From: an uncultured Treponema sp.
Lineage (GTDB): Bacteria > Spirochaetota > Spirochaetia > Treponematales > Treponemataceae
Assembly (NCBI RefSeq): GCF_945873775.1
Contig: NZ_CAMCEC010000005.1
Span: forward strand, 63,770-127,769
Direction of reading: 5' to 3'
DNA length: 64,000 nt
Part shown: positions 1-64,000 of the stretch, piece after piece
How the letters are laid out: each line of letters begins with the position of its first letter
Position numbering within the stretch: the first letter of the stretch is position 1
Notes under the pieces: generated by a model
Databases searched by the model: none
Seen by the model: the letters and a program-made list of their open reading frames with translations, nothing else
What the model was told of the DNA's origin: nothing
Made by a program: the position numbers and the translations under genes

Positions 1-1303
1 GTGGTGGCGAAGAGCGCCATCTTCGGAAGCATGTTCTCGTAACGCTTCCAGAGTCCTTTTTCGTTTTTGTGCTGATTCACAAAGCTTTCCACCGCATTGG
101 AGACAAAGCTCTGCGTATGGACGTTCGCATAGTCATCGATAAGAGTTTTCTTGAGATAGCCGGAATCAATCGCCTCCTTCAATCCGTATTCATAGACAAC
201 TTCTGGCATCAGGCGGTTTTCGATATACGGCGTTCCTGTAAAGTTGTAGCAGGCGACAACCTTTGTTCCTGCCGCGTCCAGTTCTTGAACAAGTCCGTCA
301 ATCGTAAGTCGCAGGCTTGTTTCCTTTGTGCGGTCGAGCATATCGTTTTTCAGGGATTTCCCGAAAGCGTGGTGCGCCTCATCGACGTAGATTCCAAGCT
401 GCCTTAGCCGGGTGAGTTTCTGGTAACGCTGGTTCGCCATCAGGGAAGAATCGTCATCGAGCATATAAAGGTCGGCGTTCGGGCTCTCGCGGATTGCGTC
501 TTCCCAGGAATCCTTGAAAAGCAGGTTCTCTGCCGAATCTTCCTTGCGCTTTTTCTTGAGAATGATTTTCTGCGATGTGGAGATGATCAGGTTGAAGTCC
601 GAGCCGTCCATTGTGCTGAGCGCGGCTCCGTCCTCTTCAAGAAAATGGAACTTGATGATTGTATCCAGCTCGTTGGCGTATTTTTCGGTAAAGACCTTTG
701 CCTTATCAAAAGTCTGGATTTCCTTGAGCGACTGCAAGACCGTCGTGTCCGGCGCGAGCACCAGCGCATTGTGGCAGAAACGCTCATCCTTCGGGTATTT
801 ATGGGCAAGCAGAAACTCATAGAAGATGCACAGCGCCATCAGGATTGTCTTTCCGGTTCCCATGGTGAGCGCAAAGATGTAGTTCGCATATTCCTGCCGT
901 AAATCCGAAAGCTGTTCAAAGAATGAAATTAGCGTGTCGCGGTTCGTCGTGTCCAAGACAGAGAAAAGCCCATCGCCGTAATAATGGCTATTGTCGAAAG
1001 TGAACGGAACAGCCGCATTCTCGTTCGCACCTTGAACCATGCGGTTTTTCCGCCAGTCATCGAACAGGTCGGCCAGGCGCGGATTCCCCAGATATTCTTT
1101 TAGGAACACATACATTTCAAACGCCTCGTACTGCGGCTTCCTCAAAAAGGCGTTCGGATTGTCCTTGCGAGGCTCGGCATTTGCAAGAATTGTGCGTGTA
1201 AGATTCGTGTACGATTTTCTGATTTCCTTTTTGTTTGCCGAATAGAACTGCCACATAATGCGGTAGAACGGAAAATCGATTGAGTTTTTTTTGACTTCGC
1301 CAT
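1..1303 (-). pseudogene. res: Type III R-M restriction subunit (DEAD-box helicase), 5' part; frameshifted at an A8 tract after codon 4-6; runs off the window edge
   Basis: Long open frame from ~1284 to the window edge contains LTMGTGKT (Walker A), VDEAHH (motif II) and NFTGTP (motif III). ATG at 1303 has a GGAGG RBS and a TAATG overlap with the upstream ORF, but it is one base out of frame unless A8 (1285-1292) is A9. Confidence 0.85.
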
Positions 1304-3229
1304 TATTTTTCCTCCGCCTGAACCGTGCATTCCCAGGATTCGCTGATAAGGTCGGTAATCTTTATATGGATTGCACCGGCCGTTTCTGGAATATCGTATT
1401 CGCCTTTTACCAGCGCGTTCTTTTCCGGGATGTCGGTGAGGGACGGGCTGAACGTTACGCCGTCGTAGTTCCAGTCGATGAACACGCTTTCGGCAAGCTC
1501 CTTCCAGTCGCTCACGTCGGTCTTTTCGATGCTGAGCTTCTGCAGCAGGTTCATCGGGAAAAAGTTCTCGATGACGAGTTTTCTTCCCTTGACTACAACT
1601 TTTGCGTCGCTGTCTCGCTTGAAGCGCAAATCCTTCTTGTCACGCAAGAGGTCGATGATTTCAAGGTCCACCCGGAATCCCATCTTGTCCGCTTCCTCTT
1701 CAAACTGCGCTTTTAAATTCGGGTCGTGCCCCATGCACACAAAGGTTATCGCTTCGACAGGCTTTGCAGGATTTTCCTTTTGCCTCTCCTGCCACACGGA
1801 AATATCCACGTTGGAAAGCAGCCTGGCGAACTCGCTTGCGGTGGCAATTCGGTTGATTCCGAGAATGCACACCTTGCGGCCGTCGAGCAGCGCGTCATAG
1901 ACATTGCTGTCGGTGAGCTGCTCCATGCCCATCGCTTCGCAGATAAGGCGTTTGGCTTCCAGCTCGTTGCGGAAGAATTCGTAGTCGTTTACGTTATAGA
2001 CTTCAAAGCCTGTGTAGAAAGTGCCGGTACGGTCTGGGGATTCCCGTGTCGGGGCACGGGAATGACATTTCGTAGAAAGGGTTCCGTTTGAGGGATCAGA
2101 GGGGGGGGAAGCCTTCCCCCCCCTGCGTCGCACTTCGTTGCGCCGACACCCCCGCAACGCCCCCGTCATTCTGCGAAAACAGCGTGTCATTGCCGGGCTT
2201 GACCCGACAATCTATCTCCTTCGCCGCTTTCAGAAGCCGTTTTGTGGTGGTCTGGATGGCGCCCAGGTTGATGTCCGCGCCGATAAAGCGCCTGCCGAGC
2301 TTCATGGCGACCGCCTGCGTGGTGCCGCTGCCCATAAAGCAGTCGAATACGAGGTCTCCGGGATTGGAAGATGCCTTGATAATGCGTTCGAGCAGGGCTT
2401 CGGGCTTTTGGGTGGGGTAACCAAGAAATTCTTTACTTGCAGATTTCGTTGTAGAACTCTGTCCAATTTCCCAAACATCATCTGCTTTCTTTTCGTAAAA
2501 CATTTCATAGATTAGGCTACCATCAGGATTTCTTGCTGAAACCAACTTTCCTAATTCTGAAGACCAAATGCGTTTATCACGTTTAGTCGGTTTATCAAGA
2601 GGAATCATAATTGTATTTGCAACAAAACAATTCCCTTTTTTGAACCAAAGGATATTATTGTGATTTGTAGCAAAACCTTTTACATTTCCCTGAAAATTAT
2701 CCGCATAATGCCAAATTATTTCATTCACAAAATTTTGATTTCCGAATACTTCATCAAGAAGTAGTCTCAAATGCCCGCTCTTATGCCAGTCGCAGTGCAG
2801 ATAAATGCTTCCGTTGTCCGCCAAAAGTTCCCGGCACAGAATCAGGCGCTCGTACATGAACTGCAGGTATTCGTCGTTTGTCCAGATGTCGCCGTACTGC
2901 TTTTCCTCGAACGTGGTGCTGTCGGTTTCCGCACTTTTTCCGCGCAGCTCAATCTTCTTCTTGTAGTCCGCCTTGGAATCAAACGGCGGGTCAATGTAAA
3001 TCAGGTTCACCTTGCCCCGGAAGTTTTTTAGCAGGTGGCTCATCACCTGCAGGTTGTCGCCCCAGTAGATTTTGTTCCGCCAGCCGTCCACGTCGTCTCC
3101 GTATCTTTCCTTCAGCTGCGCCGGATAATAGGGCGTGCCGGTAAAGGGGCGCTTTCCCGTCCATCGCAGTTCCGGGTAGCCGCGGATCGGCTCGTAGTTG
3201 AATTCAAAAAGTTCTTTCTGGTCAGTCAT
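1303..3229 (-). pseudogene. mod: Type III R-M methyltransferase subunit (N6-adenine MTase), split into 2096..3229 and 1303..2190 by a frameshift at G8/C8
   Basis: Has IYWGDNL, IYIDPPF, YPTQKPEALLERII and DCFMGSGTT...GADIN motifs. The second frame continues FYTGFEVYNVNDY and ends directly at res. Deleting one base in G8 or C8 (2101-2123) fuses the frames. Confidence 0.85.
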
Positions 3230-3239
3230 GTTTTCCTCG

Positions 3240-6206
3240 TTAAATGTTTTTTCCGCAATAGAATCTGAAGTCGCATTCGGCGCACTGGGCGGGGGCGCAT
3301 TTTCCGCTGCGTGTAAAGTTTTTTCGTTCTATTTTGTGAACAACCTCGTCCACTTCACTGATTGTTTTTTCCACGGAGCTGTTTTCATATCTGTAGCTGA
3401 TTACCGGATTTTCATCGCTTGTGCCTGTGTAGAATAGGTTCAGCCGGCTGATTTCCTTTCCAGTACGCTCATGGAGAATCTTTGCATAGATTTCGAGCTG
3501 ACGGCGGTATTGGGAAAGCCGTTCCTTGCTTTCCTCGTTGTTTACATCTGGCTTTTTGCCGGTCTTAAAGTCAAGAATTTCATAAGTGCCGTCCGAGCCG
3601 CGCACAAGGTCGATTTTTCCTTCAAGAATGTAGTCTTCCTTTTGGAGAGTAACAGGAACTTCCGCCTCTTTTACTTTCTGCCAGTCGTCTTTTGCATAAT
3701 CCACATAGTTCTGAATATTCTTTAGCACAACTTTTAAACTGCTTTCTGAAAAATATGCGTTCTGTGCTTTTGAAATCTGCCGGTAGTTCTCTGCTAGCCA
3801 GAAGTCAATTTTTTCTTTGGTGATTTCGTTTGCCCTGCCTTCAAGAACTGTCCTGTGAATATCCTCGATTGTCTGATGGACAAGTGTTCCGAACAGAAAC
3901 GAGTTATTGCGCACCGGCATAAATTCCAGTTCTCTGTAAAACTTGTACTGCAAAGGGCAGGCTTCATACAAAAGAATATGGCTGGTAAATGAATATTCGT
4001 GCTTTATCTCGCTTGTTTTTACTTCTTCCAGAACTGGAATTGTGTTTCCGCTTTTGAACAGCTCTTCCCAGTCCGGCACATCGTTACATATAGAAGAAAA
4101 ATATTTTGAGGGGCAGTTGCGCTGCCGTTCCGCCCGGTTTCCTCGTGAAGTGTCAATGTCGCTCAATACAAGCAGATTCTGTGCGCGGCTGAATGCGGTG
4201 TAGTAGAGCCGCCAGAAATCAAAATACTTTGTGCGGTTGAGCGGCTCCCATGGTGTTTTTTGGTGATAGAAATTTGCTATGTCCTCATCAAGAGTGTCAA
4301 AATTCTTGCGTGGAGTTCTGCCAAGAGAAGTTACAACAGTTATGGGAAATTGTAATCCCTTTGACTGGTGAATTGTCATAAAGCTTATACAGCCGCTCGG
4401 AGTTGCCATGTCAAAGTCTTCGTATTCTTCAAGGCCGCCGTCATACAGAAAATGAAGGTAGTTTCCAAAAAACTGCTTCAGCACCCAGTACAGCTTCTTT
4501 TTTTCAGAGATGAAGACATTCACATTGAACATCGCTTCAAAACGTGTCAAAAGCTGGCTGAACTTTGCAAGATTGTAGCAGGGGCGCAAATCCTGCACAC
4601 CTGAATCAAGTTCCACATCAAGAAGCTCCTTGAATAGCGGAAACTGCAAAAGCTGATAGAACAAATCCGCAAATGCGTAGTCGGTGTTGTGTGTAAGGTT
4701 GTTCAGCTCCTTGAATTTCTGCGTCGCAAAAATCAGAAGTTTTTTGTGCTTTTCCTTGTCTTTTCTGATTTCATCTCCAAAAAATCTTGAGCAGTTCTCA
4801 TAATATGAATAAATATCATCTTGTTTTCGGCTGTCTGATTTTGGCTTTAAGACTTCCTCAATCAGATTTGGAAAGATGAACATATAAAAGCCCACTGCAA
4901 GACGGATTTCTTTACGCTCAAAAAACATATCGCTTCTGGGACTGAATGTGGGGATTCTGTGTTCTTCAAGATATTGCGCAAGAAAACGTGTGTTGTCATT
5001 TTTTACAGAATATGAAAGGACTGCAATCTGATTGTAGTTTTTTAGAATGTTTTTCTGACGTAATATGCTGATAAAATCTAAAACTTCCTTGCACCATGTT
5101 TCAACTTTTGCGTCTCCCATGACGCGGACCACGCCGGGATAGTTCTCCTGTTCCTCCGTGGTGTTTTTTGCATGAAGAATCGTCTTGTCATAGCGGAAAA
5201 CTTCTCCGTTTTCTCCTTGCCAGTCGCCTGAGCCGCCGTCCTTATCTTCAGCAAGCCATGGGGGTTTCATGTATTTGTTGTAGAAACTGATGATGTCTTT
5301 GTGCGAGCGGAAATTTCTGTTCAGCTCGATTTTTTTACATTCACCTTTTGAGAAATTTTCCTGAAAGCGCAAAATATTTTCTACAGTTGCGCCACGGAAA
5401 CGGTACAAAGCCTGGTCGTCATCGCCTACAACACAGATTCTGTTTTTAGGCGCGGCAAGCTTTAAAAGAATCTGCTCTTGAATACGGTTTGTGTCCTGGT
5501 ACTCGTCTATCATCAGATATTGGATTTTCCTGCGCAAATCATTCAAGACAAAATCGTCTTTTAAAAGTTCCCACATCATCGTCTGAATCAGCGAAAAATC
5601 CAAAGCATTTCGTTCGGAAAGAAGCCCTCTGTATTCTTTTGTGAGTGCGGCAAGAACTGGAAGCGTTTTACTCTCTGTGCAGGCGGAAAGTTTTTCCAGG
5701 TCAAGATTTTCTTCGCTTGGACGGCTCACAAGGGCCGCAATTTTTTTTGCAAAATTCCAGCCGAAATGTCCGCTTACAAGAGTGTCAAGATTTTCTATTT
5801 TATTGAACCGTTCTGAATTTTGAAAAATAAGATACTGCTTTTCAAAGTCATCAAGCACGCGGTAGTTTCTTTTTAGTGTTGTGTGGGCGCGGTATTCCTC
5901 AAGAATGTTCAGAAAAATCGAGTGGAGCGTGCCAATGTACATATCAGAAATATTGATTGTTATTCCAAGTTCATGGGCAAGAGAAGAAATTCGGCTCACA
6001 AGTTCCTTCGCCGCTTTTTCGGTAAAAGTCGCCACTAAAATGCTGGATGACGGAATACCCAAATCTGCGACAAGATGAATCACCCTGTCCACAAGCGTTT
6101 TTGTCTTTCCTGCTCCAGGGCCCGCAATTACAAGAAGCGGCTGTTCGGTGGTGAGGATAACGGATTGTTGCTCCTGTGTGGAGGCGGAAAAGTCTAAAAC
6201 TGGCAT
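3240..6206 (-). CDS. UvrD/REP-family helicase fused to a C-terminal PD-(D/E)XK (RecB/Cas4-like) nuclease
   Basis: AGPGAGKT, IDEYQDTN, VGDDDQALYRFRGA and MTIHQSKGLQF helicase motifs. C-terminal YEACP...GKIDLV...DFKTG...QLEIY...CAPAQCAECDFRFYC. Confidence 0.9.
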   Translation of the reverse strand: MPVLDFSASTQEQQSVILTTEQPLLVIAGPGAGKTKTLVDRVIHLVADLGIPSSSILVATFTEKAAKELVSRISSLAHELGITINISDMYIGTLHSIFLNILEEYRAHTTLKRNYRVLDDFEKQYLIFQNSERFNKIENLDTLVSGHFGWNFAKKIAALVSRPSEENLDLEKLSACTESKTLPVLAALTKEYRGLLSERNALDFSLIQTMMWELLKDDFVLNDLRRKIQYLMIDEYQDTNRIQEQILLKLAAPKNRICVVGDDDQALYRFRGATVENILRFQENFSKGECKKIELNRNFRSHKDIISFYNKYMKPPWLAEDKDGGSGDWQGENGEVFRYDKTILHAKNTTEEQENYPGVVRVMGDAKVETWCKEVLDFISILRQKNILKNYNQIAVLSYSVKNDNTRFLAQYLEEHRIPTFSPRSDMFFERKEIRLAVGFYMFIFPNLIEEVLKPKSDSRKQDDIYSYYENCSRFFGDEIRKDKEKHKKLLIFATQKFKELNNLTHNTDYAFADLFYQLLQFPLFKELLDVELDSGVQDLRPCYNLAKFSQLLTRFEAMFNVNVFISEKKKLYWVLKQFFGNYLHFLYDGGLEEYEDFDMATPSGCISFMTIHQSKGLQFPITVVTSLGRTPRKNFDTLDEDIANFYHQKTPWEPLNRTKYFDFWRLYYTAFSRAQNLLVLSDIDTSRGNRAERQRNCPSKYFSSICNDVPDWEELFKSGNTIPVLEEVKTSEIKHEYSFTSHILLYEACPLQYKFYRELEFMPVRNNSFLFGTLVHQTIEDIHRTVLEGRANEITKEKIDFWLAENYRQISKAQNAYFSESSLKVVLKNIQNYVDYAKDDWQKVKEAEVPVTLQKEDYILEGKIDLVRGSDGTYEILDFKTGKKPDVNNEESKERLSQYRRQLEIYAKILHERTGKEISRLNLFYTGTSDENPVISYRYENSSVEKTISEVDEVVHKIERKNFTRSGKCAPAQCAECDFRFYCGKNI

Positions 6207-6328
6207 CTTACATTTTTTAGGCGGTAGAACCGATTTTTATGCAGTAAAATACGGATAAACCCACCTTTTGTATATAATCGGACAGTCTAACCCACTTCTA
6301 TAGTTATTTAAACGGTTATTTTGACCTT

Positions 6329-6643
6329 ATGAATAATTATAAAAATGATTTTATAGATAACCTGATTTTTTACAGAACTCAAAAAAAAATGTCCCAGCTG
6401 GAGCTTTCAGGAATTTGTGATTGCGCAAAAAGCACGATTGGCGGAATCGAGTCAAGAAAAAATTTTCCTTCCTTTGAGCTGATTCTGAAAATAGCCTATG
6501 CGCTTGAAATCCACCCTGCAGACTTGTTCTTGCGGAATGCCAGCCAAAGCCGCAAGGAAGTGCGGAAATTCTTTGACGAGGAAGTTTCTGCAAAACTAAA
6601 GGAAATGGTTGAAAAAAGATTCCCTTTGGTAGAGTTTGAGTAG
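6329..6643 (+). CDS. XRE-family helix-turn-helix regulator
   Basis: RTQKKMSQLELSGICDCAKSTIGGIESRKNFPSFELILKIAYALEI is a typical HTH_3 pattern. Confidence 0.85.
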   Translation: MNNYKNDFIDNLIFYRTQKKMSQLELSGICDCAKSTIGGIESRKNFPSFELILKIAYALEIHPADLFLRNASQSRKEVRKFFDEEVSAKLKEMVEKRFPLVEFE

Positions 6644-6897
6644 TTTTTTCAATGTCTGTTCATTTTTTTAGCTAAAGATTATGTAGAGAAATTAGAAGTA
6701 AAGGGCAGTTTATGCCGTTGTTTTTGAAGGAATGTTCATAAATGAGCCGTGTCCGATGATTGTTCCTGCCTATGAGTATTTGCTGCACATTCTGAATTCC
6801 AAGCTGGAGAAATATTATATACGAAGTCTTGGCTTTACAAGAAACCGCAGCTGCTGAAACAATTTGTTTATTCATTCCTAAATTTCTTTAGAATGAA

Positions 6898-7119
6898 TCA
6901 ATCAGATAATTCATTTTCGATTAAATCTTCTGCCAGATTTTTATAGTCCAGATTTTCTATTCCATTTTCACCTGATTCAATTTGTTTTGCAAGTTTACTG
7001 GAATAATATTTATCCATGGCCTCCCGCAAATCTATTTTTAATGTTGCCGCAAGATAATTAATAATATCTGTTTCGAGATTCTGTTTATAAATTTCAGTTA
7101 AATCTTTTGAATTTGTCAT
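6898..7119 (-). CDS. Small helical protein, DUF3791-like
   Basis: Third gene of a coupled trio (4-bp overlap). DIINYLAATLKIDLREAMDKYYSS resembles DUF3791-type partners. Confidence 0.6.
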   Translation of the reverse strand: MTNSKDLTEIYKQNLETDIINYLAATLKIDLREAMDKYYSSKLAKQIESGENGIENLDYKNLAEDLIENELSD

Positions 7120-7601
7120 TTATTTTCAACCAAATAGGATTTTTCGAATTTTAAAACAGCAGGAATAATTCCTTGATTTACGATGCAGATTTGATCGTTC
7201 ATTTTATAATATCTCAATTCTTCTATGGTTCTTTTTTTATCCCATAAACCTCGGAAATACATATCCACTGTTTTAAATACATCGTCATTGGCAACATTTC
7301 CAATTATTATATCATAGGCTTCATTCAGATTGTCACCATTTCTGCATGCACATACAAAATCAAGCCATTTTTCATTCTCATTGTCGAACCTTAAAGTTCT
7401 GTACTGGGAAAAATCTTCAATTAGTGTATAAACATTTACTGTTGGTTTTCCGTTATACCGGGCGGCTTTTCTAGAAGCCCATTTTTCAGCCTGATTCTGA
7501 TAAGTGGTGATATAAAATCCTTTTCCGAAATCCAAATAGTTTTTAGAAAAAGAAACATCAGGACTCTGAATTTCCTTGTTGGAACCGTGGAAAACTGTCA
7601 T
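7116..7601 (-). CDS. DUF3990 family protein (ADP-ribosyltransferase-like fold suspected)
   Basis: FHGS...LDFGKGFYITT..QAEKWA...WLDFV...YDIIIGNVAND...QIC matches the DUF3990 pattern. Confidence 0.8.
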   Translation of the reverse strand: MTVFHGSNKEIQSPDVSFSKNYLDFGKGFYITTYQNQAEKWASRKAARYNGKPTVNVYTLIEDFSQYRTLRFDNENEKWLDFVCACRNGDNLNEAYDIIIGNVANDDVFKTVDMYFRGLWDKKRTIEELRYYKMNDQICIVNQGIIPAVLKFEKSYLVENK

Positions 7602-7816
7602 ACAGCAATTCCTTTTTCACGCACAAAGCCTGAAATATCTTCGGCTAAAGCCTTTTCTCCCTGCGTATGAAGCACATCGTAATATTTTATGATATAGTCG
7701 TCGAGTATTTTCGTTTTGTTCAATGTATGATAAACATCGGCAGGTGTCATGTGCCATTTTTTAGCAAGCTGATGTATCATAAAAATTGAAAATTCCATCT
7801 CAGTTTTTTTGCACAT
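7598..7816 (-). CDS. DUF3791 family protein
   Basis: FSIFMIHQLAKKWHMTPADVY..L....ILDDYIIKYYDVLHTQG matches the DUF3791 pattern. Has a GGAGG RBS. Confidence 0.8.
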   Translation of the reverse strand: MCKKTEMEFSIFMIHQLAKKWHMTPADVYHTLNKTKILDDYIIKYYDVLHTQGEKALAEDISGFVREKGIAV

Positions 7817-8046
7817 ACCGCACCTCCAAAAATATTCTTCTATAAGATAGCATAATTCTTACAAAAAATCATCCTTTAAATACCGCGTGTAATTACTGCA
7901 CTAATAGCCTCATTATTAGTTCAGTAATCAACATTCATTTAGTGCAGTATCGGTCTCCTTTTCACCGCATTAGTTAAATTTTATTGAACTTTTTGATTTT
8001 TATTCTTGACTTCTTATTTTTGTTATTGTATATTGTGTGTGTAGGT

Positions 8047-8136
8047 TCAAAATATTTGAATATTTTGATTTATTTAAGGTTTATACAAACCTTAAAAACG
8101 GATGAGTCAAGGTCTTGAGCGTAAGCGTACCTTGAC
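8047..8136. promoter_or_regulatory. Three consecutive inverted repeats upstream of the XRE-ImmA pair (putative operators)
   Basis: TCAAAATATT-TG-AATATTTTGA (8047-8068), TTAAGGTTT-ATAC-AAACCTTAA (8074-8095), GTCAAGGT-N15-ACCTTGAC (8106-8136). Confidence 0.5.
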
Positions 8137-8168
8137 CAGACGTATTTTATTAAAGACAGGGTAAAGAG

Positions 8169-8501
8169 ATGGGAAACGAGAAATTTATGGCGAGAGTCCG
8201 CGAGCTGCGAGAGTCTAGGAAACTTTCTCAGGAAGCTCTTGCCGATAAGGTAGGAGTGACAAAAAGCGGAGTCGCAATGTGGGAGACAAGGGGCGTTGTT
8301 CCAAGAAAAGAAACTCTTGAAAAAATCTGTGATGTTCTTGGAACAACAACTGACTATTTATTGGGCATAGGAGAAGTGAATGTTGCAAATGCAAAAATAA
8401 ATTCAATCCAGAGAGGACTCAGCAAGCTTGACGAAAAAGACCTTGAGCGTGCGGAAGGCATTCTGCGCCTCGCATTTACAGAAGCATTTGGAGGGGAATA
8501 G
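8169..8501 (+). CDS. XRE-family repressor (ImmR/CI-like)
   Basis: VRELRESRKLSQEALADKVGVTKSGVAMWETRGVVPRKETLEKICDVLGTTTDYLLG. Confidence 0.9.
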   Translation: MGNEKFMARVRELRESRKLSQEALADKVGVTKSGVAMWETRGVVPRKETLEKICDVLGTTTDYLLGIGEVNVANAKINSIQRGLSKLDEKDLERAEGILRLAFTEAFGGE

Positions 8502-9232
8502 TGAACGAAAAATTTTCAGCAGATTACAAGACAGACATAGAAGAGCGTGTGAATGAGATTTTGATTAAATCCCGCTTTGCAAAGGAATTTCCTTTAGACT
8601 GCTTTTTGCTTGTGGACGAAATTGGAAAAGAGATTGCAATTGCTCTAATGCCGTTCTCCTGGATAGAAGAGCATGGAATGAATGTGGATGATGTCATCAG
8701 TTCAAAGGACGCAGAAGCTGTCGAGTTTTGCGGAAGGTACATCATTTTCTACAATCAGAATATGCCTTCTGTCCGGATTGTATTCAGCATTGCGCACGAA
8801 ATCGGTCATATTGTGCCAGGACATGATATTGAGCATATTACAGAATACAGGAAGAAAAACGATTCAAGGTTCAAGGAGCTTTACGGGCAGAGCGAAATCG
8901 AGGCGAATTATTTTGCAGCTTGCCTTTTAATGCCGGAAGCCATAATAAACCGCCTGAAGTCGTTTGGCTGCTGCATAACAAAAGAGTTCTTGCAGACTTC
9001 TTTTGGAGTGTCAGAATCCGCATCTGAAATTCGCATAAAGACTTTAAGGCGGAATTCTCAAAGATATGTTTCTTATTGGACCAAGGACAAGTCTTTGGAC
9101 AATGCAGTTCTGCTGAAATTCGCTGATTTTATAAAAAAGATTTCTCCAAGACGAAAAAGCTATGAGGAAGAATACAGATATGAAGAGGAAATGCAGGAAG
9201 AGCGGAACAGATGGCTTGCAGAAGGATATTAG
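8501..9232 (+). CDS. ImmA/IrrE-family zinc metallopeptidase (DUF955)
   Basis: IFYN...RIVFSIAHEIGH (HExxH)...EIEANYFAACLLMP; GTG start overlaps the XRE stop codon. Confidence 0.9.
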   Translation: MNEKFSADYKTDIEERVNEILIKSRFAKEFPLDCFLLVDEIGKEIAIALMPFSWIEEHGMNVDDVISSKDAEAVEFCGRYIIFYNQNMPSVRIVFSIAHEIGHIVPGHDIEHITEYRKKNDSRFKELYGQSEIEANYFAACLLMPEAIINRLKSFGCCITKEFLQTSFGVSESASEIRIKTLRRNSQRYVSYWTKDKSLDNAVLLKFADFIKKISPRRKSYEEEYRYEEEMQEERNRWLAEGY

Positions 9233-9310
9233 CGGAAACTAAAGCCGATAGTATATTCGGCATAAAAATTAAAATAAAAAAGTCTGAAAACAGTTGCATG
9301 TTATGCGACA

Positions 9311-9406
9311 GGCAGCGGCTCCCAGACTTGACGGCATCAATAACGATACCAAATGTGGTTGTTTGATACTATCATTATTGATCCCCCGTATGCAAGAGCC
9401 GTTGCC
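9311..9406 (+). other. Structured leader or candidate cis-regulatory RNA
   Basis: GGCAGCGGCTC (9311-9321) pairs with GAGCCGTTGCC (9396-9406) and encloses ATCAATAA/TTATTGAT; it ends ~17 nt before a GAGGAGG RBS. Confidence 0.45.
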
Positions 9407-9438
9407 ACAATCTTCTATATTAGAGGAGGCAATGCCCT

Positions 9439-10209
9439 ATGGCAGCCAAATCAAATCTCATGGATTCTATTGAGAATCCTAACGGCCGTGTGTCTGTAAA
9501 GTTACAGCGCAACTATTTTTCAAAGGATTCTTCCGACAAGTATGTTGGAAGAATAGTCCGAAACACCCATACCGTCGGGAATGTCATTCAGCTTGTGGCG
9601 AACAAGGTTCCTCAGCTGGACATCGGCACGGTTTATTCCGTCTGCGATGCTTTTGAAAAAGTCATTGCAGAATCGCTTGGAGGCGGAAACTCTGTAAACT
9701 GCCTGAACCTTGGCGTGTTCTACATCGCCTGCAAAGGCTCAACTGACGGAAGCAGTTTTTCGCCGAACATCACGGTAAAATTTATTCCGTCAGAGCTTAC
9801 AAAGTCCGCAATCTCAAATGTTACGGTCGAGCATGAATCTTATTCTGAACCGGCTGCGACTATCAGCAGAATTGTTGACATTGACACAGGGGATGATGAC
9901 GGAAATCTTTCTTTGAACGGCTCTGTGCAGATTTCCGGCAAAAAACTTCTGATTGGAGGAGAGGGCGGCGGAATATGGTTTGCTCCAGCGTCTGGAGATA
10001 CGGCGGCTATTGACGAAAGCGGTGCGGACTGGATTCCAGTAACAGCAAAACTTTCCATAAACAAGCCCGGAACTCTGCTTTTTCCGTTGCCAAAGACGCT
10101 TTCTGCAGGCACGTACCGAATTGTGCTGAAAACAAGGTGCACTTCAAATTTGAAGTATGAGCGAAAGGAGCTTGTCTCAACAGTTTCAGACGCTCTTGTG
10201 ATAAAGTAA
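9439..10209 (+). CDS. HU-like DNA-binding domain plus DUF4469 (Ig-like) domain protein
   Basis: N-terminal VIAESLGGGNSVNCLNLGVFYIACKG (HU/IHF-like); C-terminal INKPGTLLFPLPKTLSAGTYRIVLKTR (DUF4469-like). Confidence 0.7.
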   Translation: MAAKSNLMDSIENPNGRVSVKLQRNYFSKDSSDKYVGRIVRNTHTVGNVIQLVANKVPQLDIGTVYSVCDAFEKVIAESLGGGNSVNCLNLGVFYIACKGSTDGSSFSPNITVKFIPSELTKSAISNVTVEHESYSEPAATISRIVDIDTGDDDGNLSLNGSVQISGKKLLIGGEGGGIWFAPASGDTAAIDESGADWIPVTAKLSINKPGTLLFPLPKTLSAGTYRIVLKTRCTSNLKYERKELVSTVSDALVIK

Positions 10210-10291
10210 TGCGCGTGCTTATCAGGACATTTGTTTTTTGAATTCTCCGACTAATTAACACTTGCATATTTGCAAAATCTTTTGCTAGACT

Positions 10292-10320
10292 AAGACCGTC
10301 ATTTTTGTGGCGGTCTTTTT
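10292..10320 (+). terminator. Probable intrinsic terminator
   Basis: AAGACCG...CGGTCTT hairpin followed by a T-run. Confidence 0.5.
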
Positions 10321-10357
10321 TATTGCTGACATTCTTAAAATTGACTGGAGAACTTTT

Positions 10358-11146
10358 ATGCCGATTATTACAAAGCCGAATTTTTTTGACGCAGATTATT
10401 TTTTTGTTTGCAAAGGAAATGAAATTCTAGTAAAGGACAATTCTTTAATTTCAAAAAAAGAATTTGAATTTTTTGCAAATGAAACTTTTTCAGACGACTG
10501 GTATATAGAAACAAATCTTTCATACAGCGCAGCCTTGGCAAAAGAAAATTGTTCACTTCCTGAAAACTGCAAATTTATTTCCGTCCGGCAATTCTGCTTT
10601 GAGCATAAAGAAACCGCATTCCCCGTTTCAAGAGCCGCAAGCATTTTAAAGCAAAGAAGCACATTTAAATTCTGCCCTTCATGCAAAGGAAAATTAATTG
10701 ATGACGAAACTGAATCCGCAAGAAAATGCCCGGACTGCAAAACAAAATTTTTTCCGCGGATAGAGCCTGCCACAATAACGCTCGTTTCCAAGAAAGATGA
10801 AATTCTTCTTGTAAAAAATAAAAATTCCGCATACAAAAATTACGCCTGCGTTTCAGGTTTTGTTGAACAAGGTGAAACTCTTGAGCAATGCGTCGCACGG
10901 GAAATAAAAGAAGAAACAAACATTGAAGTTCAAAATATAAAATACTGCGGAAGCCAAGCATGGCCGTTTCCAGACCAGCTCATGCTAGCGTTCACGGCGG
11001 AATACAAAAGCGGCGAAATAAAAATTCAAGAGTCTGAAATTCTTGAAGCCCGCTGGTTCAAAAGAAATGAACTTCCTCCAGAATCACAGTTGCCTCGTCC
11101 AGGTTCTGTAGCATGGAATTTGATAAATGGAATTTTTAAAAGCTAA
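10358..11146 (+). CDS. nudC: NADH pyrophosphatase (Nudix, zinc ribbon)
   Basis: FCPSC...CPDC...FPRIEPA; GFVEQGETLEQCVAREIKEE Nudix box; SQAWPFP. Start moved to the ATG after GGAG. Confidence 0.92.
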   Translation: MPIITKPNFFDADYFFVCKGNEILVKDNSLISKKEFEFFANETFSDDWYIETNLSYSAALAKENCSLPENCKFISVRQFCFEHKETAFPVSRAASILKQRSTFKFCPSCKGKLIDDETESARKCPDCKTKFFPRIEPATITLVSKKDEILLVKNKNSAYKNYACVSGFVEQGETLEQCVAREIKEETNIEVQNIKYCGSQAWPFPDQLMLAFTAEYKSGEIKIQESEILEARWFKRNELPPESQLPRPGSVAWNLINGIFKS

Positions 11147-11250
11147 AAAAGCAGAGTTTGACCACAGCAAAAAAAATATATAAAATAAAGAACATTTTCT
11201 AATTTTAATTTTTAGAAATGATTTTTTTGAAATTTCTACAGAGGAAAAAT

Positions 11251-12765
11251 ATGTCTGAATTTAATTTGATGAAACTGCAAAACGGAAGCGATGTGCGCGG
11301 AATTGCAATAGAAGGCGTTGAAGATGAGCACGTAAATCTTACAGACGAAGCCGCAAACTTAATAGGCCAGGCATTCGTTTTGTGGCTTGAAAAAAAATGC
11401 GGAAAAAAAGCAGCAGAACTTAAAATTGGAATTGGACGAGATGCCCGCATCACGGGAGAAAAACTTGCGCTTGCAGCCGCGGAAGGAATTTCTTCAACTG
11501 GAGCAAAAGTTGTAAGCTGCGGCCTTGCAACAACACCGGCAATGTTCATGTCAATTGTTTTTGACCAGACAAAGTTTGACGGCTCCCTTATGATTACTGC
11601 AAGCCATCTGCCATTCAACAGAAACGGAATAAAATTTTTCAATGCTGACGGCGGACTTGAGCACGAAGACATTGAAGAAATTTTAAAGACCGCGCAAAAT
11701 TTAAATCTGCAAAAAACAAATTCTCCATTCGCAGAAAACTTTGACTTGCTTTCAGTTTATGCAGAATATTTAAAGCAGACAATTTGCAAAGAACTGAATT
11801 CAACTGAATCAGAAAAGCCGCTTGCAGGATTAAAAATTGTTGTCGATGCAGGAAACGGAGACGCAGGATTCTTTGTAGACAAAATTTTAATTCCGCTTGG
11901 AGCAAACACAGAAGGAAGCGAATTTCTTGAGCCAGACGGAATGTTTCCAAACCACATTCCAAATCCAGAAAACAAACAGGCAATGCAGGCAATTCAAAAA
12001 GCCACAGTTCAAAACAAAGCAGACCTTGGATTGATTTTTGACACTGACGTTGACAGAATGAGCGCGGTTTTTCACACAGGCGAAGAAGTTAACCGTGATT
12101 CTATAATCGCGCTTTTTTCAGCTATACTTGCGCCAGATTTTCCGGGCAGCACTATTGTAACCGATTCAGTAACAAGCGACCGTTTAACTTTCTTCCTTGA
12201 AAAAAAACTTGGTTTAAAACATCTTCGCTATATGCGCGGATATAAAAATGTAATCGACAAATGCCGCGAACTTAATGAAAAGGGAATCGTTTCTCCGCTT
12301 GCAATGGAAACTTCTGGGCATGGAGCGTTAAAAGACAACTATTATCTTGATGACGGCGCTTTCCTTGCTGTAAAACTTATTTCGTCACTTGCAAAAGCTG
12401 CAAAAGAAAACAAAAAAATCGAAAGCTTTATTTCAGAACTTCCGCCTGCCGGAATTGAAGCGGAGTACAGATTTAAAATTAAGTCAGAAGATTTTAAGCA
12501 ATACGGAAAAAAAGTTCTTGAAGAATTCAAATCCCGTGCAACGAAAAACAACCTCGACCTTCCTGAAAATTTTGAAGGCGTGAGAATTTCTTTCCATGAC
12601 AAAAATGCAGAGGGCTGGCTTTTGCTGCGGCTTTCACTTCACGACCCTGTGATGCCGCTCAACATAGAAGGAAAAACTCAAAAAGACAAAGACGAAATTG
12701 TAAAAATAGCAAAAGAACTTGTTTCAGGCTTTGAATTGCTAGACACAAGCGTTTTAGACAACTAA
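11251..12765 (+). CDS. Phosphomannomutase/phosphoglucomutase
   Basis: NGSDVRG, ITASHLP (phospho-Ser), FDTDVDR and ETSGH motifs. Confidence 0.92.
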   Translation: MSEFNLMKLQNGSDVRGIAIEGVEDEHVNLTDEAANLIGQAFVLWLEKKCGKKAAELKIGIGRDARITGEKLALAAAEGISSTGAKVVSCGLATTPAMFMSIVFDQTKFDGSLMITASHLPFNRNGIKFFNADGGLEHEDIEEILKTAQNLNLQKTNSPFAENFDLLSVYAEYLKQTICKELNSTESEKPLAGLKIVVDAGNGDAGFFVDKILIPLGANTEGSEFLEPDGMFPNHIPNPENKQAMQAIQKATVQNKADLGLIFDTDVDRMSAVFHTGEEVNRDSIIALFSAILAPDFPGSTIVTDSVTSDRLTFFLEKKLGLKHLRYMRGYKNVIDKCRELNEKGIVSPLAMETSGHGALKDNYYLDDGAFLAVKLISSLAKAAKENKKIESFISELPPAGIEAEYRFKIKSEDFKQYGKKVLEEFKSRATKNNLDLPENFEGVRISFHDKNAEGWLLLRLSLHDPVMPLNIEGKTQKDKDEIVKIAKELVSGFELLDTSVLDN

Positions 12766-12876
12766 AAAAAATGTGGAATTTGCGTAAAAACCAGATTCCG
12801 CATTGACATAATTCATTTTTTTGTTCATAATTTAGTTCCCTGCGATATTTCGTTGGTGAGGATGGTGAACAAAGAC

Positions 12877-13089
12877 ATGGCAACAATCAATGTTGATGAG
12901 AATGAGAACCTCGAAAAGGCAATCAAACGCTTCAAGAGAATGGTTGAAAAAGAAGGTATTATCCGTGAATACAAAAAGCGTGAATATTATGAAAAGCCTT
13001 CTACAATCCTCAATCGCAAAAACAAATCATTGGCTCGTAAGCTTTTGAAAAAAAACCACAAGCCGCATGATTCTAAATCAGCTTACTAA
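12877..13089 (+). CDS. rpsU: 30S ribosomal protein S21
   Basis: [33 protein letters not shown]. Confidence 0.95.
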
Positions 13090-13099
13090 TTGTGATTGG

Positions 13100-13124
13100 A
13101 ACCCTGGAAATCTCCGGGGTTTTT
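13100..13124 (+). terminator. Intrinsic terminator after rpsU
   Basis: AACCCTGGA/TCCGGGGTT hairpin plus T-run. Confidence 0.6.
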
Positions 13125-13174
13125 ACATTTTAAAACAAGCAAATAAAATTTCAGTTTTTCAAAAAGAGGAGCTT

Positions 13175-13882
13175 ATGAAAATTCAGGACGACAATGAAAA
13201 TTACAGGCAGCTTTGCTTTAAATGTATGCGGCCAGTTTCTTCATGCTACTGCAAATATACAGCTCCTATAAACTGCGGAATAAAATTTGTTTTTCTAATG
13301 CATCCAAAAGAAGCTAAAAAACAACGCACAGGAACAGGACGTCTAGCTTCTCTTTGCCTTCCCGAAAGTGAAATTCTTATGGGAATTGATTTTACAAAAA
13401 ACAAGCGTCTTGAAGAACTTTTAAATGATCCGCAGTATTATCCAGTTTTGCTCTACCCTTCACCAGATGCCTGGACTTGCAGCAAAGAAGGATTCAAAGA
13501 AACAATACAAGGAAAAAAACTGCTTGCAATAATTGTGGATTCAACTTGGTTCTGCTCAAAAAAAATTCTTCGATACAGCACAAATATAAATTCTCTGCCG
13601 AAATTTTCATTCATCGGAAACTACAAAAGCATTTTCACTTTTAAACATGAACCGCAGGAATATTGCGTTTCAACAATTGAAACTTGCTACTATCTGATTA
13701 AAGAACTGCAGTCAACAGGAATTGTGGACAAAGGAATTTCACCAGAGCCGCTTATGACAGTTTTTAAACAGATGATAAAGTTTCAGCTTCAAAAAGAAAA
13801 CGACCGCATAGAAGGAAAAATTCCAAATAGCCATGCAAAAGACTGGAAATACACACGCAAAAAAGAAATTCCAAACTTCTAG
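13175..13882 (+). CDS. DTW-domain tRNA-uridine aminocarboxypropyltransferase
   Basis: CFKC...CYC, LMHPKE....TGTG, LLYP, VDSTW (DTW) and STIE motifs. Confidence 0.88.
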   Translation: MKIQDDNENYRQLCFKCMRPVSSCYCKYTAPINCGIKFVFLMHPKEAKKQRTGTGRLASLCLPESEILMGIDFTKNKRLEELLNDPQYYPVLLYPSPDAWTCSKEGFKETIQGKKLLAIIVDSTWFCSKKILRYSTNINSLPKFSFIGNYKSIFTFKHEPQEYCVSTIETCYYLIKELQSTGIVDKGISPEPLMTVFKQMIKFQLQKENDRIEGKIPNSHAKDWKYTRKKEIPNF

Positions 13883-13895
13883 CAGCCGAGTTTTT

Positions 13896-15020
13896 TTATT
13901 TTTTCACATACGGAATATCTGAATTCTTATAGCCCGGAGTTGCAGTTTTTGCAACAATCCAACAGTCTTTTCCATTTACTATCGGCTGGCCATTTTTATA
14001 TGCCGCAATAGCTTCCTTTAAATTTTGCCGCGAAAGACTTCTTGTTGTTGCTGTAGGAGTAACATTATCACAGCAAACCGCATTTTCAACAGAAGCACCG
14101 TCTTGCCATACTCCGCTTTCTGAAACAATAGAAGCAAAATCAGAAATTCCTTTTTTCCATTCTGTGCAATCTGATTTTGCAAAAACAACCGCATCAAGAA
14201 TTTCAGAAGTATTGGAATTTCTTAAAACAACTATGTCGCTGGCAGCAAACGGCTTTTTTGTGCATTCGCTCCACAAGTCCCTTGCAGTATCGCAAGAATC
14301 CTCATGCGTAGAAAGCTTTAAATTATTTTCAAGCTCATTAAACATTCCTTCACCATCAAGACCTTCTGCAACAATCGTTCTCATGTGCAAGGTAACATAG
14401 TCGCCCTTTTTTACTTCAATTGCAGGAAGAATAAATTTTGTTTTGTCTCCATTCGCCGCGCTTATAATTTCAAGTCCAGAAAGATTTCCTTCCTTTAAAA
14501 CATAAAGCTCAACAAATTCGCTGCGATGAACTCTTTCCTTTGTTTCTTTTATCGTTCTTGTTCCATAAGCATTTCTAAGTTCTGTAATTATAACTTTTGC
14601 AGGGTTGCTGTTAAATCCTTTAAACGGAACACTGAACGTCAAGGAATTTCCCGCAGAATCAAAAGCCATGCCTTCAATTTTGTAATCAATTCCAATTGCG
14701 GTTTCATTTTTAAATTCAAGCAAAACTGTATTCTCTTCATATTTACATTCTACATTTCCCATGCTTGAAATTTCATCTGATAAAAAAAGTTCCGTGTTTT
14801 TCAGCTCGACTTCCCTTGAAAAATCTATGCGCGCAGAATTAGAAGATGTGGCGCAAAACTTTGTTATCTTGGGAACAGAAAAATCCCCAGACAAAAGCTC
14901 AAGATTTTCCACAGAAGAACGGCACGACATAGGACAAACTGAAAAAGTGACAGCAAACAAAAGCCCTGCGGAAACAAAAATCATCTGGCTTAATTTTTTT
15001 ACAAATTGATTTGAATTCAT
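13896..15020 (-). CDS. Conserved exported protein with a lamin-tail-domain-like C-terminal half
   Basis: N-terminal hydrophobic segment with Cys; VIITEL...SEFVELY and ATPGYKNS resemble LTD motifs; AGGAG RBS before 15020. Confidence 0.55.
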   Translation of the reverse strand: MNSNQFVKKLSQMIFVSAGLLFAVTFSVCPMSCRSSVENLELLSGDFSVPKITKFCATSSNSARIDFSREVELKNTELFLSDEISSMGNVECKYEENTVLLEFKNETAIGIDYKIEGMAFDSAGNSLTFSVPFKGFNSNPAKVIITELRNAYGTRTIKETKERVHRSEFVELYVLKEGNLSGLEIISAANGDKTKFILPAIEVKKGDYVTLHMRTIVAEGLDGEGMFNELENNLKLSTHEDSCDTARDLWSECTKKPFAASDIVVLRNSNTSEILDAVVFAKSDCTEWKKGISDFASIVSESGVWQDGASVENAVCCDNVTPTATTRSLSRQNLKEAIAAYKNGQPIVNGKDCWIVAKTATPGYKNSDIPYVKK

Positions 15021-15135
15021 AAACACTCCTATAATTTTTTGATACGACAAGCGCTCTTGATATTTTTATTACCTAAAAATAAAAAAAAATGCATTGTGAT
15101 TCCATTTTTGCATAAAATTCATTAAACTTTTTTTT

Positions 15136-15882
15136 ATGGAATACAAATCATTTTTTGAAGAAGATAAAAAAATTTTTCATGCTCAGTCAAATATTTATTT
15201 CAGCCAATGCAATGCAAACAAAGACCTAAGCTTGCATGAGCTTTTAAAAATAACTTCTGATATTGCAGTTGAAGATTACAGGCAACGCGGAATGTCGCGC
15301 GAAATTCTTAAAGACAACGGATTTGGAATTCTTGTTTCAAGATGTTCGTATAGAATTCATCAGTGGCCAAAAGAAAATCAATTTATAGAAGTTGAAACTT
15401 GGGAAGAAAAACCGCAGGCTCTTCAGTTTATGCGCGGCTATAGAATTCTTGATGAAAATAAAAATGTCTTAGTTTCTGGAAAATCATCATGGCTTTTAGT
15501 CGATATAAATGAACGCCGAATTCTTCCACTAAAAAAATTCACGCTAAGAACTCCACCTGAGTTTTGCATTGAACTTAACTGCGACAAGCCGGATAAAATT
15601 CTTCAGCCCGAAAAAAGCGAGCTGTGGGACACACGGACAATAAAGTTTTCAGACTTGGATGCAAACGGACACACAAACAATGCAAGATATGCTGCATTTG
15701 TTGAAGATGCAATTCCAGAAGAATTCCGCGGAAGAAAGCCAAAAGACTTCAAAATAAATTTCGCAAAGGAAGCAATGCTAAATGATAAAGTAGAAATTTT
15801 TGGCTTTAAAGAGGAAAACAAAATAACTTTCCTTGGAAAAACTCCGGAATCAGTTTCCTTTGAAGCAATCATTTCATATTAA
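15136..15882 (+). CDS. Acyl-ACP thioesterase
   Basis: Two hot-dog repeats; DLDANGHTNNARY motif. Confidence 0.88.
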   Translation: MEYKSFFEEDKKIFHAQSNIYFSQCNANKDLSLHELLKITSDIAVEDYRQRGMSREILKDNGFGILVSRCSYRIHQWPKENQFIEVETWEEKPQALQFMRGYRILDENKNVLVSGKSSWLLVDINERRILPLKKFTLRTPPEFCIELNCDKPDKILQPEKSELWDTRTIKFSDLDANGHTNNARYAAFVEDAIPEEFRGRKPKDFKINFAKEAMLNDKVEIFGFKEENKITFLGKTPESVSFEAIISY

Positions 15883-15886
15883 AAAA

Positions 15887-18800
15887 TCATACCGTATAAT
15901 CTGAAATATCAATTTCCTTGTCGTAACGAAGATAATAAAGAAAAGTTTTTATATCTTTTGTATCGACCTGGAAAATTTCAGAAGCGGCTTTGCGATAACA
16001 AGAAAGCTGTTCGATATAAAGTTCTGGCTTTGCAACACGGTCTGTTTTGTAATCAACAATAAAAAATTTTTTGTCTGAATCTTGAAAAATCAAATCCATT
16101 GAACCTGTAAAAATCGTATCGTCCATAAGAAATTTAAATTTGTTTTCAGCTTTGCAAAGACGGTTGCTTCTTTTTGCATCTGCAACTTTTTTTCCAAGAT
16201 CACTTTGTTTAAAAGCTTCACACATAGACACAATAGTCTTTAAAAGAATTTCCTTAGCTTTTTGATTTTCAGAAAGTTTCTTTGCAACAATTCTGTCAAT
16301 AAAATTTTCAGCATTTAAAAGATTTCCAGTAGAAACAAAGCATTCAAGATAAGAATGCGCAAGTTTTCCAAAATCAGCATAATTAAATTCAGCAGAAGCA
16401 GAATCCTCTTCATTCTCTTCTAAAATATCAGAAGCTGGCTTTAAAACAAAATCAACAGAAGAGTATTCTTCGTTTATTTTAAATGCGTCGTCAATTTTTA
16501 CAGTTGTTTTTGGAGGCAACTTTTCAAGACCGCTTGGCGTTTGAGTTTTATCAAAAAATTCTTGAGGAAAATCAATGTCTTTTTCAAATGGAGTTTTGTC
16601 ATAAAAAGAAGAAAACAATTCTATCTTTTTCTGCCTAAGTTCATCTAAACTTATTTTATCATCTGCGCGGACTTTTGTAGAAACAGGATTTATTTTTATA
16701 AAATCAAACGGCGCGCCATGTTTATTAAACACAGGCACATTGCAATACGATTCAAAAGAAAAATCATTGTCGGCATAAAGTTCCTTCTGATAATAAAAGC
16801 GGCAAAGCTTGTGCATCAAGGAAAGTGAGCCATCATATTTTTTTTCAGCATTATCAGACTCGTCAAACTTCTTTAATTCCTTGCTTCTTGAAAGACTTCC
16901 GACTAGATGCACATCTTCTTCTGCCCGCGTAATGGCAACATAAATTTTACGTTTTTGTTCAGCAAGTTCTCTTAAAGCAGAGTCTTCTTTTTGGCGTACA
17001 GAAAAGTAATTTCCACCTTCGCCCAAAGCGCATAAAGAAACTCCAGTTGCGTTTTTTTCGTCAAATCCGTCTTCATCAAAAAAGAAAGTTCCTGTTGTTT
17101 GCGCTTTAGGATTTCCCCAAATTCCAATAACAAAGACATGCTTAAACTGCAAGCCTTTGCTCTGATGAATTGTCATAATTTTTACAGCGTCAGGTTTTTC
17201 AAGCGGATAAGAAATCTCTTTTAGCTCAAGTTCAACGCTCTCATCATTCATATAAGATGAAATTTCTTTCTTTTTTGCAATTCCAAGTTGATCAACAAAC
17301 CAAGAAATGCTTTTTCCTTCGTTTTCAGCCTGACGCGCAGTTTCATAAAGCAAGTCAAACTGCTCTGAATAAAGTGAAAGATTTCTATTTAAAATTGTCT
17401 CAAAGTAATATCCAGTTTTATACCACAAAAATTCAAGTGATTTTGTAAGACTTTGAGAAAGAATATCTTCCCGCAATTCTTCATAAAAACTTTTTGCAGA
17501 CAAATATTTTTTCAGATCAGAATCAGAAAGAGAAAGTTCATCATTTTCCTCAAATGCAGAAAAAATAATTTCAGAATTCTTTGTCTTTTTTACTGATGCT
17601 GATAAAATATTTTGAACGCCTTGCATGCTTATTCCAGCAAATGGCGAAGAAAGAAAAGCTGCAAACGCATTTGAATCTGAAGGATAAACGCAAAACCTTA
17701 AAAAACTGTAAAAGTCATTTACAATTCCTTCTGAAAAAACATTTGTCTGACGGTCAACTGTATAAGGAATGTTAAAAAGAGAAAGATACCTTTGCAAATA
17801 AAATCTTCCTGAACGAGAATTGTCCAGAATTGCATAGTTGTTAAAGTTAGAATCTTTTTTTGAAAGCTCATAAATTTTTCTAGCTATAAAATATGCTTCT
17901 GTTTCTTTTTCGCTAAGACATTTTCCATAGTTTACAAAATCAGCAAAGTTGTTTCCGTCTTCATTTTCTCCTGTATTTAAAAGACATAAGTGAATAGGAA
18001 CATTACTTGCATCAACAGAAGCCGGGATTTCGTTTTTTTTCAAAGCATTGTGTTTATATTCGGCTTCATAGCTTTTTATATCTGCAATTCCATTTTCTTC
18101 TGAATAAAACAAAGAAGGAATTTCAGTTTCATTCAATGGCCGTTTGTCATCGCAGTTTCCAAACATCAGATTAAAAGAATAAAGCAAAGGAACAGAAGAG
18201 CGGTAATTGTTTGTCATATTCAAGTTAACATTTTCTTCTGAACCAGAGTTATCCTTTAAAGATTTTTTTAACTCATTGAATACGCTTACATCTGCCCCGC
18301 GGAATTTGTAAATCGACTGTTTTTCATCTCCAACAAAAAATAATTTTTCCGCAGAAACATTTTTTTCAAGCTCAGCAAAAAATTCTGTTTCAGTTTTGTC
18401 TTCAATTAAAAGTTCTTTGCCATTATTTTCAGAAATAAGAAACAAAAGCTCCTTGTTTTTTTTGTTGTTATCTTGAAACTCATCTATCATTATTTTCTTT
18501 ATAAGATTTTTTTGCTGCTTTCTGATGTCTGGCTGCTCAACAAGAATCCTCAAAGCCAAGTCACCAACATCTTTAAAAGAAAGATTCCCAGAAATGCGTT
18601 TGGTATTATTTACTTCTTCAAGGAATTCATCAAGAAGTTCAAACATTCTTTTTTGCGCAGAAAAGTTTTTTATAAAATTCACGACAGAAACAACAATAGG
18701 AATCGTTTCTCTTATTATCTTTATAATTTCCTTGATTTCTTTTACAGGTTCTTTGCTTCCGCCTTTATTCATGCTTATTGAGCAAATAGAATTTATACTT

Positions 18801-19684
18801 GAACAGAACTCCTGCGCAGTTACAGAAAAAGAATTTGCATTTTCTTCATCTAAAAAATTAAATGAAAAATTATTTCTGTTTTCTGTAAAATCATTTTTTT
18901 CAACTAATTCTTTTAATTCATTTACAAAAGCATTTTTTTCATCAGCTTCATTTAAAAGTAATTTTAAATTTTCAAACTTCGATTTTATAGAATTTTCATT
19001 TTCATCAAAAAAAGAATTCCAGGATTCAAGTATCTGTTGCTTTTGTATCTGAAAATTATCCGAAAAAAAGTTTTTTCTTGTAGCAACAGAAGTACATTCC
19101 AAAACTGGAGCAGCAAAATAATTCGCTGCAAAATCTTCTATTTTTCCAGGCATAGAATAAATATTAAAGCATTCTTCAGTTCTATGCTTTAAAACAAATG
19201 GAAGGGCAGCATCTTCAACAGCACGATCACAAGATGAAGAACCCGTTGTAAAATCAGGGCGAATTCCGTAGCGGCTAGCAGCAATTCTTACAAGAGAACC
19301 ACTGTAAGCATCAAGAGTTTGAATCTTGGCATCTGCAAATTCATCTAATGCTCTTTTTGCAAGTTCTACCTGCTTTGGATATTTTTCCTTATCAAGAAAT
19401 TTTACAAACGCATTAAGTTTCTTATATATTCGATCATAAATTTCAGAAGCTGCTTCTTTTGTAAAAGTAAGAGCAAGAATATTTTTTACACGTATGTTTT
19501 CATCGGTCATAAGTAAAAAAGCATATCGAAAAGCAAGAACATCTGTTTTTCCAGAACCAGCTCCAGCGGAAACAACTGCATTATCTTTTTTTGTTATTGC
19601 TTTAATCTGAAAAATATCAGGCGATTTTGAATTAGCAGGATTTTCAGTTAAAGGCTCATTTAAAAAATCATAATCAATGCTCAT
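15887..19684 (-). CDS. addA: ATP-dependent helicase/nuclease subunit A
   Basis: SAGAGSGKT, IDEFQDNN, VGDEKQSIYKFRGA, MTIHQSKGL and YVAITRA motifs; C-terminal GSMDL...DYKTD...QLSCY. Confidence 0.9.
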   Translation of the reverse strand: MSIDYDFLNEPLTENPANSKSPDIFQIKAITKKDNAVVSAGAGSGKTDVLAFRYAFLLMTDENIRVKNILALTFTKEAASEIYDRIYKKLNAFVKFLDKEKYPKQVELAKRALDEFADAKIQTLDAYSGSLVRIAASRYGIRPDFTTGSSSCDRAVEDAALPFVLKHRTEECFNIYSMPGKIEDFAANYFAAPVLECTSVATRKNFFSDNFQIQKQQILESWNSFFDENENSIKSKFENLKLLLNEADEKNAFVNELKELVEKNDFTENRNNFSFNFLDEENANSFSVTAQEFCSSINSICSISMNKGGSKEPVKEIKEIIKIIRETIPIVVSVVNFIKNFSAQKRMFELLDEFLEEVNNTKRISGNLSFKDVGDLALRILVEQPDIRKQQKNLIKKIMIDEFQDNNKKNKELLFLISENNGKELLIEDKTETEFFAELEKNVSAEKLFFVGDEKQSIYKFRGADVSVFNELKKSLKDNSGSEENVNLNMTNNYRSSVPLLYSFNLMFGNCDDKRPLNETEIPSLFYSEENGIADIKSYEAEYKHNALKKNEIPASVDASNVPIHLCLLNTGENEDGNNFADFVNYGKCLSEKETEAYFIARKIYELSKKDSNFNNYAILDNSRSGRFYLQRYLSLFNIPYTVDRQTNVFSEGIVNDFYSFLRFCVYPSDSNAFAAFLSSPFAGISMQGVQNILSASVKKTKNSEIIFSAFEENDELSLSDSDLKKYLSAKSFYEELREDILSQSLTKSLEFLWYKTGYYFETILNRNLSLYSEQFDLLYETARQAENEGKSISWFVDQLGIAKKKEISSYMNDESVELELKEISYPLEKPDAVKIMTIHQSKGLQFKHVFVIGIWGNPKAQTTGTFFFDEDGFDEKNATGVSLCALGEGGNYFSVRQKEDSALRELAEQKRKIYVAITRAEEDVHLVGSLSRSKELKKFDESDNAEKKYDGSLSLMHKLCRFYYQKELYADNDFSFESYCNVPVFNKHGAPFDFIKINPVSTKVRADDKISLDELRQKKIELFSSFYDKTPFEKDIDFPQEFFDKTQTPSGLEKLPPKTTVKIDDAFKINEEYSSVDFVLKPASDILEENEEDSASAEFNYADFGKLAHSYLECFVSTGNLLNAENFIDRIVAKKLSENQKAKEILLKTIVSMCEAFKQSDLGKKVADAKRSNRLCKAENKFKFLMDDTIFTGSMDLIFQDSDKKFFIVDYKTDRVAKPELYIEQLSCYRKAASEIFQVDTKDIKTFLYYLRYDKEIDISDYTV

Positions 19685-22560
19685 AAAATTTCCTTTTTTG
19701 CAATATTAAATGATGTTCTGCAAATTGAATTAAGTCCGCACTTCATGCAGTCTTTGTAAACATTTACACCATGCTCTTTGTCCGCTTGAAAATTCTTAGG
19801 CTCAAAATCAAATTCAGCAGATTTTTCATAAAAGTACTCTGCAAAAATTTCAAACTCAGTCAAAGTTTTTTCAAACCCATCTCTGTCTGTGTTATGGCTT
19901 CTTGCATTCGGCACTTTTGAAATAATCTGCACAACATCAAAGTTATCTGCGGAATCCTTTTTTATCTTATAAAACATAGCAGAACAAACTTTCATTTCAT
20001 TGCTTTCCAAAAGCTTTACGTATGAAGCCATTTGAAAGTCTCCTAAAGACGGAATTGAATCAGCATTAAAAATACAGTCTTTTATAGAAGGCGCAGAACC
20101 AGTCTTATAGTCAATGATAAACAGTTCGTCAGGCTCATCAGGATTTAAAAGCACGCAGTCAATCTTTCCAAAGAAGTCGAATTGTCCTGAACTGCATGGA
20201 ACTTCTTTTTCAATTTCAACCCCTTCAATAAAATATCCGCCGAAGTTCTTGCATCCTTTTTTATCAGAACAATCTGGCAACGCACAAAACTGTCTGAAAA
20301 ACAAAAATACATTTTTACAAATAAGTTCTTTCTGGCTTTCAATAATTCTAAGAGCAAGCGGACTTCTTGAAAATCCTGAACGAAGTTTAGCTTCATCAAA
20401 GGAAGAATAAATCAGTTGCTCTATCTGCCCAGAAGTTTCTTCACTGAATACTGGAATCTTTCCTTTATAAATTCCATCTTTATCTTGAAAGTTTTTACAT
20501 ACAAGCTCAATTGTTTTATGAATAAGAACGCCAGCCTCATAGTTTTTTATAAGGTCTACATCTAAAGAATCTTCTTTTAAACTTAAAACTTTTGTAAAAA
20601 TAAATTTTCTTGGACAAGGAAAAAAACTCTTTAATTCTGTCTGAGAAATTTTTACTTTTTCAGGATTTGAATTTTTTCCTTTATCTCTTAGCTCTGCATT
20701 GATTTTATTTTTTAAAGAATCAGATATACAAGAAGAATTGCCGAAAGCAAAAACATTTTTCCAATTATAAAAAGATTTCTGCTGCATTTCTGAAAAAACA
20801 CGCTCCGAAACAACTCCGTCTTTAAAATCTTTTTTTTCATTATTAATAAAATCAAATTGCTCAAGAGTTTTTTCACCTGCTTGCTCATAAGATTCAAGCG
20901 CAGTATGCATAATTGCAGAACCAGAAAATGATTTTTTCGATGCAGAAAAAAACACCTGCTTATTTTTTAACGTTCTCTGTTGACTGCAATAGAGTTTTAT
21001 AAAATCAACAGAAGCGTCTTTTTCATTTAAATCAAGCAACGCACGTTTTTCAACATCATTTATAAACCCAAGTTTTTTAAAAGGAACTGAAATATCTCTT
21101 TGGGTTGCATTTATTACAAACTGATATTCAAAATCCGCGCAAACAGAAAGCCTATAAGGAAAAACATTAACTCCATATTTCTTTTCATTAGGCGTATAAG
21201 TCTTCTGGTTAATTTCATTTATAAAAAAATCAAAGGCAGAATTTAATTTATAATTTATTTTTGAAAGATAATCATGCTCAATAGACACAAGATTATTTAA
21301 ATCAGTAATTATTCGTCCTAGGATTTTATCAGTTGTCTTGTAACGCTCTTCATTAAATTTTTTTTCATCAACAAATTTACTTTTAAAATTGTCCCATGCA
21401 AATTTCAGTTTTTGAAAACTAGATGCATTTTCAAATTGCAAAACAGCGTCTTTGATTTTTAAATAAAATTCTCTCTCTGCGCTTCCATCATCAAGTGAAG
21501 AAAGCCATATATCTTTGATAGATTCACCTTCTTCATAGCTGCATACACATCTTTTTTCATTTCCTGCTCTTACAAGACGCTCATTTAAATCAAAATCTTT
21601 CCACGGAATATATCCATCAAGCAAAAACGAACGTACACTGTCATAAGAAAAGTTAGAAGAAGCGCAGTCTTTTATTTTTTGAAAAATATCTCCGCCGCAA
21701 TTCTTTGTATATGGAACTCCAGCACGCACAGTGAACGGAACAGAATAAATTGACAGTTCTCTTTCCAAATAAGGTCTGATATTTTCCAAGTCAGGAACAT
21801 TGACGGCCACTGTACGCAAGTCAATTTTTTCAAGATGCAACTGCCTAAGCCTAAGAGCAAGCATTCTAATTTCCTTTCGCGCATCATTATAAAAAACACA
21901 CTTGCCGCTCTGCGCATTCTTGGGAATACAAACCAATGTTACATTTTCTTCCGCACAAAGAATATTCTGAAATTCCGCAAAGTCTTCAAGAATCTCTGGA
22001 TAAAAAATAAAAATTCGCTTTTCATTCTTCTTGAAATTTGAATCTAAATAAGAAGGCTCATAAAAACTGTTCTGCGTCAAAAATTCTTTGTAAAGCTCAA
22101 AAAGTTTTTTGTAGTCATTATCTTCATCATCAGGAATTTTTCCTGCGGCGCAATACTTTTCAAACTGCTCATTCCAAAGTTTTAATGAAGGAAGAATCTT
22201 TGCAATCCAATCTGTAAAGCTAAAAACATTATCCTTGAACTCTGGCGCAGAAGAAACAATTCTTTTAAAGAAATGCTTCTCATTATTTTCTGAAAGGATT
22301 TTTTGAACAAAAACTTTTCGCACAACTGGAGGAATACAAATAAGATTTTCGTCAGCAGCCTTTAAATAATCAGACTTGAATTTATCCCATGCCGTAAACT
22401 GATCAAGATTAAAAGCCCGCACACCAGATTCATCCGAATTTTTTACAGTCCAATTTATCCAGCTTGTCTGAACAACATCAGTAGGAAAAACAAAAAGTGA
22501 ATCTATATTCTTTATATTAGCCGCAATGACTTCTGAAATCTTTTCTTCACTAAAATTCAT
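19681..22560 (-). CDS. addB: ATP-dependent helicase/nuclease subunit B (PD-(D/E)XK, Fe-S)
   Basis: Overlaps the addA start; degenerate helicase N-terminus; FPCPRKF...GKIDC...DYKTG...QMASY...CMKCGLNSIC. Confidence 0.85.
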   Translation of the reverse strand: MNFSEEKISEVIAANIKNIDSLFVFPTDVVQTSWINWTVKNSDESGVRAFNLDQFTAWDKFKSDYLKAADENLICIPPVVRKVFVQKILSENNEKHFFKRIVSSAPEFKDNVFSFTDWIAKILPSLKLWNEQFEKYCAAGKIPDDEDNDYKKLFELYKEFLTQNSFYEPSYLDSNFKKNEKRIFIFYPEILEDFAEFQNILCAEENVTLVCIPKNAQSGKCVFYNDARKEIRMLALRLRQLHLEKIDLRTVAVNVPDLENIRPYLERELSIYSVPFTVRAGVPYTKNCGGDIFQKIKDCASSNFSYDSVRSFLLDGYIPWKDFDLNERLVRAGNEKRCVCSYEEGESIKDIWLSSLDDGSAEREFYLKIKDAVLQFENASSFQKLKFAWDNFKSKFVDEKKFNEERYKTTDKILGRIITDLNNLVSIEHDYLSKINYKLNSAFDFFINEINQKTYTPNEKKYGVNVFPYRLSVCADFEYQFVINATQRDISVPFKKLGFINDVEKRALLDLNEKDASVDFIKLYCSQQRTLKNKQVFFSASKKSFSGSAIMHTALESYEQAGEKTLEQFDFINNEKKDFKDGVVSERVFSEMQQKSFYNWKNVFAFGNSSCISDSLKNKINAELRDKGKNSNPEKVKISQTELKSFFPCPRKFIFTKVLSLKEDSLDVDLIKNYEAGVLIHKTIELVCKNFQDKDGIYKGKIPVFSEETSGQIEQLIYSSFDEAKLRSGFSRSPLALRIIESQKELICKNVFLFFRQFCALPDCSDKKGCKNFGGYFIEGVEIEKEVPCSSGQFDFFGKIDCVLLNPDEPDELFIIDYKTGSAPSIKDCIFNADSIPSLGDFQMASYVKLLESNEMKVCSAMFYKIKKDSADNFDVVQIISKVPNARSHNTDRDGFEKTLTEFEIFAEYFYEKSAEFDFEPKNFQADKEHGVNVYKDCMKCGLNSICRTSFNIAKKEIL

Positions 22561-22675
22561 AGACTAATAATATAGCACATAATTTCTTATTTTTAGACAA
22601 AAAGTAGATTTTCGTAGAATTTTTTTTCAATAAAGTGTTTTTTTTTACTAAAAAAATAAATGCACTATAAAACAA

Positions 22676-22716
22676 AGCAGACTGCCTAAAAGATTGTTCT
22701 AATTAGACAGTCTGCT
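22676..22716 (-). terminator. Hairpin downstream of the small ORF
   Basis: AGCAGACTG-C-CTAA / TTAG-A-CAGTCTGCT inverted repeat. Confidence 0.5.
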
Positions 22717-22735
22717 GCTTAGTTTTAAATAACCG

Positions 22736-23047
22736 CTATTTCTTGCCAGCTATTCCAAATTCCTGCCATCCCGTCTGTGGAATAGTCAGCTTTACACGCT
22801 TTCTTGCATCCCTGATACGCAAATCCAATCTTCTAGTTTCTTCTGCAATGTCCAAAGTACAAGTTTTTAGATCAGACTTAAGTTTTTCCTGCTTGCTGTC
22901 AAGATTTTGAAGATTTGCAACAATGCTATCAAGTTCCAAAGCATTCTCTTCTCCTAAGCTTACACTTGCAAGCTCCTCTTTGTGAGCCTTAATGCCAGCC
23001 GACATCAGCCGTGCGTCGCTCATTTTCTGTGCAAACGTATTGCCCAT
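22736..23047 (-). CDS. Small alpha-helical hypothetical protein (103 aa)
   Basis: AGGAG RBS; coiled-coil-like body; C-terminal RKRVKLTIPQTGWQEFGI motif; own terminator. Confidence 0.75.
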   Translation of the reverse strand: MGNTFAQKMSDARLMSAGIKAHKEELASVSLGEENALELDSIVANLQNLDSKQEKLKSDLKTCTLDIAEETRRLDLRIRDARKRVKLTIPQTGWQEFGIAGKK

Positions 23048-23365
23048 TGTTCTTCTCCTTTAAAAAATTAAGACAAAGACCTCTCTTTAGAATTAATTTT
23101 TTAAGCCGCTCCGAAAAATATTTTACGAAGCATAAGTTGATAAATAGTTTGCAACGCAAACTTCAAATGATTAAAATCAACAGAAGTTCTGTCAATTTCC
23201 ATTTTCTCTCCTTTTTTCGATTTCAACCTAGAAACCGATAATAAAAAGGTAAAAAAACTTTTAGGAATTTTCAAGGAAAAATCAAAATTTATTTAAAAAA
23301 GCAGTTAAAAATTGCAAAATAAAAAAATCTGCAATAAAAAAGCCAATTGCAGACCAAACTAAAGA

Positions 23366-23638
23366 ATAATTATCTGGATTTTCAGAAAAATTAACTATTT
23401 TTAAAGCAAAAACACTTCGACCTTTATTAAAAACACTTGTTCCTAGCTCAAATTCATCCGTTTTTTAAAGAAAAGTACTTGTTTTTAGTGTAAAATTATA
23501 TATCTTTTCTCTAAAAACACATGAATTTCCACAAAAAACATCTGTTTTTAAAGCCAAAACACATATATTTAGTCATAAACTAGATGTTTTTTATACAGAT
23601 ACAAGTATTTTTTCTAATAAACTAAAAAAGCCGAAAAA
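23366..23638. repeat. Degenerate non-coding tandem array, 21-bp period, ~13 units
   Basis: AAAAACAC-like words recur at 23408, 23429, 23471, 23492, 23513, 23534, 23555, 23576, 23597 and 23618; stops occur in all frames checked. Confidence 0.7.
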
Positions 23639-23697
23639 CAAACAATGTCATTTTCCAGCTTTTGTAAGTTATTCAGCAATAAACTTTCTATATTTCT

Positions 23698-25758
23698 CTA
23701 TACTTTGAACAAATCGACCTCGTCCCCAAGTTTCTTTATAGACTGAGCCATAAGATTAGAAATTCCAGACAAGGCATTTCCTGTTTCATTTATTTTTCTT
23801 GCGCCGGCAGACATTTCACTCATTCCTTGTTTCATGCTCAATGTCGAATCTTGCAAAGTTTTTATTTCATTTAGAATAGCCTTGCCGCCCTCTGACATCT
23901 GTTTGGACGATTCTCTTACCTGCACGGTACTATCATTCATCTGTGTAAGAGCAAGAGAAATCTGGCGAGAACCTTCTCCTTGTTCCTGCATAGCATTTTT
24001 TATCTGCGACACAAGATTATTTGTCTCTATCATTTCATTTGAAACAGCAGAAAAAGTTTCAGATGCAATCTTTGAGGCGGAAACAATCTCTTCAATTCCA
24101 TCAGTTATTTTCTGCAGCTGGTCTCCAATTGTCTTTGACTGTTCAGATGAAGTTTCAGAAAGCTTGCGGATTTCGTCTGCAACAACGCTAAAGCCTTTTC
24201 CAGCCTCACCTGCGTGGGCGGCTTCAATTGCTGCATTCATGGCAAGAAGATTTGTCTGTTCCGCAATACTTGAAATAACGGCATTTGCTTCCTGCAAAGA
24301 CTGGGATTCGCTTGCAATGACAAGAATCCTTGAATTCACATCATCCTGCTTCTGCACGCCTTCAGAAGACTTCTGCTCAAGGCTTTCAAATGAAGAGGCC
24401 ATTTTTCCAACAGAAGAATTTACAGAATTTATGTTGCCAATCATCTGCTCAACAGCCGCGGAAGCTTCTGTAACACAGGCAGACTGGCTTTCAATCATAT
24501 TATTAAGATTGTCAATTCCAATAGAAATTTTATCAAGAACATTTGTTGTCTGATCTACGCTTTCGGAGTTGCTGTTTATGCCAGTTTCAACATTCTTAAT
24601 ATTGGAAATTATCTGGCTTATAGAAGTAGCAGTATCTTGTGTTCCAGCATCCAAATCAGAATCTACTTTTAGAAGCTCGTCCTTCAGCTGTTTTATAACA
24701 AGAATTATGTTTTGCAGTTTTTCCATAAAGGTATTAAAGCTGATTATAATTCCGCCTATTTCGTCATTGCTCATTTTCTTAAGTTCAATTCGCTTGGTCA
24801 AATCAGCATTTCCTGAAGCAATTTTATTTATAGACTGCTCAAGAACAATAAGAGGCTGCGTCTTGCGGATTAAATTAATAGCCACTCCAGAAATTACAGC
24901 AATTCCTATGATAAAGTTTGAAACAACTATAATAGAAACAATTTTCCTAAAAATACTAAGAACTTCCGCCTCGGAAATAACTATGCAGTTACGCCAGTCA
25001 GTTCCTTCAACAATGGAATAAAAAAGGTAATATTTTCCATTAGCAGTATTTATAATGCCGTTTCCATTTACACTTGAACTAGAAAGAATTTTCTTTGCAT
25101 CTTCTGTTGCAAAAAGCTTATCAACCTCTTTTGAATCTCCAGAAGAAGCTATCATAAGTCCAGTTCCAGAAATAAGGGCAGAAACTCCAGTATTTCCAAG
25201 TTCTGTATTTTCTACAAAACGGCTTATCCGTTCCGAAGTTGTTACTCCAGAGAAAAATCCAATTGTCTTCCCGTTGAGTTTAACCGCACGGTTGATGTGG
25301 ATAACTAATTTTCCAGAAACTTTAGAAGGACTAGGATTGTCTACAAATGAATCAGCTCCATTCTGCATTATCGCCTTAAAATAATCACGATCTGTTACAA
25401 CTGTATGAGTTCCCATGTCAGATTTAAAGTTTCCGTCTTGGTCAACAAAGGCTACATAATCAAACCAAGATCTTCTTAAATATGAATGGCTTTGCAGCCA
25501 AGAAACTATTTCAGCAGGATTTCCAGTTTTGCAAACATCGGCATTGACATATACATCCATTCCGACCTTAGATTTTTCAAGAACAGAAGATATTTCAGAA
25601 GAATAAGACCTTGCAAGCTCTGAATAGTCGGAATAAGCGTCTTCCAGCAAATCTTTTCTTGTTAAATTTACAATAATAATAAGCTGAATGGCAACTAAAA
25701 ACATTATAATAAGCGATGTCTGAACTCCAATTGAAACTGAAAGTTTTCCTTTTTTCAT
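23698..25758 (-). CDS. Methyl-accepting chemotaxis protein (Cache, HAMP and signalling domains)
   Basis: Two TM segments, RDYF Cache motif, HAMP, and IAEQTNLLAMNAAIEAAHAGEAGKGFSVVADEIRKL. Confidence 0.95.
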   Translation of the reverse strand: MKKGKLSVSIGVQTSLIIMFLVAIQLIIIVNLTRKDLLEDAYSDYSELARSYSSEISSVLEKSKVGMDVYVNADVCKTGNPAEIVSWLQSHSYLRRSWFDYVAFVDQDGNFKSDMGTHTVVTDRDYFKAIMQNGADSFVDNPSPSKVSGKLVIHINRAVKLNGKTIGFFSGVTTSERISRFVENTELGNTGVSALISGTGLMIASSGDSKEVDKLFATEDAKKILSSSSVNGNGIINTANGKYYLFYSIVEGTDWRNCIVISEAEVLSIFRKIVSIIVVSNFIIGIAVISGVAINLIRKTQPLIVLEQSINKIASGNADLTKRIELKKMSNDEIGGIIISFNTFMEKLQNIILVIKQLKDELLKVDSDLDAGTQDTATSISQIISNIKNVETGINSNSESVDQTTNVLDKISIGIDNLNNMIESQSACVTEASAAVEQMIGNINSVNSSVGKMASSFESLEQKSSEGVQKQDDVNSRILVIASESQSLQEANAVISSIAEQTNLLAMNAAIEAAHAGEAGKGFSVVADEIRKLSETSSEQSKTIGDQLQKITDGIEEIVSASKIASETFSAVSNEMIETNNLVSQIKNAMQEQGEGSRQISLALTQMNDSTVQVRESSKQMSEGGKAILNEIKTLQDSTLSMKQGMSEMSAGARKINETGNALSGISNLMAQSIKKLGDEVDLFKV

Positions 25759-26063
25759 ATTTTCACCTATAAAATACTCTTGATTTTTATATTATAAATC
25801 CATATCAGAAAAAATAAAAGTGTTCAAAACTTAAAAAGTCAGTTATTTTCATTTAAATTTGTCTTTTTATCTAAAATTTAGTATTATCTTTTACACAAAG
25901 GGAGTTTCTAAAAGTTTCAGTTTTTAGAAACAACTCTGAAAATGCGATGTTTTAATTCGTGCTATTATAACAAATTAAAACTCGCAGGCATCTCTAAAAA
26001 TAAACTGTAATGAACTATAAAGTGAGTTTTAGAGATACCCAAAACATATTTATAGAGGCATTT

Positions 26064-27284
26064 ATGAAGAAATTAACACCTATAACACTCCTATGCGGTT
26101 ATCTTGGAGCAGGAAAAACAACTCTTCTAAACAAAGTTCTTTCAAATCAGGAAGGATATAAAGTCGCAGTTATTGTAAATGACATCGGCGAAGTGAATTT
26201 TGACGAAAAACTTATTGCCGACGGGGCAAAAATTACAGACACATCAAGCATTGTTCCTTTAACAAACGGATGTATCTGCTGCACACTCAAAACTCAGCTC
26301 GCACAGAATATAGAGAATCTCATAAAGAGCGGAAAATTCGATTATATTATGATTGAAGCAAGCGGTGTATGCGAGCCAATGCCTATTGTTCAGGAGCTTG
26401 AAACTATAAAGAACGGCAAAGTTGACAATGTTGTAGGCGTTGTTGACGCAGCACGTCTTGTAGATGAATTTGCAGGCGGCGACAAACTCTTGAAAAAGGA
26501 TTCTATTGAGGAAGAAGACGTAGAAAGCCTTCTTGTTCAGCAGATTGAGTTCTGTTCCACACTTGTAATAAACAAAAAGGACTTGGTTTCTGATGAAGAA
26601 TTTAAGAAAGTACGCAAAGTTATCGAAGTTCTTCATCCGGGCGTAAAGATAATTGAAACAAGCCATGGCGATGTAGACGTAAAAGAAATCATGGGAACAA
26701 ATTCCTTTGAATTTGACAGCGTTTATGCAAGCGCAGGCTGGTGCAAGCATCTTGAAGAAGACGAAGTTGAGGATGAACATCATGAAGAACACCACCACCA
26801 TGAAGAAGAGCACGGTGAACACGAAGAACATCATCACCACGAACATGATGAGCACGACCATGAAGGACACGAACATCACCATCATCATGAGCACCGCCAC
26901 GAAGGAGAAAGCGAAGACGAGTACGGAATAGGAACTTTCATCTATTATAGAAGAAAACCGTTTGACCGCCAGCTTTTAGACGAATATGCAAACACTTGGC
27001 CTCGCAATATAATCCGCTGTAAAGGTCTTATGTGGTTCGCAGATGAGCCAGAGATGGCTTGGGTATTCGAAACTTCAGGCAGACAGATTCAAGCAGGCTA
27101 TTCTGGACAGTGGGTTGCAGCCTGTTCACCTGCCGAACAGAAGAAAATCCTTGAAGAAAATCCAAAGATAAAGGATGAATGGGATAAAGATGTGGGCGAC
27201 AGAATGATTAAGCTCTGTATAATAGGTCAGAATCTGGACAAGGAAAAGATTTGTGCAGAACTTGATAAATGCCTTGCAAAATAA
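26064..27284 (+). CDS. COG0523/CobW-family metal-chaperone GTPase with a His-rich insert
   Basis: GYLGAGKTT, GCICC, EASGV, NKKD; His/Glu-rich run; CobW_C RCKG...WV. Confidence 0.92.
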   Translation: MKKLTPITLLCGYLGAGKTTLLNKVLSNQEGYKVAVIVNDIGEVNFDEKLIADGAKITDTSSIVPLTNGCICCTLKTQLAQNIENLIKSGKFDYIMIEASGVCEPMPIVQELETIKNGKVDNVVGVVDAARLVDEFAGGDKLLKKDSIEEEDVESLLVQQIEFCSTLVINKKDLVSDEEFKKVRKVIEVLHPGVKIIETSHGDVDVKEIMGTNSFEFDSVYASAGWCKHLEEDEVEDEHHEEHHHHEEEHGEHEEHHHHEHDEHDHEGHEHHHHHEHRHEGESEDEYGIGTFIYYRRKPFDRQLLDEYANTWPRNIIRCKGLMWFADEPEMAWVFETSGRQIQAGYSGQWVAACSPAEQKKILEENPKIKDEWDKDVGDRMIKLCIIGQNLDKEKICAELDKCLAK

Positions 27285-27340
27285 AAGCACATTCAGCAGT
27301 TTATTTTGTTTAAGCTGCTGAAACTACTTGGAATATATTT

Positions 27341-28381
27341 ATGAAAGAAGATTTTGCAGTTAAATACCACAGAATTCTATGCAAAAAAACGCCAGATTTT
27401 CTAAGTAAATATATTTCATTGCCTATTTTAAAGCGTCTTGAAGGCGTTGGACTTTTATGCGGAACTGACTGGACGCCTCTTTTTCACAACAGTTTCTTTT
27501 ATTCTCGGCTTGACCATTCAATAGGAACTGCTTTAATTGTCTGGAACTTTACAAAGGACAAAAAACAGACAATCGCAGCTCTCCTTCATGATGTTTCAAC
27601 ACCTGCATTCAGCCACGTTTCTGATTTTAAGAACGGAGACGCTCTTACACAAAGCAGCACAGAAAATTTAAATGCACAGTTAATAGAAAATGATTCAGAA
27701 CTTCTTGAATTTCTAAAGCATGACGGAATAAATGTTGCAGAAGTAAACGACTATCATATCTATCCTGTTGCCGACAATGAAATTCCGGGTTTAAGCGCAG
27801 ACCGTTTGGAATATATGTATCCAAGCGGAGCGGCGTTGGATTCGATTTGGGCTTTAAACGAAATAGAAAGTAGCTACAATCACATAAATATCTTGAAAAA
27901 TGAAAAAGGAATTCCAGAATTGGGCTTTTTAGAAGAAGATGAATGCCTGATTTATACAAAAAAATTCATTCAAACAAGCATGATTCTTCAGCGGAATGAA
28001 GATAAAATTGCAATGCAGCTTATGGCGGACATACTGACACTTGCGGAAGAAAGCAAAATCATAAAACCAAGTGAACTTTTTGCATTTTCTGAAAAAGAAC
28101 TTATAGAAATATTTACAAAATCAGCAAAAGCAAATCCTTCTTGGAAATTTTCAAAATATTTCAGGACATTCCGTGGAATGAAAAAGATTTTCCGTTCTGA
28201 AAATGAAATAAAAGGCTTTTACAGTGTTGATTTGCAAGTAAAAAGACGCTACATAAATCCGCTCGTCAAAACAAAAAACGGCGCAAAAAGAATTTCAGAA
28301 ATAAATAAAGAAGCAAAAGAAATTATAGAACAGTTTTTACACTTCAATGATACAAAATTTGGCTGTGTGGAGTTTCTATGA
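27341..28381 (+). CDS. HD-domain phosphohydrolase
   Basis: SRLDHSIG...ALLHDVSTPAFSH...ADRLEY. Confidence 0.85.
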   Translation: MKEDFAVKYHRILCKKTPDFLSKYISLPILKRLEGVGLLCGTDWTPLFHNSFFYSRLDHSIGTALIVWNFTKDKKQTIAALLHDVSTPAFSHVSDFKNGDALTQSSTENLNAQLIENDSELLEFLKHDGINVAEVNDYHIYPVADNEIPGLSADRLEYMYPSGAALDSIWALNEIESSYNHINILKNEKGIPELGFLEEDECLIYTKKFIQTSMILQRNEDKIAMQLMADILTLAEESKIIKPSELFAFSEKELIEIFTKSAKANPSWKFSKYFRTFRGMKKIFRSENEIKGFYSVDLQVKRRYINPLVKTKNGAKRISEINKEAKEIIEQFLHFNDTKFGCVEFL

Positions 28382-29094
28382 TTCAATGGAAGCCACGGAA
28401 AATAATTTTTATAGGAAACCAGACTCCTCTTTTAAAGATTCTTGCAAAAGAAAATGAAACAGAAGTAATTTCATCTGTTAGTTTTCTTTCTACTTTGGCC
28501 ACAAGATTTGTTCCAGATTTGATTGTTTTTGACAGCATACAAGACGCGGACATTCTTGAAGTGCGGAAAAATGAAAAACTAATCTTTGTTCCAGTTCTAA
28601 TTACAGCAGAAAACTTTAAAGAACTCAACAATCTAAATTCAATCTCTGATTTTTCAAATGTAATTATATGCAACCAATCTGTTTCGCAATGCAGCCAATT
28701 TGTAGAACGATTGAAAAACCTTATGTCAAAAAAACAGCCAGTTCTTCCTTCAAGAACAGGTTCTATTGTAAAGTACGCAATTCTTTATATGAACAAAAAT
28801 CTTTCTAAAAAAATCAACAGAAATACGCTTGCAGACCAAGTTGGAGTTGATCCAGACTATCTTACACGTATTTTTCACAAGGAAATGGGAATAGGAATTT
28901 CTGCATATCTTAGTCTTTTTAGGCTAGAAGAAGGCCATAAGCTTCTTTCACTTACAGGAATGAAAATTCAAGATATTGCAAAGGAATGCGGATTTTCAAA
29001 TCCGGCGTATTTTATAAATTCCTACCGTGCAAGATTTGGAATTTCTCCTGGCACAGTAAGAAAAGAAGGTCTTTCACCTGTAAATGCTTTTTAG
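28378..29094 (+). CDS. AraC-family regulator with a receiver-like N-terminus
   Basis: LADQVGVDPDYLTRIF...IAKECGFSNPAYF...FGISP; N-terminal PDLIVFD. Confidence 0.85.
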   Translation: MIQWKPRKIIFIGNQTPLLKILAKENETEVISSVSFLSTLATRFVPDLIVFDSIQDADILEVRKNEKLIFVPVLITAENFKELNNLNSISDFSNVIICNQSVSQCSQFVERLKNLMSKKQPVLPSRTGSIVKYAILYMNKNLSKKINRNTLADQVGVDPDYLTRIFHKEMGIGISAYLSLFRLEEGHKLLSLTGMKIQDIAKECGFSNPAYFINSYRARFGISPGTVRKEGLSPVNAF

Positions 29095-29148
29095 CAATCT
29101 CATTTTAATAGGTTAAATGTCAAGTTTTAGAATTTCTTGAAATTCCTA

Positions 29149-29222
29149 GTCATTGTCGGGCTTGACCCGATAATCTCTTGCAATTTTTTAAGCAAGATTG
29201 CAGTGTCAAGCATGGCAATGAC
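29149..29222. repeat. Inverted pair of GTCATT-type palindromic repeats (BIME-like)
   Basis: GTCATTGTCGGGCTTGACCCGATAATCT (29149-29176) and AGATTGCAGTGTCAAGCATGGCAATGAC (29195-29222). Confidence 0.8.
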
Positions 29223-29295
29223 AGTAAACTTACAAAACTCGAAATTGTACCTAATAAATAAAAAGCTCATTTTGCCTTCAAAAGTTTTCAGATTA

Positions 29296-29324
29296 TTGAA
29301 TTCAAAAGTTTTATAGCCTATAAT
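29296..29324 (+). promoter_or_regulatory. Sigma70-type promoter of pth, probably leaderless
   Basis: TTGAAT-N17-TATAAT, then 6 nt to the ATG, with no SD. Confidence 0.6.
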
Positions 29325-29330
29325 GCACGC

Positions 29331-29993
29331 ATGATTCAGCTAATTGCATTTTTAGGAAACTATGGAAAGGAATATTCAGGCACAAGACATAATGTTCCAT
29401 GGATTTTTGAAGAACATCTTCCGTTTGCATCAAAAATTTCTTGGCAGTCAAAGCATAAATCAGAGTTTTCTTGTGTTGACTATGCAGACTTTTTAAATTG
29501 GCTAAAAGATTTTTCACTTATAAAACCAAGACAAGACGGAACTTTGCCCATAGCTTCAAATGCCCCAGATAAAATTTACTTTATGAAGCCTTTGACCTAT
29601 ATGAATTTAAGCGGAGAAGCAGTTGGAGAAGCTGCCCGTTTCTTTAAAATAAAACCGGAAAATATCCTTATTTTGCATGATGAAATTGAACTTCCGCTTG
29701 GAACACTCAGCTTAAAGTGGTCTGGAGGACTCGGAGGACATAACGGACTTCGCTCAATAAAAGAACATCTTGGAACTGCGGATTTTTGGAGGCTAAGATT
29801 CGGAGTTGGAAAACCGGTTCACGGAAGTGTCGCTGATTTTGTGCTAGGATCATTTTCAGAAGATGAAAAAATAATGCTTTCACAAGTTTTTTCACAGGCA
29901 AATATTCTTTTTTCAAAAATTTTGACTTCATCACAGCCAGAAAAACTCATTCCTGAATGGGGAAAGAAAAAAGTTATTCCAGAAACAAAGTAA
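29331..29993 (+). CDS. pth: Peptidyl-tRNA hydrolase
   Basis: LGNYG..YSGTRHNV, KPLTYMNLSG, HDEIELP and GGHNGLRSI motifs. Confidence 0.95.
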   Translation: MIQLIAFLGNYGKEYSGTRHNVPWIFEEHLPFASKISWQSKHKSEFSCVDYADFLNWLKDFSLIKPRQDGTLPIASNAPDKIYFMKPLTYMNLSGEAVGEAARFFKIKPENILILHDEIELPLGTLSLKWSGGLGGHNGLRSIKEHLGTADFWRLRFGVGKPVHGSVADFVLGSFSEDEKIMLSQVFSQANILFSKILTSSQPEKLIPEWGKKKVIPETK

Positions 29994-30006
29994 AAAAAAT
30001 TATTTT

Positions 30007-30843
30007 ATGGAAAAATCAGAACTTACAAAGAAAATAGAAAACATTTCATTGTCTGCGGCTTCATTCAACAGGCTTTTTGAACTTGCAAATATTCTGCGCA
30101 AAGAATGCCCTTGGGATAAAATTCAGACGCCGCAGACATTAAGAAGCACGTTAATAGAAGAAACCTTTGAAACCGTTGATGCGATAACAGAAAAAAGCCC
30201 AAGCCACGTACGTGAAGAACTTGGCGATGTGTTTTTCAATCTTATTTTCATTGCAAAATGCTTTGAAGAAGAAAACGAATTTACAATCGATCAAGTTTTA
30301 AATGAAGTTTGCGAAAAACTTATCCGAAGGCATCCTCATATTTTTGAAAATGCAAGCGAAACCAATCGTTCAACAAAAATTCAAAGCGCATCAGATGTAA
30401 AAGCGCAGTGGGACAAAATAAAAGACAATGTAGAAGGCAGAAAACAGGATAGCGCAATTGATTCTGTTCCAAAAGGATTTCCGCCGCTTTTAAAAGCATT
30501 TAAAATTCTAAAGAAAGCTGCAAAAGAAGGCTTTGACTGGCGCGCAACAGAACAAGCTTATGATAAAGTAAAGGAAGAATTAACTGAAGTAAGAGAATCT
30601 TCGCCAGAAAACACGGAAGAAGAAGTTGGAGACTTGCTTTTATCATGTGTAAATTTAAGCCGCAAACTTAACATAGATCCATCAGTTGCGCTTGAAAGAG
30701 CCATAAACAAGTTCAGCACAAGATTCAAGTTCGTTGAAAAAAGCATGAAAAAGGAAAATCTTGAAATGAAAGCCGAAAATGATAAAAAAATGATGGAATT
30801 TTGGAAATCAGCAAAGATTATTGAAAATACAGCAGATTTATAG
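30007..30843 (+). CDS. mazG: Nucleoside triphosphate pyrophosphohydrolase
   Basis: LRKECPWDKIQT, EETFE, EELGDV and KLIRRHPHIF motifs. Confidence 0.93.
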   Translation: MEKSELTKKIENISLSAASFNRLFELANILRKECPWDKIQTPQTLRSTLIEETFETVDAITEKSPSHVREELGDVFFNLIFIAKCFEEENEFTIDQVLNEVCEKLIRRHPHIFENASETNRSTKIQSASDVKAQWDKIKDNVEGRKQDSAIDSVPKGFPPLLKAFKILKKAAKEGFDWRATEQAYDKVKEELTEVRESSPENTEEEVGDLLLSCVNLSRKLNIDPSVALERAINKFSTRFKFVEKSMKKENLEMKAENDKKMMEFWKSAKIIENTADL

Positions 30844-30894
30844 TATATTTTTAGCATGGCTGCTCCTTATATTGCAGTCTTTTTTGGAGTAAAA

Positions 30895-31506
30895 ATGATC
30901 AAAAAAATTGATGGCATCGTTTTGGAAGATGAAAAAGAGGAAAAAAAAGCTGAAAACGCAGCTCCAGATCCTCTTGCAGAGAAGTTTTTAAAGACAAGAC
31001 AAATCCTTTTAAGCGGCGAAATCTGCGAAGAGCTTGCAGAAAAGATTATAAGGCAGCTTTTAATTCTTGAAGCAGACAACGATAAACCTATTTACATTTA
31101 TGTTGACAGTCCTGGCGGAGATGTTTACGCAGGATTCGCAATTTTTGACACGATACGCTTTATAAATGCGCCTGTTTATATAATCGGAACAGGACTTATT
31201 GCAAGCGCGGCGGCATTGATTCTTCTTTCTGTGCCAAAAGAACGCAGACTTGGACTTCCTCATTCAAGCTACCTGATTCACCAGCCTTCAAGCGGAATGA
31301 AAGGCGTTGCGACAGACATTGAAATTCATGCCGCAGAGCTTGCAAAGACACGCACAAAGATAAATGAGATAATTTCGGAGCAGACAGGAACTTCATTAGA
31401 AAAAGTTTCAAAGGACACTGACCGCGACTACTGGCTTAATTCAGAAGAAGCAGTTCAGTATGGACTTATCTGCAAAGTAATTACAAACCGCAAAGACTTA
31501 GGCTGA
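30895..31506 (+). CDS. clpP: ATP-dependent Clp protease proteolytic subunit
   Basis: DSPGG, ASAAA, IHQP and DRDYWL motifs; GGAG RBS before 30895. Confidence 0.93.
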   Translation: MIKKIDGIVLEDEKEEKKAENAAPDPLAEKFLKTRQILLSGEICEELAEKIIRQLLILEADNDKPIYIYVDSPGGDVYAGFAIFDTIRFINAPVYIIGTGLIASAAALILLSVPKERRLGLPHSSYLIHQPSSGMKGVATDIEIHAAELAKTRTKINEIISEQTGTSLEKVSKDTDRDYWLNSEEAVQYGLICKVITNRKDLG

Positions 31507-31516
31507 TTTTTTCAAA

Positions 31517-32446
31517 ATGACATTCGAGCTTACAGATTCCATTAAAAATGACATTATATTTGCCATGGAAGACCAGAATTCACAAAGCGTTTTCAATGCT
31601 GCGGAAAGTAAGGTTGTAAGCGTTGCAAAGAACTTTGACAATCCGGCAGAAGACTTAAAAATAGATGAAAACAAAGTCTATTCCTTGCCAAACTGGACAA
31701 GCGATGACGGTTTTGATCTTATGGAAGCCTTTTCAGAAAACTGCCGTTCACCTTTAGCGAGGAATGAATTAAAAAGATGCTTGCAAAGCAGACGGGGGGT
31801 GTTCAGAAATTTTAAGAATATTCTAAAAGCGTATCCAGATGTTGAAAAAAGATGGTTTGCATTCAAAACAAAGACAATGCTTTCTAAAATCAACGAATGG
31901 TACAATGACTTGCGCGAGACTTGGGGACTTGAACTTCTTGAAGAAGATTCCGCAGATGAAACTGAAGATCTTGTTCGGAATGATTTTGAGTTCAAGAAAT
32001 ACGATTCCGACAGGGACAAGGAATGCGTTGATCGTGCAGTTGAAATAATGGCAGAAGAATATAAGAACAGCTTTGAAGGCGAGATTGGAATTTCCATTGC
32101 TGCAATGTGGCGTTACCAGTCGGCTTTTTCTAAAAATGAGAATAAGTATGGTTTTGTTTGCTATTCCCATTTAAAAGAATTTTTGGGCTGTGTTTTATTT
32201 TCATCTTGTCTGTCCTCGGCAAAAAGAACAGCTGTAGTTACTGATTTTTTTGTCTTTCAGAATTACCGTGGCTTAGGCATAGGAAAAGAACTTTTCCAAA
32301 AATGTCTGGAAAAAGCAAAAAGCAGCGGAATTCAGTGGGTTTTATTTTCAAATACAATTATTCCGGAATCCATGGAGCATTTATTAAGCCAATTTTCTTT
32401 TGAAAAGCTAGGATCCGGCTATGTTGTAGATTTATTAAAAGATTAA
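31517..32446 (+). CDS. UPF0158-domain/GNAT acetyltransferase fusion
   Basis: N-terminal RGVFRNFKNIL (UPF0158-like); C-terminal VFQNYRGLGIGKEL acetyl-CoA motif. Confidence 0.7.
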   Translation: MTFELTDSIKNDIIFAMEDQNSQSVFNAAESKVVSVAKNFDNPAEDLKIDENKVYSLPNWTSDDGFDLMEAFSENCRSPLARNELKRCLQSRRGVFRNFKNILKAYPDVEKRWFAFKTKTMLSKINEWYNDLRETWGLELLEEDSADETEDLVRNDFEFKKYDSDRDKECVDRAVEIMAEEYKNSFEGEIGISIAAMWRYQSAFSKNENKYGFVCYSHLKEFLGCVLFSSCLSSAKRTAVVTDFFVFQNYRGLGIGKELFQKCLEKAKSSGIQWVLFSNTIIPESMEHLLSQFSFEKLGSGYVVDLLKD

Positions 32447-32516
32447 TTTTTTATTCTGAAAAGCCATGCAGCGGCAAATTCAGAAAAGAGCCTTAGTTAG
32501 TTACAGGAGTTTGATT

Positions 32517-33377
32517 ATGGCATACAACAATAACCGTGAAGGTTTTAAATTGAACGAAGAAAACATCGCATCATTTTTGGCAGATGCAGTAAACCGCGTG
32601 GAAAAAGCAAGCAATGCAGAAATTGAAACATTAAAGCAGATTAAAAAGCTTTTCAAAAAGAATGTTCCTTTTTCACGCAGAAGTTATGTAGTAGCATTGC
32701 TCATTAAAAATGCAAATTCGGGCTTCAAGAGCAACCGTTTCAACCGCACAGAAAAAACAGAAAAGTTCGGACGTTCAGACAGAAATGAACGTTTTTCAAG
32801 AAATGAAAGCCGCCAGTCAGAAAGAAATTCAGAAGAACGCAAGGAACGCGCAGAAAAATCTCCACGTGTAACAATCGATCCTTCTGTTGCAGACACAATT
32901 TTTATAAGCGTTGGAAGAAGCCGCGGAGTTTTCCCAAGAGATTTAGTTGGACTTCTCGTAAGCGTTGCAGGTCTTGAACGCTCACGCATTGGAGAAATCA
33001 GAGTTCTTTCAAACTATTCTTTTATAACTCTCTTTGCGGAAGACTGCGACAAGACAATCAAAGCATTGAACGAATATGAATACCGCGGAAGAAAATTAAG
33101 CGTAAGCTATTCGCGCAAAAAGGACGAAAATGAAGCTTCTGGAAATGCAGAACAGGCTTCAACAGAACCTGCAATTTCAGAAGATACAATACCTACAAAT
33201 GTTGTAAATGACGCACACGCAGACACATCAGCAAATACAGAAGAGGCGAAGATTGCAGCAGAACAGAGCGCATTCGCAGCTTCAATGGACAATGCGCCAG
33301 TTGAAGACAAACCGTATTCAGAAACAACTGATGACGGCCAAGTAAAATCTCACTTTGGAAACGGTGAAGCATATTGA
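32517..33377 (+). CDS. DbpA RNA-binding-domain protein
   Basis: IFISVGRSRGVFPRDLVG...IGEIRVLSNYSF. Confidence 0.8.
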   Translation: MAYNNNREGFKLNEENIASFLADAVNRVEKASNAEIETLKQIKKLFKKNVPFSRRSYVVALLIKNANSGFKSNRFNRTEKTEKFGRSDRNERFSRNESRQSERNSEERKERAEKSPRVTIDPSVADTIFISVGRSRGVFPRDLVGLLVSVAGLERSRIGEIRVLSNYSFITLFAEDCDKTIKALNEYEYRGRKLSVSYSRKKDENEASGNAEQASTEPAISEDTIPTNVVNDAHADTSANTEEAKIAAEQSAFAASMDNAPVEDKPYSETTDDGQVKSHFGNGEAY

Positions 33378-34039
33378 TTCATGCAATTCAAACAGGACCT
33401 TTCAGCGTTAACACTTACATTGTAAACTTGGAAGGTTCTGACGCATTAATTGTAGATCCAGCCTGCTGCAAATTCTCAAATGACGAGGATAAGTTTTTCT
33501 CTTATCTGAAGGAAAATGGTCTTGTTCCAAAAGTTATATTTTTAACCCACGGACATTTTGACCATGTGGCAGGACTGAATACAATAAAGCAGAAATTTCC
33601 CGATATAAAAATCCTCATTCATTCAAACGACGCTCACTTTATAGGAAACGGAAGTGAAATTTTGCAAAGAATTTCGCTTGAGCCAATGAATTTCCTTGAG
33701 TTTTTGCCTTTTGTTTCAAATCTTCCAGAACCAGACTTTTTAGTTTCTGACAATACAACGCTTTCTTCATACATACAGAATATTCCGCTCCTTGAAAACT
33801 GGAAAATCCTGCATACGCCCGGACACACAAAAGGCTCTTGCTGCCTATACAATCAAAATGAAAAACTTCTTATAAGCGGCGACACTGTTTTTCACCGTTC
33901 CTGGGGACGCACAGATCTTTTCAGCGGAAGCGATGCAGACATGAAACACAGCCTGAACAGAATTTACACAGAACTTCCAGACGACACAAAAGTATTTCCC
34001 GGACACAATTATTACGGCTTTACACTCGGAGAAAATTAA
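33374..34039 (+). CDS. MBL-fold metallo-hydrolase
   Basis: THGHFDH, HTPGHT, SGD and FPGH motifs. Confidence 0.9.
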   Translation: MIHAIQTGPFSVNTYIVNLEGSDALIVDPACCKFSNDEDKFFSYLKENGLVPKVIFLTHGHFDHVAGLNTIKQKFPDIKILIHSNDAHFIGNGSEILQRISLEPMNFLEFLPFVSNLPEPDFLVSDNTTLSSYIQNIPLLENWKILHTPGHTKGSCCLYNQNEKLLISGDTVFHRSWGRTDLFSGSDADMKHSLNRIYTELPDDTKVFPGHNYYGFTLGEN

Positions 34040-34068
34040 GGAAAGCCAACTTTCTATTTAACTTTTCT

Positions 34069-34100
34069 AAAAAAAAAGCCCTGGCAAATTACCAGAGCTT
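34069..34100. terminator. Terminator between convergent genes
   Basis: A-run plus AAGCCCTGG/CCAGAGCTT hairpin. Confidence 0.5.
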
Positions 34101-34107
34101 AATGAAA

Positions 34108-36171
34108 TTATTTTTCTTCAGTTGCGTCTTTTTTAGCACGAGGTTTTCTTGCGCGTTTCGGTTTTTCTTCCGAAGAATTTTTTACTGCAGTTGCTTCAAG
34201 CTCATTGCAATGATCTTCAGCCTTTATAATTTCTTGGAATTCCTTGCCTTCCATTGTTTCTTTTTCAAGAAGACGCTGCGCAATGTATTCAAGAAGATTT
34301 CCGTGTTTTTTCAAAGTCTTCAGAACGAACTGATAACGTTCTTCCATAACACGGGCAATTTCTTCGTCCACATATTTCTGTGTGTCCTCTGAAAATTCGC
34401 GAACAAGCTCAGGCTCCTGAGTTCCATAGCCTCTTCCACTTTTTCCAAGAGTAACGTTCTTGAATTTTTCACTCATGCCATAATCTGTAATCATGCGCTT
34501 GATAATATCTGTTGCACGGCTAATGTCATTTGAAGCGCCTGTGCTTATTTCACCAAAAATTATCTGTTCAGCCGCACGTCCGCCCAAAAGAACATCAACT
34601 TGCCCCATAAGCTCTTTTTTGCTGTACAAGAACTGGTCGTCCTCTGAACGCTGCAAAGTATAGCCCAAAGCGCCCATTCCGCGCGGAATAATTGTTATCT
34701 TGTGAACAGGATCGCTTCCCGGAGTAAACGCCGCCACAAGAGCATGACCAGTTTCATGGTAAGCCACAATCTTGCGTTCATTTTCTTTTACAACACGAGA
34801 CTTCTTTTTAAGGCCAACCAAAGTTTTTTCTATGGCTTCGTCAAAATCATCCATAAGAACAACTTTTCTTCCAGCACGAACAGCAAGAAGAGCCGCTTCG
34901 TTTACAATGTTGGCCAAATCTGCGCCAGCAAATCCGCTTGTAGCATGGGCAACTGCGGAAAAATCAACACTTGGATCTATTTTTACATTCTTTGCATGAA
35001 GCCTAAGAATTTCTTCACGGCCTTTTACATCCGGCTTGTCCACTACAATCTGACGGTCAAATCGTCCAGGACGCAAAAGCGCAGGATCCAGAATATCAGG
35101 GCGGTTTGTAGCAGCAAGAATTATAAGCCCCTTCTCATTGTCGAATCCGTCCATTTCAACCAAAAGCTGATTCAGTGTCTGCTCACGCTCATCGTTTCCG
35201 CCAAGATTATTTACACGGCTTTTGCCTATAGCGTCAAGTTCATCAATAAAAATAATGCACGGAGCTTTTTCACGGGCAGCACGGAACAAATCACGGACAC
35301 GGCTTGCGCCAACGCCAACAAACATTTCAACAAAATCAGAACCAGAAATTCTAAAAAACGGAACACCAGCTTCACCTGCAACAGCACGCGCAAGCAAAGT
35401 TTTTCCAGTTCCCGGAGGTCCTACAAGCAAAGCGCCTTTTGGAATTTTTCCGCCTATATCGGTATATTTTTTAGGCTGTTTCAAAAAATCAACAAGTTCC
35501 ATCAATTCTTCTTTAGCTTCGTCAACGCCAGCCACATCCTGAAAACGAGTCTTTACCTTTCCTTCATCAACAGCCTTTGATCTTCCGCCGCCGCCAAGAA
35601 TAGAGCCCATTCCACCAATTCCGCCGCCCATTTTTCTGAAAATAAAGAAATACATTAAGAAAATAAAGCCAAACGGAATCACAAGATTAAGCAAAAGCTG
35701 AATAAGATAATTGTTTTGCCGCGTTACAAATTTGTAGTCCACGCCTTTTTCATCAAGGAATTCAATAAAACCTTCCATAAGAACGCCAGAAGTCCGGTAG
35801 ACACCGCCACTTTCAGTTCCAAGAGGCATTCCCATAAAGCCAAAGCGTGAAGGCTGTGAAGTGCCGGCAGAATGTGAAGTATAGCCTGTAAAATAATTTT
35901 CACCAAGCTCAACACGGACAATCTGCCCCTGATCTATAAGATTCCTAAATTCAGAAAAATCAATTAAATCAGTGGGCTTGGAAGAAAACATCATGTTCAC
36001 AGCTATAAGAACACCGGCAAGAACCAAAAGTATTGTCCAAAAAGGCGGACCTTTCTGAGGACCATTTCCAGAAAGCTTTTTGTCCCCCTTCTCATTGTCT
36101 ATAGAAAGCTTGAAAAAATCATAAGGATCATTTTCAGTCTGCTTTTTGTCATCATCTTTTTTGTCGTTCAT
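34108..36171 (-). CDS. ftsH: ATP-dependent zinc metalloprotease FtsH
   Basis: Two TM segments, [20 protein letters not shown] and HETGH motifs. Confidence 0.97.
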
Positions 36172-36254
36172 TTTTACCTCAAGTAGAAATTTTGCTATAT
36201 CAGATAATATACAATATATTCAGTAACTGGGCAATTAAGAATATGACTTTGGAA

Positions 36255-36285
36255 TAAAAAAAACCGGACTGCAAGTGCAATCCGG
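36255..36285 (-). terminator. Terminator of the ABC operon
   Basis: CCGGACTGCA/TGCAATCCGG hairpin with a U-run on the - strand. Confidence 0.6.
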
Positions 36286-36308
36286 CATAAGTTTTGTGAA
36301 TGAAAGCC

Positions 36309-37220
36309 CTACTCTTTTACACCACCAGCAGTTACACCGCCAATGATATATCTTGAAAGGAAGAAGTAAATCACAATCAAAGGAAGAATAGCAACAGTCA
36401 TAAGTGTATAGTTAACACCCAAGTCAAACATCATGTAGTCAGCAGAACGAGCATTGGCAATAACAATCGGAACTGTCCAAAGCTTTTTGTCGCTGATTAC
36501 GAGAGCTGGAATAAAGTAGTTGTTCCATGAAGTAACGAATGCAAAGATTGCCTGAACTGCAAACGCAGGTTTGAGCATAGGACAAACAATCGCATTGAAT
36601 GTATAGAACTCATTGCTTCCGTCTACGCGGGCAGCTTCAACAATTGAATAAGGCAAAGTTGCTTCCATTGACTGATACATATAGAAGAAAACAACAGGAG
36701 CCGCAATAGCAGGGATAACAAGCGGAATATAAGAATTCATAATTCCAAGCTTTGTAATCAACTGCAAGAATCCAAGTGTAGAAACCTGTGTTGGAACCAT
36801 CATAACAGCCATGATGAACTTAAATGCGCTCTTTTTGCCTTTGAAGTTGTACATATAAATTCCATAAGCTGTCATTGCGCTAAAGTAAGTTGTAAACGCA
36901 GCTGTAAAAAGAGCAACAAGGAAGCTGTTTCCAAGTCCACGGAAAATAGGATAGCTTGTTCCGTAAACCTTGCGTTCAACCTGCTGACCTGCAACAACAT
37001 CAAACCAGCGTTCACTCTTTAAAAACTGCTTGATATGAAGCCAAAGCTGAGTTCCAGGGATAGCAGAGAATCCACTCTGAATCTGCGGATGCGAGCGAGT
37101 TGCATTGATAACCATAATATAGAATGGAAACAATGAAAGAATCGCCAAAAGAACCAGAACTGCATAGCAGATAAATCTTCTGGTAGAAAGCATTTTTGCC
37201 TGACTTTTTAATTTCTCCAT
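36309..37220 (-). CDS. Carbohydrate ABC transporter permease
   Basis: EAARVDG EAA loop; six TM segments. Confidence 0.92.
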   Translation of the reverse strand: MEKLKSQAKMLSTRRFICYAVLVLLAILSLFPFYIMVINATRSHPQIQSGFSAIPGTQLWLHIKQFLKSERWFDVVAGQQVERKVYGTSYPIFRGLGNSFLVALFTAAFTTYFSAMTAYGIYMYNFKGKKSAFKFIMAVMMVPTQVSTLGFLQLITKLGIMNSYIPLVIPAIAAPVVFFYMYQSMEATLPYSIVEAARVDGSNEFYTFNAIVCPMLKPAFAVQAIFAFVTSWNNYFIPALVISDKKLWTVPIVIANARSADYMMFDLGVNYTLMTVAILPLIVIYFFLSRYIIGGVTAGGVKE

Positions 37221-37231
37221 AAAATTATCTC

Positions 37232-38209
37232 CTATCTTTTATTCTGGTACTTGCTCATAGTAATCTTATAAACAAGTCCGCTCAAAACACCAGTAACTGC
37301 AAACAGAAGTACAGAAATAGCTCCTGCAGGTCCGTAGTTCTTGCTCTGAAGATGATTGTTAAGCTTCATAATAATTGTCATTGTGGTTCTGTCTGGAGTA
37401 CCAGCAGCATTTGTCAAAATCTGCGGAACATCGAACATCTGAATACCACCAATCAAAGAAGTAATGAAAACATAAACAAAAATCGGAAGAAGCAATGGCA
37501 TTGTAACTTTGAAGAACACCTGAGAAGGAGAAGCTCCGTCTATGCGGGCTGCTTCAAAGAGGCTGTTATCAATTCCCATAACGCCAGCCATAAGCAAAAT
37601 TGTTGTGTTTCCATACCACATAAGGAAGTTCATTGCAGCAACCAAAGTTCTAGTCCAAGCGGTAGAAGTAAAGAAGTAGATTGGCTTCATCGGTTCAGCC
37701 GCACCAAGACCAATAGCTGTTTCATTTGTCTTGTCAACAATAGAGCGGATCATGCCGTTTACAGGACCATTAGGCGAGAACAAAGTAAAGAACAGCATTG
37801 CGAATGTCGCCGCCATAATCAAGTTAGGCATATAAATAACTGTCTTAAAGAATCCCTGCCCTTTTAGGTTAAGTTCTGTGTTTGTAAACCAAACAGCAAG
37901 AAGCAAAGATATTATAATCTGCGGAACAAATCCCATGACCCACATTATAAGTGTATTAAGGAAATATTTTCCCAAACTGTCGCCAGCGGTAAATATCGCC
38001 TTGAAATTTTCCAAACCAATAAAAGTAGGTCCAACAGTAAGAAGTCCTACACGGTAATACTCAAAGAAGCTGAAAATAAAAGTTGTCAAAAGCGGAATGA
38101 GCGAAAATATAATATAAATTACAAAGAATGGCGCAATAAAAACATATCCCCAATTATCATACTGGATGGTATGCTTTCTATTTGCACTTTTTTTAACATT
38201 ATTTTTCAT
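37232..38209 (-). CDS. Carbohydrate ABC transporter permease
   Basis: LFEAARIDGAS motif; multiple TM segments. Confidence 0.92.
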   Translation of the reverse strand: MKNNVKKSANRKHTIQYDNWGYVFIAPFFVIYIIFSLIPLLTTFIFSFFEYYRVGLLTVGPTFIGLENFKAIFTAGDSLGKYFLNTLIMWVMGFVPQIIISLLLAVWFTNTELNLKGQGFFKTVIYMPNLIMAATFAMLFFTLFSPNGPVNGMIRSIVDKTNETAIGLGAAEPMKPIYFFTSTAWTRTLVAAMNFLMWYGNTTILLMAGVMGIDNSLFEAARIDGASPSQVFFKVTMPLLLPIFVYVFITSLIGGIQMFDVPQILTNAAGTPDRTTMTIIMKLNNHLQSKNYGPAGAISVLLFAVTGVLSGLVYKITMSKYQNKR

Positions 38210-38326
38210 TAAATCCTCTCAGAAATAATAGCAACACATCATAGAGGGAAGTATTTCTATTGAAAAAAGCGGGTAAAAAAAATGCCACCTCAAAAAAAGG
38301 CGGCACTTTCTTTCTGCAACCTTGAG

Positions 38327-38354
38327 ACTGAAACCATGAATCCATGGTTTCAGT
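38327..38354. other. Perfect stem-loop 3' of the solute-binding protein gene (likely mRNA stabiliser)
   Basis: ACTGAAACCATG-AATC-CATGGTTTCAGT. Confidence 0.5.
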
Positions 38355-38371
38355 GATAAGAATTACATCAA

Positions 38372-39706
38372 TTATTTAGACAAGTTTGGATAAAGTTCGA
38401 TAACAGAAGTATAGAAGTTGTTCCAAGCCTGATCCTGTGAAACTTTTCCGTTGTAGTAGTCAGCCATAGCAGCCATAAGTTTTTCTGTCATACCCTGGTC
38501 GTACATAGACATGCAGCTCTTGTCGATAGAATCAGCAGAATCGATGAATACTGCCATGTGGTTCTGTCCGCCCAAGAATGGGTTCTGGTAGTCAGATGCT
38601 GCAACTTCGCGCATAGCAGGAGCGTTGTTTGTGAAGTCGCCCATTTCTGTAGCAATGCGAACCATTGTGTCTTTTTCGCAAGTAAGTGTGAGCATGATGT
38701 CTTTGATCAAGTCAACATTGTCTGAACCTGCTGCACCGCAAATCCAAGTTCCACCCCATGAGAATCCCATAGGTCCTTTGCAGAATGCCCAGTCGCCATA
38801 AGAACCGTTTCCAGCAACATTTCCCTTTGCAGGATCATCGAGAGTGTTAGGAGCAAGACAGAAGTCAATGAACCAAGCTGGTCCGAAGTATCCGAATACT
38901 TTTCCGTCTTTCTTTGCACCCTGGAAGCTTTCTGCTGACCAAAGGTTAGCTTTGTTGTTGTATCCCTTGTCTGTGTATGTCTTTGTCATGTCAACCCAGC
39001 GCTGGATCATCGGATCAACTTTGATTTTGTTTCCTACAACCCATTTTGTCTTTACGTTGTCAGAGAATACACGGAATGCATCATCAAATCCAGAAAGCAT
39101 GAAGTATCCTTTTGCTTTTGCTTTTGCAGCAACTGAGTCAAATTTGTCCCAGTTAGCAAGAGCTTCCTGTACTTTTGCTGGATCGTCTGTTCCAAGAACA
39201 GCTTTTGCGATTGAGCGGCGATAGATAAATCCAGCCGGACAAGCCTGCCAAGAAACACCTTTGAGAACTCCTTTAGAGTCTGTCATGATGTCTTTTGTAT
39301 ACTTGAACTGGTTGGCCAAGTCAGCCTTTGTAAGACCGATGTCTTTAACTACATCGAGAGTATATGGTGTGTCAACATACTTCAATGCATAGTCAGCTTC
39401 AACAAGGAACATATCAATCTTTTCATCTGCTGCAACTGAGTTCTGTGCAAGAAGAGCTTCATCAAGCTTATTCTGATAAGCGTTTCCCTGGTTTGGAGTC
39501 TGGATAAAGTTTACTTTTACACCAGCTGGAACTTTTGATTTGTAGTATTTTTCGAAACGTGCTGGGAATTCATCGTTCCAAACAGCGATGTTCAATACTT
39601 TTCCGCCAGTTGTCTTACCTTTAGCCTTCTTCTTTCCCCAAGGTGCTGATGTTGCTACTGACGCAACCAATGCTACTCCCAAAACTGTAGCTACTAACTT
39701 TTTCAT
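38372..39706 (-). CDS. Carbohydrate ABC transporter solute-binding protein
   Basis: Signal peptide; SBP_bac_1-like GKVFGYFGPAW and WGGTWI; GGAGG RBS before 39706. Confidence 0.88.
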   Translation of the reverse strand: MKKLVATVLGVALVASVATSAPWGKKKAKGKTTGGKVLNIAVWNDEFPARFEKYYKSKVPAGVKVNFIQTPNQGNAYQNKLDEALLAQNSVAADEKIDMFLVEADYALKYVDTPYTLDVVKDIGLTKADLANQFKYTKDIMTDSKGVLKGVSWQACPAGFIYRRSIAKAVLGTDDPAKVQEALANWDKFDSVAAKAKAKGYFMLSGFDDAFRVFSDNVKTKWVVGNKIKVDPMIQRWVDMTKTYTDKGYNNKANLWSAESFQGAKKDGKVFGYFGPAWFIDFCLAPNTLDDPAKGNVAGNGSYGDWAFCKGPMGFSWGGTWICGAAGSDNVDLIKDIMLTLTCEKDTMVRIATEMGDFTNNAPAMREVAASDYQNPFLGGQNHMAVFIDSADSIDKSCMSMYDQGMTEKLMAAMADYYNGKVSQDQAWNNFYTSVIELYPNLSK

Positions 39707-39927
39707 GCAATTGCCTCCTTCATTAGTAATGCATAAACCTTTTTTCTTTCTAAGGTGATTTTTATTATAAATCAGAATTTTTGTTTTGCAACAAAAAAAA
39801 AGCAAAAAAAATCAATTTTTGTAGAAACGTTTCAATAATAATTATTGTTATCTTTAGAGCAGCAAAACTATATTTAAAACTAAAAGACACACTTTTTATG
39901 CAACATGAAATTCGCTATAATATAAAT

Positions 39928-40569
39928 ATGAAAAACAGCGGTTTTAACGGAATCATTCTGGACATAGACGGCACAATCTGGAATACAACTGGAATTGTCG
40001 CGGTCGCCTGGAACAAGGCAATTGAAATGTCCGGGCTAAAGGCAAAAAAAGTAAACGCTCAGATTCTTCAGCAGGAATTCGGAAAAACAATGGACACAAT
40101 CGCAAGCGACTTATGGCCGGAACTAGACAAGGCGGAACAAAGCAAGCTAATGTCTTACTGCTGCACGGAAGAACAGATTGCAATCCGGGAAAATACATTC
40201 GACATAACATATCCCGGCGTAATTGAAACAATAAAAGAACTTTCTTCCTCGAAAAATTTTTATATTGTAAGCAACTGCCAAAACGGATACATTGAGCTGA
40301 CAATGGAAAAAACGGGACTTTCGCCTTTCATAAAGGACTACGAATGCTTCGGGCGCACAGGAAAATCCAAAGCGGAAAACATTCAGATTCTGATGGCAAG
40401 GAACGGAATGAGTTCCGCAGTTTACATTGGCGACACGCAAGGAGACGCGGACGCTTGCAGGCAGGCGGGAATTCCTTTTATCTGGACTTCCTACGGATTC
40501 GGAAAAGCTTCAAAATATATAGAAAAACTTGAAAACTTCTGCGACTTAAAAAAAATATTTTCAGAATAA
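39928..40569 (+). CDS. HAD-family hydrolase (phosphoglycolate-phosphatase-like)
   Basis: LDIDGT motif I and YIGDTQGD motif IV. Confidence 0.88.
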   Translation: MKNSGFNGIILDIDGTIWNTTGIVAVAWNKAIEMSGLKAKKVNAQILQQEFGKTMDTIASDLWPELDKAEQSKLMSYCCTEEQIAIRENTFDITYPGVIETIKELSSSKNFYIVSNCQNGYIELTMEKTGLSPFIKDYECFGRTGKSKAENIQILMARNGMSSAVYIGDTQGDADACRQAGIPFIWTSYGFGKASKYIEKLENFCDLKKIFSE

Positions 40570-40666
40570 GGGGGACAATTTTCAAGTTTTGTAATTTAAT
40601 GTCATTATCAGGCCATAGCACGAGAATGACATTTGACCTAAAATATATTTTTCATTTGGAGGAAAA

Positions 40667-41278
40667 ATGCTTTATATTTTCGACATGGGCGGAGTTGTAA
40701 CAAATTCCGCGGTTTTAGATGACAAATTGTGCAAGGTTCTTGGAATTTCAGTTGAAGAATTTGAAAGAATCTGCGGAAAAAAAACAGACGGCGCGAACAA
40801 AGGCCAGCTTGAAAGCCTAGGATTGTTCAGCCTTTGCTCCGACGGAATAATCGACACAAACGAATTTTGGGCGGAATTTTCAAAGAGAAGCGGAATTGCA
40901 GTAAAAACAGACTGGTTCAGGTGGCTTTTTCATCCTGTAAGAAATGAAAAAACTGTGGCAATTGTAAAAACTTTGCGTTCAGAAGGAAACAGAGTTGTGT
41001 GCGGAACAAACACAGTTTCTGCGCATTATTTTAACCACCTCGAGCGTGGCGACTATGCAATTTTTGACCAAACTTACAGCTCATGCAACATGGGAGTTTC
41101 CAAGCCGGACACAAACTTCTGGAAAATAATCCTTGAGGCGGAAAACGTTCCTGCAAAAGACGCTGTGTTCATTGACGACAGAAAGGACAACTGCGAAGCC
41201 GCCGCTTCAATTGGAATACACGCAATCCAGTTTACCACAGCGGAAGAAGTAGCAGAACTCTTGGGCGTAAAAATTTAA
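40667..41278 (+). CDS. HAD-family phosphatase (YihX-like)
   Basis: FDMGGV, SKPD and FIDDRKDN motifs. Confidence 0.88.
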   Translation: MLYIFDMGGVVTNSAVLDDKLCKVLGISVEEFERICGKKTDGANKGQLESLGLFSLCSDGIIDTNEFWAEFSKRSGIAVKTDWFRWLFHPVRNEKTVAIVKTLRSEGNRVVCGTNTVSAHYFNHLERGDYAIFDQTYSSCNMGVSKPDTNFWKIILEAENVPAKDAVFIDDRKDNCEAAASIGIHAIQFTTAEEVAELLGVKI

Positions 41279-42105
41279 AGTGTGTTTTTCCAGCAGTCTA
41301 TAAATTCAAGCATGAACTGCTGGATTCCGCCGAACCACTTCTGTTGAAAACGGCAGGCATTTTTTCCTATGTAGCGGAAGTGCCAGCATTCCCAACGGTA
41401 GCTGGTAACATCTTCATAGCCTTTTGGAAATGAAAGCGACCAGCCGTAATCCGCGGCATTTTTATAGACCCACTGACCCATCTGCGTCTTGTCAAAGTCA
41501 TCAGAAATAGAGCCAAAGTCAACTGCAGTTCCAAGCTGATGCTGGCTTGTTCCAGGACGCGCGCTTTCACGTTCAGCTTCTTCAAGTCCGTCTACGCTTA
41601 CCCAGTAATTAAAAAGATTTTCCTGATAAGAATAAGAGCGGTAAACAGAACTCACCAAAAGCCTGATTCCGTCATTTAATGCGGCTTGCGCCATTTCTTT
41701 TAAAGCAGAATAAGCTTCCGGGCGGATTTTCATTCCGGCTTTGTTCAAGTCAAAAAGGCTGTTTTTTTCCAGAGAAATCAAATCTTTCGGCGCATAAGAT
41801 GAAGACGCGCTGTGCTTTTTGTCAATTAAGAAGAAAAGGCTTTTATCATCCGGGCGGAATGTTTTTTCCTCTTCAAGAATCGCATAAAGGTCTTTTATAA
41901 ATTCCGTCTTGTTTTCTTCTGTAACACAAATGGCTTCTTTTGCCCTGCCAGACATTTTCTGAAAAACTCTGTTGAATTTTTCTTCTTCCGCAGATGGAAT
42001 TTTTACAACCGGCTTAGAAGGCTCTGCGTAAACTTTTTTGCAGCAACCGGCAAAACAAAAAATCCCGGCAACTGCAAAAGCCGCCAAAAGCATTTTTTTA
42101 GTCAT
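41275..42105 (-). CDS. M15B D-Ala-D-Ala carboxypeptidase (VanY-like), lipoprotein
   Basis: SVYRSY, SARPGTSQHQLGTAVD and WECWHFRYIG motifs; lipobox-like FAGC. Confidence 0.9.
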   Translation of the reverse strand: MTKKMLLAAFAVAGIFCFAGCCKKVYAEPSKPVVKIPSAEEEKFNRVFQKMSGRAKEAICVTEENKTEFIKDLYAILEEEKTFRPDDKSLFFLIDKKHSASSSYAPKDLISLEKNSLFDLNKAGMKIRPEAYSALKEMAQAALNDGIRLLVSSVYRSYSYQENLFNYWVSVDGLEEAERESARPGTSQHQLGTAVDFGSISDDFDKTQMGQWVYKNAADYGWSLSFPKGYEDVTSYRWECWHFRYIGKNACRFQQKWFGGIQQFMLEFIDCWKNTL

Positions 42106-42430
42106 CAGAAACCTCAGTAACTGAGTGAATTATATGGAACATATCAAAAAATCCAGTCCGCTCCAAGGCACGTTTTATCGGCTCGGAAGGATTCATTATA
42201 AAAAGCTTTGTTCCAGAACTTTCTGCGTCATTGTGCCCAGCAAGAATAACTCCAACGCCAGAAGAGTCAACTTGTGTAATCTGGCTTGAATCAAGCACAA
42301 CATTCGTGTCAACAATATATTCAAAAAGCTTTTCCTGAAGCTCAGTAATCGTGTACGAATTCAAAGAGCCTGTAAGTTCAAGCAGCATATAGTTAACACC
42401 AATTTTTTCTTTAAGCGCAAGCTGATCCAT
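42098..42430 (-). CDS. STAS-domain anti-sigma-factor antagonist
   Basis: VVLDSSQITQVDSSGVGVI with the conserved phospho-Ser. Confidence 0.9.
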   Translation of the reverse strand: MDQLALKEKIGVNYMLLELTGSLNSYTITELQEKLFEYIVDTNVVLDSSQITQVDSSGVGVILAGHNDAESSGTKLFIMNPSEPIKRALERTGFFDMFHIIHSVTEVSDD

Positions 42431-42465
42431 TTTTTGCCTCTTTTAAAAATCTTTTTATAAAAATC

Positions 42466-44721
42466 TTAAGCTTGAGCAGCCTGATTTCCCAAATATTTCA
42501 TAACAAGCATCGTAATGTCGTTTTCAAGTTCCTTTGAAGTAAATTCAACAAGAGCATCGTAAGTGAACTTTGCCATTTTTTCAGCAGGATAGCCGGAATT
42601 TTCCATAAGAGCATTCTGTGTTCTTGTTTTTCCGAAAATGTCGCCACGCAAAGACTTTGTATCAATAATTCCGTCCGTTACAATCATAACAATGTCGCCT
42701 TCGGAAAGTTTGACTTTCTTTACTTTTATGTACGGAGCAACATCTTTTACGAATCCAAGAATATGTCCTTCGCCCTGAACTTCAATAACATTGTTATAGG
42801 CGCGAGTGTATACAAGCAACGCTGGAATTCCGCAGTTGATATAATACATTGTGTCTGTGTTGAAATCAAGAATTCCAAAAGTTCCGGCAAAGAAAGTTCC
42901 CTTTGGAAGATTTTCACGGATAAATGTATTCACTTTTGCAACAAGCAGCTTAAAGTCTGTAGTTTCAGAAAGGAAAGTTCTGATAATGGACTTCAAGATA
43001 ACCATTCCCATTGAAGCCGCGATTCCTTTTCCGCTTAAAGCTCCAATTACAAAAATGTGCCGCGTATCTGTAAGGCGGATCATGTCAACAAATTCACCGC
43101 CGATGTTGTGAGCCGGAACCATAAGATAGCCAGCGTCAATTTTCTTGCTTTTTATTAAATCCATGTTTTCCTGAATGGAAGTAATAATCTGCCCGGACAT
43201 TCTGATTTCGCGGTTTACAGTTCCAACAACGGCTTCGTTCATGATATTCTTTACGTAATATCCTACAACGAAGAAATTTGAATAGAATTTGTTAAAGACT
43301 TCGTAATCGTATTCAGAATAAATGTTCCCACTGATTTTTTTGCCAAGAAGAATCAAGCCGATAAACTGGCGTCCTTCGTTCAGCATAATCATAGCATCTG
43401 AATTTGTGCTGTCCATTACTCCAAGAATTTTGCTTCTTACAGAGGCAACGGAATTGTTGGTCTGGGCAAATTCGCGGAAAACAATCTGATGATGGTTGTT
43501 CAAAAGAACATCCGCAACTGACTGGTCAATCGGAGTAGAAAAACTTTTGTCGCCGTCAGAAGAATAAATGCAGCTCATGTTTCCAACGCCGTCATCAATA
43601 AGAATTCTCATTGAAGAAGAGCCGACATATTTTTTGAAAACATTGAAAACGCTTCCTGTAATTTCGTTCGCTTCAAGGCTGAAATCAATTGAAGTTATGT
43701 CGCGCTCGAAATCTTCCGAATACATTTTGTTTCTGAAAAGCTCGGAATTCCTGAACTTTCTGCGGAAAAGCATAAACACAAAGAAAACAAACGCAATCGC
43801 AACATAAATCAAAAGCTCAAAAATATGAATGTTCACATTTGAAATCGGAAGAAGCAAAATAAAGAACACTGCGGAAATAAGCATCGGCGCAATAAATCCA
43901 ATCAAAAGGCGCACAAAGCCCATCAAAAGAATTCTAGCGTCAACAATTTCGTCATTGTCATTTGAGCGGGCAAAGAAATACATTCCCGGAATAAATCCAA
44001 TCGGAGCAAAATTGTTAAGAACAGGCTGAATTTCAGAGCAAAGATTCATGTACCAGAAAACTGCCCAGGAAAGCATAATTCCAAACACATTCTGAAGCAT
44101 ATTCTGCTGCTTGAGTTTTGAACTTGTGTTTTCTGCGCGGACAATAACCATCACGCAAACAAATGCCGGAATCACAACTCTGTAAATGAAATTATACAAA
44201 GTAAGCCATGAAACATTGAATGCGCCGCTCAGTTTTCCTTTAAATACGATTCCAGAAGAAATGCGCAGGAAGTTTCCTTTTGCAAGCGAAACCGAAGTAA
44301 ATGCGTTCGGAGCAAAGAAAACCATGTAAACGGCAAGAATAAAAAGCAAAACCTGAAAAAACGTAACAGCCTTGTATTTTTTATAATCCGGGAAAACAAG
44401 CATATAGCTGCAGGAACACATAGAAAACCAGCCCATCATCAGGTAAGTGAATCTACCTGAAAGCAAGGCTGCTGGAAATGAGTTATGAAGCTCAACATGA
44501 AGCGACTGCGTTCCATCTGGATTGGAAAGCAAAGTATGTTGCACTGAATTGTCCAGACAGAGTATAATTGTAATCGCCATAAATAAAAATATAACACCCA
44601 AGAACAAAAACAAGTTTACAAGGCTTGCGTTTGAAGAATTTCCCTTTACATTTTTATCAATGCTAAATGAAATATAAACAAGAATAGCGCAGATAATAAT
44701 ATTTATAACAGCAAAAATCAT
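42466..44721 (-). CDS. Membrane-bound PP2C/SpoIIE-type phosphatase, possibly degenerate
   Basis: Multi-TM N-terminus, GAF-like middle, GGEFVD...GALSGKG...VTDG...ENDITML. Confidence 0.85.
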   Translation of the reverse strand: MIFAVINIIICAILVYISFSIDKNVKGNSSNASLVNLFLFLGVIFLFMAITIILCLDNSVQHTLLSNPDGTQSLHVELHNSFPAALLSGRFTYLMMGWFSMCSCSYMLVFPDYKKYKAVTFFQVLLFILAVYMVFFAPNAFTSVSLAKGNFLRISSGIVFKGKLSGAFNVSWLTLYNFIYRVVIPAFVCVMVIVRAENTSSKLKQQNMLQNVFGIMLSWAVFWYMNLCSEIQPVLNNFAPIGFIPGMYFFARSNDNDEIVDARILLMGFVRLLIGFIAPMLISAVFFILLLPISNVNIHIFELLIYVAIAFVFFVFMLFRRKFRNSELFRNKMYSEDFERDITSIDFSLEANEITGSVFNVFKKYVGSSSMRILIDDGVGNMSCIYSSDGDKSFSTPIDQSVADVLLNNHHQIVFREFAQTNNSVASVRSKILGVMDSTNSDAMIMLNEGRQFIGLILLGKKISGNIYSEYDYEVFNKFYSNFFVVGYYVKNIMNEAVVGTVNREIRMSGQIITSIQENMDLIKSKKIDAGYLMVPAHNIGGEFVDMIRLTDTRHIFVIGALSGKGIAASMGMVILKSIIRTFLSETTDFKLLVAKVNTFIRENLPKGTFFAGTFGILDFNTDTMYYINCGIPALLVYTRAYNNVIEVQGEGHILGFVKDVAPYIKVKKVKLSEGDIVMIVTDGIIDTKSLRGDIFGKTRTQNALMENSGYPAEKMAKFTYDALVEFTSKELENDITMLVMKYLGNQAAQA

Positions 44722-44724
44722 TTT

Positions 44725-46125
44725 CTACCTCTCGACCTTGGCGACCATCATTGTAACGTCGTCCCTGAGTTTTTTTCCACCGTTGTAGTCCATAATAAGA
44801 TTTACAACATCATCAATGAATTCTTTTGGCGACTTAGACGCGCTCTTTTTAATTGTCTTTTGATAAAGCTCTGTGTCTCCAAGCTCCACGCCTTCGTCAT
44901 TCATAACTTCAGAAACACCGTCGGAAGCCATAAGGATAACATCATCGCGGAACAAACGCTGCTCATCAACCTGAACATCGTCAATGTCAATAATTCCAAC
45001 GAGCGAGCAGTTAGAAGTCAAAGGCTTGATTCTATAGCCGGACGGAGAATTTGTAATAATCAGCGGGTCAGACATGGAAGCGTTTACATAGCGGATTGTC
45101 ATTTTTTCAGTGTCAACAATTCCAATAAAAAGAACCGTGTACTTATCCTGAAGCTTCATGCCTTTAATCGCCTTGTCAACAGCCTTGATCATGGCAGGAA
45201 GATTTTCCTTGTCTCCAAGAATTTTTACAGTGTTCATAACAAGTCCCATGACCAGCGCGGCTGCAAGACCTTTTCCAGAAACGTCTCCAAGCATAAGAAG
45301 CGTTTTTGTCGGCGAAATCGGAAGAACTGAATAATAGTCTCCAGAAACATTTACAAGCGGACGGTAATATGCCGCAACGGAAAGCTTGTCAATTTTAGGC
45401 ATATTCAGCGGCAAGAACGACTTTTGTGTGTCCGCAAGCTGTTTCCATTCCCTTGAAAGCGAAGAAATTTCAGACAAATTGCTGATTGTAAGTGCCCTGG
45501 CCTGAAAACGCGCGAATTCATCATAAAGAAGCTTGTAAATTTCAGAATCAAAAAGTTTTGTGTAGCGGCAGAAAACGTAAAGATGCTTTTTATTATTTGA
45601 AAGAATAAAACCACGTGCCTGGCTCTGCTTTGTTACAATGCCGAATTCATTTCCCATAAAGAAATAGCCTTCACCCCAAGTAACAGGATAATTAAGCCTG
45701 AGCGCATCCATTACAGATTCAGAGCAGGAAATTCTGTCCGGGCTGTTGTAAAGAACATAGTCTTTTTCACGGTCAATAAAAAGAACAGAACAGTCGCCTT
45801 TAACTTCAAGAACTGAAGAAATCGCCTCGTAAAAATCATCCAGCGAATAGCAGAAACGGATTTTGTCAATGAATTCACTTAAAATGCCGGTTTCCTTTGT
45901 AAAAAGCGCCTTGTTTCGGATTATGTTAAGAATACCGTTTTTTGCACGTGTAACAACAACATAAATAATTGAAAAAACAACAGAAGATGTTATAAAGGCA
46001 AAGAATATAACATTTTCACGCGCATTTTTTACAGCAGGAGAAACGGCTGAAACTAAGAAAGCTAAAATTACAAGAAAAATGGCTCCCGTTGCAATTAAAA
46101 CGGCATGTCTTTTAGTCTTATACAT
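44725..46125 (-). CDS. PP2C/SpoIIE-type serine phosphatase
   Basis: SGDYY, GDVSGKG, SDGVSE and DDVT motifs. Confidence 0.88.
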   Translation of the reverse strand: MYKTKRHAVLIATGAIFLVILAFLVSAVSPAVKNARENVIFFAFITSSVVFSIIYVVVTRAKNGILNIIRNKALFTKETGILSEFIDKIRFCYSLDDFYEAISSVLEVKGDCSVLFIDREKDYVLYNSPDRISCSESVMDALRLNYPVTWGEGYFFMGNEFGIVTKQSQARGFILSNNKKHLYVFCRYTKLFDSEIYKLLYDEFARFQARALTISNLSEISSLSREWKQLADTQKSFLPLNMPKIDKLSVAAYYRPLVNVSGDYYSVLPISPTKTLLMLGDVSGKGLAAALVMGLVMNTVKILGDKENLPAMIKAVDKAIKGMKLQDKYTVLFIGIVDTEKMTIRYVNASMSDPLIITNSPSGYRIKPLTSNCSLVGIIDIDDVQVDEQRLFRDDVILMASDGVSEVMNDEGVELGDTELYQKTIKKSASKSPKEFIDDVVNLIMDYNGGKKLRDDVTMMVAKVER

Positions 46126-46249
46126 TTCTGCACCTCGCTCTTGGGTTTATACAACAGTATATCATACTATCGGCAGAAATTTAAGAAAAAATTATATGAA
46201 ACTTGGAAATGCGCAAAAACAGAGGAGATGTCCCGCAAGTATCTTTTAT

Positions 46250-46357
46250 GTCATTTTCGGGCTTGCCCCTGCGATGTTTGTGCAGCAAACTCGGTTAGAA
46301 ATCTAAATGCATATATTACAATCATTTAAAGATTGTCGTATCAAGTACGACAATGAC
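46250..46357. repeat. Inverted pair of GTCATT-type palindromic repeats
   Basis: GTCATTTTCGGGCTTGCCCC-GCGATGTTTG...AAACTCGGTT..AATCT and AGATTGTCGTATCAAGTACGACAATGAC (46330-46357). Confidence 0.8.
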
Positions 46358-46417
46358 ATTTAGAACTTATTGGACATCCCTTGACATTTTTTAAGCCAAA
46401 GAATGGCAGTTTGTTTA

Positions 46418-47566
46418 TCAGCCTAAGGACTCTCTTGTCAAAAGGTCTGGCGAAGACGTTGGCTTTTCCAATGCAGCAAAGGATTCCATCGCGGCAATCT
46501 GCTGACGGGAAAGTTTTGAAGGAATCTGAACCATAATCTTTACATAAAGATCGCCTTTTCTTGAAGAGCCTTCAACTGGAACACCTTCATCACGCACGCG
46601 GAGGAATTTTCCATGCTGAGTTCCTGCTGGAACTTTTATAGACAAAGTTTTTCCGTCAAGATTCTTGATTTCTATGCTAGCTCCCAAAACTGCCTGTGAT
46701 ATGCTTATTGGAACTGCGCAATACAAATCATGCCCGTCGCGCTCAAAATATCTGTCAGATCTTACATTTACAACTATTATAAGATCTCCGGCAGCACCGC
46801 CATTTGTTCCGGCGTTTCCCATTCCGTGGATAGAAAGACGTCTTCCGTTTTCTACGCCAGCAGGAATTTTTACGCTCATTGTTGTTGACTTTGCAAAAAC
46901 TCCAGTTCCGTGGCAAGAAGCGCAAGGTTTGTCGATTACAGTTCCCTTTCCACGGCAAGTAGGACAAGTCTGCTGAACCACAAAGAATCCGGAACTTCTT
47001 CCAACCTGACCTCTTCCGCCGCAGCTAGGACAAGTCTTTACAGAAGAACCTGCAGCTCCGCCTGTTCCGTGGCAGTCAGGACACTGTTCATCCCGCCGGA
47101 AAGTTATATCTTTTTTGCAGCCATAAACTGCCTCTTTAAAATCAATATGCAAATCGTAACGCAAGCTCGCGCCGTCATTGTTGCCTCTGCTTCTTCCGCC
47201 TGAACCACCGCCAAAGCTGAAACCGCCGCCAAATAGATTTTCAAAAATATCGCTGAAACCGCCAGAGCCGCCAAACAAATCGCTAAAGTCGTGGAAAGCA
47301 TGGCTATATCCACCGCCAGCGCCTCCGCCGCCCATTCCTTCCAAACCGGCAAAACCATACTGGTCATAAATCGGACGTTTCTGGTCATCGCTTAGAACTT
47401 CATAAGCTTCTGTCGCTTCCTTGAATTTTTCTTCCGCAGTTTTATCACCCGGATTGCGGTCTGGATGATACTGAATGGCAAGTTTTCTATAAGCTTTTTT
47501 TATTGCGTCCTTATCCGCGCTTTTGTCAACGCCTAAAACTTCGTAATAATCACGTTTTGCAGACAT
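46418..47566 (-). CDS. dnaJ: Chaperone DnaJ
   Basis: HPD J-domain, G/F-rich region and four CxxCxGxG repeats. Confidence 0.97.
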
Positions 47567-47587
47567 AATGTCTTCCTATAAAATCGA

Positions 47588-47617
47588 GGTTGCCCCGAAA
47601 TTTCTTTCAAGGCAACC
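47588..47617 (-). terminator. Hairpin between dnaK and dnaJ
   Basis: GGTTGCC...GGCAACC. Confidence 0.45.
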
Positions 47618-47643
47618 CCGTTTCTCTTACTTTAGATTAGATT

Positions 47644-49593
47644 TTAGTTTTTTACTTCGTACTCAACGTCATCAGCGTTGTTTGCGCCTTTGAATCCAGA
47701 AGCATTTCCATCTTTTCCTTCATCAGGATTTGGATTTGAAGCGCTCTGTGCTCCTGCCGCGCCCTGCTGTTGCTGTGCAGCCTGAGACTTGTAAAGCTCT
47801 TCAGCCATCTTGTAAGAAGCCTGCTTCAAGTTTTCAGACTTAGCCTTGATGTCATCGATATTGTCGCCTTTAAGAGCTTCTTTAAGCTCGTTCATGGCAG
47901 CTTCAATCTTTGACTTTTCATCAGCAGAAATCTTGTCGCCTATATCCTTGAGAGATTTTTCAGTTGCATAAACAAGGCTGTCAGCTTCGTTCTTTGCATC
48001 AATTGCCTCTCTTTTCTTTTTGTCAGCATCAGCATTTGCCTCGGCATCTTTTACCATGCGGTTGATTTCCTCTTCAGAAAGTCCGCTTGAAGAAGTAATC
48101 TGAATATGCTGCTCTTTGCCTGTTCCCATATCCTTTGCGCTTACATGGACAATTCCGTTCGCATCAATATCGAATGTAACTTCAATCTGAGGAACACCAC
48201 GTGGAGCCGCAGGAATTCCTGTAAGGTCAAAGTTGCCCAAAGTTCTGTTCTGGGCTGCCATTTCGCGCTCACCCTGAAGAACATGGATGCTTACAGCAGT
48301 CTGATTGTCCGCCGCTGTGGAGAAAACCTGGCTCTTCTTTGTAGGAATTGTTGTGTTACGGTTGATAAGACGTGTAAATACGCCGCCCATTGTTTCAATT
48401 CCCAAAGAAAGAGGAGTTACATCAAGCAAAAGAACATCTTTTACATCGCCAGCAAGAACACCGCCCTGAATTGCAGCTCCGATTGCAACTGCTTCATCCG
48501 GGTTAACAGCACGGCTTCCTTCTTTTCCGAAAATTGACTTTACAATTTCCTGAACTTTTGGCATACGGCTTGAACCGCCGACAAGAAGAACTTCGTCAAT
48601 CTTATCTGGCGTAATTTCAGCATCTTTCATAGCCTTCATACAAGGCTCGCGTGTAGCTTCAAACAGATGGTCTGTCATCTGCTCAAACTGCGCGCGTGTC
48701 AAAGTTTTCTGCAAGTGCTTTGGACCTGTGGCATCAGCTGTAATAAACGGCAAGTTGATTTCTGTTGTTGTCTGGTTTGAAAGAGAAATCTTTGCATTTT
48801 CAGCAGCTTCACGAAGTCTCTGCAAAGCCATGCTGTCTTTTGAAAGATCAATTCCAGTATCAGCCTTGAACTGCTCAATAAGCCAGTTTACAACACAGCG
48901 GTCCCAGTCGTCTCCACCAAGGTGAGTGTTTCCGTTTGTAGATTTTACCTCGAAAACGCCGTCGCCAAGCTCAAGAATTGAAATATCAAATGTACCGCCG
49001 CCAAGGTCGTATACAGCGATTGTTTTTTCCTGCTTCTGATCCTTGTTGAATCCGAATGCCAAAGAAGCGGCTGTAGGCTCGTTGATAATGCGTTTTACAT
49101 CAAGACCTGCGATTTTTCCGGCATCTTTTGTAGCCTGACGCTGCGCATCGTTAAAGTAAGCCGGAACTGTAATTACAGCCTCTGTAACTGTTTCGCCAAG
49201 GTAATCTTCCGCAGTCTTCTTCATTTTCTGAAGAATAAATGCTGAAATTTCCTGAGGACTGTATTCCTTTTTTGCTCCGTTTTCTTCAACTTCAACACGG
49301 ACATCTTCACCGTGGTCTTTTACAGTGTATGGAACAAGTTTTGCTTCGCCTGAAAGCTCATTGTAGCGGTGTCCGATAAAACGTTTAATAGAATAAATTG
49401 TGTTTTTTGGATTTGTAACCATCTGGTTCTTTGCAGGAAGACCAACAATGCGGTCTCCTTTTGCAGTAAAACCAACGATTGAAGGTGTTGTGCGTCCGCC
49501 TTCTGAGTTCTGGATTACAACAGGCTCGCCGTTTTCCATTACAGCGACGCAAGAATTTGTTGTTCCCAAGTCAATTCCAATAATCTTACCCAT
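47644..49593 (-). CDS. dnaK: Chaperone DnaK
   Basis: [17 protein letters not shown] and DLGGGTFD motifs; C-terminal EYEV. Confidence 0.98.
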
Positions 49594-49637
49594 AATATTT
49601 ACCTCTTTTTATATTCAATTTATTTTGTCTGAAGAAA

Positions 49638-50297
49638 CTATTTCTGCTCTTCAGTTTCTTTCTTCTCTTCTGACGGCGGATTTACAGTTCCGTCCGGCAT
49701 GCTCACCATTACTTTTGCATGGCGAATAACTCTGTCCTTGAGTTTGTATCCTTTAAGATAAACAACTTTCAGTACAGGAGAAGCGACTGGATCTTGAGAA
49801 GAACCAATAGCTTCATGAATATCCGGGTCAAAAGCATCGCCTGCAACGCCGTAAGCAACAAGATTATATTTGTTCTCAAGCATACTGATGAGGCTTTTGT
49901 TTATCATTGTAACGCCATCCGCAATAGATTTTGGATCTGTGGCAGTAGCCGCGGCTTCAACAGTGCGGTCAAAGTTATCAAGGCTTTCAAGAAGATCCTT
50001 TAGCAAATTTGTGTTTGCAAAATCAAAGGCTTCCTGTTTTTCCTGAATCGCTCTTTTTCTGTAGTTGTCAAAATCAGCAGCACGGCGCAAAACCTGATCT
50101 TTTAAGTCAGCGTTATCTTTTTTTAGCTCGTCAATCTGCTTTTCAAGCTCTGCAATTTTTTCTTCTGCGGAAAGAGTTTTTTCTTCCTGAACTTCCGCAT
50201 TTTCCTTTTTTTCATTCTCCTGAGCTACGGCATTCTGAACATTTTCATGCTCTTCGTGCTTGTGTTCCTCGTGGTGATGATGTTTTTCTTTGCTCAT
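49638..50297 (-). CDS. grpE: Nucleotide exchange factor GrpE
   Basis: RAADFDNYRKR, FDPDIHEA and KGYKLKDRVIRHAKV motifs. Confidence 0.95.
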   Translation of the reverse strand: MSKEKHHHHEEHKHEEHENVQNAVAQENEKKENAEVQEEKTLSAEEKIAELEKQIDELKKDNADLKDQVLRRAADFDNYRKRAIQEKQEAFDFANTNLLKDLLESLDNFDRTVEAAATATDPKSIADGVTMINKSLISMLENKYNLVAYGVAGDAFDPDIHEAIGSSQDPVASPVLKVVYLKGYKLKDRVIRHAKVMVSMPDGTVNPPSEEKKETEEQK

Positions 50298-50384
50298 TTC
50301 ATTTTCCTATCTGATGAAAAAGATAATAAAATTTATATCGAGTTGTCAACAAATTTTTGAATTTTGTCATCAATAATGCATTTT

Positions 50385-51749
50385 TTATTTGCGCTTGTCC
50401 ATTGGAACGTAATCACGCTCTTCCGCGACATTTTTATATGCCGGACGGTAAATTCGTTTTCCGGCAACAATTTCTTCTATTCTATGCGCACTCCAGCCAG
50501 CAATTCTCGCAATGGCGAACAATGGAGTGTAAAGCTCGCGCGGAATTCCAAGCATCGAATAAACAAAGCCCGAATAAAAGTCAACATTTGTGCAGATGCG
50601 CTTTTTTTGTCCGTGAAGCTCATAAAGAACTTCTGGAGCAAGCCGCTCTATTGAAGTATAAAGATTGAATTCTTCCTCGCAGCCTTTTTCCTTCGCAAGT
50701 TCCGCAGCCTTGTTTCTTAAAAGAATTGCGCGCGGGTCGCTGATTGTATAGACGGCGTGGCCCTGTCCGTAGATAAGTCCTGTGCGGTCGAAGGCTTCTT
50801 TTTTTCCGATTTTATAAAGATAATCTTCTATTTCTTTTTCGTTGCTCCAGTCTTTTACATTTTCCTTGATATTGTCCATCATTTCTATAACGCGAATATT
50901 TGCTCCACCATGGCGACGGCCTTTTAAAGAGCCAACAGCGGCGGCAACAGCGGAATAAGTATCTGTGTCTGCGGAAGAAACTACGTGAATTGTAAGAGAA
51001 GAGTTGTTTCCTCCACCGTGCTCGGCATGAAGAATAAGCGCAAGGTCAAGAATTTCAGCTTCAAGGCGAGTGTAGCTTTTGTCATTTCTTGTAAGACGCA
51101 GGAAATTTTCCGAAGTGCTAAGTTCTGGAAGCGGATTATGAATGTACATGCTTTTTCCGTCGTAATAACGGCGTTTTGCCTGATAGCCATAAGCAGCCAA
51201 TGTTGAAAAGCGGGAGATAAGCTCTATGCACTGGCGAAGAATATTTGCAACATCGCGGTTTTCTGGATCCGGATCATAAGAATATGAAGCAAGAACTCCA
51301 CGCGCAATTTTATTCATAATATCGCTTGAAGGCGCTTTCATTATCATGTCTTCTGTAAAATATTCAGGGAGAGACCTTAGGCTTCCCAAGAAACTTGAAA
51401 ACTCATCAAGCTGCGACTGAGTAGGAAGTTGTCCGAATAAAAGAAGATAAACGCATTGCTCAAATCCAAACTGATGGTGAAGCTCGGCATCCTTTACAAT
51501 GTCCTCAACATTATATCCGCGGTAAATCAGTTTTCCAGGAATAGCGACTTTGTTTCCGGCTTCATCAATGTAATAGCCGACAACATCTCCAATTTTTGTA
51601 AGCCCGACCAAAACTCCGCGTCCGTCCGCATATCTGAGTCCGCGCTTGACATTGAATTTTTCATAAAGGGCTGGATCTATGGGATCGTTGTCCACAGTAA
51701 GTTTTGAAAGTTTGTCGATAAAATTTGAATTCTGACTGTTTTCGTTCAT
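50385..51749 (-). CDS. gltA: Citrate synthase
   Basis: LHAEHGGGNNS, HGGAN, GQGHAVY...DPRA and NVDFYSG motifs. Confidence 0.92.
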   Translation of the reverse strand: MNENSQNSNFIDKLSKLTVDNDPIDPALYEKFNVKRGLRYADGRGVLVGLTKIGDVVGYYIDEAGNKVAIPGKLIYRGYNVEDIVKDAELHHQFGFEQCVYLLLFGQLPTQSQLDEFSSFLGSLRSLPEYFTEDMIMKAPSSDIMNKIARGVLASYSYDPDPENRDVANILRQCIELISRFSTLAAYGYQAKRRYYDGKSMYIHNPLPELSTSENFLRLTRNDKSYTRLEAEILDLALILHAEHGGGNNSSLTIHVVSSADTDTYSAVAAAVGSLKGRRHGGANIRVIEMMDNIKENVKDWSNEKEIEDYLYKIGKKEAFDRTGLIYGQGHAVYTISDPRAILLRNKAAELAKEKGCEEEFNLYTSIERLAPEVLYELHGQKKRICTNVDFYSGFVYSMLGIPRELYTPLFAIARIAGWSAHRIEEIVAGKRIYRPAYKNVAEERDYVPMDKRK

Positions 51750-51929
51750 AGACGAGCCTCCATTTTTGTATAAATATGCACTTTTTTTTATAAAAACTAT
51801 ATCAGTATACAAAAAATTAAGTATTTATTCAATAAGAGAGAATAATTGCAAAAAGACGATTTTATTAGGTTCAATTTCGAATTTTGATAAAAATATCTAC
51901 TTAACTGCTATTCCAATCCTAACAAGTTT

Positions 51930-51957
51930 GTCATTGCCGTGCTTGACACGGCAATCT
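51930..51957. repeat. Single GTCATT-type palindromic repeat
   Basis: GTCATTGCCGTGCTTGACACGGCAATCT. Confidence 0.8.
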
Positions 51958-52040
51958 GCTGTAAATTTGCAACTGACAGAAAAATTTAAAACCCGGCATT
52001 CAACCTATTAAGATAAAAAAATCCGCAGGCAGATTTTTTC

Positions 52041-53870
52041 TTACATTCTTTCCAAATAAGGAACAAGAACAAGTTCCATTCCGCTTTTTAAAACAGTCAA
52101 AGTGCATTGTGCAAGGGCAAGACGGGCTTTTGCAAGACGCTCATTTTCAGAAGCAGTTCCAACAATCGGGCAGTCGCGGTAAAATGCGCTGAAACTTTTG
52201 CTCACATCGTAAAGATAAGAAGCCATTCCGCTTGGATCTAAAGTTTCCGCAGATTTTTGAACAACCGAAGGGAATCTTTCCAAGTCCTTTATCAAAGCCC
52301 ATTCGCTTTCCGCAGTCAAAAGTGAAAAATCTTCCGCTGAACCAGAAGGCTCAAGCCCCTGCTCCTTTGCCTTGCGTAAAATTGAAGCAATGCGCGCTCC
52401 CATGTACTGAAGATAAGGTCCTGTATTTCCGTTGAAGCTAAGAGATTCTTCCGGATTAAAAAGCATATCCTTTACCGGCGCAACATTCAAAAGATAATAA
52501 TCCAAAGCTGCCAGCGCGACTTTTTCAGCGACATCATCAGGATTTCCAACTGAATTATCTCTGCCGCGCTCTTCAATTGCCTTTAAAGCCTGCGCATGAA
52601 GGCTGTCAATCAAGTCATCGGCATCTACGACAGTTCCTTCACGGCTTTTCATTCTTCCGCTTGGAAGATTTACAAGTCCGTAGCTCAAATGGAACAGTTT
52701 TTCAGTCCAGCTGAATCCAAGTTTTTTCAAAATATGGAAAAGAATCTTAAAGTGATAGTTCTGCTCGCTTGCAACAACATAAACCAGCTGGTTAAATGGC
52801 CAGTCATTGTGGCGGCTGATTGCAGTTCCAATGTCCTGAGTTATGTAAACCGAAGTTCCGTCTTTTCTTAAAAGAACTTTCTCGTGGCTGTCTTCATCTT
52901 TGCCTTTTCCAACAACATCAGTAACATCAATTCTTACAGAGCCGTCTGGAGCTTTAAAGAACACGCCTTTTTCAAGACCCTTTAAAATTTCGTCCTTGCC
53001 TTTTAGATAAGTGTCGCTTTCAAAGTAGAATTTATCAAAGGCAATCCCAGTTCTTTTGTAAGTGTCCTTTAGTCCGTCCAAAGTCCAGCCGTTCATTTTC
53101 TGCCAAAGCTCGCGGACTTCTTTATCTCCCTGCTCCCATTTTACAAGCATTTCTTCCGCCTGCTGAATGGCTTCCGGGTGCTCCTTGGAATACTTATCAA
53201 ACTCAACATAGCACTGGCCAACAAAATGGTCTCCCTTCATTCCAAGAGATTCCGGGGTTTCGTTTTTTGCCTCGTGGAAAAGCTTGTACGCCAGCATGGA
53301 TTTGCAGATATGGATTCCGCGGTTGTTAATAAGGTCGACTTTAAAAACTTCTGCGCCCGCTTTCTTTAGAATCCGGCTCACGCTTTCACCAAGAGCGTCA
53401 TTGCGAAGATGACCAAGATGAAGCGGCTTGTTTGTATTTGGTGAAGAAAATTCAACCATAATCCGCTGACCTTCAAGAGGCTTTTTTCCTGCGGAATCAA
53501 AAGAGCCGTAGTTTTCCCCCTGAGAAACAATCGAAGCCAAAATTCCTGCGGCAGAAGCAGCCTTGTTGAGCTTTACATTCACATAAGGACCAGCGGCGTC
53601 AAATTCACCAAGAGAAGCAAGTTCCTTATCAGTTTCCGCGGATTTTTTAAGCGACTGGGAAACTGTGGCGGCAATTGCAGGAGGAGCCATTCTGAACATT
53701 TTTGCAAAAGGAAACATCGGGCTTCCCAAGTCTCCCATTTCAGGACGCGGCGGATTTTCCACACGAACAAGTTTTTCGTCAATTTCAGGACAATCTATTT
53801 TATTTTCAATTTTAAACTGATTAACAGCCTTCAACACAGCGGATTTAAACAAATCTTTTTGACTTAACAT
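52041..53870 (-). CDS. argS: Arginine--tRNA ligase
   Basis: EFSSPNTNKPLHLGHLRN, MKSREG and GNTGPYLQY motifs. Confidence 0.97.
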   Translation of the reverse strand: MLSQKDLFKSAVLKAVNQFKIENKIDCPEIDEKLVRVENPPRPEMGDLGSPMFPFAKMFRMAPPAIAATVSQSLKKSAETDKELASLGEFDAAGPYVNVKLNKAASAAGILASIVSQGENYGSFDSAGKKPLEGQRIMVEFSSPNTNKPLHLGHLRNDALGESVSRILKKAGAEVFKVDLINNRGIHICKSMLAYKLFHEAKNETPESLGMKGDHFVGQCYVEFDKYSKEHPEAIQQAEEMLVKWEQGDKEVRELWQKMNGWTLDGLKDTYKRTGIAFDKFYFESDTYLKGKDEILKGLEKGVFFKAPDGSVRIDVTDVVGKGKDEDSHEKVLLRKDGTSVYITQDIGTAISRHNDWPFNQLVYVVASEQNYHFKILFHILKKLGFSWTEKLFHLSYGLVNLPSGRMKSREGTVVDADDLIDSLHAQALKAIEERGRDNSVGNPDDVAEKVALAALDYYLLNVAPVKDMLFNPEESLSFNGNTGPYLQYMGARIASILRKAKEQGLEPSGSAEDFSLLTAESEWALIKDLERFPSVVQKSAETLDPSGMASYLYDVSKSFSAFYRDCPIVGTASENERLAKARLALAQCTLTVLKSGMELVLVPYLERM

Positions 53871-53990
53871 AGTTTTTCCTTAAAAATTTTATCTGCCCAA
53901 AAATTAAGCGGACAGCAATATATTTTCAGAGAGTATAACAAAATAAGAACAAAGTGAAAAGCACAGAAACTTTGAAGAAAAAACTATAAG

Positions 53991-55052
53991 TTAATGCTCT
54001 TCCATTGGATGATCTTGAAGATGCCCGGTCTTTCTAAGATTCACAGAATGATTCAAATAATGAAAAGTAATAAAAACAAGCTCAACTATTGCCAAAAACA
54101 GGCAAAGTTCGGCAGTCGCAACTCTTACAGTAAGCTTGTAAGAAATCAAAACTGAAAAGCAAATAAGAACCTGAAGGCACAAAAGAAACAGAATTGTCGC
54201 GCCGCGGGAAAATCCAACATTCAGCATTTTGTGGTGAATATGAGATCTGTCCGCGCTAAAAATAGAACGGTGGTCGCGGATTCTTCTCCAAGTAGCGGCA
54301 ATAACATCAGTAAGCGGAATAGACGCAATCAGAAGCATTATAAGCATCTTGTTATATTCAAAGCTCAGCGATTCTTCATAAATAAGCGGAAAAACTGCAA
54401 CTGCAAAGCCCAAAGTCTGGCTTCCAGAATCTCCGAGGAATATTTTTGCCGGCGGTTTGTTGAAAACCATAAATCCTGCAATCGCACCCGCAAGAATAAA
54501 ATAAAGTGAAAATGAATCAGTTCTAAAAATCAGGCTTAAAAATCCAAGCGTTATAATAGAAAGAAATGAAATTCCAGAACAAAGCCAGTCAATTCCGTCA
54601 ATTAAATTAAAAGCATTTACGCAGACCAAAATCCAAAAGAAAGTAAAAAGCTTTCCCAAAACAGGATTCAAGTTAATAAAGAATATTTTACTGATTCCAA
54701 CAGGACTAAGCGCAACCAAGAGAGCCGCCGCAATCTGAACCAAAAACTTAAATCTTGCATGAAGGTCAACAAGGTCATCAATAAACCCAAAGGCAAATAT
54801 CAAAAGCAACCCTAAAAATGCCTGCCACGCAAAATCAAATGTTCCCTTCTGAAAAAGGCAGACATAAATTCCTGCGCAAACAAAAAAAGACACAAAGACA
54901 GCGACACCTCCCAAGCGAGGAATATTTCCGCTGTGAATCTTTCGAGGATCTATTTCATCATAAAGTTTATATCTTTTGCAAATTTTTATTATAAGCCAAG
55001 TCAGCAAAAGGCTCAAAATAAAAGTCAGTAATGAAGCATAAAATATCAACAA
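53991..55052 (-). CDS. MraY/WecA/TagO-family polyprenyl-phosphate GlcNAc-1-P transferase
   Basis: RKIHSGNIPRLGG, DD, NAFNLIDGID, FLGDSG and ADRSHIHH motifs; TTG start. Confidence 0.9.
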   Translation of the reverse strand: MLIFYASLLTFILSLLLTWLIIKICKRYKLYDEIDPRKIHSGNIPRLGGVAVFVSFFVCAGIYVCLFQKGTFDFAWQAFLGLLLIFAFGFIDDLVDLHARFKFLVQIAAALLVALSPVGISKIFFINLNPVLGKLFTFFWILVCVNAFNLIDGIDWLCSGISFLSIITLGFLSLIFRTDSFSLYFILAGAIAGFMVFNKPPAKIFLGDSGSQTLGFAVAVFPLIYEESLSFEYNKMLIMLLIASIPLTDVIAATWRRIRDHRSIFSADRSHIHHKMLNVGFSRGATILFLLCLQVLICFSVLISYKLTVRVATAELCLFLAIVELVFITFHYLNHSVNLRKTGHLQDHPMEEH

Positions 55053-55055
55053 GTA

Positions 55056-55066
55056 CCCCCCCCCCC
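55056..55066 (-). repeat. G11 homopolymer at the translation-initiation region of the wecA-like gene
   Basis: TAGT-G11-TAC-TTG-TTG on the - strand. Confidence 0.9.
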
Positions 55067-55175
55067 ACTAAAAAGCTTATTTTTACTACTTTTTACTGAG
55101 AGTGAATTACAAATTAACATTTTTTTATATTCGATTCAATATATCCACTCTATATAACACATATTATTATTGCAT

Positions 55176-55392
55176 ACAGGGCAAACGCATTATAGATAAT
55201 TTAAGTAAAGTTTGCGCGAAGGAACGATTCGTGGGGCAAAAACACTCTGATTGTTGCGACCGCATGAGCAGGCGATTCTATAGTTACTTTGCAACAATCA
55301 GCGTGTAGCGCATTATTGCGCGATTTTGAACCACGAAACCGTGACTGGGAGCCAGTTTTATGCTGAATACATTTATAATGCCTTTGCCCTGT
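55176..55392 (+). ncRNA. Rod-shaped structured RNA, 6S RNA-like candidate
   Basis: Terminal stem ACAGGGCAAA-C-GCATTATA / TATAATGC-C-TTTGCCCTGT; central bubble with a 3' mini-hairpin ACTGG-GAG-CCAGT; TTCGTGG/CCACGAA and CTGATTGTTGC/GCAACAATCAG stems. G-U pairs favour the + strand. Confidence 0.6.
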
Positions 55393-55474
55393 CATTGCGC
55401 AACTCTTTTGTTGTATTTTTGCGGAAATTTGATTATATTCATTGCAAACTAAATACAAAAAATCGAGGTGAAAA

Positions 55475-56314
55475 ATGGCTTGTGGTGGAAGCTGCTCCAA
55501 CTGCGGAGACAAATGTGAAAAAAAGCCTTTAAAGGAAAATCTTCATTCAGGCTCTTCTGTAAAAAAAGTTATCGGAATTGTTTCTGGCAAGGGCGGAGTC
55601 GGAAAATCGCTTGTAACAAGCCTTTTAGCCTGCAAAGTAAATAAAGACGGATTCAAGACAGCAATTCTTGACGCTGACATTACAGGACCTTCCATTCCAA
55701 CTTCATTCGGGCTTGGAAATGTGCGCGCTGAAAGTGTTTCAGAAAAAAACAGCGATGGAAGCGAAGGCGGATACTTAAAATCAGTCAAGTCAAAGTCAGG
55801 AATTCAGCTTATGTCAATGAATTTCCTGCTGCAAAACGAAACTGACCCGGTTGTATGGCGTGGTCCAGTTATTTCCGGGGCAGTGCGCCAATTCTGGACA
55901 GATGTTCTTTGGGAAAACGTTGACTTTATGTTCGTTGACTGTCCGCCAGGAACTGGAGATGTTCCGCTTACAGTTTTCCAGTCGCTTCCAATAGACGGAA
56001 TTATAATTGTTTCTTCGCCGCAGCAGCTTGTGCGCGTAATCGTTGAAAAAGCCGTAAACATGGCAAACATGATGAATGTTCCGGTTTTGGGACTTGTTGA
56101 AAACATGAGCTACGTAAAATGCCCGGACTGCGGAAAAGAAATAAAAGTTTTCGGCGAAAGCAACATCGGAAAAATCGCAGAAGAATTCAATTTAAAAGTT
56201 CTTGCTCGCATTCCAATCGAACAGAATATGTCTGCGACAGTTGACAAAGGCGAAATTGAATCTCTTGACACACCTTTCATTGAAGAAGCCGCAAAAGCTG
56301 TTGAGTCGCTATGA
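55475..56314 (+). CDS. mrp: Mrp/NBP35 (ApbC) Fe-S cluster carrier ATPase
   Basis: N-terminal CxxxCxxCxxxC, SGKGGVGKS, DCPPGTGD and ENMS...CPDC motifs. Confidence 0.92.
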   Translation: MACGGSCSNCGDKCEKKPLKENLHSGSSVKKVIGIVSGKGGVGKSLVTSLLACKVNKDGFKTAILDADITGPSIPTSFGLGNVRAESVSEKNSDGSEGGYLKSVKSKSGIQLMSMNFLLQNETDPVVWRGPVISGAVRQFWTDVLWENVDFMFVDCPPGTGDVPLTVFQSLPIDGIIIVSSPQQLVRVIVEKAVNMANMMNVPVLGLVENMSYVKCPDCGKEIKVFGESNIGKIAEEFNLKVLARIPIEQNMSATVDKGEIESLDTPFIEEAAKAVESL

Positions 56315-56814
56315 TTTCCCCGGAAGAAGCAAAAAAACGCGCAAAGGAAAATTTTCTAAGCGGATTCAACTGCGCCCAGTCAGTTCTTGAAGTTTTCTGC
56401 GGGGAACTTGGAATTGACCGGGAGCTTGCATTAAAATCTGCCCAGGCATTTGGCGGCGGAACTTGCAGGCTGCGGGAAATGTGCGGCGCGGTAAACGGAA
56501 TGCTGCTTGCATTGAGCATAAAAAATGGCAGTGCAAATCCACAGGACAAAGAAGCAAAAGATTCAGTTTATAAAGACGGACAGATTTTGTGCGAAAAGTT
56601 CAAAGAAAAAAACGGCTCGTTTATCTGCCGAGAGCTTCTTGGACTTTCGCCGCTCGGACAATCTCAAAACTACCTGCGAAAAAATTCCGTGGAAGGAAAA
56701 GCTGATTCTCCAGTTTCAGAAAAAAGAACAGAAGAATATTACAAAAAACGCCCTTGCCCGGAACTCTGCGCCGATGCCGCTGAACTTTTTGCGGAATACT
56801 TGAATTCAAAATGA
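56311..56814 (+). CDS. C_GCAxxG_C_C family redox protein
   Basis: GFNCAQSV...FGGG...MCGAV...CRELL...C. Confidence 0.85.
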   Translation: MISPEEAKKRAKENFLSGFNCAQSVLEVFCGELGIDRELALKSAQAFGGGTCRLREMCGAVNGMLLALSIKNGSANPQDKEAKDSVYKDGQILCEKFKEKNGSFICRELLGLSPLGQSQNYLRKNSVEGKADSPVSEKRTEEYYKKRPCPELCADAAELFAEYLNSK

Positions 56815-57806
56815 AACTTATCTGCGCGCCAATGGCAACCTTGAGCCACGAAGCATTCAGAATTTCAGTGGAAGAATTCGGAGGCTGCGATGAATATTTC
56901 ACAGAAATGATAAACGCATCTTCGCTTTTGAACATGGGACCGTTTGAAAAATACTATCTTCTGAACGGACCTTCCCCGGAAAAAATCGTGTGGCAACTCA
57001 CGGGAACTTCCGCAGAACCGTTGGCAAAGGCAGCTGAAATTGTGTGCGAAAAAGGCGGAATCGGAATCGACTTGAACATGGGCTGCTCTGCCCCGCAAAT
57101 CTACAAGACAGGAGCCGGAATCGCCTGGATGCTAAAGCCGCTAAAAGAAACAAAAGAAGCAGTCTCAAAAGTAAAAGAAACGCTAAACTTAATAGAAGAA
57201 AAAACACAAAAACATTTCAGGCTGAGCGTAAAATGCAGGCTTGGAGACGAAAACTTCACGGAACAAAGCTTTTTTAACTTTACAGACATGCTTATAGAAA
57301 ACGGAGTTGAGCTTATAACGCTTCATGCGCGCACAATCAAAGAAAAATACCGCGGACTTCCAAGATACGAGTTCGCGCAAAAACTTTCACAGCGGTACGG
57401 GGAAAAAATCAAAGTCTACGTGAACGGCTGCGTAAAGGACACCGCCAGCGCAAAGTTTGCCCTTCAAAAAGCCCCGGAAGCGGACGGAATCATGATTGCA
57501 AGAGCCGCAGCCGAACGCCCCTGGATTTTCGCACAAATAAAAAAAGACCTTGAAGGTTCCGCGGAAAAAATCACAGTTGACAGGATGAAAACCGCATTGA
57601 ACTTTATAGATAACGTTGAAAAATTTCAGCCAAAGGAATTCCACAAGACACGGATTCAGAGATTTTTTTCGTATTACTGCGCCCAGTTCGAATTCGGACA
57701 TTATTTTCAGACAAAAATGCTGAATTACAAGTCAAATGAAGAAAGCCGGAAAGAAATTTTAGATTATTTTCAAAAACAGCCCCATGAACGCTTAATTCAA
57801 GTGTAA
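56811..57806 (+). CDS. tRNA-dihydrouridine synthase family protein
   Basis: APMA, QL.G, DLNMGC, LHART, VNG and IMIARAA motifs. Confidence 0.88.
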   Translation: MKLICAPMATLSHEAFRISVEEFGGCDEYFTEMINASSLLNMGPFEKYYLLNGPSPEKIVWQLTGTSAEPLAKAAEIVCEKGGIGIDLNMGCSAPQIYKTGAGIAWMLKPLKETKEAVSKVKETLNLIEEKTQKHFRLSVKCRLGDENFTEQSFFNFTDMLIENGVELITLHARTIKEKYRGLPRYEFAQKLSQRYGEKIKVYVNGCVKDTASAKFALQKAPEADGIMIARAAAERPWIFAQIKKDLEGSAEKITVDRMKTALNFIDNVEKFQPKEFHKTRIQRFFSYYCAQFEFGHYFQTKMLNYKSNEESRKEILDYFQKQPHERLIQV

Positions 57807-57810
57807 ATTT

Positions 57811-58010
57811 TCAGTTTTAAGGGAATTTTTTCAAGAATAAGAGATATTCTTGTATTTTTATGCATATTCTTGAAGAATATTGTATATTCCTGACTTTTTT
57901 GTATAAATATTCAAGAATTTAAGATATTCCTCAGGAATTTAAGATATTCTTCAAGAATATTGAATTTTCCAGAAGAATATTAAATATTCCTCACAAATTT
58001 TGAGGATTCA
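57811..58010. repeat. Non-coding tandem array, 20-bp period, ~9-10 units, internally palindromic
   Basis: Units such as TCAAGAATTTAAGATATTCC, TCAGGAATTTAAGATATTCT and TGAAGAATATTGTATATTCC fill the dus-CDF intergenic gap. Confidence 0.8.
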
Positions 58011-58923
58011 AGCCGAATTCTTCCTTAGGCTGATGCAAATCGGAATTTTTTGGCTCAACATGAATCACAATGTCGTAAATTTCAGGAATTTCCTTGCGGA
58101 TTGCGCTTTCAACCTGCTCGCTAAGCTCGTGCGCCTCGTAAACGGAAAGCGACGGGTCAACTTCAATGTCCAAGTCAATGTCAAAGCTGGAAGCCATCCT
58201 GCGGATTCTTGCCTTATGCGGATTCAGGACATTTGGAACTGTGGCGACCGCATCGAACAGTTTTTTATAAAGCGAGCTGTCGGCGTTTCCGTCCATGAGC
58301 TCAAGGTTCATTCTTGCAAAAAGCGAGGCGGCGTTTTTTATTACCCAAAGACCAACAAGCAGCGCAATCACAGGGTCAAGAACCGGCATCTTGAAAAGCT
58401 CGGAGCATAAAAGGCCTGCAAGAACTGCGGCGGAAAGCATTATGTCGCTTTTCATGTTCTGGGCGTTCGCCTTTACGATTTCGCTTTCCGCAATTTTTCC
58501 GTAGTGAAACTGAATCAAAGCAAGAAGGCTTTTTCCCGCAATCGAAATAACAGCAGCATAAACTGCCACAAGCGAAACTTCCGCCTGAAAATCATGCAGG
58601 ATAATTTTTTTTGCTGCGGAAAGTACAATCTGCGCGCCCGCAAAGAAAATTATAAAAGCCAAGGCCATTGTCGCAGTAGTTTCGGCTCTTGCGTGCCCCC
58701 AAGGATGCTCCTTGTCACCAGGCTGCTGAATTATGCGGCTTACAAACAAAGTTACAAGCGCAATCAGAACATCGGTGGAACTGTCAATTGCATCACCTGC
58801 AACCGCAAGAGAACCTGAAAGATATGCGAACAAAAACTTCACAGCGGCAAGAACTGCATTTCCAACAAGAGCCACAACTCCTGCCACTTTGATGTAATGG
58901 GCTTTTAAGCTTGTCGAGTTCAT
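57991..58923 (-). CDS. Cation diffusion facilitator (FieF-like) transporter
   Basis: DAIDSSTD, HPWGHARAE, NMKSD and HELSE...IVIHVEP motifs. Confidence 0.92.
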   Translation of the reverse strand: MNSTSLKAHYIKVAGVVALVGNAVLAAVKFLFAYLSGSLAVAGDAIDSSTDVLIALVTLFVSRIIQQPGDKEHPWGHARAETTATMALAFIIFFAGAQIVLSAAKKIILHDFQAEVSLVAVYAAVISIAGKSLLALIQFHYGKIAESEIVKANAQNMKSDIMLSAAVLAGLLCSELFKMPVLDPVIALLVGLWVIKNAASLFARMNLELMDGNADSSLYKKLFDAVATVPNVLNPHKARIRRMASSFDIDLDIEVDPSLSVYEAHELSEQVESAIRKEIPEIYDIVIHVEPKNSDLHQPKEEFGLNPQNL

Positions 58924-61590
58924 TTACTTTGCCACGATGTTTACAAGCTTGTCTTTTACAACAATGACTTTTGCAATTGTCTTTCCGTCAGTGAACTTTT
59001 TATAGCCTTCTGTCTGGGCTGCCAGGTTTTTGAGTGTTTCATCGTCTGTTCCCGGAGCGGCTTCAAACTTGTCGCGGAGCTTTCCGTTTATCATTACAAC
59101 AATCTGAATGCTGTCTTCCTTGCAGAATTCCTCGCTGAATGAAGGCCATTTTTCGTAAGCCACAGTTTTTGTTCCGCCAAGTTTCTGCCAAAGCTCTTCG
59201 CCAAGGTGGGGAGCATACGGGCTAAGAATAAGAACAAAGTCTTTCCACATTTCTTTTGGAAGAGAATTGAACTTTGAAGCTTCGTTTATAAAAATCATCA
59301 TCTGGCTGATTGCAGTGTTGAAGCTGAGCGAAGAAGTGTCTTCTGTAACTTTTTTGATTGTCTGGGCGAAAGTTTTTCTGAGCACAACGAGGGCTTTGTC
59401 TTCAAGCTTGCCTTTTATGTCGATGTCGTCCATTGGCTTTTCGCTGATGTTCCAAACTTTTTCAAGGAAGCGGTTTATTCCTACAAGTCCCTGTGTGTTC
59501 CACGGCTTAGAAACAGTGAGCGGTCCCATGAACATTTCGTACATACGCACAGAATCTGCCCCGTACTTCTGAATCATTTCGTCTGGATTTACAACATTCT
59601 TGAGCGACTTGGACATCTTGGCGATAATCTGCTCAACCTGCTCGCCTGTCGCCTTTTCAAAATATTTTCCGTCTTTTTCTTCAACTTCATCAGTCGGAAC
59701 AAGGGTTTTGTTTTTGCGCTGGAATGCAAATGAAGTTATAAGTCCCTGATTGATAAGGCGATGGAACGGCTCTTTTGTTGAAACTGCTCCGATGTCATAA
59801 AGAACTTTGTGCCAGAATCTTGCGTACAAAAGGTGAAGAACAGCGTGTTCCGCTCCGCCCACATAAAGGTCAACAGGCATCCAGTATTCTTCTTTTTCTT
59901 TTGAGCAGAACTCCGAATTATTTTTTGGATCAAGGTAGCGAAGATAATACCAGCAAGAGCCGCCCCACTGAGGCATTGTGTTTGTCTCGCGCTTTGCCTT
60001 TCCGCCGCACTTAGGACAAGTCGTGTTAACCCAGGATTCTATTGCGGCAAGAGGGCTTTCTCCAGTTCCTGTTGGCTGATAAGATTTTACATCAGGAAGC
60101 TTTACAGGCAAATCTTTTTCCGGCACTGGAACGCATCCGCATTTTTCGCAGTGAACAAGAGGAATCGGTTCTCCCCAGTAACGCTGACGGCTGAAAATCC
60201 AGTCGCGGAGCTTGTAGTTTACAGTTGCCTTTCCGCATTTTTTTTCTTCAAGGAATTTTATCATTTCCTGGATTGCATCTTTTGTGCTTTTTCCTGTGAG
60301 AAATTCCGAGTTGATTGAATATCCGTCTTTTGCGGAAGTGCATTCGTTTGCCACGCAGAAAATTTCCGGGTGAGCGTCAGCAAGCTTTTTGTATTCCTCT
60401 GGATTTTTTGAAGCAGCCTGCAAAAGTTCCGCGCCTTTCTTTTCGTCTCCGCCTCCAAGAGAAACAACATCTTCTTTTGTCGCAATTACTTTTATAATCG
60501 GAAGATTGAACTTCTTTGCAAAATCCCAGTCGCGCTCATCGTGCGCAGGAACAGCCATAATTGCGCCAGTTCCGTAAGAAGTCAAAACGTAATCAGAAAT
60601 CCAGATTGGAACTTTAGCTCCGTTTACAGGATCAATTCCGTAGCTTCCTGTAAAGACGCCGGTTTTGTTCTTATTCAAGTCAGTACGCTCAAGGTCGGAT
60701 TTTTTTGCGGCTTCTTCAACATAAGCTTCAACTGCCGCTTTCTGTTCTGGAGTTGTGAGTTCCTTGAGCATTTTGTGTTCCGGCGACATTACCATGTAAG
60801 TGCAGCCAAAAAGCGTGTCGGCTCTTGTTGTGTAAACTTTCAGATATTTTCCGCTTCCGTTTCCGTCTTTGTCTGCAACTTCGAATTCAACTTCCGCGCC
60901 GCAAGATTTTCCAATCCAGTTTTTCTGCATGAGCTTTACACTTTCCGGCCAGTCAAGCAAATCAAGATCTTCAAGAAGACGTTCTGCGTAATCGGTGATT
61001 TTTAAAATCCACTGGCGGATTGTCTTGCGTGTTACAACTGCGCCGCATCTTTCGCACTTGCCTTCTTTTACTTCCTCGTTTGCAAGACCGGTAAGGCAGG
61101 AAGGACACCAGTTGATTGGAGTTGCAGCTTCATACGCCAAGCCCTTTTTGTAAAGCTGAAGGAAAATCCACTGAGTCCACTTGTAATATTCCGGGTCGCA
61201 AGTTGAAACGCATCTGTCCCAGTCGTAGCTGAATCCAAGAGCTTTTATCTGGCGTGTAAAATTTGCAATGTTAGCGTTTGTTGTAATTGAAGGATGAGTT
61301 CCAGTTTTTATCGCATAGTTTTCAGCAGGAAGCCCGAACGAATCGTATCCCATCGGATGCAAAACATTGTAGCCATTCATGCGCAAATAGCGGCTGTAAA
61401 TATCTGTGGCTGTGTAGCCTTCCGGGTGTCCTACGTGAAGTCCCGCTCCGCTTGGATAAGGGAACATATCAAGAATATATCTGCGTTTTTCTTTTGGAAA
61501 TGATTTGTCTTCTTCTACGCGGAAAGTTTTGTTTTCTTCCCAGTACTTCTGCCATTTTACTTCAATATTTTGAAAAGGATAGTTAGACAT
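58924..61590 (-). CDS. leuS: Leucine--tRNA ligase
   Basis: [14 protein letters not shown], editing domain [12 protein letters not shown], and KMSKS motifs. Confidence 0.97.
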
Positions 61591-61726
61591 AAAAAGCCTC
61601 TGTAAAAAATGATGTGGCAGTATTATAGAATAAACAAAAAATATTTTCTATGGGATTTGAAATTTCAAATTTTGAAAAAACAAAAAAATGCCTGGCAAAA
61701 ACCAGACAATAAATTAAAACCGAAAA

Positions 61727-62169
61727 TTACGCTTGAATTATTTTTTCATAAAACTCAACTGCTTTTTTCAAGTCGTCTTCCGTAGGACAATTTTTATTTA
61801 TTCCGCCCACAACTTTAAACGGCCCGTAAGTGTCAAATCCTTTGCAGAAATAAGAGCCAAGACATTTGCAGTTTTTGGACTCCGCAATTTTCTTAACAGA
61901 ATCCGCATGAGATTCGCGCGGACTTCCAGCAGTAAAAATAAAAAACACTTTTTTGTTTTCCGGCAAAAAATCAGAAGTTCTTTCAAGAATATTTTTGTAA
62001 AACTTTCCAAATGAAATTCCAGACGCAATTCCGATAAAATCAAATTCGTCAAGAGATGGAATTTCATCTTTGATATTAAAAAGCTGAACGTCAAATTTTT
62101 TCGCAATGGCATCGCAAATTTTTTTGTGTTTCCGTGGTGAGTTGATTCATAAACAATCGCAGTTTTCAT
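61727..62169 (-). pseudogene. Flavodoxin-family protein frameshifted at an A7 tract
   Basis: MKTAIVYESTHHGNTKK start; adding one A at 62119-62125 gives a continuous flavodoxin ending KGFDTYGPFKVVGGINK. Confidence 0.75.
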
Positions 62170-62237
62170 TTCTTTATCCTTTTAAATTTTAAGTATAAAA
62201 AATAAATTAGTAAAAAAATATTCAAAATGCAACTTTT

Positions 62238-62750
62238 CTATTTTAATTCCGCACGCCAAATTTCTGCAAGTTTTTCAAGGGAAAATGAAGCATTGGCAGG
62301 ACTTGTGGAAGGAAGAGGTTTCAGCATGGAGCACAAATTTTCATCCTGATATTTTAGAAAATATTTTGCGGCAGTTTTTCCATTTGCAAGAATTTTTTTG
62401 ACCTTGGAATTTTCAACAATCGATTTTATGTCGGAAGGAACAACGTTTCGGATTGAACTGTCAGATGAGCCGCAAATCGTACACTCTTTGATTGAATCGT
62501 AAACTGCGATTTTATTTCGCCTTAAAAAATTTTTCTTTTCTTCTGTAGACTTCGGAAGTTCCTCGCAAAAAATAAGAGCAAGCATTTTCCAAAAACGGTT
62601 CTGCGGATGTCCGTAGTAAAATCCGTTTTCACGCGACTTTACAGAAGGAAGAGTGCCCACAATAAGAACGCGTGAATCTTCGCAAAAAAACGGACTGAAC
62701 GGATGCACGATATGTTCTGGAACAAAAATATTTTTCTGCATAAAATTCAT
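62238..62750 (-). CDS. Uracil-DNA-glycosylase-superfamily protein (hypoxanthine/deoxyinosine glycosylase-like)
   Basis: LIVGTLPS..S....FYYGHPQNRFW...NG...LPSTSPAN. Confidence 0.85.
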   Translation of the reverse strand: MNFMQKNIFVPEHIVHPFSPFFCEDSRVLIVGTLPSVKSRENGFYYGHPQNRFWKMLALIFCEELPKSTEEKKNFLRRNKIAVYDSIKECTICGSSDSSIRNVVPSDIKSIVENSKVKKILANGKTAAKYFLKYQDENLCSMLKPLPSTSPANASFSLEKLAEIWRAELK

Positions 62751-62878
62751 TTTCTCAGTTTTGTTTTTGATTTATGATAAACACGGACTCGTCATCAAGT
62801 CAATGAAAAATTTTATGGAAGTTGCGGAACTGATTTTTTCATTCTATAATTTTCGAACTTGAAAGAAGAACAAATAAA

Positions 62879-63679
62879 ATGAAAATCAAAATAGGAAACT
62901 TTGACTGCACGGAATGTTGGGACGGTGTTTTTTACAAGAAACTTTCGGCATTTCCAAAAATAACGGACTGGGAAATTCAGACGGTTCTGGATTTTATCGC
63001 CTACGAAAAACTTTACGGCCGCGAATGTAAAATCAAAGCAAGCGATGAAATTCTTTCGCAAATCGAGCAGTTCAAATCACAAAACAAAACGCGGATTTCA
63101 GCTCAGGCGAAAATCACCGAATGTACCGCCTGCCCCACTTACAAAGGCTGCATGACCGATTTTGTCTGCCACACTTCTCCTGTGGAAAATGCTGTGAAAA
63201 TCTTGGACTGCGGCTCGCTTCTTTCGCCGGTAAAAACTCGGAAAATGAGCGGCGCGGAACTTGCAAAGGAAGTACGAAACGCGGCAAAAGACCCGGCGGA
63301 TTATTTTGAATACATCATGTTCGCTTGGGGAAACTGTCAGGCTGGCGATCGACTTGTAATGGAACGCAAGTTGAAGCGGTTTCCCAACGAAAAGGACTTG
63401 AGCGAGGATTTTACTCCCGGCGTAAGATTTTTCTTTGACTACAAAAAGCTCTGCACGCATCCAAATGCGGTTTTTGAAGGCGTTCTTCCGCTCAAAATTA
63501 AAGATGAAGTGATTTTAAAAGACTGGATTCACGCAATTGTTGTGCCGGAAAACGAATGCGCCGCTTTGGAAAAACACATTCCGCAGAATCTTGCGCAAAA
63601 AGTTCACTTTGTAGAAAACGACTGCAAGGACATTTGGGCTTGGTCTGAAAAAGTGTACGAATTCATAAAGAAGATTTGA
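62879..63679 (+). CDS. Conserved hypothetical protein with an ART-like H-x-S...IL..G.L.S motif
   Basis: 266-aa ORF with an AAGAAG upstream region; CxxCxxxxxC followed by CHTSPVENAVKILDCGSLLSP. Confidence 0.65.
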   Translation: MKIKIGNFDCTECWDGVFYKKLSAFPKITDWEIQTVLDFIAYEKLYGRECKIKASDEILSQIEQFKSQNKTRISAQAKITECTACPTYKGCMTDFVCHTSPVENAVKILDCGSLLSPVKTRKMSGAELAKEVRNAAKDPADYFEYIMFAWGNCQAGDRLVMERKLKRFPNEKDLSEDFTPGVRFFFDYKKLCTHPNAVFEGVLPLKIKDEVILKDWIHAIVVPENECAALEKHIPQNLAQKVHFVENDCKDIWAWSEKVYEFIKKI

Positions 63680-63700
63680 TTTTATACTAACAAAACTCAT

Positions 63701-63790
63701 GTCATTATCCAGCTTTAGTTGCGATGTTTGCATAGCAAACTCGGTTGATAATCTTCTTTTACAGATTCCCCGATCAAGTCGTGGAATGAC
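63701..63790. repeat. Inverted pair of GTCATT-type palindromic repeats
   Basis: GTCATTATCCAGC...GCGATGTTTGCATAGCAAACTCGGTT..AATCT and AGATTCCCCGATCAAGTCGTGGAATGAC (63763-63790). Confidence 0.75.
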
Positions 63791-63809
63791 AACTTCACAA
63801 GGAGAAAAA

Positions 63810-64000
63810 ATGACGAACAAACTTTTACAGAATCTTGAAAAACTTCATACAACGGAGCTCGGTGCTGTCCGCATAAAACGGAATCTCGGGCTAAAAACCG
63901 GCGATGTTATTGGTTGGTGCAAAAACGCAATCCTTGAGGCGGCAAAAAACATTGAAAATAAAAAATCCGGCAAAAATGGCGAAAATAGCAGGAAATCCGA
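63810..64000 (+). CDS. DUF3781-like protein, partial (runs off the window)
   Basis: AAGGAG RBS; MTNKLLQNLEKLHTTELGAVRIKRNLGLKTGDVIGWCKN. Confidence 0.65.
   Translation, partial: MTNKLLQNLEKLHTTELGAVRIKRNLGLKTGDVIGWCKNAILEAAKNIENKKSGKNGENSRKS

What the first reader, a model, noticed from the sequence alone, without database searches (positions are those of the whole stretch)
2100..2124. G8-AAGCCTT-C8 perfect palindrome splits the type III Mod between its catalytic core and C-terminal domain
Seen: A-G8-AAG-C-CTT-C8-T is an 11-12 bp hairpin with a 1-nt loop. Frame 1 ends TTC CCC CCC CTC TGA, after all MTase motifs (DPPF, FMGSG). Losing one G or C fuses it to the 1303-ending frame. Established: type III mod genes phase-vary through simple repeats (phasevarions), and CCC-C runs favour +1 ribosomal frameshifting. 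Inference: two slippery tracts may toggle between a methylation-only short Mod and a full-length Mod able to assemble with Res, which differs from the usual ON/OFF switch.
Basis: partly seen in the sequence, partly recalled or inferred. Interest (0 to 1): 0.72.

Follow-up and report, generated by a model that had tools for sequence, protein, structure and literature searches.

The report
Hypervariable G/C palindrome switch in Treponema mod
Two back-to-back runs of G and C inside a restriction-modification methylase gene of a livestock-gut Treponema change length between otherwise identical DNA from many public samples, so this is a real slippage switch of a known kind, unusual in sitting after the enzyme's catalytic core.

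Summary
Window 2100-2124 is A-G8-AAG-C-CTT-C8-T, a perfect 12-bp-arm palindrome. It lies in a minus-strand Type III-like mod gene and ends the 377-aa methyltransferase frame at TGA 2098-2096. Removing one G or C gives a 641-aa protein.

The palindrome sits in a 174-nt GC-rich insert (2039-2212) bounded by two REP-like hairpins. The insert lies in the linker between the methyltransferase core and a conserved 245-aa C-terminal domain (CTD). Relatives carry the insert in frame with G5/C5.

Contigs resolve the site in 21 public runs (cattle, sheep, pig, faeces) and show 12 alleles of 22-26 nt. Both tracts vary, and the flanks are identical. Four alleles are in frame and 17 are truncated. The genome has 60 G/C runs of 8 or more but only 8 of length 7, the signature of poly-G contingency loci.

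The best reading is a DNA-level slipped-strand phase-variation switch, caught OFF here. Ribosomal frameshifting has no support. The "methylase without Res" idea is plausible only by analogy with EcoP15I, and it is weakened because the translationally coupled start of res is itself out of frame in this lineage.

The parts
2100..2124 (.). Perfect palindrome A-G8-AAG-C-CTT-C8-T. This is the hypervariable site.
   Evidence: There are 12 alleles of 22-26 nt in 21 runs.
2116..2123 (-). First tract in mRNA sense (G8 on the minus strand, C8 on the + strand). Seen as C7, C8, C9 and C10, and interrupted as CCTC6.
2101..2108 (-). Second tract in mRNA sense (C8 on the minus strand, G8 on the + strand). 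Seen as G7, G8, G9 and G10.
2039..2212 (-). 174-nt GC-rich insert (GC about 0.61-0.66 against 0.395 for the genome) in the MTase-CTD linker. It is translated in ON alleles as about 57 disordered residues.
   Evidence: Homologues without the insert have an 84-95-nt linker. pLDDT is below 40 for residues 345-400.
2185..2212 (-). REP-like hairpin GATTGTCGGGTCAAGCCCGGCAATGACA, at the 5' end of the insert in mRNA sense.
   Evidence: The hairpin family has 116 copies with perfect arms of 8 nt or more in the genome.
2039..2067 (-). REP-like hairpin TGTCATTCCCGTGCCCCGACACGGGAATC, at the 3' end of the insert, inverted relative to the first.
2096..3229 (-). mod 5' ORF of 377 aa in this assembly: N-terminal region, motif IV DPPF, AT-rich target-recognition region, motif I FMGSG.
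   Evidence: The best PADLOC match is MTase_III PDLC03633. The best Foldseek matches are EcoP15I Mod 4zcf and 6k0w.
1303..2037 (-). Conserved C-terminal domain of Mod (244 aa plus stop), out of frame with the 5' ORF in this assembly.
   Evidence: 29 residues are invariant across phyla. The domain is almost always the C-terminus of proteins of about 600 aa. Model pLDDT is 83.
3..1256 (-). res (995 aa in the whole genome; ResIII helicase), read from the internal ATG at 1256.
1285..1292 (-). A8 (mRNA sense) just after the TAATG-coupled res start at 1303-1301. The sequence is one base short compared with relatives (MAKSKKSSIDFPFYRIMWQFY), so the coupled start is out of frame.
   Evidence: No length change in X2, X5, X9, X17 or L021.
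3240..6206 (-). Gene for a UvrD-type helicase fused to a PD-(D/E)XK/Cas4-like nuclease, the first gene of the operon.
   Evidence: The same gene order occurs in L021, L022, L101 and L102.

Best explanation
The palindrome is a hypermutable DNA site, made of two inverted G/C homopolymers, that acts as a slipped-strand phase-variation switch for a Type III-like mod gene of a gut Treponema.

Shown: it arose inside a repeat-derived insert that relatives translate in frame as a disordered linker between the methyltransferase core and the conserved C-terminal domain.

Inferred history: in this lineage a 19-nt deletion between GGGGGTGTC direct repeats went together with growth of the ancestral G5/C5 hairpin arms to 7-10 nt. 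Slippage during replication, probably helped by hairpin formation, now changes the length. Templated changes at the arm/loop border (AAG, AAAG, AAAAG) also occur.

Shown consequences: a total palindrome length of 22 or 25 nt gives full-length Mod (641-642 aa). A length of 23 or 26 nt gives a 377/378-aa product, and 24 nt gives a 413-aa product. Both short products lack the C-terminal domain. This assembly is in the 377-aa OFF state.

Inferred: the switching is reversible and biologically used, like the genome's other poly-G tracts. What the truncated Mod does is unknown.
For: - Alleles. 21 runs with the site resolved give 12 distinct alleles: G7-G10, C7-C10, and an A run of 2-4.
- Flanks. The other 428 nt of 1900-2350 are identical in all of these runs. 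No other difference is seen in 1-3229 in four runs from four studies. One run differs from the window by a single SNP plus the tract over 7 kb.
- Reproducibility. The same allele recurs in separate runs of one study: X5, X6, X7 and X14, and X17, X18 and X19. This argues against random homopolymer error.
- ON state reached several ways. In-frame alleles are G7/C8, G8/C10, G7-AAAG-C7 and one 25-nt allele.
- Unresolved runs. Contigs break exactly at the palindrome in six further runs, including two labelled as single organisms at 15-80x depth.
- Genome context. G/C run counts are 190, 16 and 8 for lengths 5, 6 and 7, then 33, 21, 4 and 2 for lengths 8 to 11. Most long tracts lie at 5' ends of genes or in TTGAC...TA promoter spacers.
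- Ancestry. Relatives and an intergenic copy of the element have G4-5/C4-5 and are in frame.
- The downstream parts are intact. The CTD is conserved across phyla and the Res ORF is intact.
Against: - Only assembled contigs were available. Within-clone switching and its rate were not observed.
- ON alleles are 4 of 21, below the one third expected from a random walk. There is therefore no sign that the full-length form is selected, and runs from one study are not independent.
- The coupled start of res is out of frame in all sequences seen, which fits an operon in decay equally well.
- One ON allele comes from an RNA-seq library (X13).
- Low-depth contigs (6-20x) could carry occasional homopolymer miscalls.
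Confidence: 0.7

Rival explanations
1. Domain-level switch. The truncated 377/413-aa Mod remains an active, dimeric methyltransferase but cannot recruit Res. The tract would then toggle restriction, or another CTD-dependent function, while methylation stays on.
For: - The short product holds the complete N6_N4_Mtase domain and the target-recognition region.
- It aligns end to end with stand-alone 260-aa M.MboIIA.
- In EcoP15I, Mod dimerises through the NTD and MTase domains, and the CTD of one protomer makes the extensive contacts with Res (PMC4490356).
- Homopolymers with a frame change occur in the same linker in distant Poribacteria members of the family (L084 and L085, C9).
- Truncated alleles predominate in nature, 17 of 21.
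Against: - No methylation data exist.
- The CTD here is 245 aa against 106 aa in EcoP15I, and it has no significant PDB fold match when searched alone, so equivalence is positional only.
- The CTD has 29 residues invariant across phyla, so it may be needed for Mod activity itself.
- The coupled start of res is out of frame in this lineage, so there may be no Res to uncouple from.
Confidence: 0.18
2. Neutral decay. The R-M operon is being lost in this lineage. The palindrome is merely its most mutable site, and the in-frame alleles are chance outcomes without function.
For: - ON is 4 of 21, not above the random one third.
- The coupled res start is frameshifted and fixed.
- Some alleles have interrupted tracts (X30, X38), as expected when a tract degenerates.
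Against: - There are no other disabling mutations in mod, the CTD or the 995-aa Res ORF in any sample.
- The ON frame was reached by at least three different tract combinations.
- The genome maintains 60 long G/C tracts against strong depletion of lengths 6-7. This indicates selection for such tracts in general.
- The tract expansion exactly compensates the 19-nt deletion in ON alleles.
Confidence: 0.2
3. Recoding. Full-length Mod is made from the G8/C8 template by +1 ribosomal frameshifting on CCC-C, or by transcriptional slippage.
For: - CCC CCC CUC UGA contains Pro codons that are prone to +1 slippage, with a stop codon two codons further on.
- A very stable hairpin is present in the mRNA.
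Against: - Relatives are in frame without recoding.
- The frame state is not conserved among alleles. The commonest 24-nt alleles would need the opposite shift.
- The slippery run lies in the 3' arm of the hairpin and not upstream of it.
- No RNA or protein evidence exists.
Confidence: 0.04
4. Sequencing or assembly artefact at a GC-rich homopolymer hairpin.
For: Homopolymers and inverted repeats raise Illumina error rates. Several runs fail to assemble across the site.
Against: - The G8/C8 state is reproduced in X1 and X10.
- Identical non-reference alleles recur in independent runs of one study, at depths up to 309x.
- The alleles also differ by substitutions.
Confidence: 0.03

Closest known systems
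Poly-G phase-variable Type III mod genes (phasevarions), such as Helicobacter pylori modH; surveyed in PMC5909438
   Same: A beta-class N6-adenine Mod with a swappable central TRD and an adjacent res. A mononucleotide tract in the ORF changes length and moves the gene in and out of frame. Natural populations hold both states.
   Different: - Here there are two inverted tracts forming a perfect palindrome, and both vary.
- The site lies after the complete MTase core, in the interdomain linker, so OFF products keep the methyltransferase and TRD.
- The tract derives from a repeat-element insertion.
- The host is a commensal livestock-gut Treponema. The word Treponema does not occur in the main text of the 2018 survey.
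Haemophilus influenzae modA phasevarions with inactivated res (PMC1976455)
   Same: A phase-variable mod is combined with a res gene carrying a frameshift. This suggests drift from a defence role to a regulatory role.
   Different: - The repeat there is a tetranucleotide near the 5' end.
- Here the lesion in res affects only the coupled start. A 995-aa ORF from Met17 remains intact.
Poly-G tracts of Treponema pallidum tpr-family promoters (PMC7864442)
   Same: Treponemes use G-run length as a contingency mechanism. In this genome 13 of the 60 tracts lie in TTGAC...TA promoter spacers.
   Different: Those tracts act on transcription from promoter spacers. This one acts on the reading frame in mid-gene.
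Rickettsia palindromic elements and other translated REP/MITE insertions (from my own knowledge)
   Same: A short palindromic repeat family is inserted in frame in a protein-coding gene and tolerated as an extra surface or linker peptide.
   Different: Here the inserted element has secondarily become a frameshift switch.
EcoP15I Mod (PDB 4ZCF; PMC4490356)
   Same: The domain order is the same: NTD, MTase with inserted TRD, linker, CTD. It is the best whole-chain Foldseek match (E = 2e-18).
   Different: - Sequence similarity is confined to the MTase core.
- The CTD here is more than twice as long and unmatched in the PDB.
- An extra UvrD-nuclease gene heads the operon.

Membership tests
SSR-driven phase-variable Type III mod (phasevarion-type switch) | The gene encodes a Type III-architecture beta-class N6-adenine Mod. 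| tested here: met
   Pfam PF01555 E = 9e-53. The best PADLOC match is MTase_III, E = 2e-64. The best Foldseek matches are EcoP15I Mod and H. pylori Mod over about 600 columns.
SSR-driven phase-variable Type III mod (phasevarion-type switch) | A simple-sequence repeat lies inside the ORF, and its length sets the reading frame. | tested here: met
   Simulated alleles give 641/642 aa (22 or 25 nt), 377/378 aa (23 or 26 nt) and 413 aa (24 nt).
SSR-driven phase-variable Type III mod (phasevarion-type switch) | The tract length differs among otherwise identical sequences, and both in-frame and out-of-frame states occur. | tested here: met
   12 alleles in 21 runs, 4 of them in frame, with invariant flanks.
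SSR-driven phase-variable Type III mod (phasevarion-type switch) | High-frequency, reversible switching within a clonal population. | tested here: inconclusive
   Only consensus contigs were available. Contig breaks at the palindrome in six runs, including organism-labelled ones, hint at mixtures but do not prove them.
SSR-driven phase-variable Type III mod (phasevarion-type switch) | Switching changes genome methylation and the expression of a regulon. | not testable with these tools
   No methylome or paired transcriptome data were available.
Type III restriction-modification system | An adjacent, co-oriented res gene encodes an SF2 helicase plus an endonuclease. | tested here: inconclusive
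   A 995-aa ORF downstream of mod matches ResIII. Matches to Tn7_TnsA-like_N and to PADLOC REase_III are weak. Its ancestral coupled start is out of frame here.
Programmed ribosomal frameshift site | The out-of-frame arrangement and the slippery/stimulator motif are conserved among relatives. | tested here: not met
   Relatives are in frame with G5/C5. Alleles of the same strain occupy all three frames.
Translated REP/RPE-like intragenic repeat | The element belongs to a dispersed repeat family of the same genome. | tested here: met
   The terminal hairpins match about 50 other places. 116 hairpins of the family have perfect arms. A copy of the core lies at C23:16594-16690.
Translated REP/RPE-like intragenic repeat | The element is inserted in frame and read through as protein in intact genes. 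| tested here: met
   P0002-P0008 carry the insert in intact Mods of 627-681 aa. Homologues of 575-587 aa lack it.

The most novel reading that the evidence does not exclude
The switch is domain-level and not ON/OFF. Slippage removes only the conserved C-terminal domain, leaving a self-sufficient methyltransferase. Populations would then toggle a CTD-dependent activity, such as Res recruitment and hence restriction, without ever losing protective or regulatory methylation. The same linker position has been hit independently by homopolymers in distant phyla of this Mod family (Poribacteria C9). That would make it a recurrent, selected design, seeded here by a translated repeat element.
Probability: 0.18. 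Interest if true: 0.7.

Novelty: new variant of a known kind. Interest (0 to 1): 0.5.

Why it matters
Phase-variable Type III methyltransferases are known almost only from pathogens, where they reprogramme gene expression. This locus matters for four reasons.
- It shows the same type of switch in a commensal Treponema that public data place in cattle, sheep and pig guts.
- It comes with a ready-made natural allele series: 12 alleles in all three frames.
- It documents how such a switch can arise. A translated palindromic repeat inserted in a flexible linker, followed by a deletion and compensating growth of its G/C hairpin arms.
- Because the break leaves the whole methyltransferase intact, this locus is a good system for testing whether Mod's C-terminal domain is needed for methylation or only for coupling to Res.

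Tried and rejected
- Rfam scan of 1800-2450 on both strands: nothing near a gathering score. The insert is not a known RNA.
- Intrinsic terminator reading: no U-run follows the hairpin on either strand.
- CTD identification by sequence: no hits in Pfam, NCBIfam or PDB. By fold with the CTD modelled alone: no match at E <= 0.001. I could not show that it is the EcoP15I-type Res-docking domain.
- Search for natural stand-alone short Mods or stand-alone CTDs: short hits are mostly fragments, and the CTD sits at the C-terminus of proteins of about 600 aa. This gave no support for a naturally split architecture.
- Read-level tract distribution: all holders are kept as Logan contigs and no raw-read run was offered. 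All eight read-laying runs were used.
- The A8 tract at the res start as a second switch: no length change in the six sequences compared.
- The exact letters of the X38 and X30 alleles are ambiguous in the aligner's output. Only their lengths (25 and 26 nt) are safe.
- The 2018 mod survey has no Treponema entry in its main text. I did not search its supplements.

Full report
**1. The observation.** The + strand reads A(2100) G8(2101-2108) AAGCCTT(2109-2115) C8(2116-2123) T(2124).
- The repeat finder reports arms 2100-2111 and 2113-2124, 12 nt, 100% complementary, 1 nt apart.
- As single-stranded DNA either strand folds into an 11-bp stem with a 3-nt loop: -13.2 and -13.0 kcal/mol, z about -3.4.
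- The gene is on the minus strand. ORF 3229..2096 encodes 377 aa and ends TTC CCC CCC CTC TGA. A second frame is open from 2190 to the stop at 1303.
- Pfam N6_N4_Mtase covers residues 74-328, the full model.
- Removing one base of either tract yields one ORF of 641 aa.
- The description is therefore accurate.
- In the whole genome (2.59 Mb, 49 contigs, GC 39.5%) this is the only place where two G/C runs of 8 or more lie together. It is also the only perfect palindrome with arms of 11 nt or more that is made of homopolymers.

**2. The surroundings.** The operon on the minus strand has three genes.
- A gene for a 988-aa UvrD helicase fused to a PD-(D/E)XK nuclease (6206..3240).
- mod.
- res. The Res ORF is 995 aa in the whole genome and matches ResIII.

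The best PADLOC match for Mod is MTase_III. An AlphaFold model of the full-length protein best matches EcoP15I Mod (4zcf_A, E = 2e-18) and an H. pylori Mod (6k0w) over about 600 columns.

The palindrome lies in a 174-nt GC-rich stretch (2039-2212) with GC about 0.61-0.66. The stretch is bounded by two hairpins of a dispersed REP-like family (GTCATT...AATC).
- These hairpins match about 50 other places in the genome.
- 116 perfect-arm members of the family can be counted.
- A second, intergenic copy of the core lies at C23:16594-16690.

**3. Relatives.**
- The Mod family, with its C-terminal domain (CTD), is conserved from Treponema to Poribacteria, cyanobacteria and Chloroflexi.
- 29 CTD residues are invariant.
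- In a scan of 1.8 billion representatives the CTD is almost always the C-terminus of proteins of about 600 aa.
- Most Treponema homologues (575-587 aa) have a short linker, KVAEDLNGQLPAENPFYTGFEVY. A subclade (627-681 aa) carries the insert in frame.
- In those relatives the palindrome is G5-AAAGCCTT-C5 in + sense.
- The window's lineage differs in two ways. It has a 19-nt deletion between two GGGGGTGTC direct repeats, and its arms have expanded.
- In-frame alleles of this lineage are 4 nt longer than the ancestral palindrome. The net change is -15 nt, which is in frame.
- In the model, residues 345-400 (the insert) have pLDDT below 40. The insert is thus a disordered linker.

**4. Natural variation.** P0001, a 641-aa protein, comes from a 9.8-kb Logan contig (L021). 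L021 is 99.97% identical to the window over 6,929 nt. Its only gap is G8 to G7 on the + strand.

At least 35 public runs hold the locus, from bovine, ovine and porcine gut, from faeces, one synthetic community and three organism-labelled sets. I laid 32 of them. The 21 runs whose contigs cross the site give these alleles on the + strand.

| Allele (+ strand) | Runs |
|---|---|
| G8-AAGCCTT-C8 | X1, X10 |
| G7/C8 | X13 (= L021, an RNA-seq library) |
| G8/C10 | X2 |
| G9/C8 | X3, X4, X9 |
| G8/C9 | X5, X6, X7, X8, X14 |
| G8-AAAAGCCTT-C7 | X12 |
| G7-AAAGCCTT-C7 | X15 |
| G9-AAAAGCCTT-C8 | X16 |
| G9-AAAGCCTT-C7 | X17, X18, X19 |
| G10-AAAGCCTT-C8 | X32 |
| 26-nt allele with the C tract interrupted | X30 |
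| 25-nt allele | X38 |

- In all of these runs the other 428 nt of 1900-2350 are identical to the window.
- Over 1-7000, X5 differs by one SNP plus the tract. In 1-3229 nothing but the palindrome differs in X2, X5, X9 and X17, which diverge from each other elsewhere.
- Six further runs break their contigs at or around the palindrome (X11, X26, X31, X35, X36, X37).
- Translating each allele gives 641/642 aa for 22 or 25 nt (4 runs), 413 aa for 24 nt (12 runs), and 377/378 aa for 23 or 26 nt (5 runs).

**5. Genome context.** Counts of G/C runs fall from 190 to 16 to 8 for lengths 5, 6 and 7. They then rise to 33, 21, 4 and 2 for lengths 8 to 11.
- Most long tracts lie just upstream of, or early in, long ORFs. 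Thirteen sit in TTGAC...Gn...TA promoter-like spacers.
- This bimodal pattern is typical of organisms that use poly-G contingency loci. Such tracts are documented for T. pallidum promoters (PMC7864442).
- The mod tract pair is unusual in lying about 400 codons into its gene.

**6. Mechanism.**
- Shown: the site is hypervariable at the DNA level and moves mod among all three frames in nature.
- Inferred: slipped-strand mispairing of the two runs, probably aided by hairpin extrusion. Quasi-palindrome-type templated changes at the arm/loop border could explain the AAG, AAAG and AAAAG variants.
- Inferred: the switching is reversible and used by the organism.
- Not shown: within-clone switching, and any phenotype.

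**7.
- In EcoP15I, Mod dimerises through the NTD and MTase domains. It works as a stand-alone methylase. The CTD of one protomer makes the extensive contacts with Res (PMC4490356).
- The break here falls at the equivalent linker. The short product aligns with all of stand-alone M.MboIIA. A CTD-less methylase is therefore plausible.
- Against it, the 245-aa CTD modelled alone (pLDDT 83) has no PDB match at E <= 0.001. Its function is therefore inferred from position only.
- In addition, every relative starts Res with MAKSKKSSIDFPFYRIMWQFY from a TAATG overlap with mod. The window, L021, X2, X5, X9 and X17 are one base short after the A8 (1285-1292). The coupled ATG therefore reads a 53-codon dead-end frame, and Res can only start at Met17 (ATG 1256), which has no evident ribosome-binding site.
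- Res is thus probably weak or silent in this lineage. A phase-variable mod with a disabled res has a precedent in H. influenzae (PMC1976455).
- Ribosomal +1 frameshifting has no support. Relatives are in frame, and the alleles occupy all frames.

**8. Recurrence.** Among 76 family loci from many phyla, two Poribacteria loci (L084, L085) have a C9 with a frame change in the same linker. A regex scan also flagged L082, with a G7. Earlier notes of this scan describe similar linker tracts in other genomes. I treat those notes as leads only.

**9. Verdict.**
- The site is real, and it is a genuine natural hypervariable switch of a known kind (SSR phase variation of a Type III mod). This assembly is in the OFF state.
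- Its variant features are the double inverted tract, its origin in a translated repeat insertion, and its position after the catalytic core.
- A decaying operon with a mutational hotspot remains a serious rival.

Noticed in passing
window 1285-1303: The TAATG-coupled start of res is one base out of frame after an A8 run, compared with all relatives (MAKSKKSSIDFPFYRIMWQFY). This state is fixed in six sequences compared, so Res may start only at Met17 (ATG 1256) or be silent.
   Followed up: partly
whole genome (G000): G/C homopolymers are bimodal: 8 of length 7 but 60 of length 8-11. Most lie at the 5' ends of genes, and 13 lie in TTGAC...Gn...TA promoter-like spacers. This looks like a large poly-G phasome in a commensal Treponema.
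   Followed up: partly
window 55056-55066: A C11 tract lies just upstream of a 354-codon minus-strand ORF. It is another candidate contingency tract inside this window.
   Followed up: no
G000 C23:16594-16690: An intergenic copy of the insert's core element, with a G4-AAAGCCTT-C4 hairpin. This shows the core is itself a dispersed repeat.
   Followed up: partly
window 2421-2770: The target-recognition region of mod is AT-rich (GC 0.33-0.39) between GC-rich conserved flanks. Homologues P0002-P0012 have unrelated sequences there, consistent with swapping of TRD alleles.
   Followed up: partly
L022 7020-8443; L101 3476-4899: In Hadza-gut relatives an AbiEi/AbiEii toxin-antitoxin pair is inserted between mod and res.
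   Followed up: no
window 5264-5651: Run X2 carries a dense patch of substitutions in the UvrD-nuclease gene, while mod and res are identical. It has 56 substitutions over window 1-6743 (only part are listed by position). This looks like a recombination tract.
   Followed up: no
L084 about 5040-5050; L085 about 5075-5085: Two paralogous Poribacteria mod genes carry a C9 run with a frame change in the same MTase-CTD linker.
   Followed up: partly
L023, L024, L025, L057: Contigs carrying a mod of this Treponema-dominated family (73-82% aa identity in the best segment) are filed in MAGs labelled Fibrobacter, Methanomethylophilaceae, Alistipes and Senegalimassilia. This is probably mis-binning, or possibly horizontal transfer.
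   Followed up: no
P0039 (634 aa), linker: A different translated insert (VQGDSPSQRNSHAEQTNCHAELDSASQ...) occupies the same linker in another Treponema homologue. The linker appears to be a hot spot for repeat insertion.
   Followed up: no

Follow-up and report, generated by a model that had tools for sequence, protein, structure and literature searches.

The linker of a type III-like DNA methylase gene (mod) of a gut Treponema has been colonized by small, non-coding hairpin repeats of two families. Our analysis of a 64,000-nucleotide stretch of DNA from an uncultured Treponema sp. (hereafter the window) makes it probable, taken as a whole, that repeats settled in this linker, that they are read there in frame, and that the hairpin of one element has grown into a slippery switch of the mod reading frame. 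In public assemblies that are otherwise identical, the hairpin occurs in no fewer than 16 variants that differ in length, and these encode either a full-length or a truncated Mod protein.

The mod locus

The minus strand of the window carries, in order, a gene for a fusion of a UvrD-like helicase with a PD-(D/E)XK nuclease (3240..6206), the type III-like mod (3229-1303) and the start of res with its ResIII helicase domain (3..1256, 46 nt 3' of the mod stop), as assigned from the ORF list and Pfam. The helicase-nuclease gene was directly upstream of mod-res in all related loci compared, and full-length Res comprised 919-995 aa in related loci.

In the window, mod is divided between two frames and the break lies at a hairpin, G8-AAGCCTT-C8. 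The first frame, ORF A (2096..3229, minus strand, 377 aa), holds a complete methylase core of the beta-class N6-adenine type (DPPF, target-recognition region, FMGSG), extends across the initial part of the insert and terminates in ...QGGEGFPPL*, the stop being a TGA (2096-2098) just past the hairpin. The C-terminal domain, from FYTGFEVY... to the stop, is in the +1 frame (1303..2190, minus strand; ORF list and translation), and the ATG at 2190 falls within one of the repeats, unit B. Translation showed that the loss of one base or the gain of two bases in the hairpin fuses ORF A to the C-terminal frame, and the fused 641-aa protein (P0001) was found in public data.

The Pfam family N6_N4_Mtase matched residues 74-328 of Mod (E 3e-52), and the top fold matches were the type III Mod subunits 6k0w (H. 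pylori) and 4zcf (EcoP15I), aligned over ~570-680 columns. The C-terminal domain had no sequence-level homologue in Pfam or the PDB, and its fold match is that of the whole chain only. AlphaFold, run on a 40-sequence alignment, folded residues 40-340 and 405-640 as separate domains. The named relatives of Mod were mostly from Treponema. The nearest named locus carries the label 'uncultured Fibrobacter sp.'; a Fibrobacter origin was rejected, as the genome contains three FlaA genes and lacks a Fib_succ_major domain, and the organism is taken to be a Treponema-like spirochaete of the gut or rumen.

The genome has 2.59 Mb, a GC content of 39.5% and a completeness of 99.9%, and the locus appears to lie in an isolate genome. 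The GC content of mod outside the insert is 49.5%, which suggests, when set against that of the genome, that the mod island was acquired horizontally. The GC content of the insert is 62%, and that of its core 77%. Between 97 and 98% of the region's sampled 31-letter words were present in cattle, sheep, pig and faecal metagenomes.

Anatomy of the linker insert

The initial annotation placed two repeats of a GTCATT...AATC family inside mod, bracketing a GC-rich stretch with the G8/C8 hairpin, and our analysis bore this out. Read in the sense of mod, the insert consists of unit B, a 21-nt spacer, a GC-rich element, a 34-nt spacer and unit A. Unit B (GTCATTGCCGGGCTTGACCCGACAATC, 27 nt, 2186..2212, plus strand) was recognized by the family pattern; a single mismatch in its stem suggests that this copy is decaying. 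The 21-nt spacer (2165..2185, minus strand, read from the sequence) had no separate match in the genome; it contains an orphan GTCATT at 2165-2170 on the plus strand (AATGAC in the mod sense), possibly the remnant of another unit. The GC element (2101..2164, minus strand) is a 64-nt reduced copy of a 78-nt element, delimited by its match to the copy in locus L007 and by allele alignment. It includes the hypervariable hairpin (2101..2123), the G run of which is at 2101-2108 and the C run at 2116-2123 on the plus strand. The 34-nt spacer (2067..2100, minus strand) was delimited by allele alignment, and in other genomes some GC-element copies continue into similar sequence. Unit A (GTCATTCCCGTGCCCCGACACGGGAATC, 2039..2066, minus strand) belongs to a 28-nt subtype. 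The peptides assigned to the two units, DCRVKPGND for unit B and CHSRAPTRESP for unit A in the frame of the C-terminal domain, were recovered by translation in the mod frames, which encode ...EIDCRVKPGNDT... and ...KCHSRAPTRESPD..., respectively. The insert-encoded peptide includes VKPGNDTLFSQNDGGVAGVSAQR.

The insert lengthens the linker that joins the methylase core to the C-terminal domain by ~165 bases. Linker length was measured from QTTTKRL to GFEVYN in the 106 scorable proteins among the 120 best homologues, and 88 of the 106 had linkers of 13-25 residues with a mode of 19 (67 proteins), compared to 74 residues in the window Mod; the estimate of roughly 60 codons in all was therefore sound. 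The prediction that homologues would join ...TTKRLLK... to the C-terminal domain over a much shorter linker also held, since in close homologues ...TTKRLLKVAK was followed by YTGFEVY over 13-25 residues; a conserved linker of the same length, which would have spoken against insertion, was not what most of the homologues had. Four homologues that are 90-94% identical (P0003, P0005, P0006, and P0008) had KVAKDLGGQLQTENQLYTGFEVY joined directly, and the extra block of the window was visible in the DNA alignment, in which homologues without the insert had no G/C tract. The nearest empty mod allele is only ~80% identical in DNA, so the insertion ends given above are approximate.

At the same linker site, P0002, P0007 and others (locus L008) carried a different insert, made up of three units of another hairpin family (GTCAY-N3-GAACTYGTTTC-N3-RTCTC). 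Copies of that family are scattered over 19 of 61 genomes of the genus, and the window's genome has none. Two different inserts occupy one site and, therefore, the linker was invaded at least twice, independently. The allele L009, which has unit B and the GC element without unit A, argues for stepwise assembly of the insert or for later loss of some of its parts.

The GTCATT...AATC repeat family

The units within mod belong to a family that is highly repeated in the genome and, as initially described, intergenic elsewhere. The seed GTCATTSCCG occurred 12 times in the window compared to 4.4 expected, and none of 100 shuffles reached 12. The full pattern, GTCATT-N6-CTTGA-N6-AATC, had 154 exact copies in the 2.59-Mb genome and none in the reversed control. 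There were 52 different stem sequences among the 154 copies, and the six variable stem positions were fully complementary in 101 of them. A looser hairpin scan detected 218 units, almost all in short, intergenic frames or gene ends; the only ones deep within a long gene were the mod copies. The 28-nt subtype, to which unit A belongs, also occurs elsewhere in the genome.

The usual arrangement is an inverted doublet with the units ~11 nt apart and the GTCAT ends facing outwards. The distribution in the genus is patchy, with the family present in 36 of 61 genomes and more than 50 copies in about 8 of the 36. In form, the units correspond to REP/REPIN sequences, being 20-40-nt imperfect palindromes of high copy number that are mostly extragenic and arranged in inverted doublets; all copies have a GTCAT(T) head in place of the GTAG or CGTC tag of REP/REPINs. 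A search with the PF01797 profile for a Y1 (IS200/IS605-like) RAYT transposase had no match in the 99.9%-complete genome, whereas it did find matches in 6 of 14 control genomes. A RAYT/Y1 transposase was dropped as the mobilizer of these units because none was detectable, and the PF01797 search provided no transposase for either repeat family.

A genus-wide 78-nt GC-rich element

The initial annotation treated the insert as one composite repeat that had landed in the linker. The dispersed, palindromic nature of the insertion was upheld, and the GC-rich middle proved to be a separate, genus-wide family with a unit of ~78 nt (GGGGGCGTTGCGGGGGTGTCCCCCGCAGAAGGGGGTGTCGGCGCAACGAAGTGCGACGCAGGGGGAAGGCTTTCCCCC) and sharp ends. 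Of 151 genomes of the genus searched with the L007 copy, 118 had matches, at up to ~70 candidate sites each, and the window's own copy aligned with 79% identity (E 3e-29). The copies elsewhere were not normally flanked by GTCATT units and the usual GTCATT doublets have the opposite arrangement to that in mod; a single composite mobile unit (unit-core-unit) was therefore rejected. An alignment of 40 copies provided a three-hairpin consensus with compensatory changes in 8 of 18 pairs; the L007 row of this consensus-structure alignment has wrong coordinates and is to be disregarded. Comparison with known RNA families in Rfam provided chance-level matches only.

The GC element was in frame and deep within long ORFs at ~22 of the 52 loci examined. 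It is read in both orientations, in one frame each, as GESLPPASHSVAPTPPSAGDTPATPP or GGVAGVSPAEGGVGATKCDAGGRLSPS, and mod uses the GGVAGVSPAEGGVGATKCDAGGRLSPS orientation. The corresponding peptides, GESLPPASH...TPATPP and GGVAGVSPAEGG...RLSP, occur in housekeeping genes, and the host genes include those for ABC ATPases, PurF, CarB and a GTPase. One site in PurF was occupied in four species, in both orientations. The purF and carB genes of the window's own genome are empty sites, seen as clean gaps of ~25-40 alignment columns, and the only other copy of the GC element in that genome is intergenic. These host genes are independent evidence that genomes of gut Treponema carry, within housekeeping genes, a family of elements like the Rickettsia palindromic elements (RPEs); no published description of such a family in gut Treponema housekeeping genes was found in the literature searched.

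The copy in mod differs from the typical 78-nt element in that it is truncated, is flanked by GTCATT units and ends in a third hairpin that is greatly expanded and variable in length. The complete 78-nt element, with G5-AAGGC-TTT-C5, is present in the sister alleles L007 and L010. The window copy has lost hairpin 1 by a 19-nt deletion between two GGGGGTGTC direct repeats, and its lineage has G8-AAGGC-TT-C7 or C8 as the third hairpin in the mod sense. The slippery tracts were initially thought to have been brought in ready-made by the repeat. This was not upheld: hairpin 3 is G5..C5 in the family consensus and G5/C5 or shorter in the sister alleles L007, L009 and L010. Judged from these alleles, the expansion to G8..C8 is specific to the window's lineage and followed the insertion.

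Reading frame through the insert

Exactly one frame of the insert was free of stops, namely the one that continues the mod register. In L007, the insert was open in only one frame of three, and a single open frame crossed the insert in five alleles with different recognition regions (P0025, P0027, P0029, P0030, and P0032). The only open frame of the insert is the mod register and, therefore, intact alleles read the insert as ~55 extra residues. The proposal that the repeats are translated inside Mod, inserted in frame as RPEs are, thus holds, as far as the open frame goes, for intact mod alleles; in the window itself, mod is broken at the TGA at 2096-2098. Residues 342-404 had AlphaFold pLDDT values of 24-30 and no secondary structure between the two folded domains, and the insert-encoded stretch is predicted to be disordered. 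This predicted disorder and the retained ORF give indirect support for the presence of the inserted peptide in the protein.

The ON allele of the window's lineage has regained the frame with a net change of -15, as 4 nt added in the hairpin make up for the 19-nt deletion; in that allele, the 11 codons that separate the deletion from the hairpin are read in another frame. It is only frame continuity, and not the peptide, that is conserved in the insert. The insert in mod has features of the RPE-like functional class, as a multi-copy hairpin repeat that keeps the host ORF open and is missing from orthologues.

Hairpin length variation and ON/OFF alleles

Among otherwise identical sequences, both arms of the hairpin and the T/A run beside its loop changed in length, and the length of the hairpin therefore sets the reading frame of mod. 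ON alleles encode the full-length Mod of 641-642 aa. OFF alleles encode products of 377-378 or 412-414 aa, in which the methylase core and recognition region are intact and the C-terminal domain is out of frame. The window allele (G8/C8) is OFF by one base and would be turned ON by a change of -1 or +2 bases. Its tracts are 8 nt each, and runs of G9-10 and C9-11 occur in further alleles of this sequence.

Contigs from 16 public sequencing runs (cattle, sheep, pig and faecal samples from ten studies; all lengths are those of per-run consensus contigs) differed from the window over 1950-2300 only within 2101-2123, by -1, 0, +1, +2 or +3 bases. On the plus strand, X1 and X10 had the window length, G8/C8 (OFF), and X1 is the genome's own sequencing run. 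The ON lengths were G7/C8 in X13 (-1) and G8/C10 in X2 (+2). Most of the OFF runs were +1, with G9/C8 in X3, X4 and X9; G8/C9 in X5-8 and X14; G9-AAA-GCC-TT-C7 in X11 and X17; and G8-AAAA-GCC-TT-C7 in X12. The remaining OFF run, X15, had G9-AAAA-GCC-TT-C8 (+3). The contig L004, from another run, equals the window over 6229 nt except for one tract base and encodes the fused 641-aa protein.

The protein data agreed with the contigs. The 90% cluster of P0001 comprises 30 members. Among the 15 members listed, the lengths were 377, 378, 412, 413, 414, 641 and 642 aa, along with one product of 537 aa that is cut by a contig end. With the exception of one substitution, the listed members were identical in their first 360 residues and in the C-terminal domain. 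In member P0134, the element's first G5 run is longer as well. Translation of the reconstructed alleles reproduced all observed protein lengths. At the level of sequence, mod is subject to tract-length phase variation, in the form of a polymorphism between otherwise identical public sequences. The claim that a mobile repeat gave rise to a phase-variation switch is thus sustained as far as the hairpin is a frame-switching length polymorphism between public sequences, and has to be amended in that its runs expanded after insertion.

The frequencies of the two states bear on whether mod is switched or is merely a decaying gene that became dispensable after the insertion, with an unstable hairpin that drifts and ON forms that are functionless and in frame by chance. 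OFF dominated, with 14 of the 16 runs and, for the cluster members listed, 34 of 41 contigs, and it was also the state of the genome's own run; ON was the minority (2 of 16 and 7 of 41, respectively) compared to a share of about one third expected under free drift, which counts against a switch. Decay is nevertheless distinctly unlikely, as no other damage was detected. The listed cluster proteins were free of it, and there were no mismatches between L004 and the window over 6.2 kb, tract aside, including part of res. In addition, ON was reached by at least five different length combinations, and the sister alleles with shorter tracts are full length across five different recognition regions. 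A switch of mod by hairpin length remains the preferred reading of these alleles.

Homopolymers and inverted repeats are trouble spots of sequencing and assembly, and the lengths come from consensus contigs only; the variants might then reflect miscalled G/C homopolymers in short-read assemblies of a tract that is constant in length. In two runs the contigs break close to this site, at the hairpin itself in X11 and ~20-40 nt from it in X14, which would fit such an error and also hints at mixtures within samples. We hold an artefact of this kind to be very improbable, since depths were 7-59x, the 23-nt hairpin is shorter than the assembler's 31-letter word, and some variants alter the T/A run beside the loop and not just the G/C runs. 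Moreover, the same +1 allele recurred within one study (X5, X6, X7, and X14) and different studies had different alleles, and the independent ENA, NCBI and Logan assemblies agreed on the set of lengths.

A CCC-C run followed by a stop codon is prone to shifting, and G8/C8 could in principle be made full length by programmed +1 ribosomal frameshifting on CCC CCC C before UGA or by transcriptional slippage, with the -1 (ON) length of X13, the sole run labelled as RNA-seq, as a point in favor; such recoding is scarcely credible, as the commonest alleles are +1 and would need another shift, no shift site is conserved across alleles, the sister alleles are full length without it, and the X13 contig may be from DNA or from a strain already -1 in DNA.

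Comparison with known systems

RPEs are dispersed hairpin repeats of ~100-150 nt found in frame within Rickettsia genes (Ogata et al., 2000, as summarized in PMC10969869). The Treponema elements resemble them as short, dispersed, non-autonomous hairpin repeats that are in frame in unrelated genes and are read as additional peptide in tolerant surface or linker regions, with orthologues without the element serving as empty sites. They differ in size (27-28 nt and 78 nt vs. ~100-150 nt) and in host, a free-living gut spirochaete compared to an obligate intracellular bacterium; mod further differs in having two families stacked at one site, one element of which is now a frame switch. Set apart in size, composition and host from RPEs, the Treponema elements are treated here as analogues of RPEs only.

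Phase-variable type III mod genes have been surveyed with a mononucleotide cut-off of 9 nt (PMC5909438), and modH of H. pylori is a phase-variable type III mod with a G[n] tract (PMC5700931). The Treponema locus has in common with phasevarions a type III-like mod beside res, a homopolymeric G/C tract within the ORF whose length sets the frame, and many allelic recognition regions on a conserved backbone. Among the features by which phasevarions are recognized, a type III Mod with adjacent Res and ON/OFF tract variants in otherwise identical sequences were found here. In contrast to phasevarions, the Treponema tract is located past the entire methylase core, in the linker that leads to the C-terminal domain; it consists of a complementary, hairpin-forming pair and not a single run; and it is visibly derived from a mobile element. 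The 8-nt tracts of the window are below the 9-nt cut-off of the survey (PMC5909438).

REP/REPIN sequences are mobilized by RAYT transposases and occur in GTAG- and CGTC-tagged families (PMC3733652). The shared features are those of 27-28-nt imperfect palindromes, namely GTCATT...AATC units that are highly repeated, almost always extragenic, often arranged in inverted doublets and patchy between species; the GTCAT(T) head, the lack of a detectable Y1 transposase and the presence of two units within a gene are different in Treponema. Correia elements of Neisseria have been put forward as generators of phase variation (Siddique et al., 2011, cited in PMC10969869). They share with the mod element the idea of a miniature mobile repeat that generates variable gene expression, but they act via promoters, inversion or mobility beside genes, whereas the mod element is intragenic and it is the arms of its own hairpin that would slip. 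The mod case is distinct from RPEs and from phase-variable mod genes in its paired hairpin tract, mobile-element origin and position after the core.

Origin and possible role of the proposed switch

The alleles are consistent with a stepwise origin. REP-like units and the GC element entered the linker in the mod register. In the window's lineage, 19 nt were lost between direct repeats and the terminal hairpin grew from G5..C5 to about G8..C8. The two homopolymer arms would now slip at replication, so that the length of the hairpin would change far faster than the surrounding sequence and mod would move between ON and OFF. With a window allele that is OFF and restorable by -1 or +2 bases, the locus would most likely be a contingency (phase-variation) switch of a restriction-modification system, born from the hairpin of a mobile element.

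The switch lies after all methylase motifs, and OFF may thus not abolish methylation. The OFF forms keep the core and recognition region and, therefore, OFF cells could stay methylated without a restriction complex. That the switch uncouples restriction from modification, with OFF cells methylated and self-protected and the Mod-Res complex not formed or made, is a tentative and rather unlikely extension of these observations. If true, a restriction-only switch would be a safe, reversible way to open or close the cell to foreign DNA.

The origin of a contingency locus is rarely visible, and here the steps are legible in living alleles: an empty 19-residue linker, a linker with repeats and a G5/C5 hairpin, and a linker with G8/C8 and many length variants. 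The locus also links two subjects that are mostly studied apart, selfish DNA within genes and phase-variable restriction-modification. More generally, new contingency loci of AT-rich gut bacteria may repeatedly arise from mobile hairpin elements that lie in frame and have short G/C stems.

Repeat insertions in the Mod linker and in PurF

The Mod linker has received repeats of more than one family. A further REP-like hairpin family (consensus GTCAY-N3-GAACTYGTTTC-N3-RTCTC) shows covariation in its stems and is arranged in inverted doublets. In a different Mod allele group the same linker is filled by three of its units, which are translated as LKQVQGDN, SHAELVSAS and PKQVPCD. The family was found in 19 of the 61 genomes of the genus and is absent from the window's genome; representatives occur at 3700-4100 of the related locus L008 and in genomes G070, G006, G067, G004 and G043.

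The 78-nt GC element was detected within purF of four species (loci L118, L122, L124, and L132; about locus position 1500), in the same PurF loop, between ...RPLCxG and YIxxSE. The copies in this loop are in both orientations and belong to different variants, which points either to recurrent insertion at one site or to inversion of a resident copy.

Frame and expression of mod

In the mod copy of the GC element, length variation extends to the first G5 run (2160-2164): P0134, a member of the P0001 90% protein cluster, has one additional base in this run, which shifts the frame earlier. The only run labeled as RNA-seq that contained the locus (X13; a contig of 9795 nt at a depth of 45) had the interval 1950-2300 at the ON length (-1), which may reflect a strain difference, carried-over DNA or transcriptional slippage. 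Repeat unit B contributes, through its AATGAC end, an ATG at 2190 that is in frame with the C-terminal domain. In the G8/C8 state this ATG could in principle allow the domain to be translated on its own, as a protein of 295 amino acids; a ribosome-binding site was not evident there.

Diversity and mobility of the mod region

Three Mod alleles (P0025, P0027, and P0029) share the insert as well as the N-terminus and C-terminal domain, but their central recognition regions (2330-2830, about residues 150-270 of Mod) are unrelated, which is the domain shuffling typically seen in type III mod genes. In related loci, other defense genes have been taken up into the small gap that separates mod from res (5020-6443 in L007 and L010; 4924-6120 in L008), with an AbiEi/AbiEii toxin-antitoxin pair in two related loci and an AAA_14/DUF4143 ATPase in another.

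The nearest named mod-res locus, insert included, was L011 (CAKUTF010000008.1), from a Hadza gut MAG labeled 'uncultured Fibrobacter sp.', whereas the window's genome is that of a spirochete; this discrepancy could result from mislabeling or misbinning, or the island could have been transferred horizontally. The GC content of mod (1303-3229) is 49.5%, compared to 39.5% for the genome. The region around mod was recovered as a contig of about 9-11 kb in most public runs, and several of these contigs were nearly equal in size, only a few bases apart (11,002-11,009). It is possible that repeats flank the mod island and that it is mobile.

What the first reader, a model, noticed from the sequence alone, without database searches (positions are those of the whole stretch)
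3240..6206. Single-chain UvrD helicase plus Fe-S RecB/Cas4-like nuclease as the first gene of a type III R-M operon
Seen: complete SF1 motifs, then a nuclease with one Cys before the active site (YEACP) and three at the end (CAPAQCAECDFRFYC). The stop is 10 bp from the mod start, and a separate housekeeping addAB exists at 15887-22560. Established: this 1+3 Cys pattern is the [4Fe-4S] staple of AddB/Cas4/Dna2. Inference: a dedicated helicase-nuclease that processively destroys DNA after Res cleavage, or acts as a backup defence when mod/res are switched off. I do not recognise this three-gene architecture as a named system.
Basis: partly seen in the sequence, partly recalled or inferred. Interest (0 to 1): 0.72.

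Follow-up and report, generated by a model that had tools for sequence, protein, structure and literature searches.

The report
Known helicase-nuclease heading a switchable restriction operon
The gene really encodes a DNA-unwinding motor fused to an iron-sulfur-type DNA-cutting domain at the head of a mobile three-gene restriction-modification cassette, a combination already described by comparative genomics in 2017 but never tested; in this strain the methylase gene flips on and off at a G/C hairpin tract.

Summary
Observation confirmed. Window 3240-6206 (-) encodes a 988-aa protein with a complete UvrD-type SF1 helicase and a C-terminal Cas4/AddB-like PD-(D/E)XK nuclease. The Cys pattern C750...C975-x2-C978-x5-C984 is invariant in 64 homologues. 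Its stop lies 10 nt before a type III-like mod, followed by res. An AddAB-like pair sits at 15887-22560.

The triad is real and conserved. Of 18 homologous loci at 40% identity or more, 14 carry the cognate Mod+Res; these include conjugative plasmids and one phage. Helicase, Mod and Res divergences co-vary (r up to 0.98).

It is not new. Hudaiberdiev et al. 2017 (PMC5704561) reported UvrD-Cas4 fusions whose commonest neighbourhood is type III Mod/Res. I found no name for it and no experiment.

The AlphaFold model best matches AddA, then UvrD/PcrA/Rep, RecB and AdnAB. The most likely role is an accessory motor-nuclease that processes DNA ends after Mod-Res cleavage; this is inferred, not shown.

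Specific to this locus: mod is frameshifted at a G8-AAGGCTT-C8 hairpin inside a repeat-derived linker. Contigs from 15 public runs show 8 tract alleles, 3 ON and 12 OFF, consistent with phase variation.

Verdict: an ordinary new member of a known, uncharacterised kind, with modest interest.

The parts
3240..6206 (-). uvrD-cas4-like gene: 988-aa SF1A helicase fused to an Fe-S-type PD-(D/E)XK nuclease; first gene of the cassette
   Evidence: AlphaFold model pLDDT 86.3, pTM 0.82. Best fold match is AddA 4cej_A, E 3.4e-31.
4152..6179 (-). Helicase core (about aa 10-685): Walker A GPGAGKT, DEYQD, VGDDDQ..YRFRGA, TIHQSKG, YTAFSRA
   Evidence: Pfam PF00580 and PF13361; invariant columns; PcrA/UvrD PDB sequence hits.
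3255..4001 (-). Nuclease domain (about aa 736-984): C750, D866, D879-x-K881, QxxxY (Y900/Q903), C975-x2-C978-x5-C984
   Evidence: PF12705 and PF01930; TIGR00372 cas4; invariance.
3230..3239 (-). 10-nt spacer containing AGGA between the helicase stop and the mod start
   Evidence: Sequence read.
2096..3229 (-). mod, 5' ORF (377 aa): complete N6/N4 MTase core plus variable target-recognition region; ends at a TGA just after the C tract in this allele
   Evidence: PF01555 E 9e-53; PADLOC MTase_III PDLC03633. The full-length L081 Mod (P0121) hits EcoP15I Mod 4zcf_A at E 7e-15.
2101..2123 (.). Hypervariable hairpin tract. Plus strand: G8 (2101-2108), AAGCCTT, C8 (2116-2123). A change of -1 or +2 nt joins the two mod ORFs.
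   Evidence: Eight alleles among public runs.
2030..2215 (.). Repeat-derived linker insertion in mod (about 45-58 extra codons, absent from other Mods), bounded by copies of two dispersed hairpin modules
   Evidence: Mod alignment; genome BLAST and copy census.
1303..2040 (-). mod, 3' part: conserved about 240-aa C-terminal domain ('ModC', no Pfam family); out of frame with the 5' ORF in this allele
   Evidence: 6829 homologues at E<=1e-5. Fold search uninformative.
1..1256 (-). res, 5' part (the ORF continues left of the window to C5:62038; 995 aa): SF2 ATPase (LTMGTGKT, DEAHH) plus a C-terminal TnsA-like PD-(D/E)XK (YYPDFL, E-I-K)
   Evidence: PF04851; PF08722 27.8 bits; alignment; genome ORFs.
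6329..6643 (+). Divergent 104-aa HTH_3 gene, a candidate controller; conserved at the same position in L081 and L084
   Evidence: Intergenic palindrome ACGGT-N7-ACCGT in the L081/consensus sequence of alignment A3; the window copy reads AAGGT-N7-ACCGT.
15887..22560 (-). Separate AddA-like (1265 aa) and AddB-like (959 aa) pair: context, not part of the cassette

Best explanation
The gene encodes the third, accessory component of a horizontally mobile type III-like restriction-modification cassette with gene order uvrD-cas4 -> mod -> res.

Inferred mechanism:
1. Mod (an N6/N4 methyltransferase carrying the specificity region and a family-specific C-terminal domain) together with Res (an SF2 ATPase with a TnsA-like PD-(D/E)XK nuclease) recognises unmethylated foreign DNA and breaks it.
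2. The UvrD-Cas4 protein is built like AddA/RecB: a 3'->5' SF1A motor followed by a nuclease. Its nuclease carries the AddB/Cas4 [4Fe-4S] cysteine staple. It would load on the resulting ends or nicks, unwind and degrade the DNA.
3. This would make restriction irreversible and independent of the host AddAB/RecBCD, which phages often inhibit.

State of this copy: the restriction arm is switchable. A G8/C8 hairpin tract in a repeat-derived linker of mod shifts the frame. The allele in the window is OFF: the MTase core is kept and the C-terminal domain is lost. The helicase-nuclease ORF is intact.

Shown here: domain content, conserved catalytic and Fe-S residues, operon structure, conserved linkage, co-divergence, mobility and tract-length polymorphism. 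Inferred: every biochemical step.
For: - Domains and invariant residues.
- Fold: the best match is full-length AddA, then UvrD/PcrA/Rep, RecB, AdnAB and AddB.
- Coupling: a 10-nt gap to mod in the window. In relatives the helicase-mod junction ranges from an overlap to a short gap, and mod overlaps res.
- Linkage: 14 of 18 loci at >=40% identity carry the cognate Mod+Res. Two more carry decayed remnants and one carries another MTase plus DEAD/DEAH pair.
- Co-divergence: pairwise identities give r = 0.98 for helicase vs Res and 0.955 for helicase vs ModC.
- Mobility: the triad occurs on plasmids of Bacteroidota, Alpha-, Beta- and Gammaproteobacteria and Bacillota, and in a phage. It is patchy in the window's own phylum, 7 of 401 genomes. 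The island is 41-53% GC in a genome of about 32% GC.
- Accessory status: more distant Mod+ModC/Res pairs (30-37% identity) exist without the helicase.
- Independent agreement: Hudaiberdiev et al. 2017 predicted an ancillary role.
- Res nuclease and ATPase motifs are invariant, so Res can plausibly make the first cut itself.
Against: - No experiment exists for any member.
- The genome already has an AddAB-like pair, so end processing would be redundant unless it serves inhibitor resistance or specificity.
- Within the >=40% clade the helicase is almost never missing, which fits an obligatory subunit as well as an accessory one.
- In this strain mod is OFF in 12 of 15 resolved samples. The conserved res start is out of frame. 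The local cassette may therefore be decaying, which would argue against any current restriction-coupled role here.
- The only metatranscriptome pieces lie inside the helicase gene. That is compatible with a role independent of mod/res.
Confidence: 0.5

Rival explanations
1. Integral subunit of a distinct restriction-modification class. Mod and the very divergent Res only recognise and license the target, or translocate. The Fe-S helicase-nuclease is the obligatory DNA-destroying effector, so without it there is no restriction.
For: - The triad is nearly invariant at >=40% identity.
- The helicase is always the first gene, at a short gap or overlap, and diverges in step with Res (r = 0.98).
- Res has no detectable sequence similarity to any solved structure, EcoP15I Res included. 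PGAP does not name it a restriction enzyme.
- Mod carries a family-specific C-terminal domain with no known fold match.
Against: - The Res nuclease triad (E ... PD ... ExK) and its ATPase motifs are invariant, so Res looks catalytically competent on its own.
- More distant Mod+ModC/Res pairs occur without the helicase.
- Some loci have 1-2 unrelated genes inserted between the helicase and mod.
Confidence: 0.2
2. Host-protective repair factor. The helicase-nuclease resects self-inflicted breaks made by the restriction enzyme, for example after mod switches or after acquisition of the cassette, and feeds them into RecA repair. This would lower the cost of carrying the cassette.
For: - AddA/RecB-like architecture.
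- Hudaiberdiev et al. suggest a role analogous to the RecB/AddB nucleases in recombination.
- The mod gene here is phase-variable, a situation in which self-restriction risk arises.
Against: - No Chi-recognition partner and no second subunit.
- The host already has AddAB.
- Carriage on phages and plasmids across phyla fits an offensive module better than host-specific repair.
Confidence: 0.1
3. Autonomous defence or DNA-metabolism enzyme that merely travels with restriction-modification genes. It would be a stand-alone helicase-nuclease immunity in the manner of Nhi, Hna or Gabija-like end sensing, needing neither Mod nor Res.
For: - Family members occur without Mod/Res (L104, 41% identity; Halomicrobium and Fusobacterium at 27-30%). 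Per the 2017 paper they also occur with Dcm/Vsr or alone.
- The helicase ORF is intact while mod is mostly OFF.
- Transcript fragments are seen only in the helicase gene.
- The N-terminal half matches PADLOC GajB and DRT helicase profiles.
Against: - The PADLOC matches cover only the generic UvrD core (residues about 10-314/437).
- There is no GajA/OLD partner.
- The strong co-divergence with Mod and Res is unexpected for an independent passenger.
Confidence: 0.12
4. Local state only: the mod frameshift is pseudogenisation or assembly noise, not programmed phase variation, and the cassette is a decaying relic in this lineage.
For: - 12 of 15 resolved samples are OFF, no better than the one-third ON expected from random tract lengths.
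- The res start is out of frame with the conserved N-terminus and its C-terminus is extended.
- Decayed triads exist elsewhere (L001, L112).
- The data are assembler contigs, not reads.
Against: - Eight different tract alleles occur in sequences that are otherwise identical over 451-701 bp in most runs.
- Three samples are ON.
- Alleles are consistent within one study (X6, X7, X8 and X16 all G9).
- Contigs break at the tract in 4 runs, as expected for mixed populations.
- The window's allele is reproduced by an independent assembly of run X1.
Confidence: 0.3

Closest known systems
UvrD-Cas4-like fusion proteins next to type III Mod/Res (Hudaiberdiev et al. 2017, BMC Evol Biol, PMC5704561)
   Same: Identical domain architecture (UvrD SF1 helicase plus pfam12705 Cas4-like nuclease) and identical neighbourhood (Mod and Res, sometimes with HTH or WYL regulators). 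The window also has a divergent HTH gene.
   Different: Nothing essential. This copy adds a repeat-derived, tract-bearing linker that splits mod, and an altered res start.
AddAB / RecBCD / AdnAB double-strand-break helicase-nucleases
   Same: An SF1A motor followed by a C-terminal PD-(D/E)XK nuclease in one chain, as in AddA and RecB (best Foldseek matches). The C...CX2CX5C staple has the spacing known for AddB and Cas4 (spacing from my own knowledge).
   Different: Single chain with no partner subunit, no Chi-recognition module, about 250 residues shorter than AddA. It is encoded in a mobile restriction-modification cassette rather than a housekeeping operon. The genome has its own AddAB-like pair.
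Canonical type III restriction-modification (EcoP15I/EcoP1I)
   Same: A beta-class N6/N4 Mod similar to EcoP15I Mod (4zcf_A, E 7e-15). Res has an N-terminal SF2 ATPase and a C-terminal PD-(D/E)XK nuclease. Gene order is mod then res, overlapping in relatives.
   Different: - A third gene is present.
- Res shows no sequence similarity to EcoP15I Res, and its nuclease matches TnsA_N (PF08722) rather than RE_endonuc (PF19778).
- Mod has an extra C-terminal domain of about 240 aa.
Phase-variable type III mod genes (phasevarions of Haemophilus, Neisseria, Helicobacter)
   Same: A simple-sequence tract inside mod whose length changes shift the reading frame; ON and OFF alleles coexist in populations.
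   Different: - The tract is a G8/C8 inverted pair forming a hairpin.
- It lies in an inter-domain linker derived from a dispersed genomic repeat.
- OFF alleles retain the whole MTase core and lose only the C-terminal domain.
- No methylome or regulon data exist.
Gabija GajB and other defence UvrD helicases
   Same: The UvrD-type helicase core gives strong PADLOC hits.
   Different: The hits cover only the N-terminal core. There is no GajA/OLD partner. GajB has no fused Fe-S nuclease.

Membership tests
UvrD-Cas4 fusion family (largest pfam12705 branch, Hudaiberdiev 2017) | N-terminal UvrD-like SF1 helicase with intact motifs | tested here: met
   PF00580 E 2.6e-65 and PF13361; motif residues invariant.
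UvrD-Cas4 fusion family (largest pfam12705 branch, Hudaiberdiev 2017) | C-terminal pfam12705/Cas4-like PD-(D/E)XK nuclease with four Fe-S cysteines | tested here: met
   PF12705 E 8.6e-24 and PF01930. D866, D879-x-K881, C750, C975, C978 and C984 are invariant. Actual cluster binding is not testable here.
UvrD-Cas4 fusion family (largest pfam12705 branch, Hudaiberdiev 2017) | Neighbourhood of type III Mod and Res genes | tested here: met
   Window ORFs; 14 of 18 related loci.
Type III restriction-modification system | Mod: N6/N4 (beta-class) methyltransferase with an internal variable target-recognition region | tested here: met
   PF01555; PADLOC MTase_III; EcoP15I Mod hit; variable central region.
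Type III restriction-modification system | Res: SF2 helicase-like ATPase plus C-terminal PD-(D/E)XK endonuclease, homologous to EcoP1I/EcoP15I Res | tested here: inconclusive
   PF04851 33-34 bits and PF08722 27.8 bits; motifs invariant. However, there is no PDB sequence hit to EcoP15I Res, and NCBIfam gives only a weak BPTD_3080 match of 81 bits against a cut-off of 800.
Type III restriction-modification system | Intact, co-translated mod-res pair | tested here: not met
   In this window mod is frameshifted and the conserved res start is out of frame. The feature is met in relatives such as L081.
Type III restriction-modification system | ATP-dependent cleavage requiring two inversely oriented unmethylated sites; hemimethylation | not testable with these tools
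   Needs biochemistry and a methylome.
AddAB/RecBCD-type break-processing complex | Multi-subunit enzyme with Chi recognition encoded in a housekeeping operon | tested here: not met
   Single gene with no paralogous partner in the cassette. The genome's AddAB-like pair is elsewhere. The fold resembles AddA.
CRISPR-associated Cas4 | Encoded within a cas operon beside cas1/cas2 | tested here: not met
   No cas families appear among the neighbours of the window gene or of the related loci inspected. The TIGR00372 score of 51 is below its cut-off of 65.
Gabija (GajA/GajB) | UvrD-like GajB paired with an OLD-family nuclease GajA | tested here: not met
   Only the generic helicase core matches GajB profiles. 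No OLD/GajA gene is adjacent.
Phase-variable mod (phasevarion-type switch) | Simple-sequence tract within the mod ORF whose length varies between populations and sets the frame | tested here: met
   Eight tract alleles, 3 ON and 12 OFF in 15 resolved runs, and contig breaks at the tract in 4 runs. The data are assembler contigs, not reads.
Phase-variable mod (phasevarion-type switch) | Reversible switching within a clone, with differential methylation or gene expression | not testable with these tools
   Needs single-colony deep sequencing and SMRT or Nanopore methylomes.

The most novel reading that the evidence does not exclude
The helicase-Mod-Res triad is a distinct, uncharacterised class of restriction system in which the Fe-S UvrD-Cas4 motor-nuclease is an integral processive effector docked to Mod-Res, possibly through the family-specific Mod C-terminal domain.

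In this lineage a repeat-derived G/C hairpin tract in the Mod linker would then act as a 'safe' switch. OFF alleles would keep a methylation-competent Mod core but drop the C-terminal domain. Restriction would be uncoupled without loss of self-protection.
Probability: 0.15. Interest if true: 0.7.

Novelty: new member of a known kind. Interest (0 to 1): 0.35.

Why it matters
The UvrD-Cas4 / Mod / Res cassette is widespread. It occurs on plasmids of at least five bacterial phyla (Bacteroidota, Pseudomonadota, Bacillota, Cyanobacteriota, Fusobacteriota), in a phage and in many gut metagenomes, and the ModC search alone gave 6829 proteins at E<=1e-5. It is nevertheless absent as a system from the PADLOC library searched here, and standard annotation does not name its Res a restriction enzyme.

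Nobody has shown what a dedicated Fe-S helicase-nuclease adds to a restriction enzyme. One testable idea is that it makes restriction independent of host RecBCD/AddAB, which many phages inhibit.

This strain's natural ON and OFF mod alleles in otherwise identical DNA are a ready-made comparison for such tests. As a discovery, however, the architecture is not new.

Tried and rejected
- The genome-contig scan with the family alignment chose generic UvrD motifs as its patterns. It was swamped by ordinary UvrD/PcrA genes; only L001-L005 were full-length relatives.
- Rfam on window 1-9000 found nothing, so the GC-rich stretch inside mod is not a known RNA.
- PADLOC gave only generic GajB and DRT-helicase hits and no system-level match.
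- A PDB sequence search with Res found nothing.
- The Mod C-terminal domain has no Pfam family even at E<=1. Its AlphaFold model from 7 sequences was mediocre (pLDDT 68) and Foldseek gave no hit at E<=0.001, so its fold and role remain unknown.
- RNA evidence is weak. One 'RNA' run holds a 9.8-kb contig across the whole locus and both strands, which may be DNA carry-over. Two metatranscriptomes hold only three 164-220-nt pieces inside the helicase gene at depth about 3.
- I considered that the depth spikes at 2039-2070 and 2185-2215 marked a CRISPR repeat. I rejected this: they belong to a dispersed two-hairpin repeat found on many contigs.
Names on near-identical Mod homologues (Treponema sp., T. 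berlinense, Spirochaetia) and the livestock-gut origin of the runs suggest a gut spirochaete. I did not verify this.
Full report
**Observation**

The ORF at window 3240-6206 on the minus strand encodes 988 aa.
- Pfam finds UvrD-helicase (residues 10-285, E 2.6e-65), UvrD_C (293-682), PDDEXK_1 (742-984, E 8.6e-24) and Cas_Cas4 (859-984).
- NCBIfam finds PcrA/UvrD/Rep/AddA over the motor, and cas4 and addB_alphas over the C-terminus. None reaches an equivalog cut-off.
- In a 64-sequence alignment of homologues (47-95% identity, A2) every helicase motif residue is invariant. So are the nuclease residues D866, D879-F-K881 and Y900, and four cysteines: C750, C975, C978 and C984.
- The spacing C...CX2CX5C is the one I know from AddB and Cas4 (my own knowledge, not a tool result).
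- The stop TAA is followed by 10 nt containing AGGA and then the mod ATG at 3229.
- The ORFs at 15887-19684 and 19681-22560 are an AddA-like protein (full-length profile coverage) and an AddB-like protein with a Cas4-type nuclease.

All the stated observations hold.

**The rest of the cassette**

Downstream on the same strand lie mod and res.

*Mod.* It is split into two ORFs.
- ORF 2096-3229 (377 aa) holds a complete N6_N4_Mtase domain. It matches PADLOC MTase_III.
- ORF 1303-2190 has a conserved last 240 aa with no Pfam family.

*Res.*
- It runs off the left edge of the window. In the genome it is C5:62038-65025, 995 aa.
- It has ResIII (PF04851) and a C-terminal TnsA-like_N match (27.8 bits, cut-off 26.5).
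- Across eight orthologues these motifs are invariant: LTMGxGKT, DEAHH, TGTPY, QATMRCLR, and the nuclease signature E ... YYPDFL ... E-(I/V)-K.
- It has no sequence match to any solved structure, EcoP15I Res included.

*Similarity to EcoP15I.* The intact Mod of the closest relative (L081, P0121) does match EcoP15I Mod (4zcf_A, E 7e-15).

*Other context.*
- A divergent 104-aa HTH gene (6329-6643) is conserved at the same place in L081 and L084.
- The cassette is 41-53% GC in a genome of about 32% GC.

**Is the linkage real?**

*Metagenomic and genomic contigs*:
- The loci are L081 (95% identity), L084 (76%), L086 (57%), L091 (51%), L089 Apibacter (48%) and L090 Tunicatimonas plasmid (48%).
- All show the helicase-nuclease followed by an N6_N4 MTase of 580-655 aa, at an overlap or a short gap.
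- In each, a ResIII/TnsA-like protein of 861-945 aa overlaps or abuts the MTase.

*One locus from the phylum sample.* L103 has the triad with an HTH-M78 gene inserted.

*Annotated plasmids and one phage*:
- The cognate triad is present in Spirosoma pSLIN01 (two extra genes), Nitrosomonas europaea, Phaeobacter inhibens, Enterococcus casseliflavus (conjugative), Vibrio alginolyticus pVAS19, Blastomonas, and Acutalibacteraceae phage NatCom_11578 (one extra gene).
- Annamia keeps only a 35-aa Mod remnant.
- Priestia has a different 985-aa MTase plus a 1069-aa DEAD/DEAH protein.

*Others.* L001 holds decayed mod/res pieces. L104 (41% identity) is followed by a ribonucleotide reductase and is unlinked.

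| Outcome, 18 loci at >=40% identity with enough flank | Loci |
|---|---|
| Cognate triad | 14 |
| Decayed mod/res remnants | 2 |
| Another MTase + helicase pair | 1 |
| Unlinked | 1 |

Pairwise identities of helicase, Res and Mod co-vary: r = 0.98 for helicase vs Res and 0.955 for helicase vs ModC. The r values are descriptive only, because the pairs are not independent. The three genes therefore travel and diverge as one unit.

More distant relatives:
- A same-genus genome carries a UvrD (888 aa) plus a separate PDDEXK_1 ORF (288 aa), followed by a type III pair whose Res has the canonical RE_endonuc domain (L105).
- Relatives at 24-30% identity (L002-L005, Halomicrobium, Fusobacterium) have no cognate Mod/Res.

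The reverse test asks whether Mod/Res ever occurs without the helicase. In the same 401 genomes of the phylum, the helicase family occurs in 7 and the Mod C-terminal domain in 5. Three distant Mod+ModC/Res pairs (30-37% identity) lack a UvrD-Cas4 neighbour. The helicase-nuclease is therefore an addition to one clade of a broader Mod/Res family.

**Literature**

Hudaiberdiev et al. 2017, 'Phylogenomics of Cas4 family nucleases' (PMC5704561), make these points:
- The largest pfam12705 branch is a monophyletic UvrD-Cas4-like fusion.
- A second context is Dcm/Vsr.
- The fusion probably plays an ancillary role, partly redundant with RecB.

Three further full-text searches found no name for the system and no experimental test. 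Earlier agents of this scan reached the same verdict on other genomes. I had found the paper before reading their notes.

**How it probably works**

The AlphaFold2 model is good (pLDDT 86.3, pTM 0.82). Its best PDB matches, in order, are full-length AddA (4cej_A/4ceh_A, E about 1e-30 to 1e-31), UvrD/PcrA/Rep, RecB, AdnA/AdnB and AddB.

The protein is thus an AddA/RecB-style motor-nuclease in one chain, with the Fe-S staple of AddB/Cas4. Res looks catalytically competent by itself. Related Mod/Res pairs exist without the helicase. The cassette rides on plasmids and a phage.

The best-supported reading is an accessory end-processing enzyme. After Mod-Res breaks unmethylated DNA, the helicase-nuclease would load on the ends and degrade them, independently of host AddAB/RecBCD. 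Every biochemical step here is inference. The rival readings are an obligatory effector subunit, a host-protective resection factor, or an autonomous defence enzyme. None can be excluded computationally.

**What is particular to this window**

*Mod carries a foreign linker.* Compared with L081 (94% DNA identity in the helicase), the mod target-recognition region differs completely (window 2432-2777 is unaligned). The linker between the MTase core and the C-terminal domain is rearranged. Relative to all other Mods, the window and L081 carry about 45-58 extra codons there. This insert is bounded by copies of two hairpin modules of a dispersed genomic repeat:
- module A, TGTCATTATCGGGCTTGACCCGATAATCTAT, about 60 copies;
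- module B, ATTCCCGTGTCGTAGCACGGGAATGACA, about 33 copies.

*The hairpin tract sets the frame.* Inside the insert lies the hairpin G8-AAGCCTT-C8 (plus strand 2101-2123). With these lengths the frame ends at a TGA just after the tract. A change of -1 or +2 nt gives one Mod of 641-642 aa.

*Tract alleles in public runs.* I laid Logan contigs from public livestock-gut and other runs on the region. The sequences are otherwise identical over 451-701 bp in most runs, yet they carry eight different tract alleles. Strands below are gene-strand.

| Allele | Runs | State |
|---|---|---|
| G8/C8 | X1, X4, X11 | OFF |
| C9 | X3, X5, X10, X19 | OFF |
| G9 | X6-X9, X16 | OFF |
| Variant, +1 | X13 | OFF |
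| Variant, +3 | X18 | OFF |
| G10 | X2 | ON |
| C7 | X15 | ON |
| G7/C7 variant | X17 | ON |

In four more runs the contigs break at the tract (X12, X14, X29, X30).

*Interpretation and caveats.* This is the signature of a hypermutable, phase-variable tract, a known feature of type III mod genes. Two things are unusual here: the inverted double tract in a repeat-derived inter-domain linker, and the fact that OFF alleles keep the whole MTase core. The caveats are that these are assembler contigs rather than reads, that ON (3 of 15) is no more frequent than chance, and that switching within a clone is unproven.

*Res is also altered.* The conserved res start (an ATG overlapping the mod stop, MEKSKK..FPFY in L081) is out of frame in the window because of a 1-nt difference beside an A8 run (1285-1292). 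Res would therefore start 17 codons later. Its C-terminus is about 54 aa longer than in L081.

*Overall state.* The restriction arm of this copy may be attenuated, while the helicase-nuclease ORF is intact in all strains laid.

**Verdict**

The claim of an unrecognised architecture is not: it was published in 2017, though it remains unnamed and untested. This is an ordinary new member of a known but functionally uncharacterised kind, with a locally interesting switchable mod. Interest is modest.

Noticed in passing
window 2039-2070 and 2185-2215; genome-wide (e.g. C4:39295-39369, C6:33852-33926, C22:2506-2580): A dispersed two-hairpin repeat occurs on many contigs: TGTCATTATCGGGCTTGACCCGATAATCTAT, about 15 nt, then ATTCCCGTGTCGTAGCACGGGAATGACA. 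Copy numbers are about 60 and 33 for the two modules, often flanked by TCGAGTTTT...AAAACTCGA. Copies of both modules lie inside the mod coding sequence and are read through in frame.
   Followed up: partly
window 2432-2777: The mod target-recognition region is unrelated to that of the 94%-identical relative L081 and has visibly lower GC than its flanks. This suggests a specificity-domain swap by recombination.
   Followed up: partly
window 1256-1305 (A8 run at 1285-1292): The conserved res start codon overlapping the mod stop is out of frame in this strain because of a 1-nt difference next to an A8 run. Res would lose its conserved 17-residue N-terminus (..FPFY..).
   Followed up: partly
left of the window, C5:62038-62250: The Res C-terminus is about 54 aa longer than in L081 and ends in a RelE/ParE-like-looking peptide (..GIRIIFVWQEKLEP). 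The HTH-SocA_Panacea gene that follows res in L081 is missing here.
   Followed up: no
window 6700-8140 (ORF 7116-7601): A DUF3990 (ART-PolyVal-like) gene sits between the HTH gene and the HTH_19/Peptidase_M78 pair. This segment is absent from the otherwise syntenic relative L081.
   Followed up: no
window 5499-5877: Strains in runs X18, X19 and X30 carry a dense patch of about 40 substitutions in the 5' part of the helicase gene and are near-identical elsewhere. This looks like a recombination tract. No indels were reported in the helicase ORF.
   Followed up: no
L105:7452-16940 (same-genus genome G317): A second, distant lineage (33% identity): UvrD (888 aa) and a PDDEXK_1 protein (288 aa) as separate adjacent ORFs, followed by an N6_N4 MTase and a ResIII protein with the canonical RE_endonuc domain.
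   Followed up: partly
L117 (PV036426.1, Acutalibacteraceae phage NatCom_11578) 6501-14654: A complete helicase-(246 aa)-Mod-Res cassette is carried by a phage genome at its end. Cassettes also occur on conjugative plasmids of Enterococcus and Vibrio.
   Followed up: partly
L111, L113, L114 (RefSeq plasmids): NCBI's pipeline names the Res of this cassette 'TnsA endonuclease N-terminal domain-containing protein' or 'DEAD/DEAH box helicase family protein'. These systems are therefore not labelled as restriction enzymes in annotation.
   Followed up: no
window 6207-6328: The intergenic region between the HTH gene and the helicase gene holds a palindrome next to the HTH start, partly conserved in L084: ACGGTCAAAATAACCGT in L081, with AAGGT as the left arm in the window. 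It is a possible operator of a controller protein.
   Followed up: no

What the first reader, a model, noticed from the sequence alone, without database searches (positions are those of the whole stretch)
6898..7816. Translationally coupled DUF3791-DUF3990-DUF3791-like trio: putative ADP-ribosyltransferase toxin module
Seen: three ORFs joined by 4-bp ATGA overlaps. The middle one has FHGS...FGKGFYIT. Established: H-G-[ST]...G-x-G-x-Y is the NAD-binding signature of PARP/diphtheria-type ART folds. Inference: an uncharacterised ART toxin with two small helical partners (antitoxin or sensor) acting as a TA or abortive-infection unit. Its island position supports a defence role.
Basis: partly seen in the sequence, partly recalled or inferred. 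Interest (0 to 1): 0.65.

Follow-up and report, generated by a model that had tools for sequence, protein, structure and literature searches.

The report
Catalogued three-gene ADP-ribosyltransferase-like toxin cassette
Three tightly overlapping small genes encode an enzyme with the fold of NAD-using ADP-ribosylating toxins plus two small helical partners; the cassette is real, mobile and very widespread, but it is already listed as an untested phage-defence candidate (PADLOC PDC-M13), so it is a good bench target and not a new kind of system.

Summary
On the minus strand lie A (7816..7598, 72 aa, DUF3791), B (7601..7116, 161 aa, DUF3990) and C (7119..6898, 73 aa, no Pfam hit). They are joined by two ATGA overlaps, and B carries FHGS and FGKGFYIT.

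B is an ADP-ribosyltransferase (ART)-fold protein:
- DUF3990 is in Pfam's ART clan.
- A confident AlphaFold model (pLDDT 93.6) best matches the RES, ParT and MbcT toxins, then PARPs and phage ART-PolyVal domains.
- H5 (nearly invariant) and Y30, D97 and Q137 (invariant) stand out in 70 diverse relatives.

All three proteins hit PADLOC's PDC-M13 models. PDC-M13 is one of 145 unvalidated "guilt-by-embedding" candidates (Payne et al. 2024).

The A-B-C order recurs in about 150 of 160 fetched loci from at least seven phyla. The neighbours vary, and relatives sit on Bacteroidales plasmids.

Natural fusions (A+B, B+C, and a 149-aa C-like+A-like partner) tie the three proteins together and link C to DUF3791.

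Most likely this is a toxin-antitoxin-like or abortive-infection module in which A and C jointly restrain B. This is inferred, not shown: toxicity, target and defence are untested, and pseudogene patterns gave no clear signal.

It is a new member of a known, catalogued kind. Interest is moderate to low.

The parts
7598..7816 (-). Gene A: 72-aa DUF3791 protein, first gene of the operon. Proposed as one half of the neutralising partner.
   Evidence: Pfam PF12668 E 2.4e-19. PADLOC PDC-M13A E 1.3e-20. AF2 model pLDDT 88, a five-helix bundle with no PDB fold match (best E 4.1). Conserved motif ILDDYII..YDVLHT.G..YLVEDIT.
7116..7601 (-). Gene B: 161-aa DUF3990 protein with an ART fold. Proposed toxin or effector.
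   Evidence: Pfam PF13151 E 4.8e-50, with a sub-threshold ART-PolyVal hit at E 1e-3. PADLOC PDC-M13B E 3.9e-54. AF2 pLDDT 93.6, pTM 0.87. Foldseek PDB hits: RES toxin 9r35_D (E 1.7e-3, TM 0.49-0.53), ParT 6d0i, MbcT 6fkg, then PARP3, tankyrase, pertussis S1 and Arr. Foldseek BFVD hits: ART-PolyVal proteins. D24, F29, Y30, W79, D97, G101 and Q137 are invariant, and H5, S7, G26, G28, R87 and D106 nearly invariant, in 70 diverse sequences.
6898..7119 (-). Gene C: 73-aa acidic helical protein, a divergent DUF3791-like family. Proposed second half of the neutralising partner.
   Evidence: No Pfam, NCBIfam or PHROG hit. PADLOC PDC-M13C and PDC-M13B models at E 1.6e-5 to 4.5e-3. 185 homologues, none with a Pfam domain. 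pI 4.35, family median 4.5. Fused to the C-terminus of B in P0269, P0272, P0360 and P0363. The P0269 tail also hits Pfam DUF3791 at E 0.0048.
7817..7870 (-). Leader carried with the cassette: extended -10-like TGCTATCTT (7844-7852) and Shine-Dalgarno GGAGG (7823-7827).
   Evidence: Nucleotide homology to the cassette in unrelated contexts (L004, L005) ends at window 7870. Relatives carry TGnTATAAT-like boxes about 25-30 nt before the A start codon. Promoter function is inferred; the generic promoter scan did not list it.

Best explanation
This is a self-contained, horizontally mobile three-gene operon of the PADLOC PDC-M13 type.

B is a NAD+-using enzyme of the H-Y-[E/D/Q] branch of the ADP-ribosyltransferase superfamily. 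H5 sits in strand 1 and Y30 in strand 2. The third residue is most probably D97 at the start of strand 5, with the invariant Q137 also near the cleft.

The operon is transcribed from its own short leader. It is translated in a coupled, roughly stoichiometric way through the ATGA overlaps.

B is held inactive by the two small helical proteins A and C. These are distant paralogues that act together as a split version of the two-domain, 149-aa partner found in two-gene relatives.

The proposed trigger is loss of the restraint, through phage infection, loss of the cassette or plasmid, or turnover of the partners. B would then ADP-ribosylate an essential target (a nucleic acid or a translation or metabolic protein) or consume NAD+. 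That would stop growth, as in abortive infection or post-segregational killing.

Shown here: gene anatomy, family membership, ART fold, conserved NAD-site motifs, conserved synteny, mobility, and fusions among the three proteins.

Inferred: toxicity of B, neutralisation by A and C, the trigger, the target, and any defence phenotype.
For: Anatomy and coupling: (a 4-bp A-B overlap in 71 of 78 loci).

ART identity:
- Pfam DUF3990, which belongs to the ART clan (PMC7955679).
- AF2 model with pLDDT 93.6.
- Foldseek top hits are the TA toxins RES, ParT and MbcT, then PARPs, pertussis S1 and Arr, and phage ART-PolyVal proteins.
- H5-G-S7 and G26-x-G-F-Y30 align with the PARP1 HGS and FGKGIY motifs (the template sequence was recalled from memory, so this is a lead only).
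- Invariant residues are listed.

Toxin potential: DUF3990 forms the C-terminal toxin domain of T6SS Rhs effectors (PMC4524185; PMC10763514).

Partners act with B:
- An A+B fusion, P0332.
- B+C fusions in four representative clusters.
- The pBF9343 149-aa partner has a C-like N-terminal half (PADLOC E 3.5e-15) and an A-like C-terminal half (E 8e-17), and sits directly before DUF3990.

TA-like population biology:
- The same trio occurs at 57-91% B identity in Spirochaetota, Bacillota, Bacteroidota, Fibrobacterota, Planctomycetota, Riflebacteria and Desulfovibrionaceae bins, with unrelated neighbours.
- 86 plasmid records carry relatives, one of them beside an epsilon/zeta TA.
- 90 of 201 genomes of the host family carry DUF3990, with up to 8 copies.

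Decay patterns compatible with a toxin:
- B carries nonsense mutations while A and C are intact in L050 and L064.
- B carries G26E, G28E (three loci), H5Q or F29V at otherwise invariant positions.
- The only genome locus with a broken C also has B G26E.
- The window's own genome holds a PDC-M10 remnant in which the toxin's catalytic half is deleted and the partner is intact.

Local context: a variable R-M hotspot.
Against: - There is no experimental evidence for PDC-M13 or any DUF3990 protein in the searchable literature. PDCs are explicitly unvalidated.
- Fold similarity to solved ARTs is moderate (TM about 0.5, best E 1.7e-3). There is no sequence-level PDB hit.
- The third catalytic residue is unresolved (D97 or Q137). 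I could not read model coordinates.
- A shows no DNA-binding or known antitoxin fold, so classical type II autoregulation is unsupported.
- One isolate genome (L077) has a nonsense codon in A while B looks intact.
- Broken genes are about equally frequent in B and in the partners. In the genome loci the count is 2 versus 2. In low-coverage metagenome loci it is about 4 for B against about 5 for the partners (roughly 4 in C, 1 in A). This is not the clear asymmetry a strong toxin would predict.
- Most loci are not in defence islands.
- A-C homology is weak by direct profile comparison.
Confidence: 0.55

Rival explanations
1. It is a pure addiction or stabilisation (post-segregational killing) module of mobile elements and genomic islands, with no anti-phage role. 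It has the same toxin-plus-neutraliser chemistry, but it is selected because it keeps plasmids or islands in place.
For: Relatives lie on 86 plasmids (29 conjugative, 10 mobilisable), for example on pBF9343 beside an epsilon/zeta TA. Most chromosomal copies are solitary among housekeeping genes. In this window the cassette sits at the edge of a swappable R-M island that it could stabilise.
Against: The family was picked up because copies are embedded inside BREX, DISARM or type I R-M operons. Many TA modules do both jobs, so this reading is not exclusive of defence. No stability data exist.
Confidence: 0.2
2. B is a NAD+-degrading enzyme (a NADase or NAD+ phosphorylase like the RES toxins and MbcT), not a transferase. 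The module would kill or arrest by NAD+ depletion.
For: The best structural matches are RES-domain toxins, including MbcT.
Against: B lacks the R-E-S signature. It has the PARP, diphtheria-toxin and Arr-type H-G-S and G-x-G-x-Y motifs instead. It also carries a conserved helical insert (W79, R87) where ARTs hold their target-recognition loop. TM scores are only about 0.5.
Confidence: 0.15
3. B is not a toxin. It would be a benign or regulatory ART-fold protein (a detoxifying Arr-like small-molecule modifier, or a catalytically dead NAD/ADP-ribose binder), and A and C would be substrates, chaperones or regulators.
For: Arr is among the fold hits. An intact B with a broken A occurs in L077. There is no excess of broken B genes over broken partner genes. 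A has no antitoxin-like fold.
Against: DUF3990 is used as the toxic tip of Rhs T6SS effectors. The NAD-site residues are strictly conserved. The distribution is TA-like and multi-copy. Fusion and coupling with small partners is typical of toxin-immunity pairs. Recurrent G-to-E changes in the NAD loop suggest activity that is sometimes selected against.
Confidence: 0.1

Closest known systems
PADLOC phage-defence candidate PDC-M13, with the two-gene relatives PDC-M10 and PDC-M42 (Payne, Hughes, Fineran and Jackson, bioRxiv 10.1101/2024.01.29.577857)
   Same: All three proteins hit PDC-M13 models (E 1.3e-20, 3.9e-54 and 1.6e-5). The gene content is the same: DUF3791, DUF3990 and a small partner, contiguous and co-oriented. 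PDC-M13 is reported as abundant in rumen MAGs, with 3324 loci (PMC13356809). That fits this rumen- or gut-type Treponema host.
   Different: Nothing substantive; this is a member. The family itself is a prediction from 'guilt-by-embedding' and has no validated function.
RES-Xre, ParST and MbcTA toxin-antitoxin systems (ART-superfamily toxins that deplete NAD+ or ADP-ribosylate Prs)
   Same: They are the best structural matches of B. They share a small ART-fold toxin encoded next to a small neutralising partner, and they are mobile and plasmid-borne.
   Different: B has H-Y-[D/Q] motifs, not R-E-S. The partners are two roughly 72-aa helical proteins with no Xre HTH and no detectable ParS- or MbcA-like fold. 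There are three genes, not two.
CmdTAC (PD-T4-9) and DarTG: validated anti-phage ART toxin systems that modify mRNA or ssDNA
   Same: An ART toxin kept in check by co-encoded protein(s). CmdTAC is likewise tripartite and acts by abortive infection (PMC11618068, listed).
   Different: There is no PADLOC hit to PD-T4-9 or DarTG models. There is no SecB-like chaperone, no macrodomain or NADAR antitoxin, and no DarT domain. The target and trigger here are unknown.
DUF3990 C-terminal toxin domains of T6SS Rhs effectors (Serratia marcescens Rhs5, Enterobacter bugandensis RhsA) and phage ART-PolyVal domains
   Same: They share the Pfam family (DUF3990) or the fold (ART-PolyVal), in settings where the domain is a delivered toxin or effector.
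   Different: Those are domains of large secreted or injected proteins with unrelated immunity genes. Here the domain stands alone with DUF3791-type partners.

Membership tests
Pfam DUF3990 (PF13151), for B | Full-length match above the gathering score | tested here: met
   169.6 bits against a cut-off of 32.2; residues 1-146 match profile positions 1-147 of 152.
Pfam DUF3791 (PF12668), for A | Match above the gathering score | tested here: met
   69.5 bits against a cut-off of 25; full profile 1-60.
Pfam DUF3791 (PF12668), for C | Match above the gathering score, or significant profile-profile similarity | tested here: inconclusive
   No Pfam hit for C or for any of 24 homologues. hhalign of the A family against the C family gives E 0.008 and probability 4.8% over 64 columns. 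Bridges exist: the P0269 tail hits both the C-family HMM (3e-9) and Pfam DUF3791 (0.0048), and the pBF9343 'DUF3791' protein has a C-like N-terminal half.
ADP-ribosyltransferase superfamily (Pfam clan ADP-ribosyl) | Split beta-sheet ART fold | tested here: met
   AF2 pLDDT 93.6. Foldseek top hits are all ARTs: RES, ParT, MbcT, PARP3, tankyrase, pertussis S1, PltA and Arr, with TM about 0.5 and best E 1.7e-3. ART-PolyVal proteins match in BFVD at E down to 5.5e-5. Pfam lists DUF3990 in the clan.
ADP-ribosyltransferase superfamily (Pfam clan ADP-ribosyl) | Conserved NAD-site residues on strand 1 (H or R) and strand 2 (Y or S) | tested here: met
   H5 lies in strand 2-7 and Y30 in strand 29-32. 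Y30 is invariant and H5 nearly invariant in 70 sequences of 31-91% identity.
ADP-ribosyltransferase superfamily (Pfam clan ADP-ribosyl) | Third catalytic residue (E, D or Q) at the start of strand 5 | tested here: inconclusive
   D97 precedes strand 98-102 and Q137 lies in strand 136-140. Both are invariant. Neither the alignment to PARP1 nor the PDB profile search resolves which one is equivalent.
ADP-ribosyltransferase superfamily (Pfam clan ADP-ribosyl) | NAD+ binding and ADP-ribosyl transfer or NAD+ hydrolysis | not testable with these tools
   This needs biochemistry.
PADLOC PDC-M13 | Adjacent, co-oriented genes that each hit PDC-M13 models | tested here: met
   A hits PDLC04434 at 1.3e-20, B hits PDLC04438 at 3.9e-54 and C hits PDLC04444 at 1.6e-5. 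The genes overlap by 4 bp.
PADLOC PDC-M13 | Anti-phage activity | not testable with these tools
   The family itself is unvalidated.
Type II toxin-antitoxin module (generic) | Small co-transcribed genes with a patchy, mobile, multi-copy distribution | tested here: met
Type II toxin-antitoxin module (generic) | Antitoxin with a DNA-binding domain that autoregulates the operon | tested here: not met
   A and C have no HTH, RHH or AbrB Pfam hit. The A model has no significant PDB fold match. The inverted repeats at 7892-7949 lie outside the cassette boundary.
Type II toxin-antitoxin module (generic) | Toxicity of the toxin and direct neutralisation by the partner | not testable with these tools
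   Only indirect support is available: Rosetta-stone fusions and decay patterns. The decay patterns are not decisive.
RES-Xre / ParST / MbcTA | R-E-S catalytic signature, and an Xre-HTH plus toxin-binding-domain antitoxin | tested here: not met
   There is no RES Pfam hit. The motifs are H-G-S and G-x-G-F-Y. The partners lack an HTH and have no fold match to ParS, MbcA or Xre.
DarTG / CmdTAC | DarT or CmdT toxin family, with a macrodomain/NADAR antitoxin or a SecB-like chaperone | tested here: not met
   No such Pfam or PADLOC hits for A, B or C.

The most novel reading that the evidence does not exclude
PDC-M13 would be a genuine abortive-infection system of a new tripartite design. An H-Y-[D/Q] ADP-ribosyltransferase that modifies a nucleic acid or the translation machinery would be caged by a 'split' pseudo-dimeric neutraliser. 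Its two halves are A and the acidic C, which form one 149-aa protein in two-gene relatives, and they are encoded on either side of the toxin gene. One half would double as the phage sensor. Because the cassette is among the most abundant predicted systems in rumen and gut bacteria, this would add a major, previously unvalidated arm of gut-microbiome immunity.
Probability: 0.3. Interest if true: 0.6.

Novelty: new member of a known kind. Interest (0 to 1): 0.33.

Why it matters
The DUF3990/DUF3791 cassette is very common. It is present in 90 of 201 genomes of the host family, with up to 8 copies. A rumen survey counted 3324 PDC-M13 loci. Relatives sit on 86 plasmids, including the pBF9343 family of Bacteroides.

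Nobody has reported a function for it. A demonstration that B is an active ART toxin would turn a catalogue entry into a mechanism and add a new ART clade to bacterial conflict systems. So would identifying its target and learning how two small paralogous partners restrain or release it.

For this particular window the finding adds nothing categorically new. It is one more well-preserved member.

Three details may help experimenters:
- The evidence that A and C are two halves of one partner.
- The list of candidate active-site residues.
- The natural loss-of-function variants: G26E, G28E, H5Q and nonsense alleles.

Tried and rejected
- Sequence search of B, A and a 70-sequence B profile against PDB: no hits.
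- NCBIfam and PHROGs: nothing useful.
- Fold search of A against PDB, testing the idea that A resembles the ParS, MbcA or Xre toxin-binding domain or an HTH: no match better than E 4. Idea rejected.
- Direct A-versus-C comparisons: weak. Only bridging fusions support homology.
- Pseudogene asymmetry test (toxin broken more often than partners) over 160 loci: no clear asymmetry, and the low-coverage metagenome contigs are error-prone.
- Search for conserved neighbours or a dedicated recombinase: none. Neighbours are heterogeneous.
- Search for flanking direct repeats or target duplications around 6844-7870: nothing convincing.
- Rfam scan of 6200-8300: nothing. tRNA scan: none.
- IMG/VR scan: only distant DUF3990 relatives (45% identity or less), so this subfamily is not evidently phage-borne. 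GenBank phages: 6 distant hits.
- The first related-loci run failed because alignment A2 was too diverse. I redid it with A3.
Full report
**1. Observation**

Searches confirm three minus-strand ORFs at exactly the reported coordinates:
- A, 7816..7598, 72 aa
- B, 7601..7116, 161 aa
- C, 7119..6898, 73 aa

Both junctions are 4-bp ATGA overlaps (TCAT on the + strand at 7598-7601 and 7116-7119). B carries F-H-G-S (residues 4-7) and F-G-K-G-F-Y-I-T (residues 25-32).

Pfam assigns A to DUF3791 (E 2.4e-19) and B to DUF3990 (E 4.8e-50), with a sub-threshold ART-PolyVal hit for B. C has no Pfam hit.

C is nevertheless a real, conserved protein family:
- It has 185 homologues, none with a Pfam domain.
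- It has 19 invariant columns in a 24-sequence alignment.
- It is consistently acidic, with pI 4.35 and a family median of 4.5.

**2. What it is**

All three proteins hit the PADLOC models of one candidate system, PDC-M13 (A 1.3e-20, B 3.9e-54, C 1.6e-5).

PDC systems are the 145 'phage defence candidates' that Payne et al. derived by 'guilt-by-embedding' in BREX, DISARM and type I R-M loci. They were added to PADLOC without testing (bioRxiv 10.1101/2024.01.29.577857). Later papers still treat them as unvalidated.

A rumen survey counts PDC-M13 among the most abundant predicted systems, with 3324 loci (PMC13356809).

Pfam already places DUF3990 in the ADP-ribosyl clan (PMC7955679). DUF3990 also forms the C-terminal toxin domain of some T6SS Rhs effectors (PMC4524185; PMC10763514 and PMC12165300). 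I found no paper that characterises DUF3990 or DUF3791 experimentally.

**3. Fold and active site of B**

A 70-sequence alignment of diverse relatives (31-91% identity) came from an exhaustive HMMER search that found 3074 representative clusters at E <= 1e-3. It gave a confident AlphaFold model with pLDDT 93.6 and pTM 0.87.

Foldseek against PDB returned ART-superfamily proteins as the top seven matches and as most of the better-scoring ones:
- the RES toxin of the Xre-RES complex (9r35_D, E 1.7e-3, TM 0.49/0.53)
- ParT and MbcT
- then PARP3, tankyrases, pertussis S1, PltA and Arr

Against BFVD it matched phage ART-PolyVal domains.

The similarity is at fold level only. There are no sequence-level PDB hits.

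D24, F29, Y30, W79, D97, G101 and Q137 are invariant in the diverse alignment, and H5, S7, F25, G26, G28, T32, R87 and D106 are nearly invariant.
- H5 lies in the first strand and Y30 in the second.
- They align with the HGS and FGKGIY motifs of the PARP1 catalytic domain.
- The family therefore belongs to the H-Y-[E/D/Q] type, not the R-S-E or RES types. This classification is from my own knowledge of Aravind and colleagues' scheme.
- By topology the third residue is most probably D97, which sits immediately before the fifth strand (98-102), after a conserved helical insert that occupies the position of the target-recognition loop. The invariant Q137 at the start of the next strand is the alternative. 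I could not access model coordinates to settle this.

**4. The partners**

A models as a five-helix bundle (pLDDT 88) with no significant structural relative in PDB (best E 4.1). I therefore found no support for a DNA-binding antitoxin or for a ParS-, MbcA- or Xre-like toxin-binding domain.

Direct A-versus-C profile comparison is weak. It gives E 0.008 over 64 columns, with a shared C-terminal [YL]-L-[VA]-E-D-[IL] motif.

Natural fusions link all three proteins:
- P0332 is DUF3791+DUF3990.
- Four representative clusters have B with a C-family tail, at E 3e-9 to 2.5e-5.
- The tail of P0269 also hits Pfam DUF3791.
- On the Bacteroides fragilis plasmid pBF9343, the single 149-aa 'DUF3791' gene directly upstream of DUF3990 has an N-terminal half that hits the same PADLOC models as C (E 3.5e-15 to 1.8e-6). 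Its C-terminal half hits the A-type models (E 8e-17).

I conclude that A and C are distant paralogues. They work together as a split form of a two-domain partner and they contact B. The fused ORFs come from metagenome gene calls, so some could be frameshift artefacts.

**5. Distribution and mobility**

In 80 species-representative genomes, A-B-C occurs in the same order in 77.
- In the loci that hold all three genes, the A-B overlap is 4 bp in 71 of 78.
- B identity is 57-91%.
- The hosts include Treponema and other Spirochaetota, many Lachnospiraceae, Cytophagales, Saprospiraceae, Fibrobacter, Thermoguttaceae, Riflebacteria and a Desulfovibrionaceae bin. Some MAG bins may be mis-assigned.
- The 80 metagenome loci show the same order down to 43% identity.
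- Neighbours are heterogeneous: ABC transporters, uvrB, tsf, rpsB, rlmH and recombinases. Only a handful of loci carry relatives of this window's R-M, helicase or regulator genes.

Other distribution data:
- DUF3990 is present in 90 of 201 genomes of the host family, with up to 8 copies.
- Relatives are on 86 plasmids.
- Only distant relatives occur in phage collections.

Nucleotide homology to the same cassette in other contexts (L004 at 94%, L005 at 90%) runs from window 6710 or 6844 to 7870. The mobile unit is therefore the three genes plus a 54-nt leader. The leader carries an extended -10-like box (TGCTATCTT, 7844-7852) and a GGAGG Shine-Dalgarno sequence (7823-7827). Relatives have TGnTATAAT-like boxes at the same distance.

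**6. Local context**

- To the left of the trio in window coordinates (downstream of gene C, on the same minus strand) lie a ResIII helicase, a hypothetical gene, an N6/N4 methylase and a UvrD-PD-(D/E)XK helicase-nuclease (3..6206, minus strand), and then a small HTH gene.
- To the right, upstream of gene A and transcribed divergently, lies an XRE-ImmA/IrrE pair.
- A congeneric genome (G106) is syntenic at 92% from window 7893 to 17475. Left of that point it carries a different HTH-methylase-ResIII set plus an IS110 transposase and an integrase.
- The trio therefore sits at the edge of a swappable defence-type island.
- The 190 bp just past C (6663-6857, + strand) is a relic of the 3' end of a large type IIG-like methylase/restriction gene, which is intact in congeners. 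It travels with the cassette in L004. That fits the 'embedded in R-M' origin of the PDC set.

**7. Tests of the toxin-antitoxin logic**

In the genome loci:
- B carries nonsense mutations while A and C are intact in L050 and L064.
- B carries substitutions at otherwise invariant NAD-loop positions in six loci: G26E once, G28E three times, H5Q once and F29V once.
- The only locus with a broken C (L005) is the one with B G26E.
- L077 has a nonsense codon in A and an apparently intact B.

The window's own genome also holds an intact two-gene PDC-M10 locus. It further holds a PDC-M10 remnant in which only the last ~37 residues of the toxin survive next to an intact partner.

In the metagenome loci, broken B and broken partner genes are about equally frequent, and many of those contigs have very low coverage.

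Taken together these patterns are compatible with a toxin restrained mainly by C, or by A and C together. They are not decisive.

**8. Verdict**

Its interpretation is right in outline: an ART-fold effector with two small helical partners and TA- or Abi-like anatomy. However, the system is already catalogued (PDC-M13, Pfam ART clan), its function is untested, and the island argument is local and not general.

My best explanation is a tripartite toxin-neutraliser module in which A and C jointly cage an H-Y-[D/Q] ART. It would act in abortive infection and/or addiction (confidence about 0.55). The rivals are pure addiction, an NADase in place of a transferase, and a non-toxic ART.

Earlier notes of this scan on other genomes reach the same identification. 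I reached PDC-M13 independently and used those notes only to locate the Payne preprint.

Noticed in passing
window 6663-6857 (+ strand; short ORF 6732..6857): A relic of the 3' end of a large type IIG-like N6-adenine methylase/restriction gene (…PCPMIVPAYEYLLHILNSKLEKYYIRSLG…). The gene is intact in congeners (L151: a 616-aa open frame ending …GMFVNAPCPMIVPADEYLLHILNSKLADYYIRSLGVTRNGG…). The fragment travels with the trio: L004 has it twice, together with a truncated extra copy of gene C.
   Followed up: partly
window about 8069-8149, between the trio and the XRE gene: An approximately 80-nt element that folds into two strong hairpins (MFE -27.9 kcal/mol, z -4.3). It recurs at 81-95% identity, usually in about two copies, in many genomes of the same genus and family. 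It has no Rfam hit and no tRNA was found. It could be a small RNA, a repeated regulatory leader or a miniature repeat.
   Followed up: partly
window 7892-7949: Three copies or half-sites of TACTGCACTAA in inverted orientation (7894-7904, 7914-7928, 7939-7949). They lie just outside the cassette boundary, on the backbone shared with congener G106 and with L006. This looks like an operator, possibly for the divergent XRE-ImmA/IrrE pair (8169-9232).
   Followed up: no
G000:C14:13102-13530 (L001: 1489-1971 and 1943-2392): A second intact DUF3990 system in the same genome. It is of the two-gene PDC-M10 type (a 160-aa ART protein plus a 149-aa partner, PADLOC E 5e-87 and 3e-59) and lies next to a long-chain acyl-CoA ligase gene.
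   Followed up: partly
G000:C9:5926-6036 (L003: 1053-1611, minus strand): A decayed PDC-M10 locus. Only the last ~37 residues of the DUF3990 gene remain (profile positions 116-152), directly upstream of an intact 141-aa partner gene. This is an orphan-antitoxin-like arrangement.
   Followed up: partly
window 3..6206 (minus strand), compared with L095 9794-17289: A variable hotspot. This genome has ResIII, a hypothetical gene, an N6/N4 methylase and a UvrD-PD-(D/E)XK helicase-nuclease. The congener G106 has a different HTH, methylase and ResIII plus an IS110 transposase and a tyrosine integrase at the same chromosomal position. Synteny resumes at window 7893.
   Followed up: partly
L005 3990-4266, and L053, L076, L081, L078, L073 (gene B): Natural B variants at otherwise invariant NAD-loop residues: G26E (together with a stop codon inside gene C), G28E in three unrelated loci, H5Q and F29V. 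They may be ready-made attenuated alleles.
   Followed up: partly
L006 (contig CAVJSA010000080.1, labelled Lachnospiraceae) and L005 (labelled Desulfovibrionaceae): L006 shares about 6 kb (window 3240-9243) at 84-91% nucleotide identity with this Treponema window. L005 shares the cassette at 90%. Either the island moves between phyla or these MAG contigs are mis-binned.
   Followed up: no
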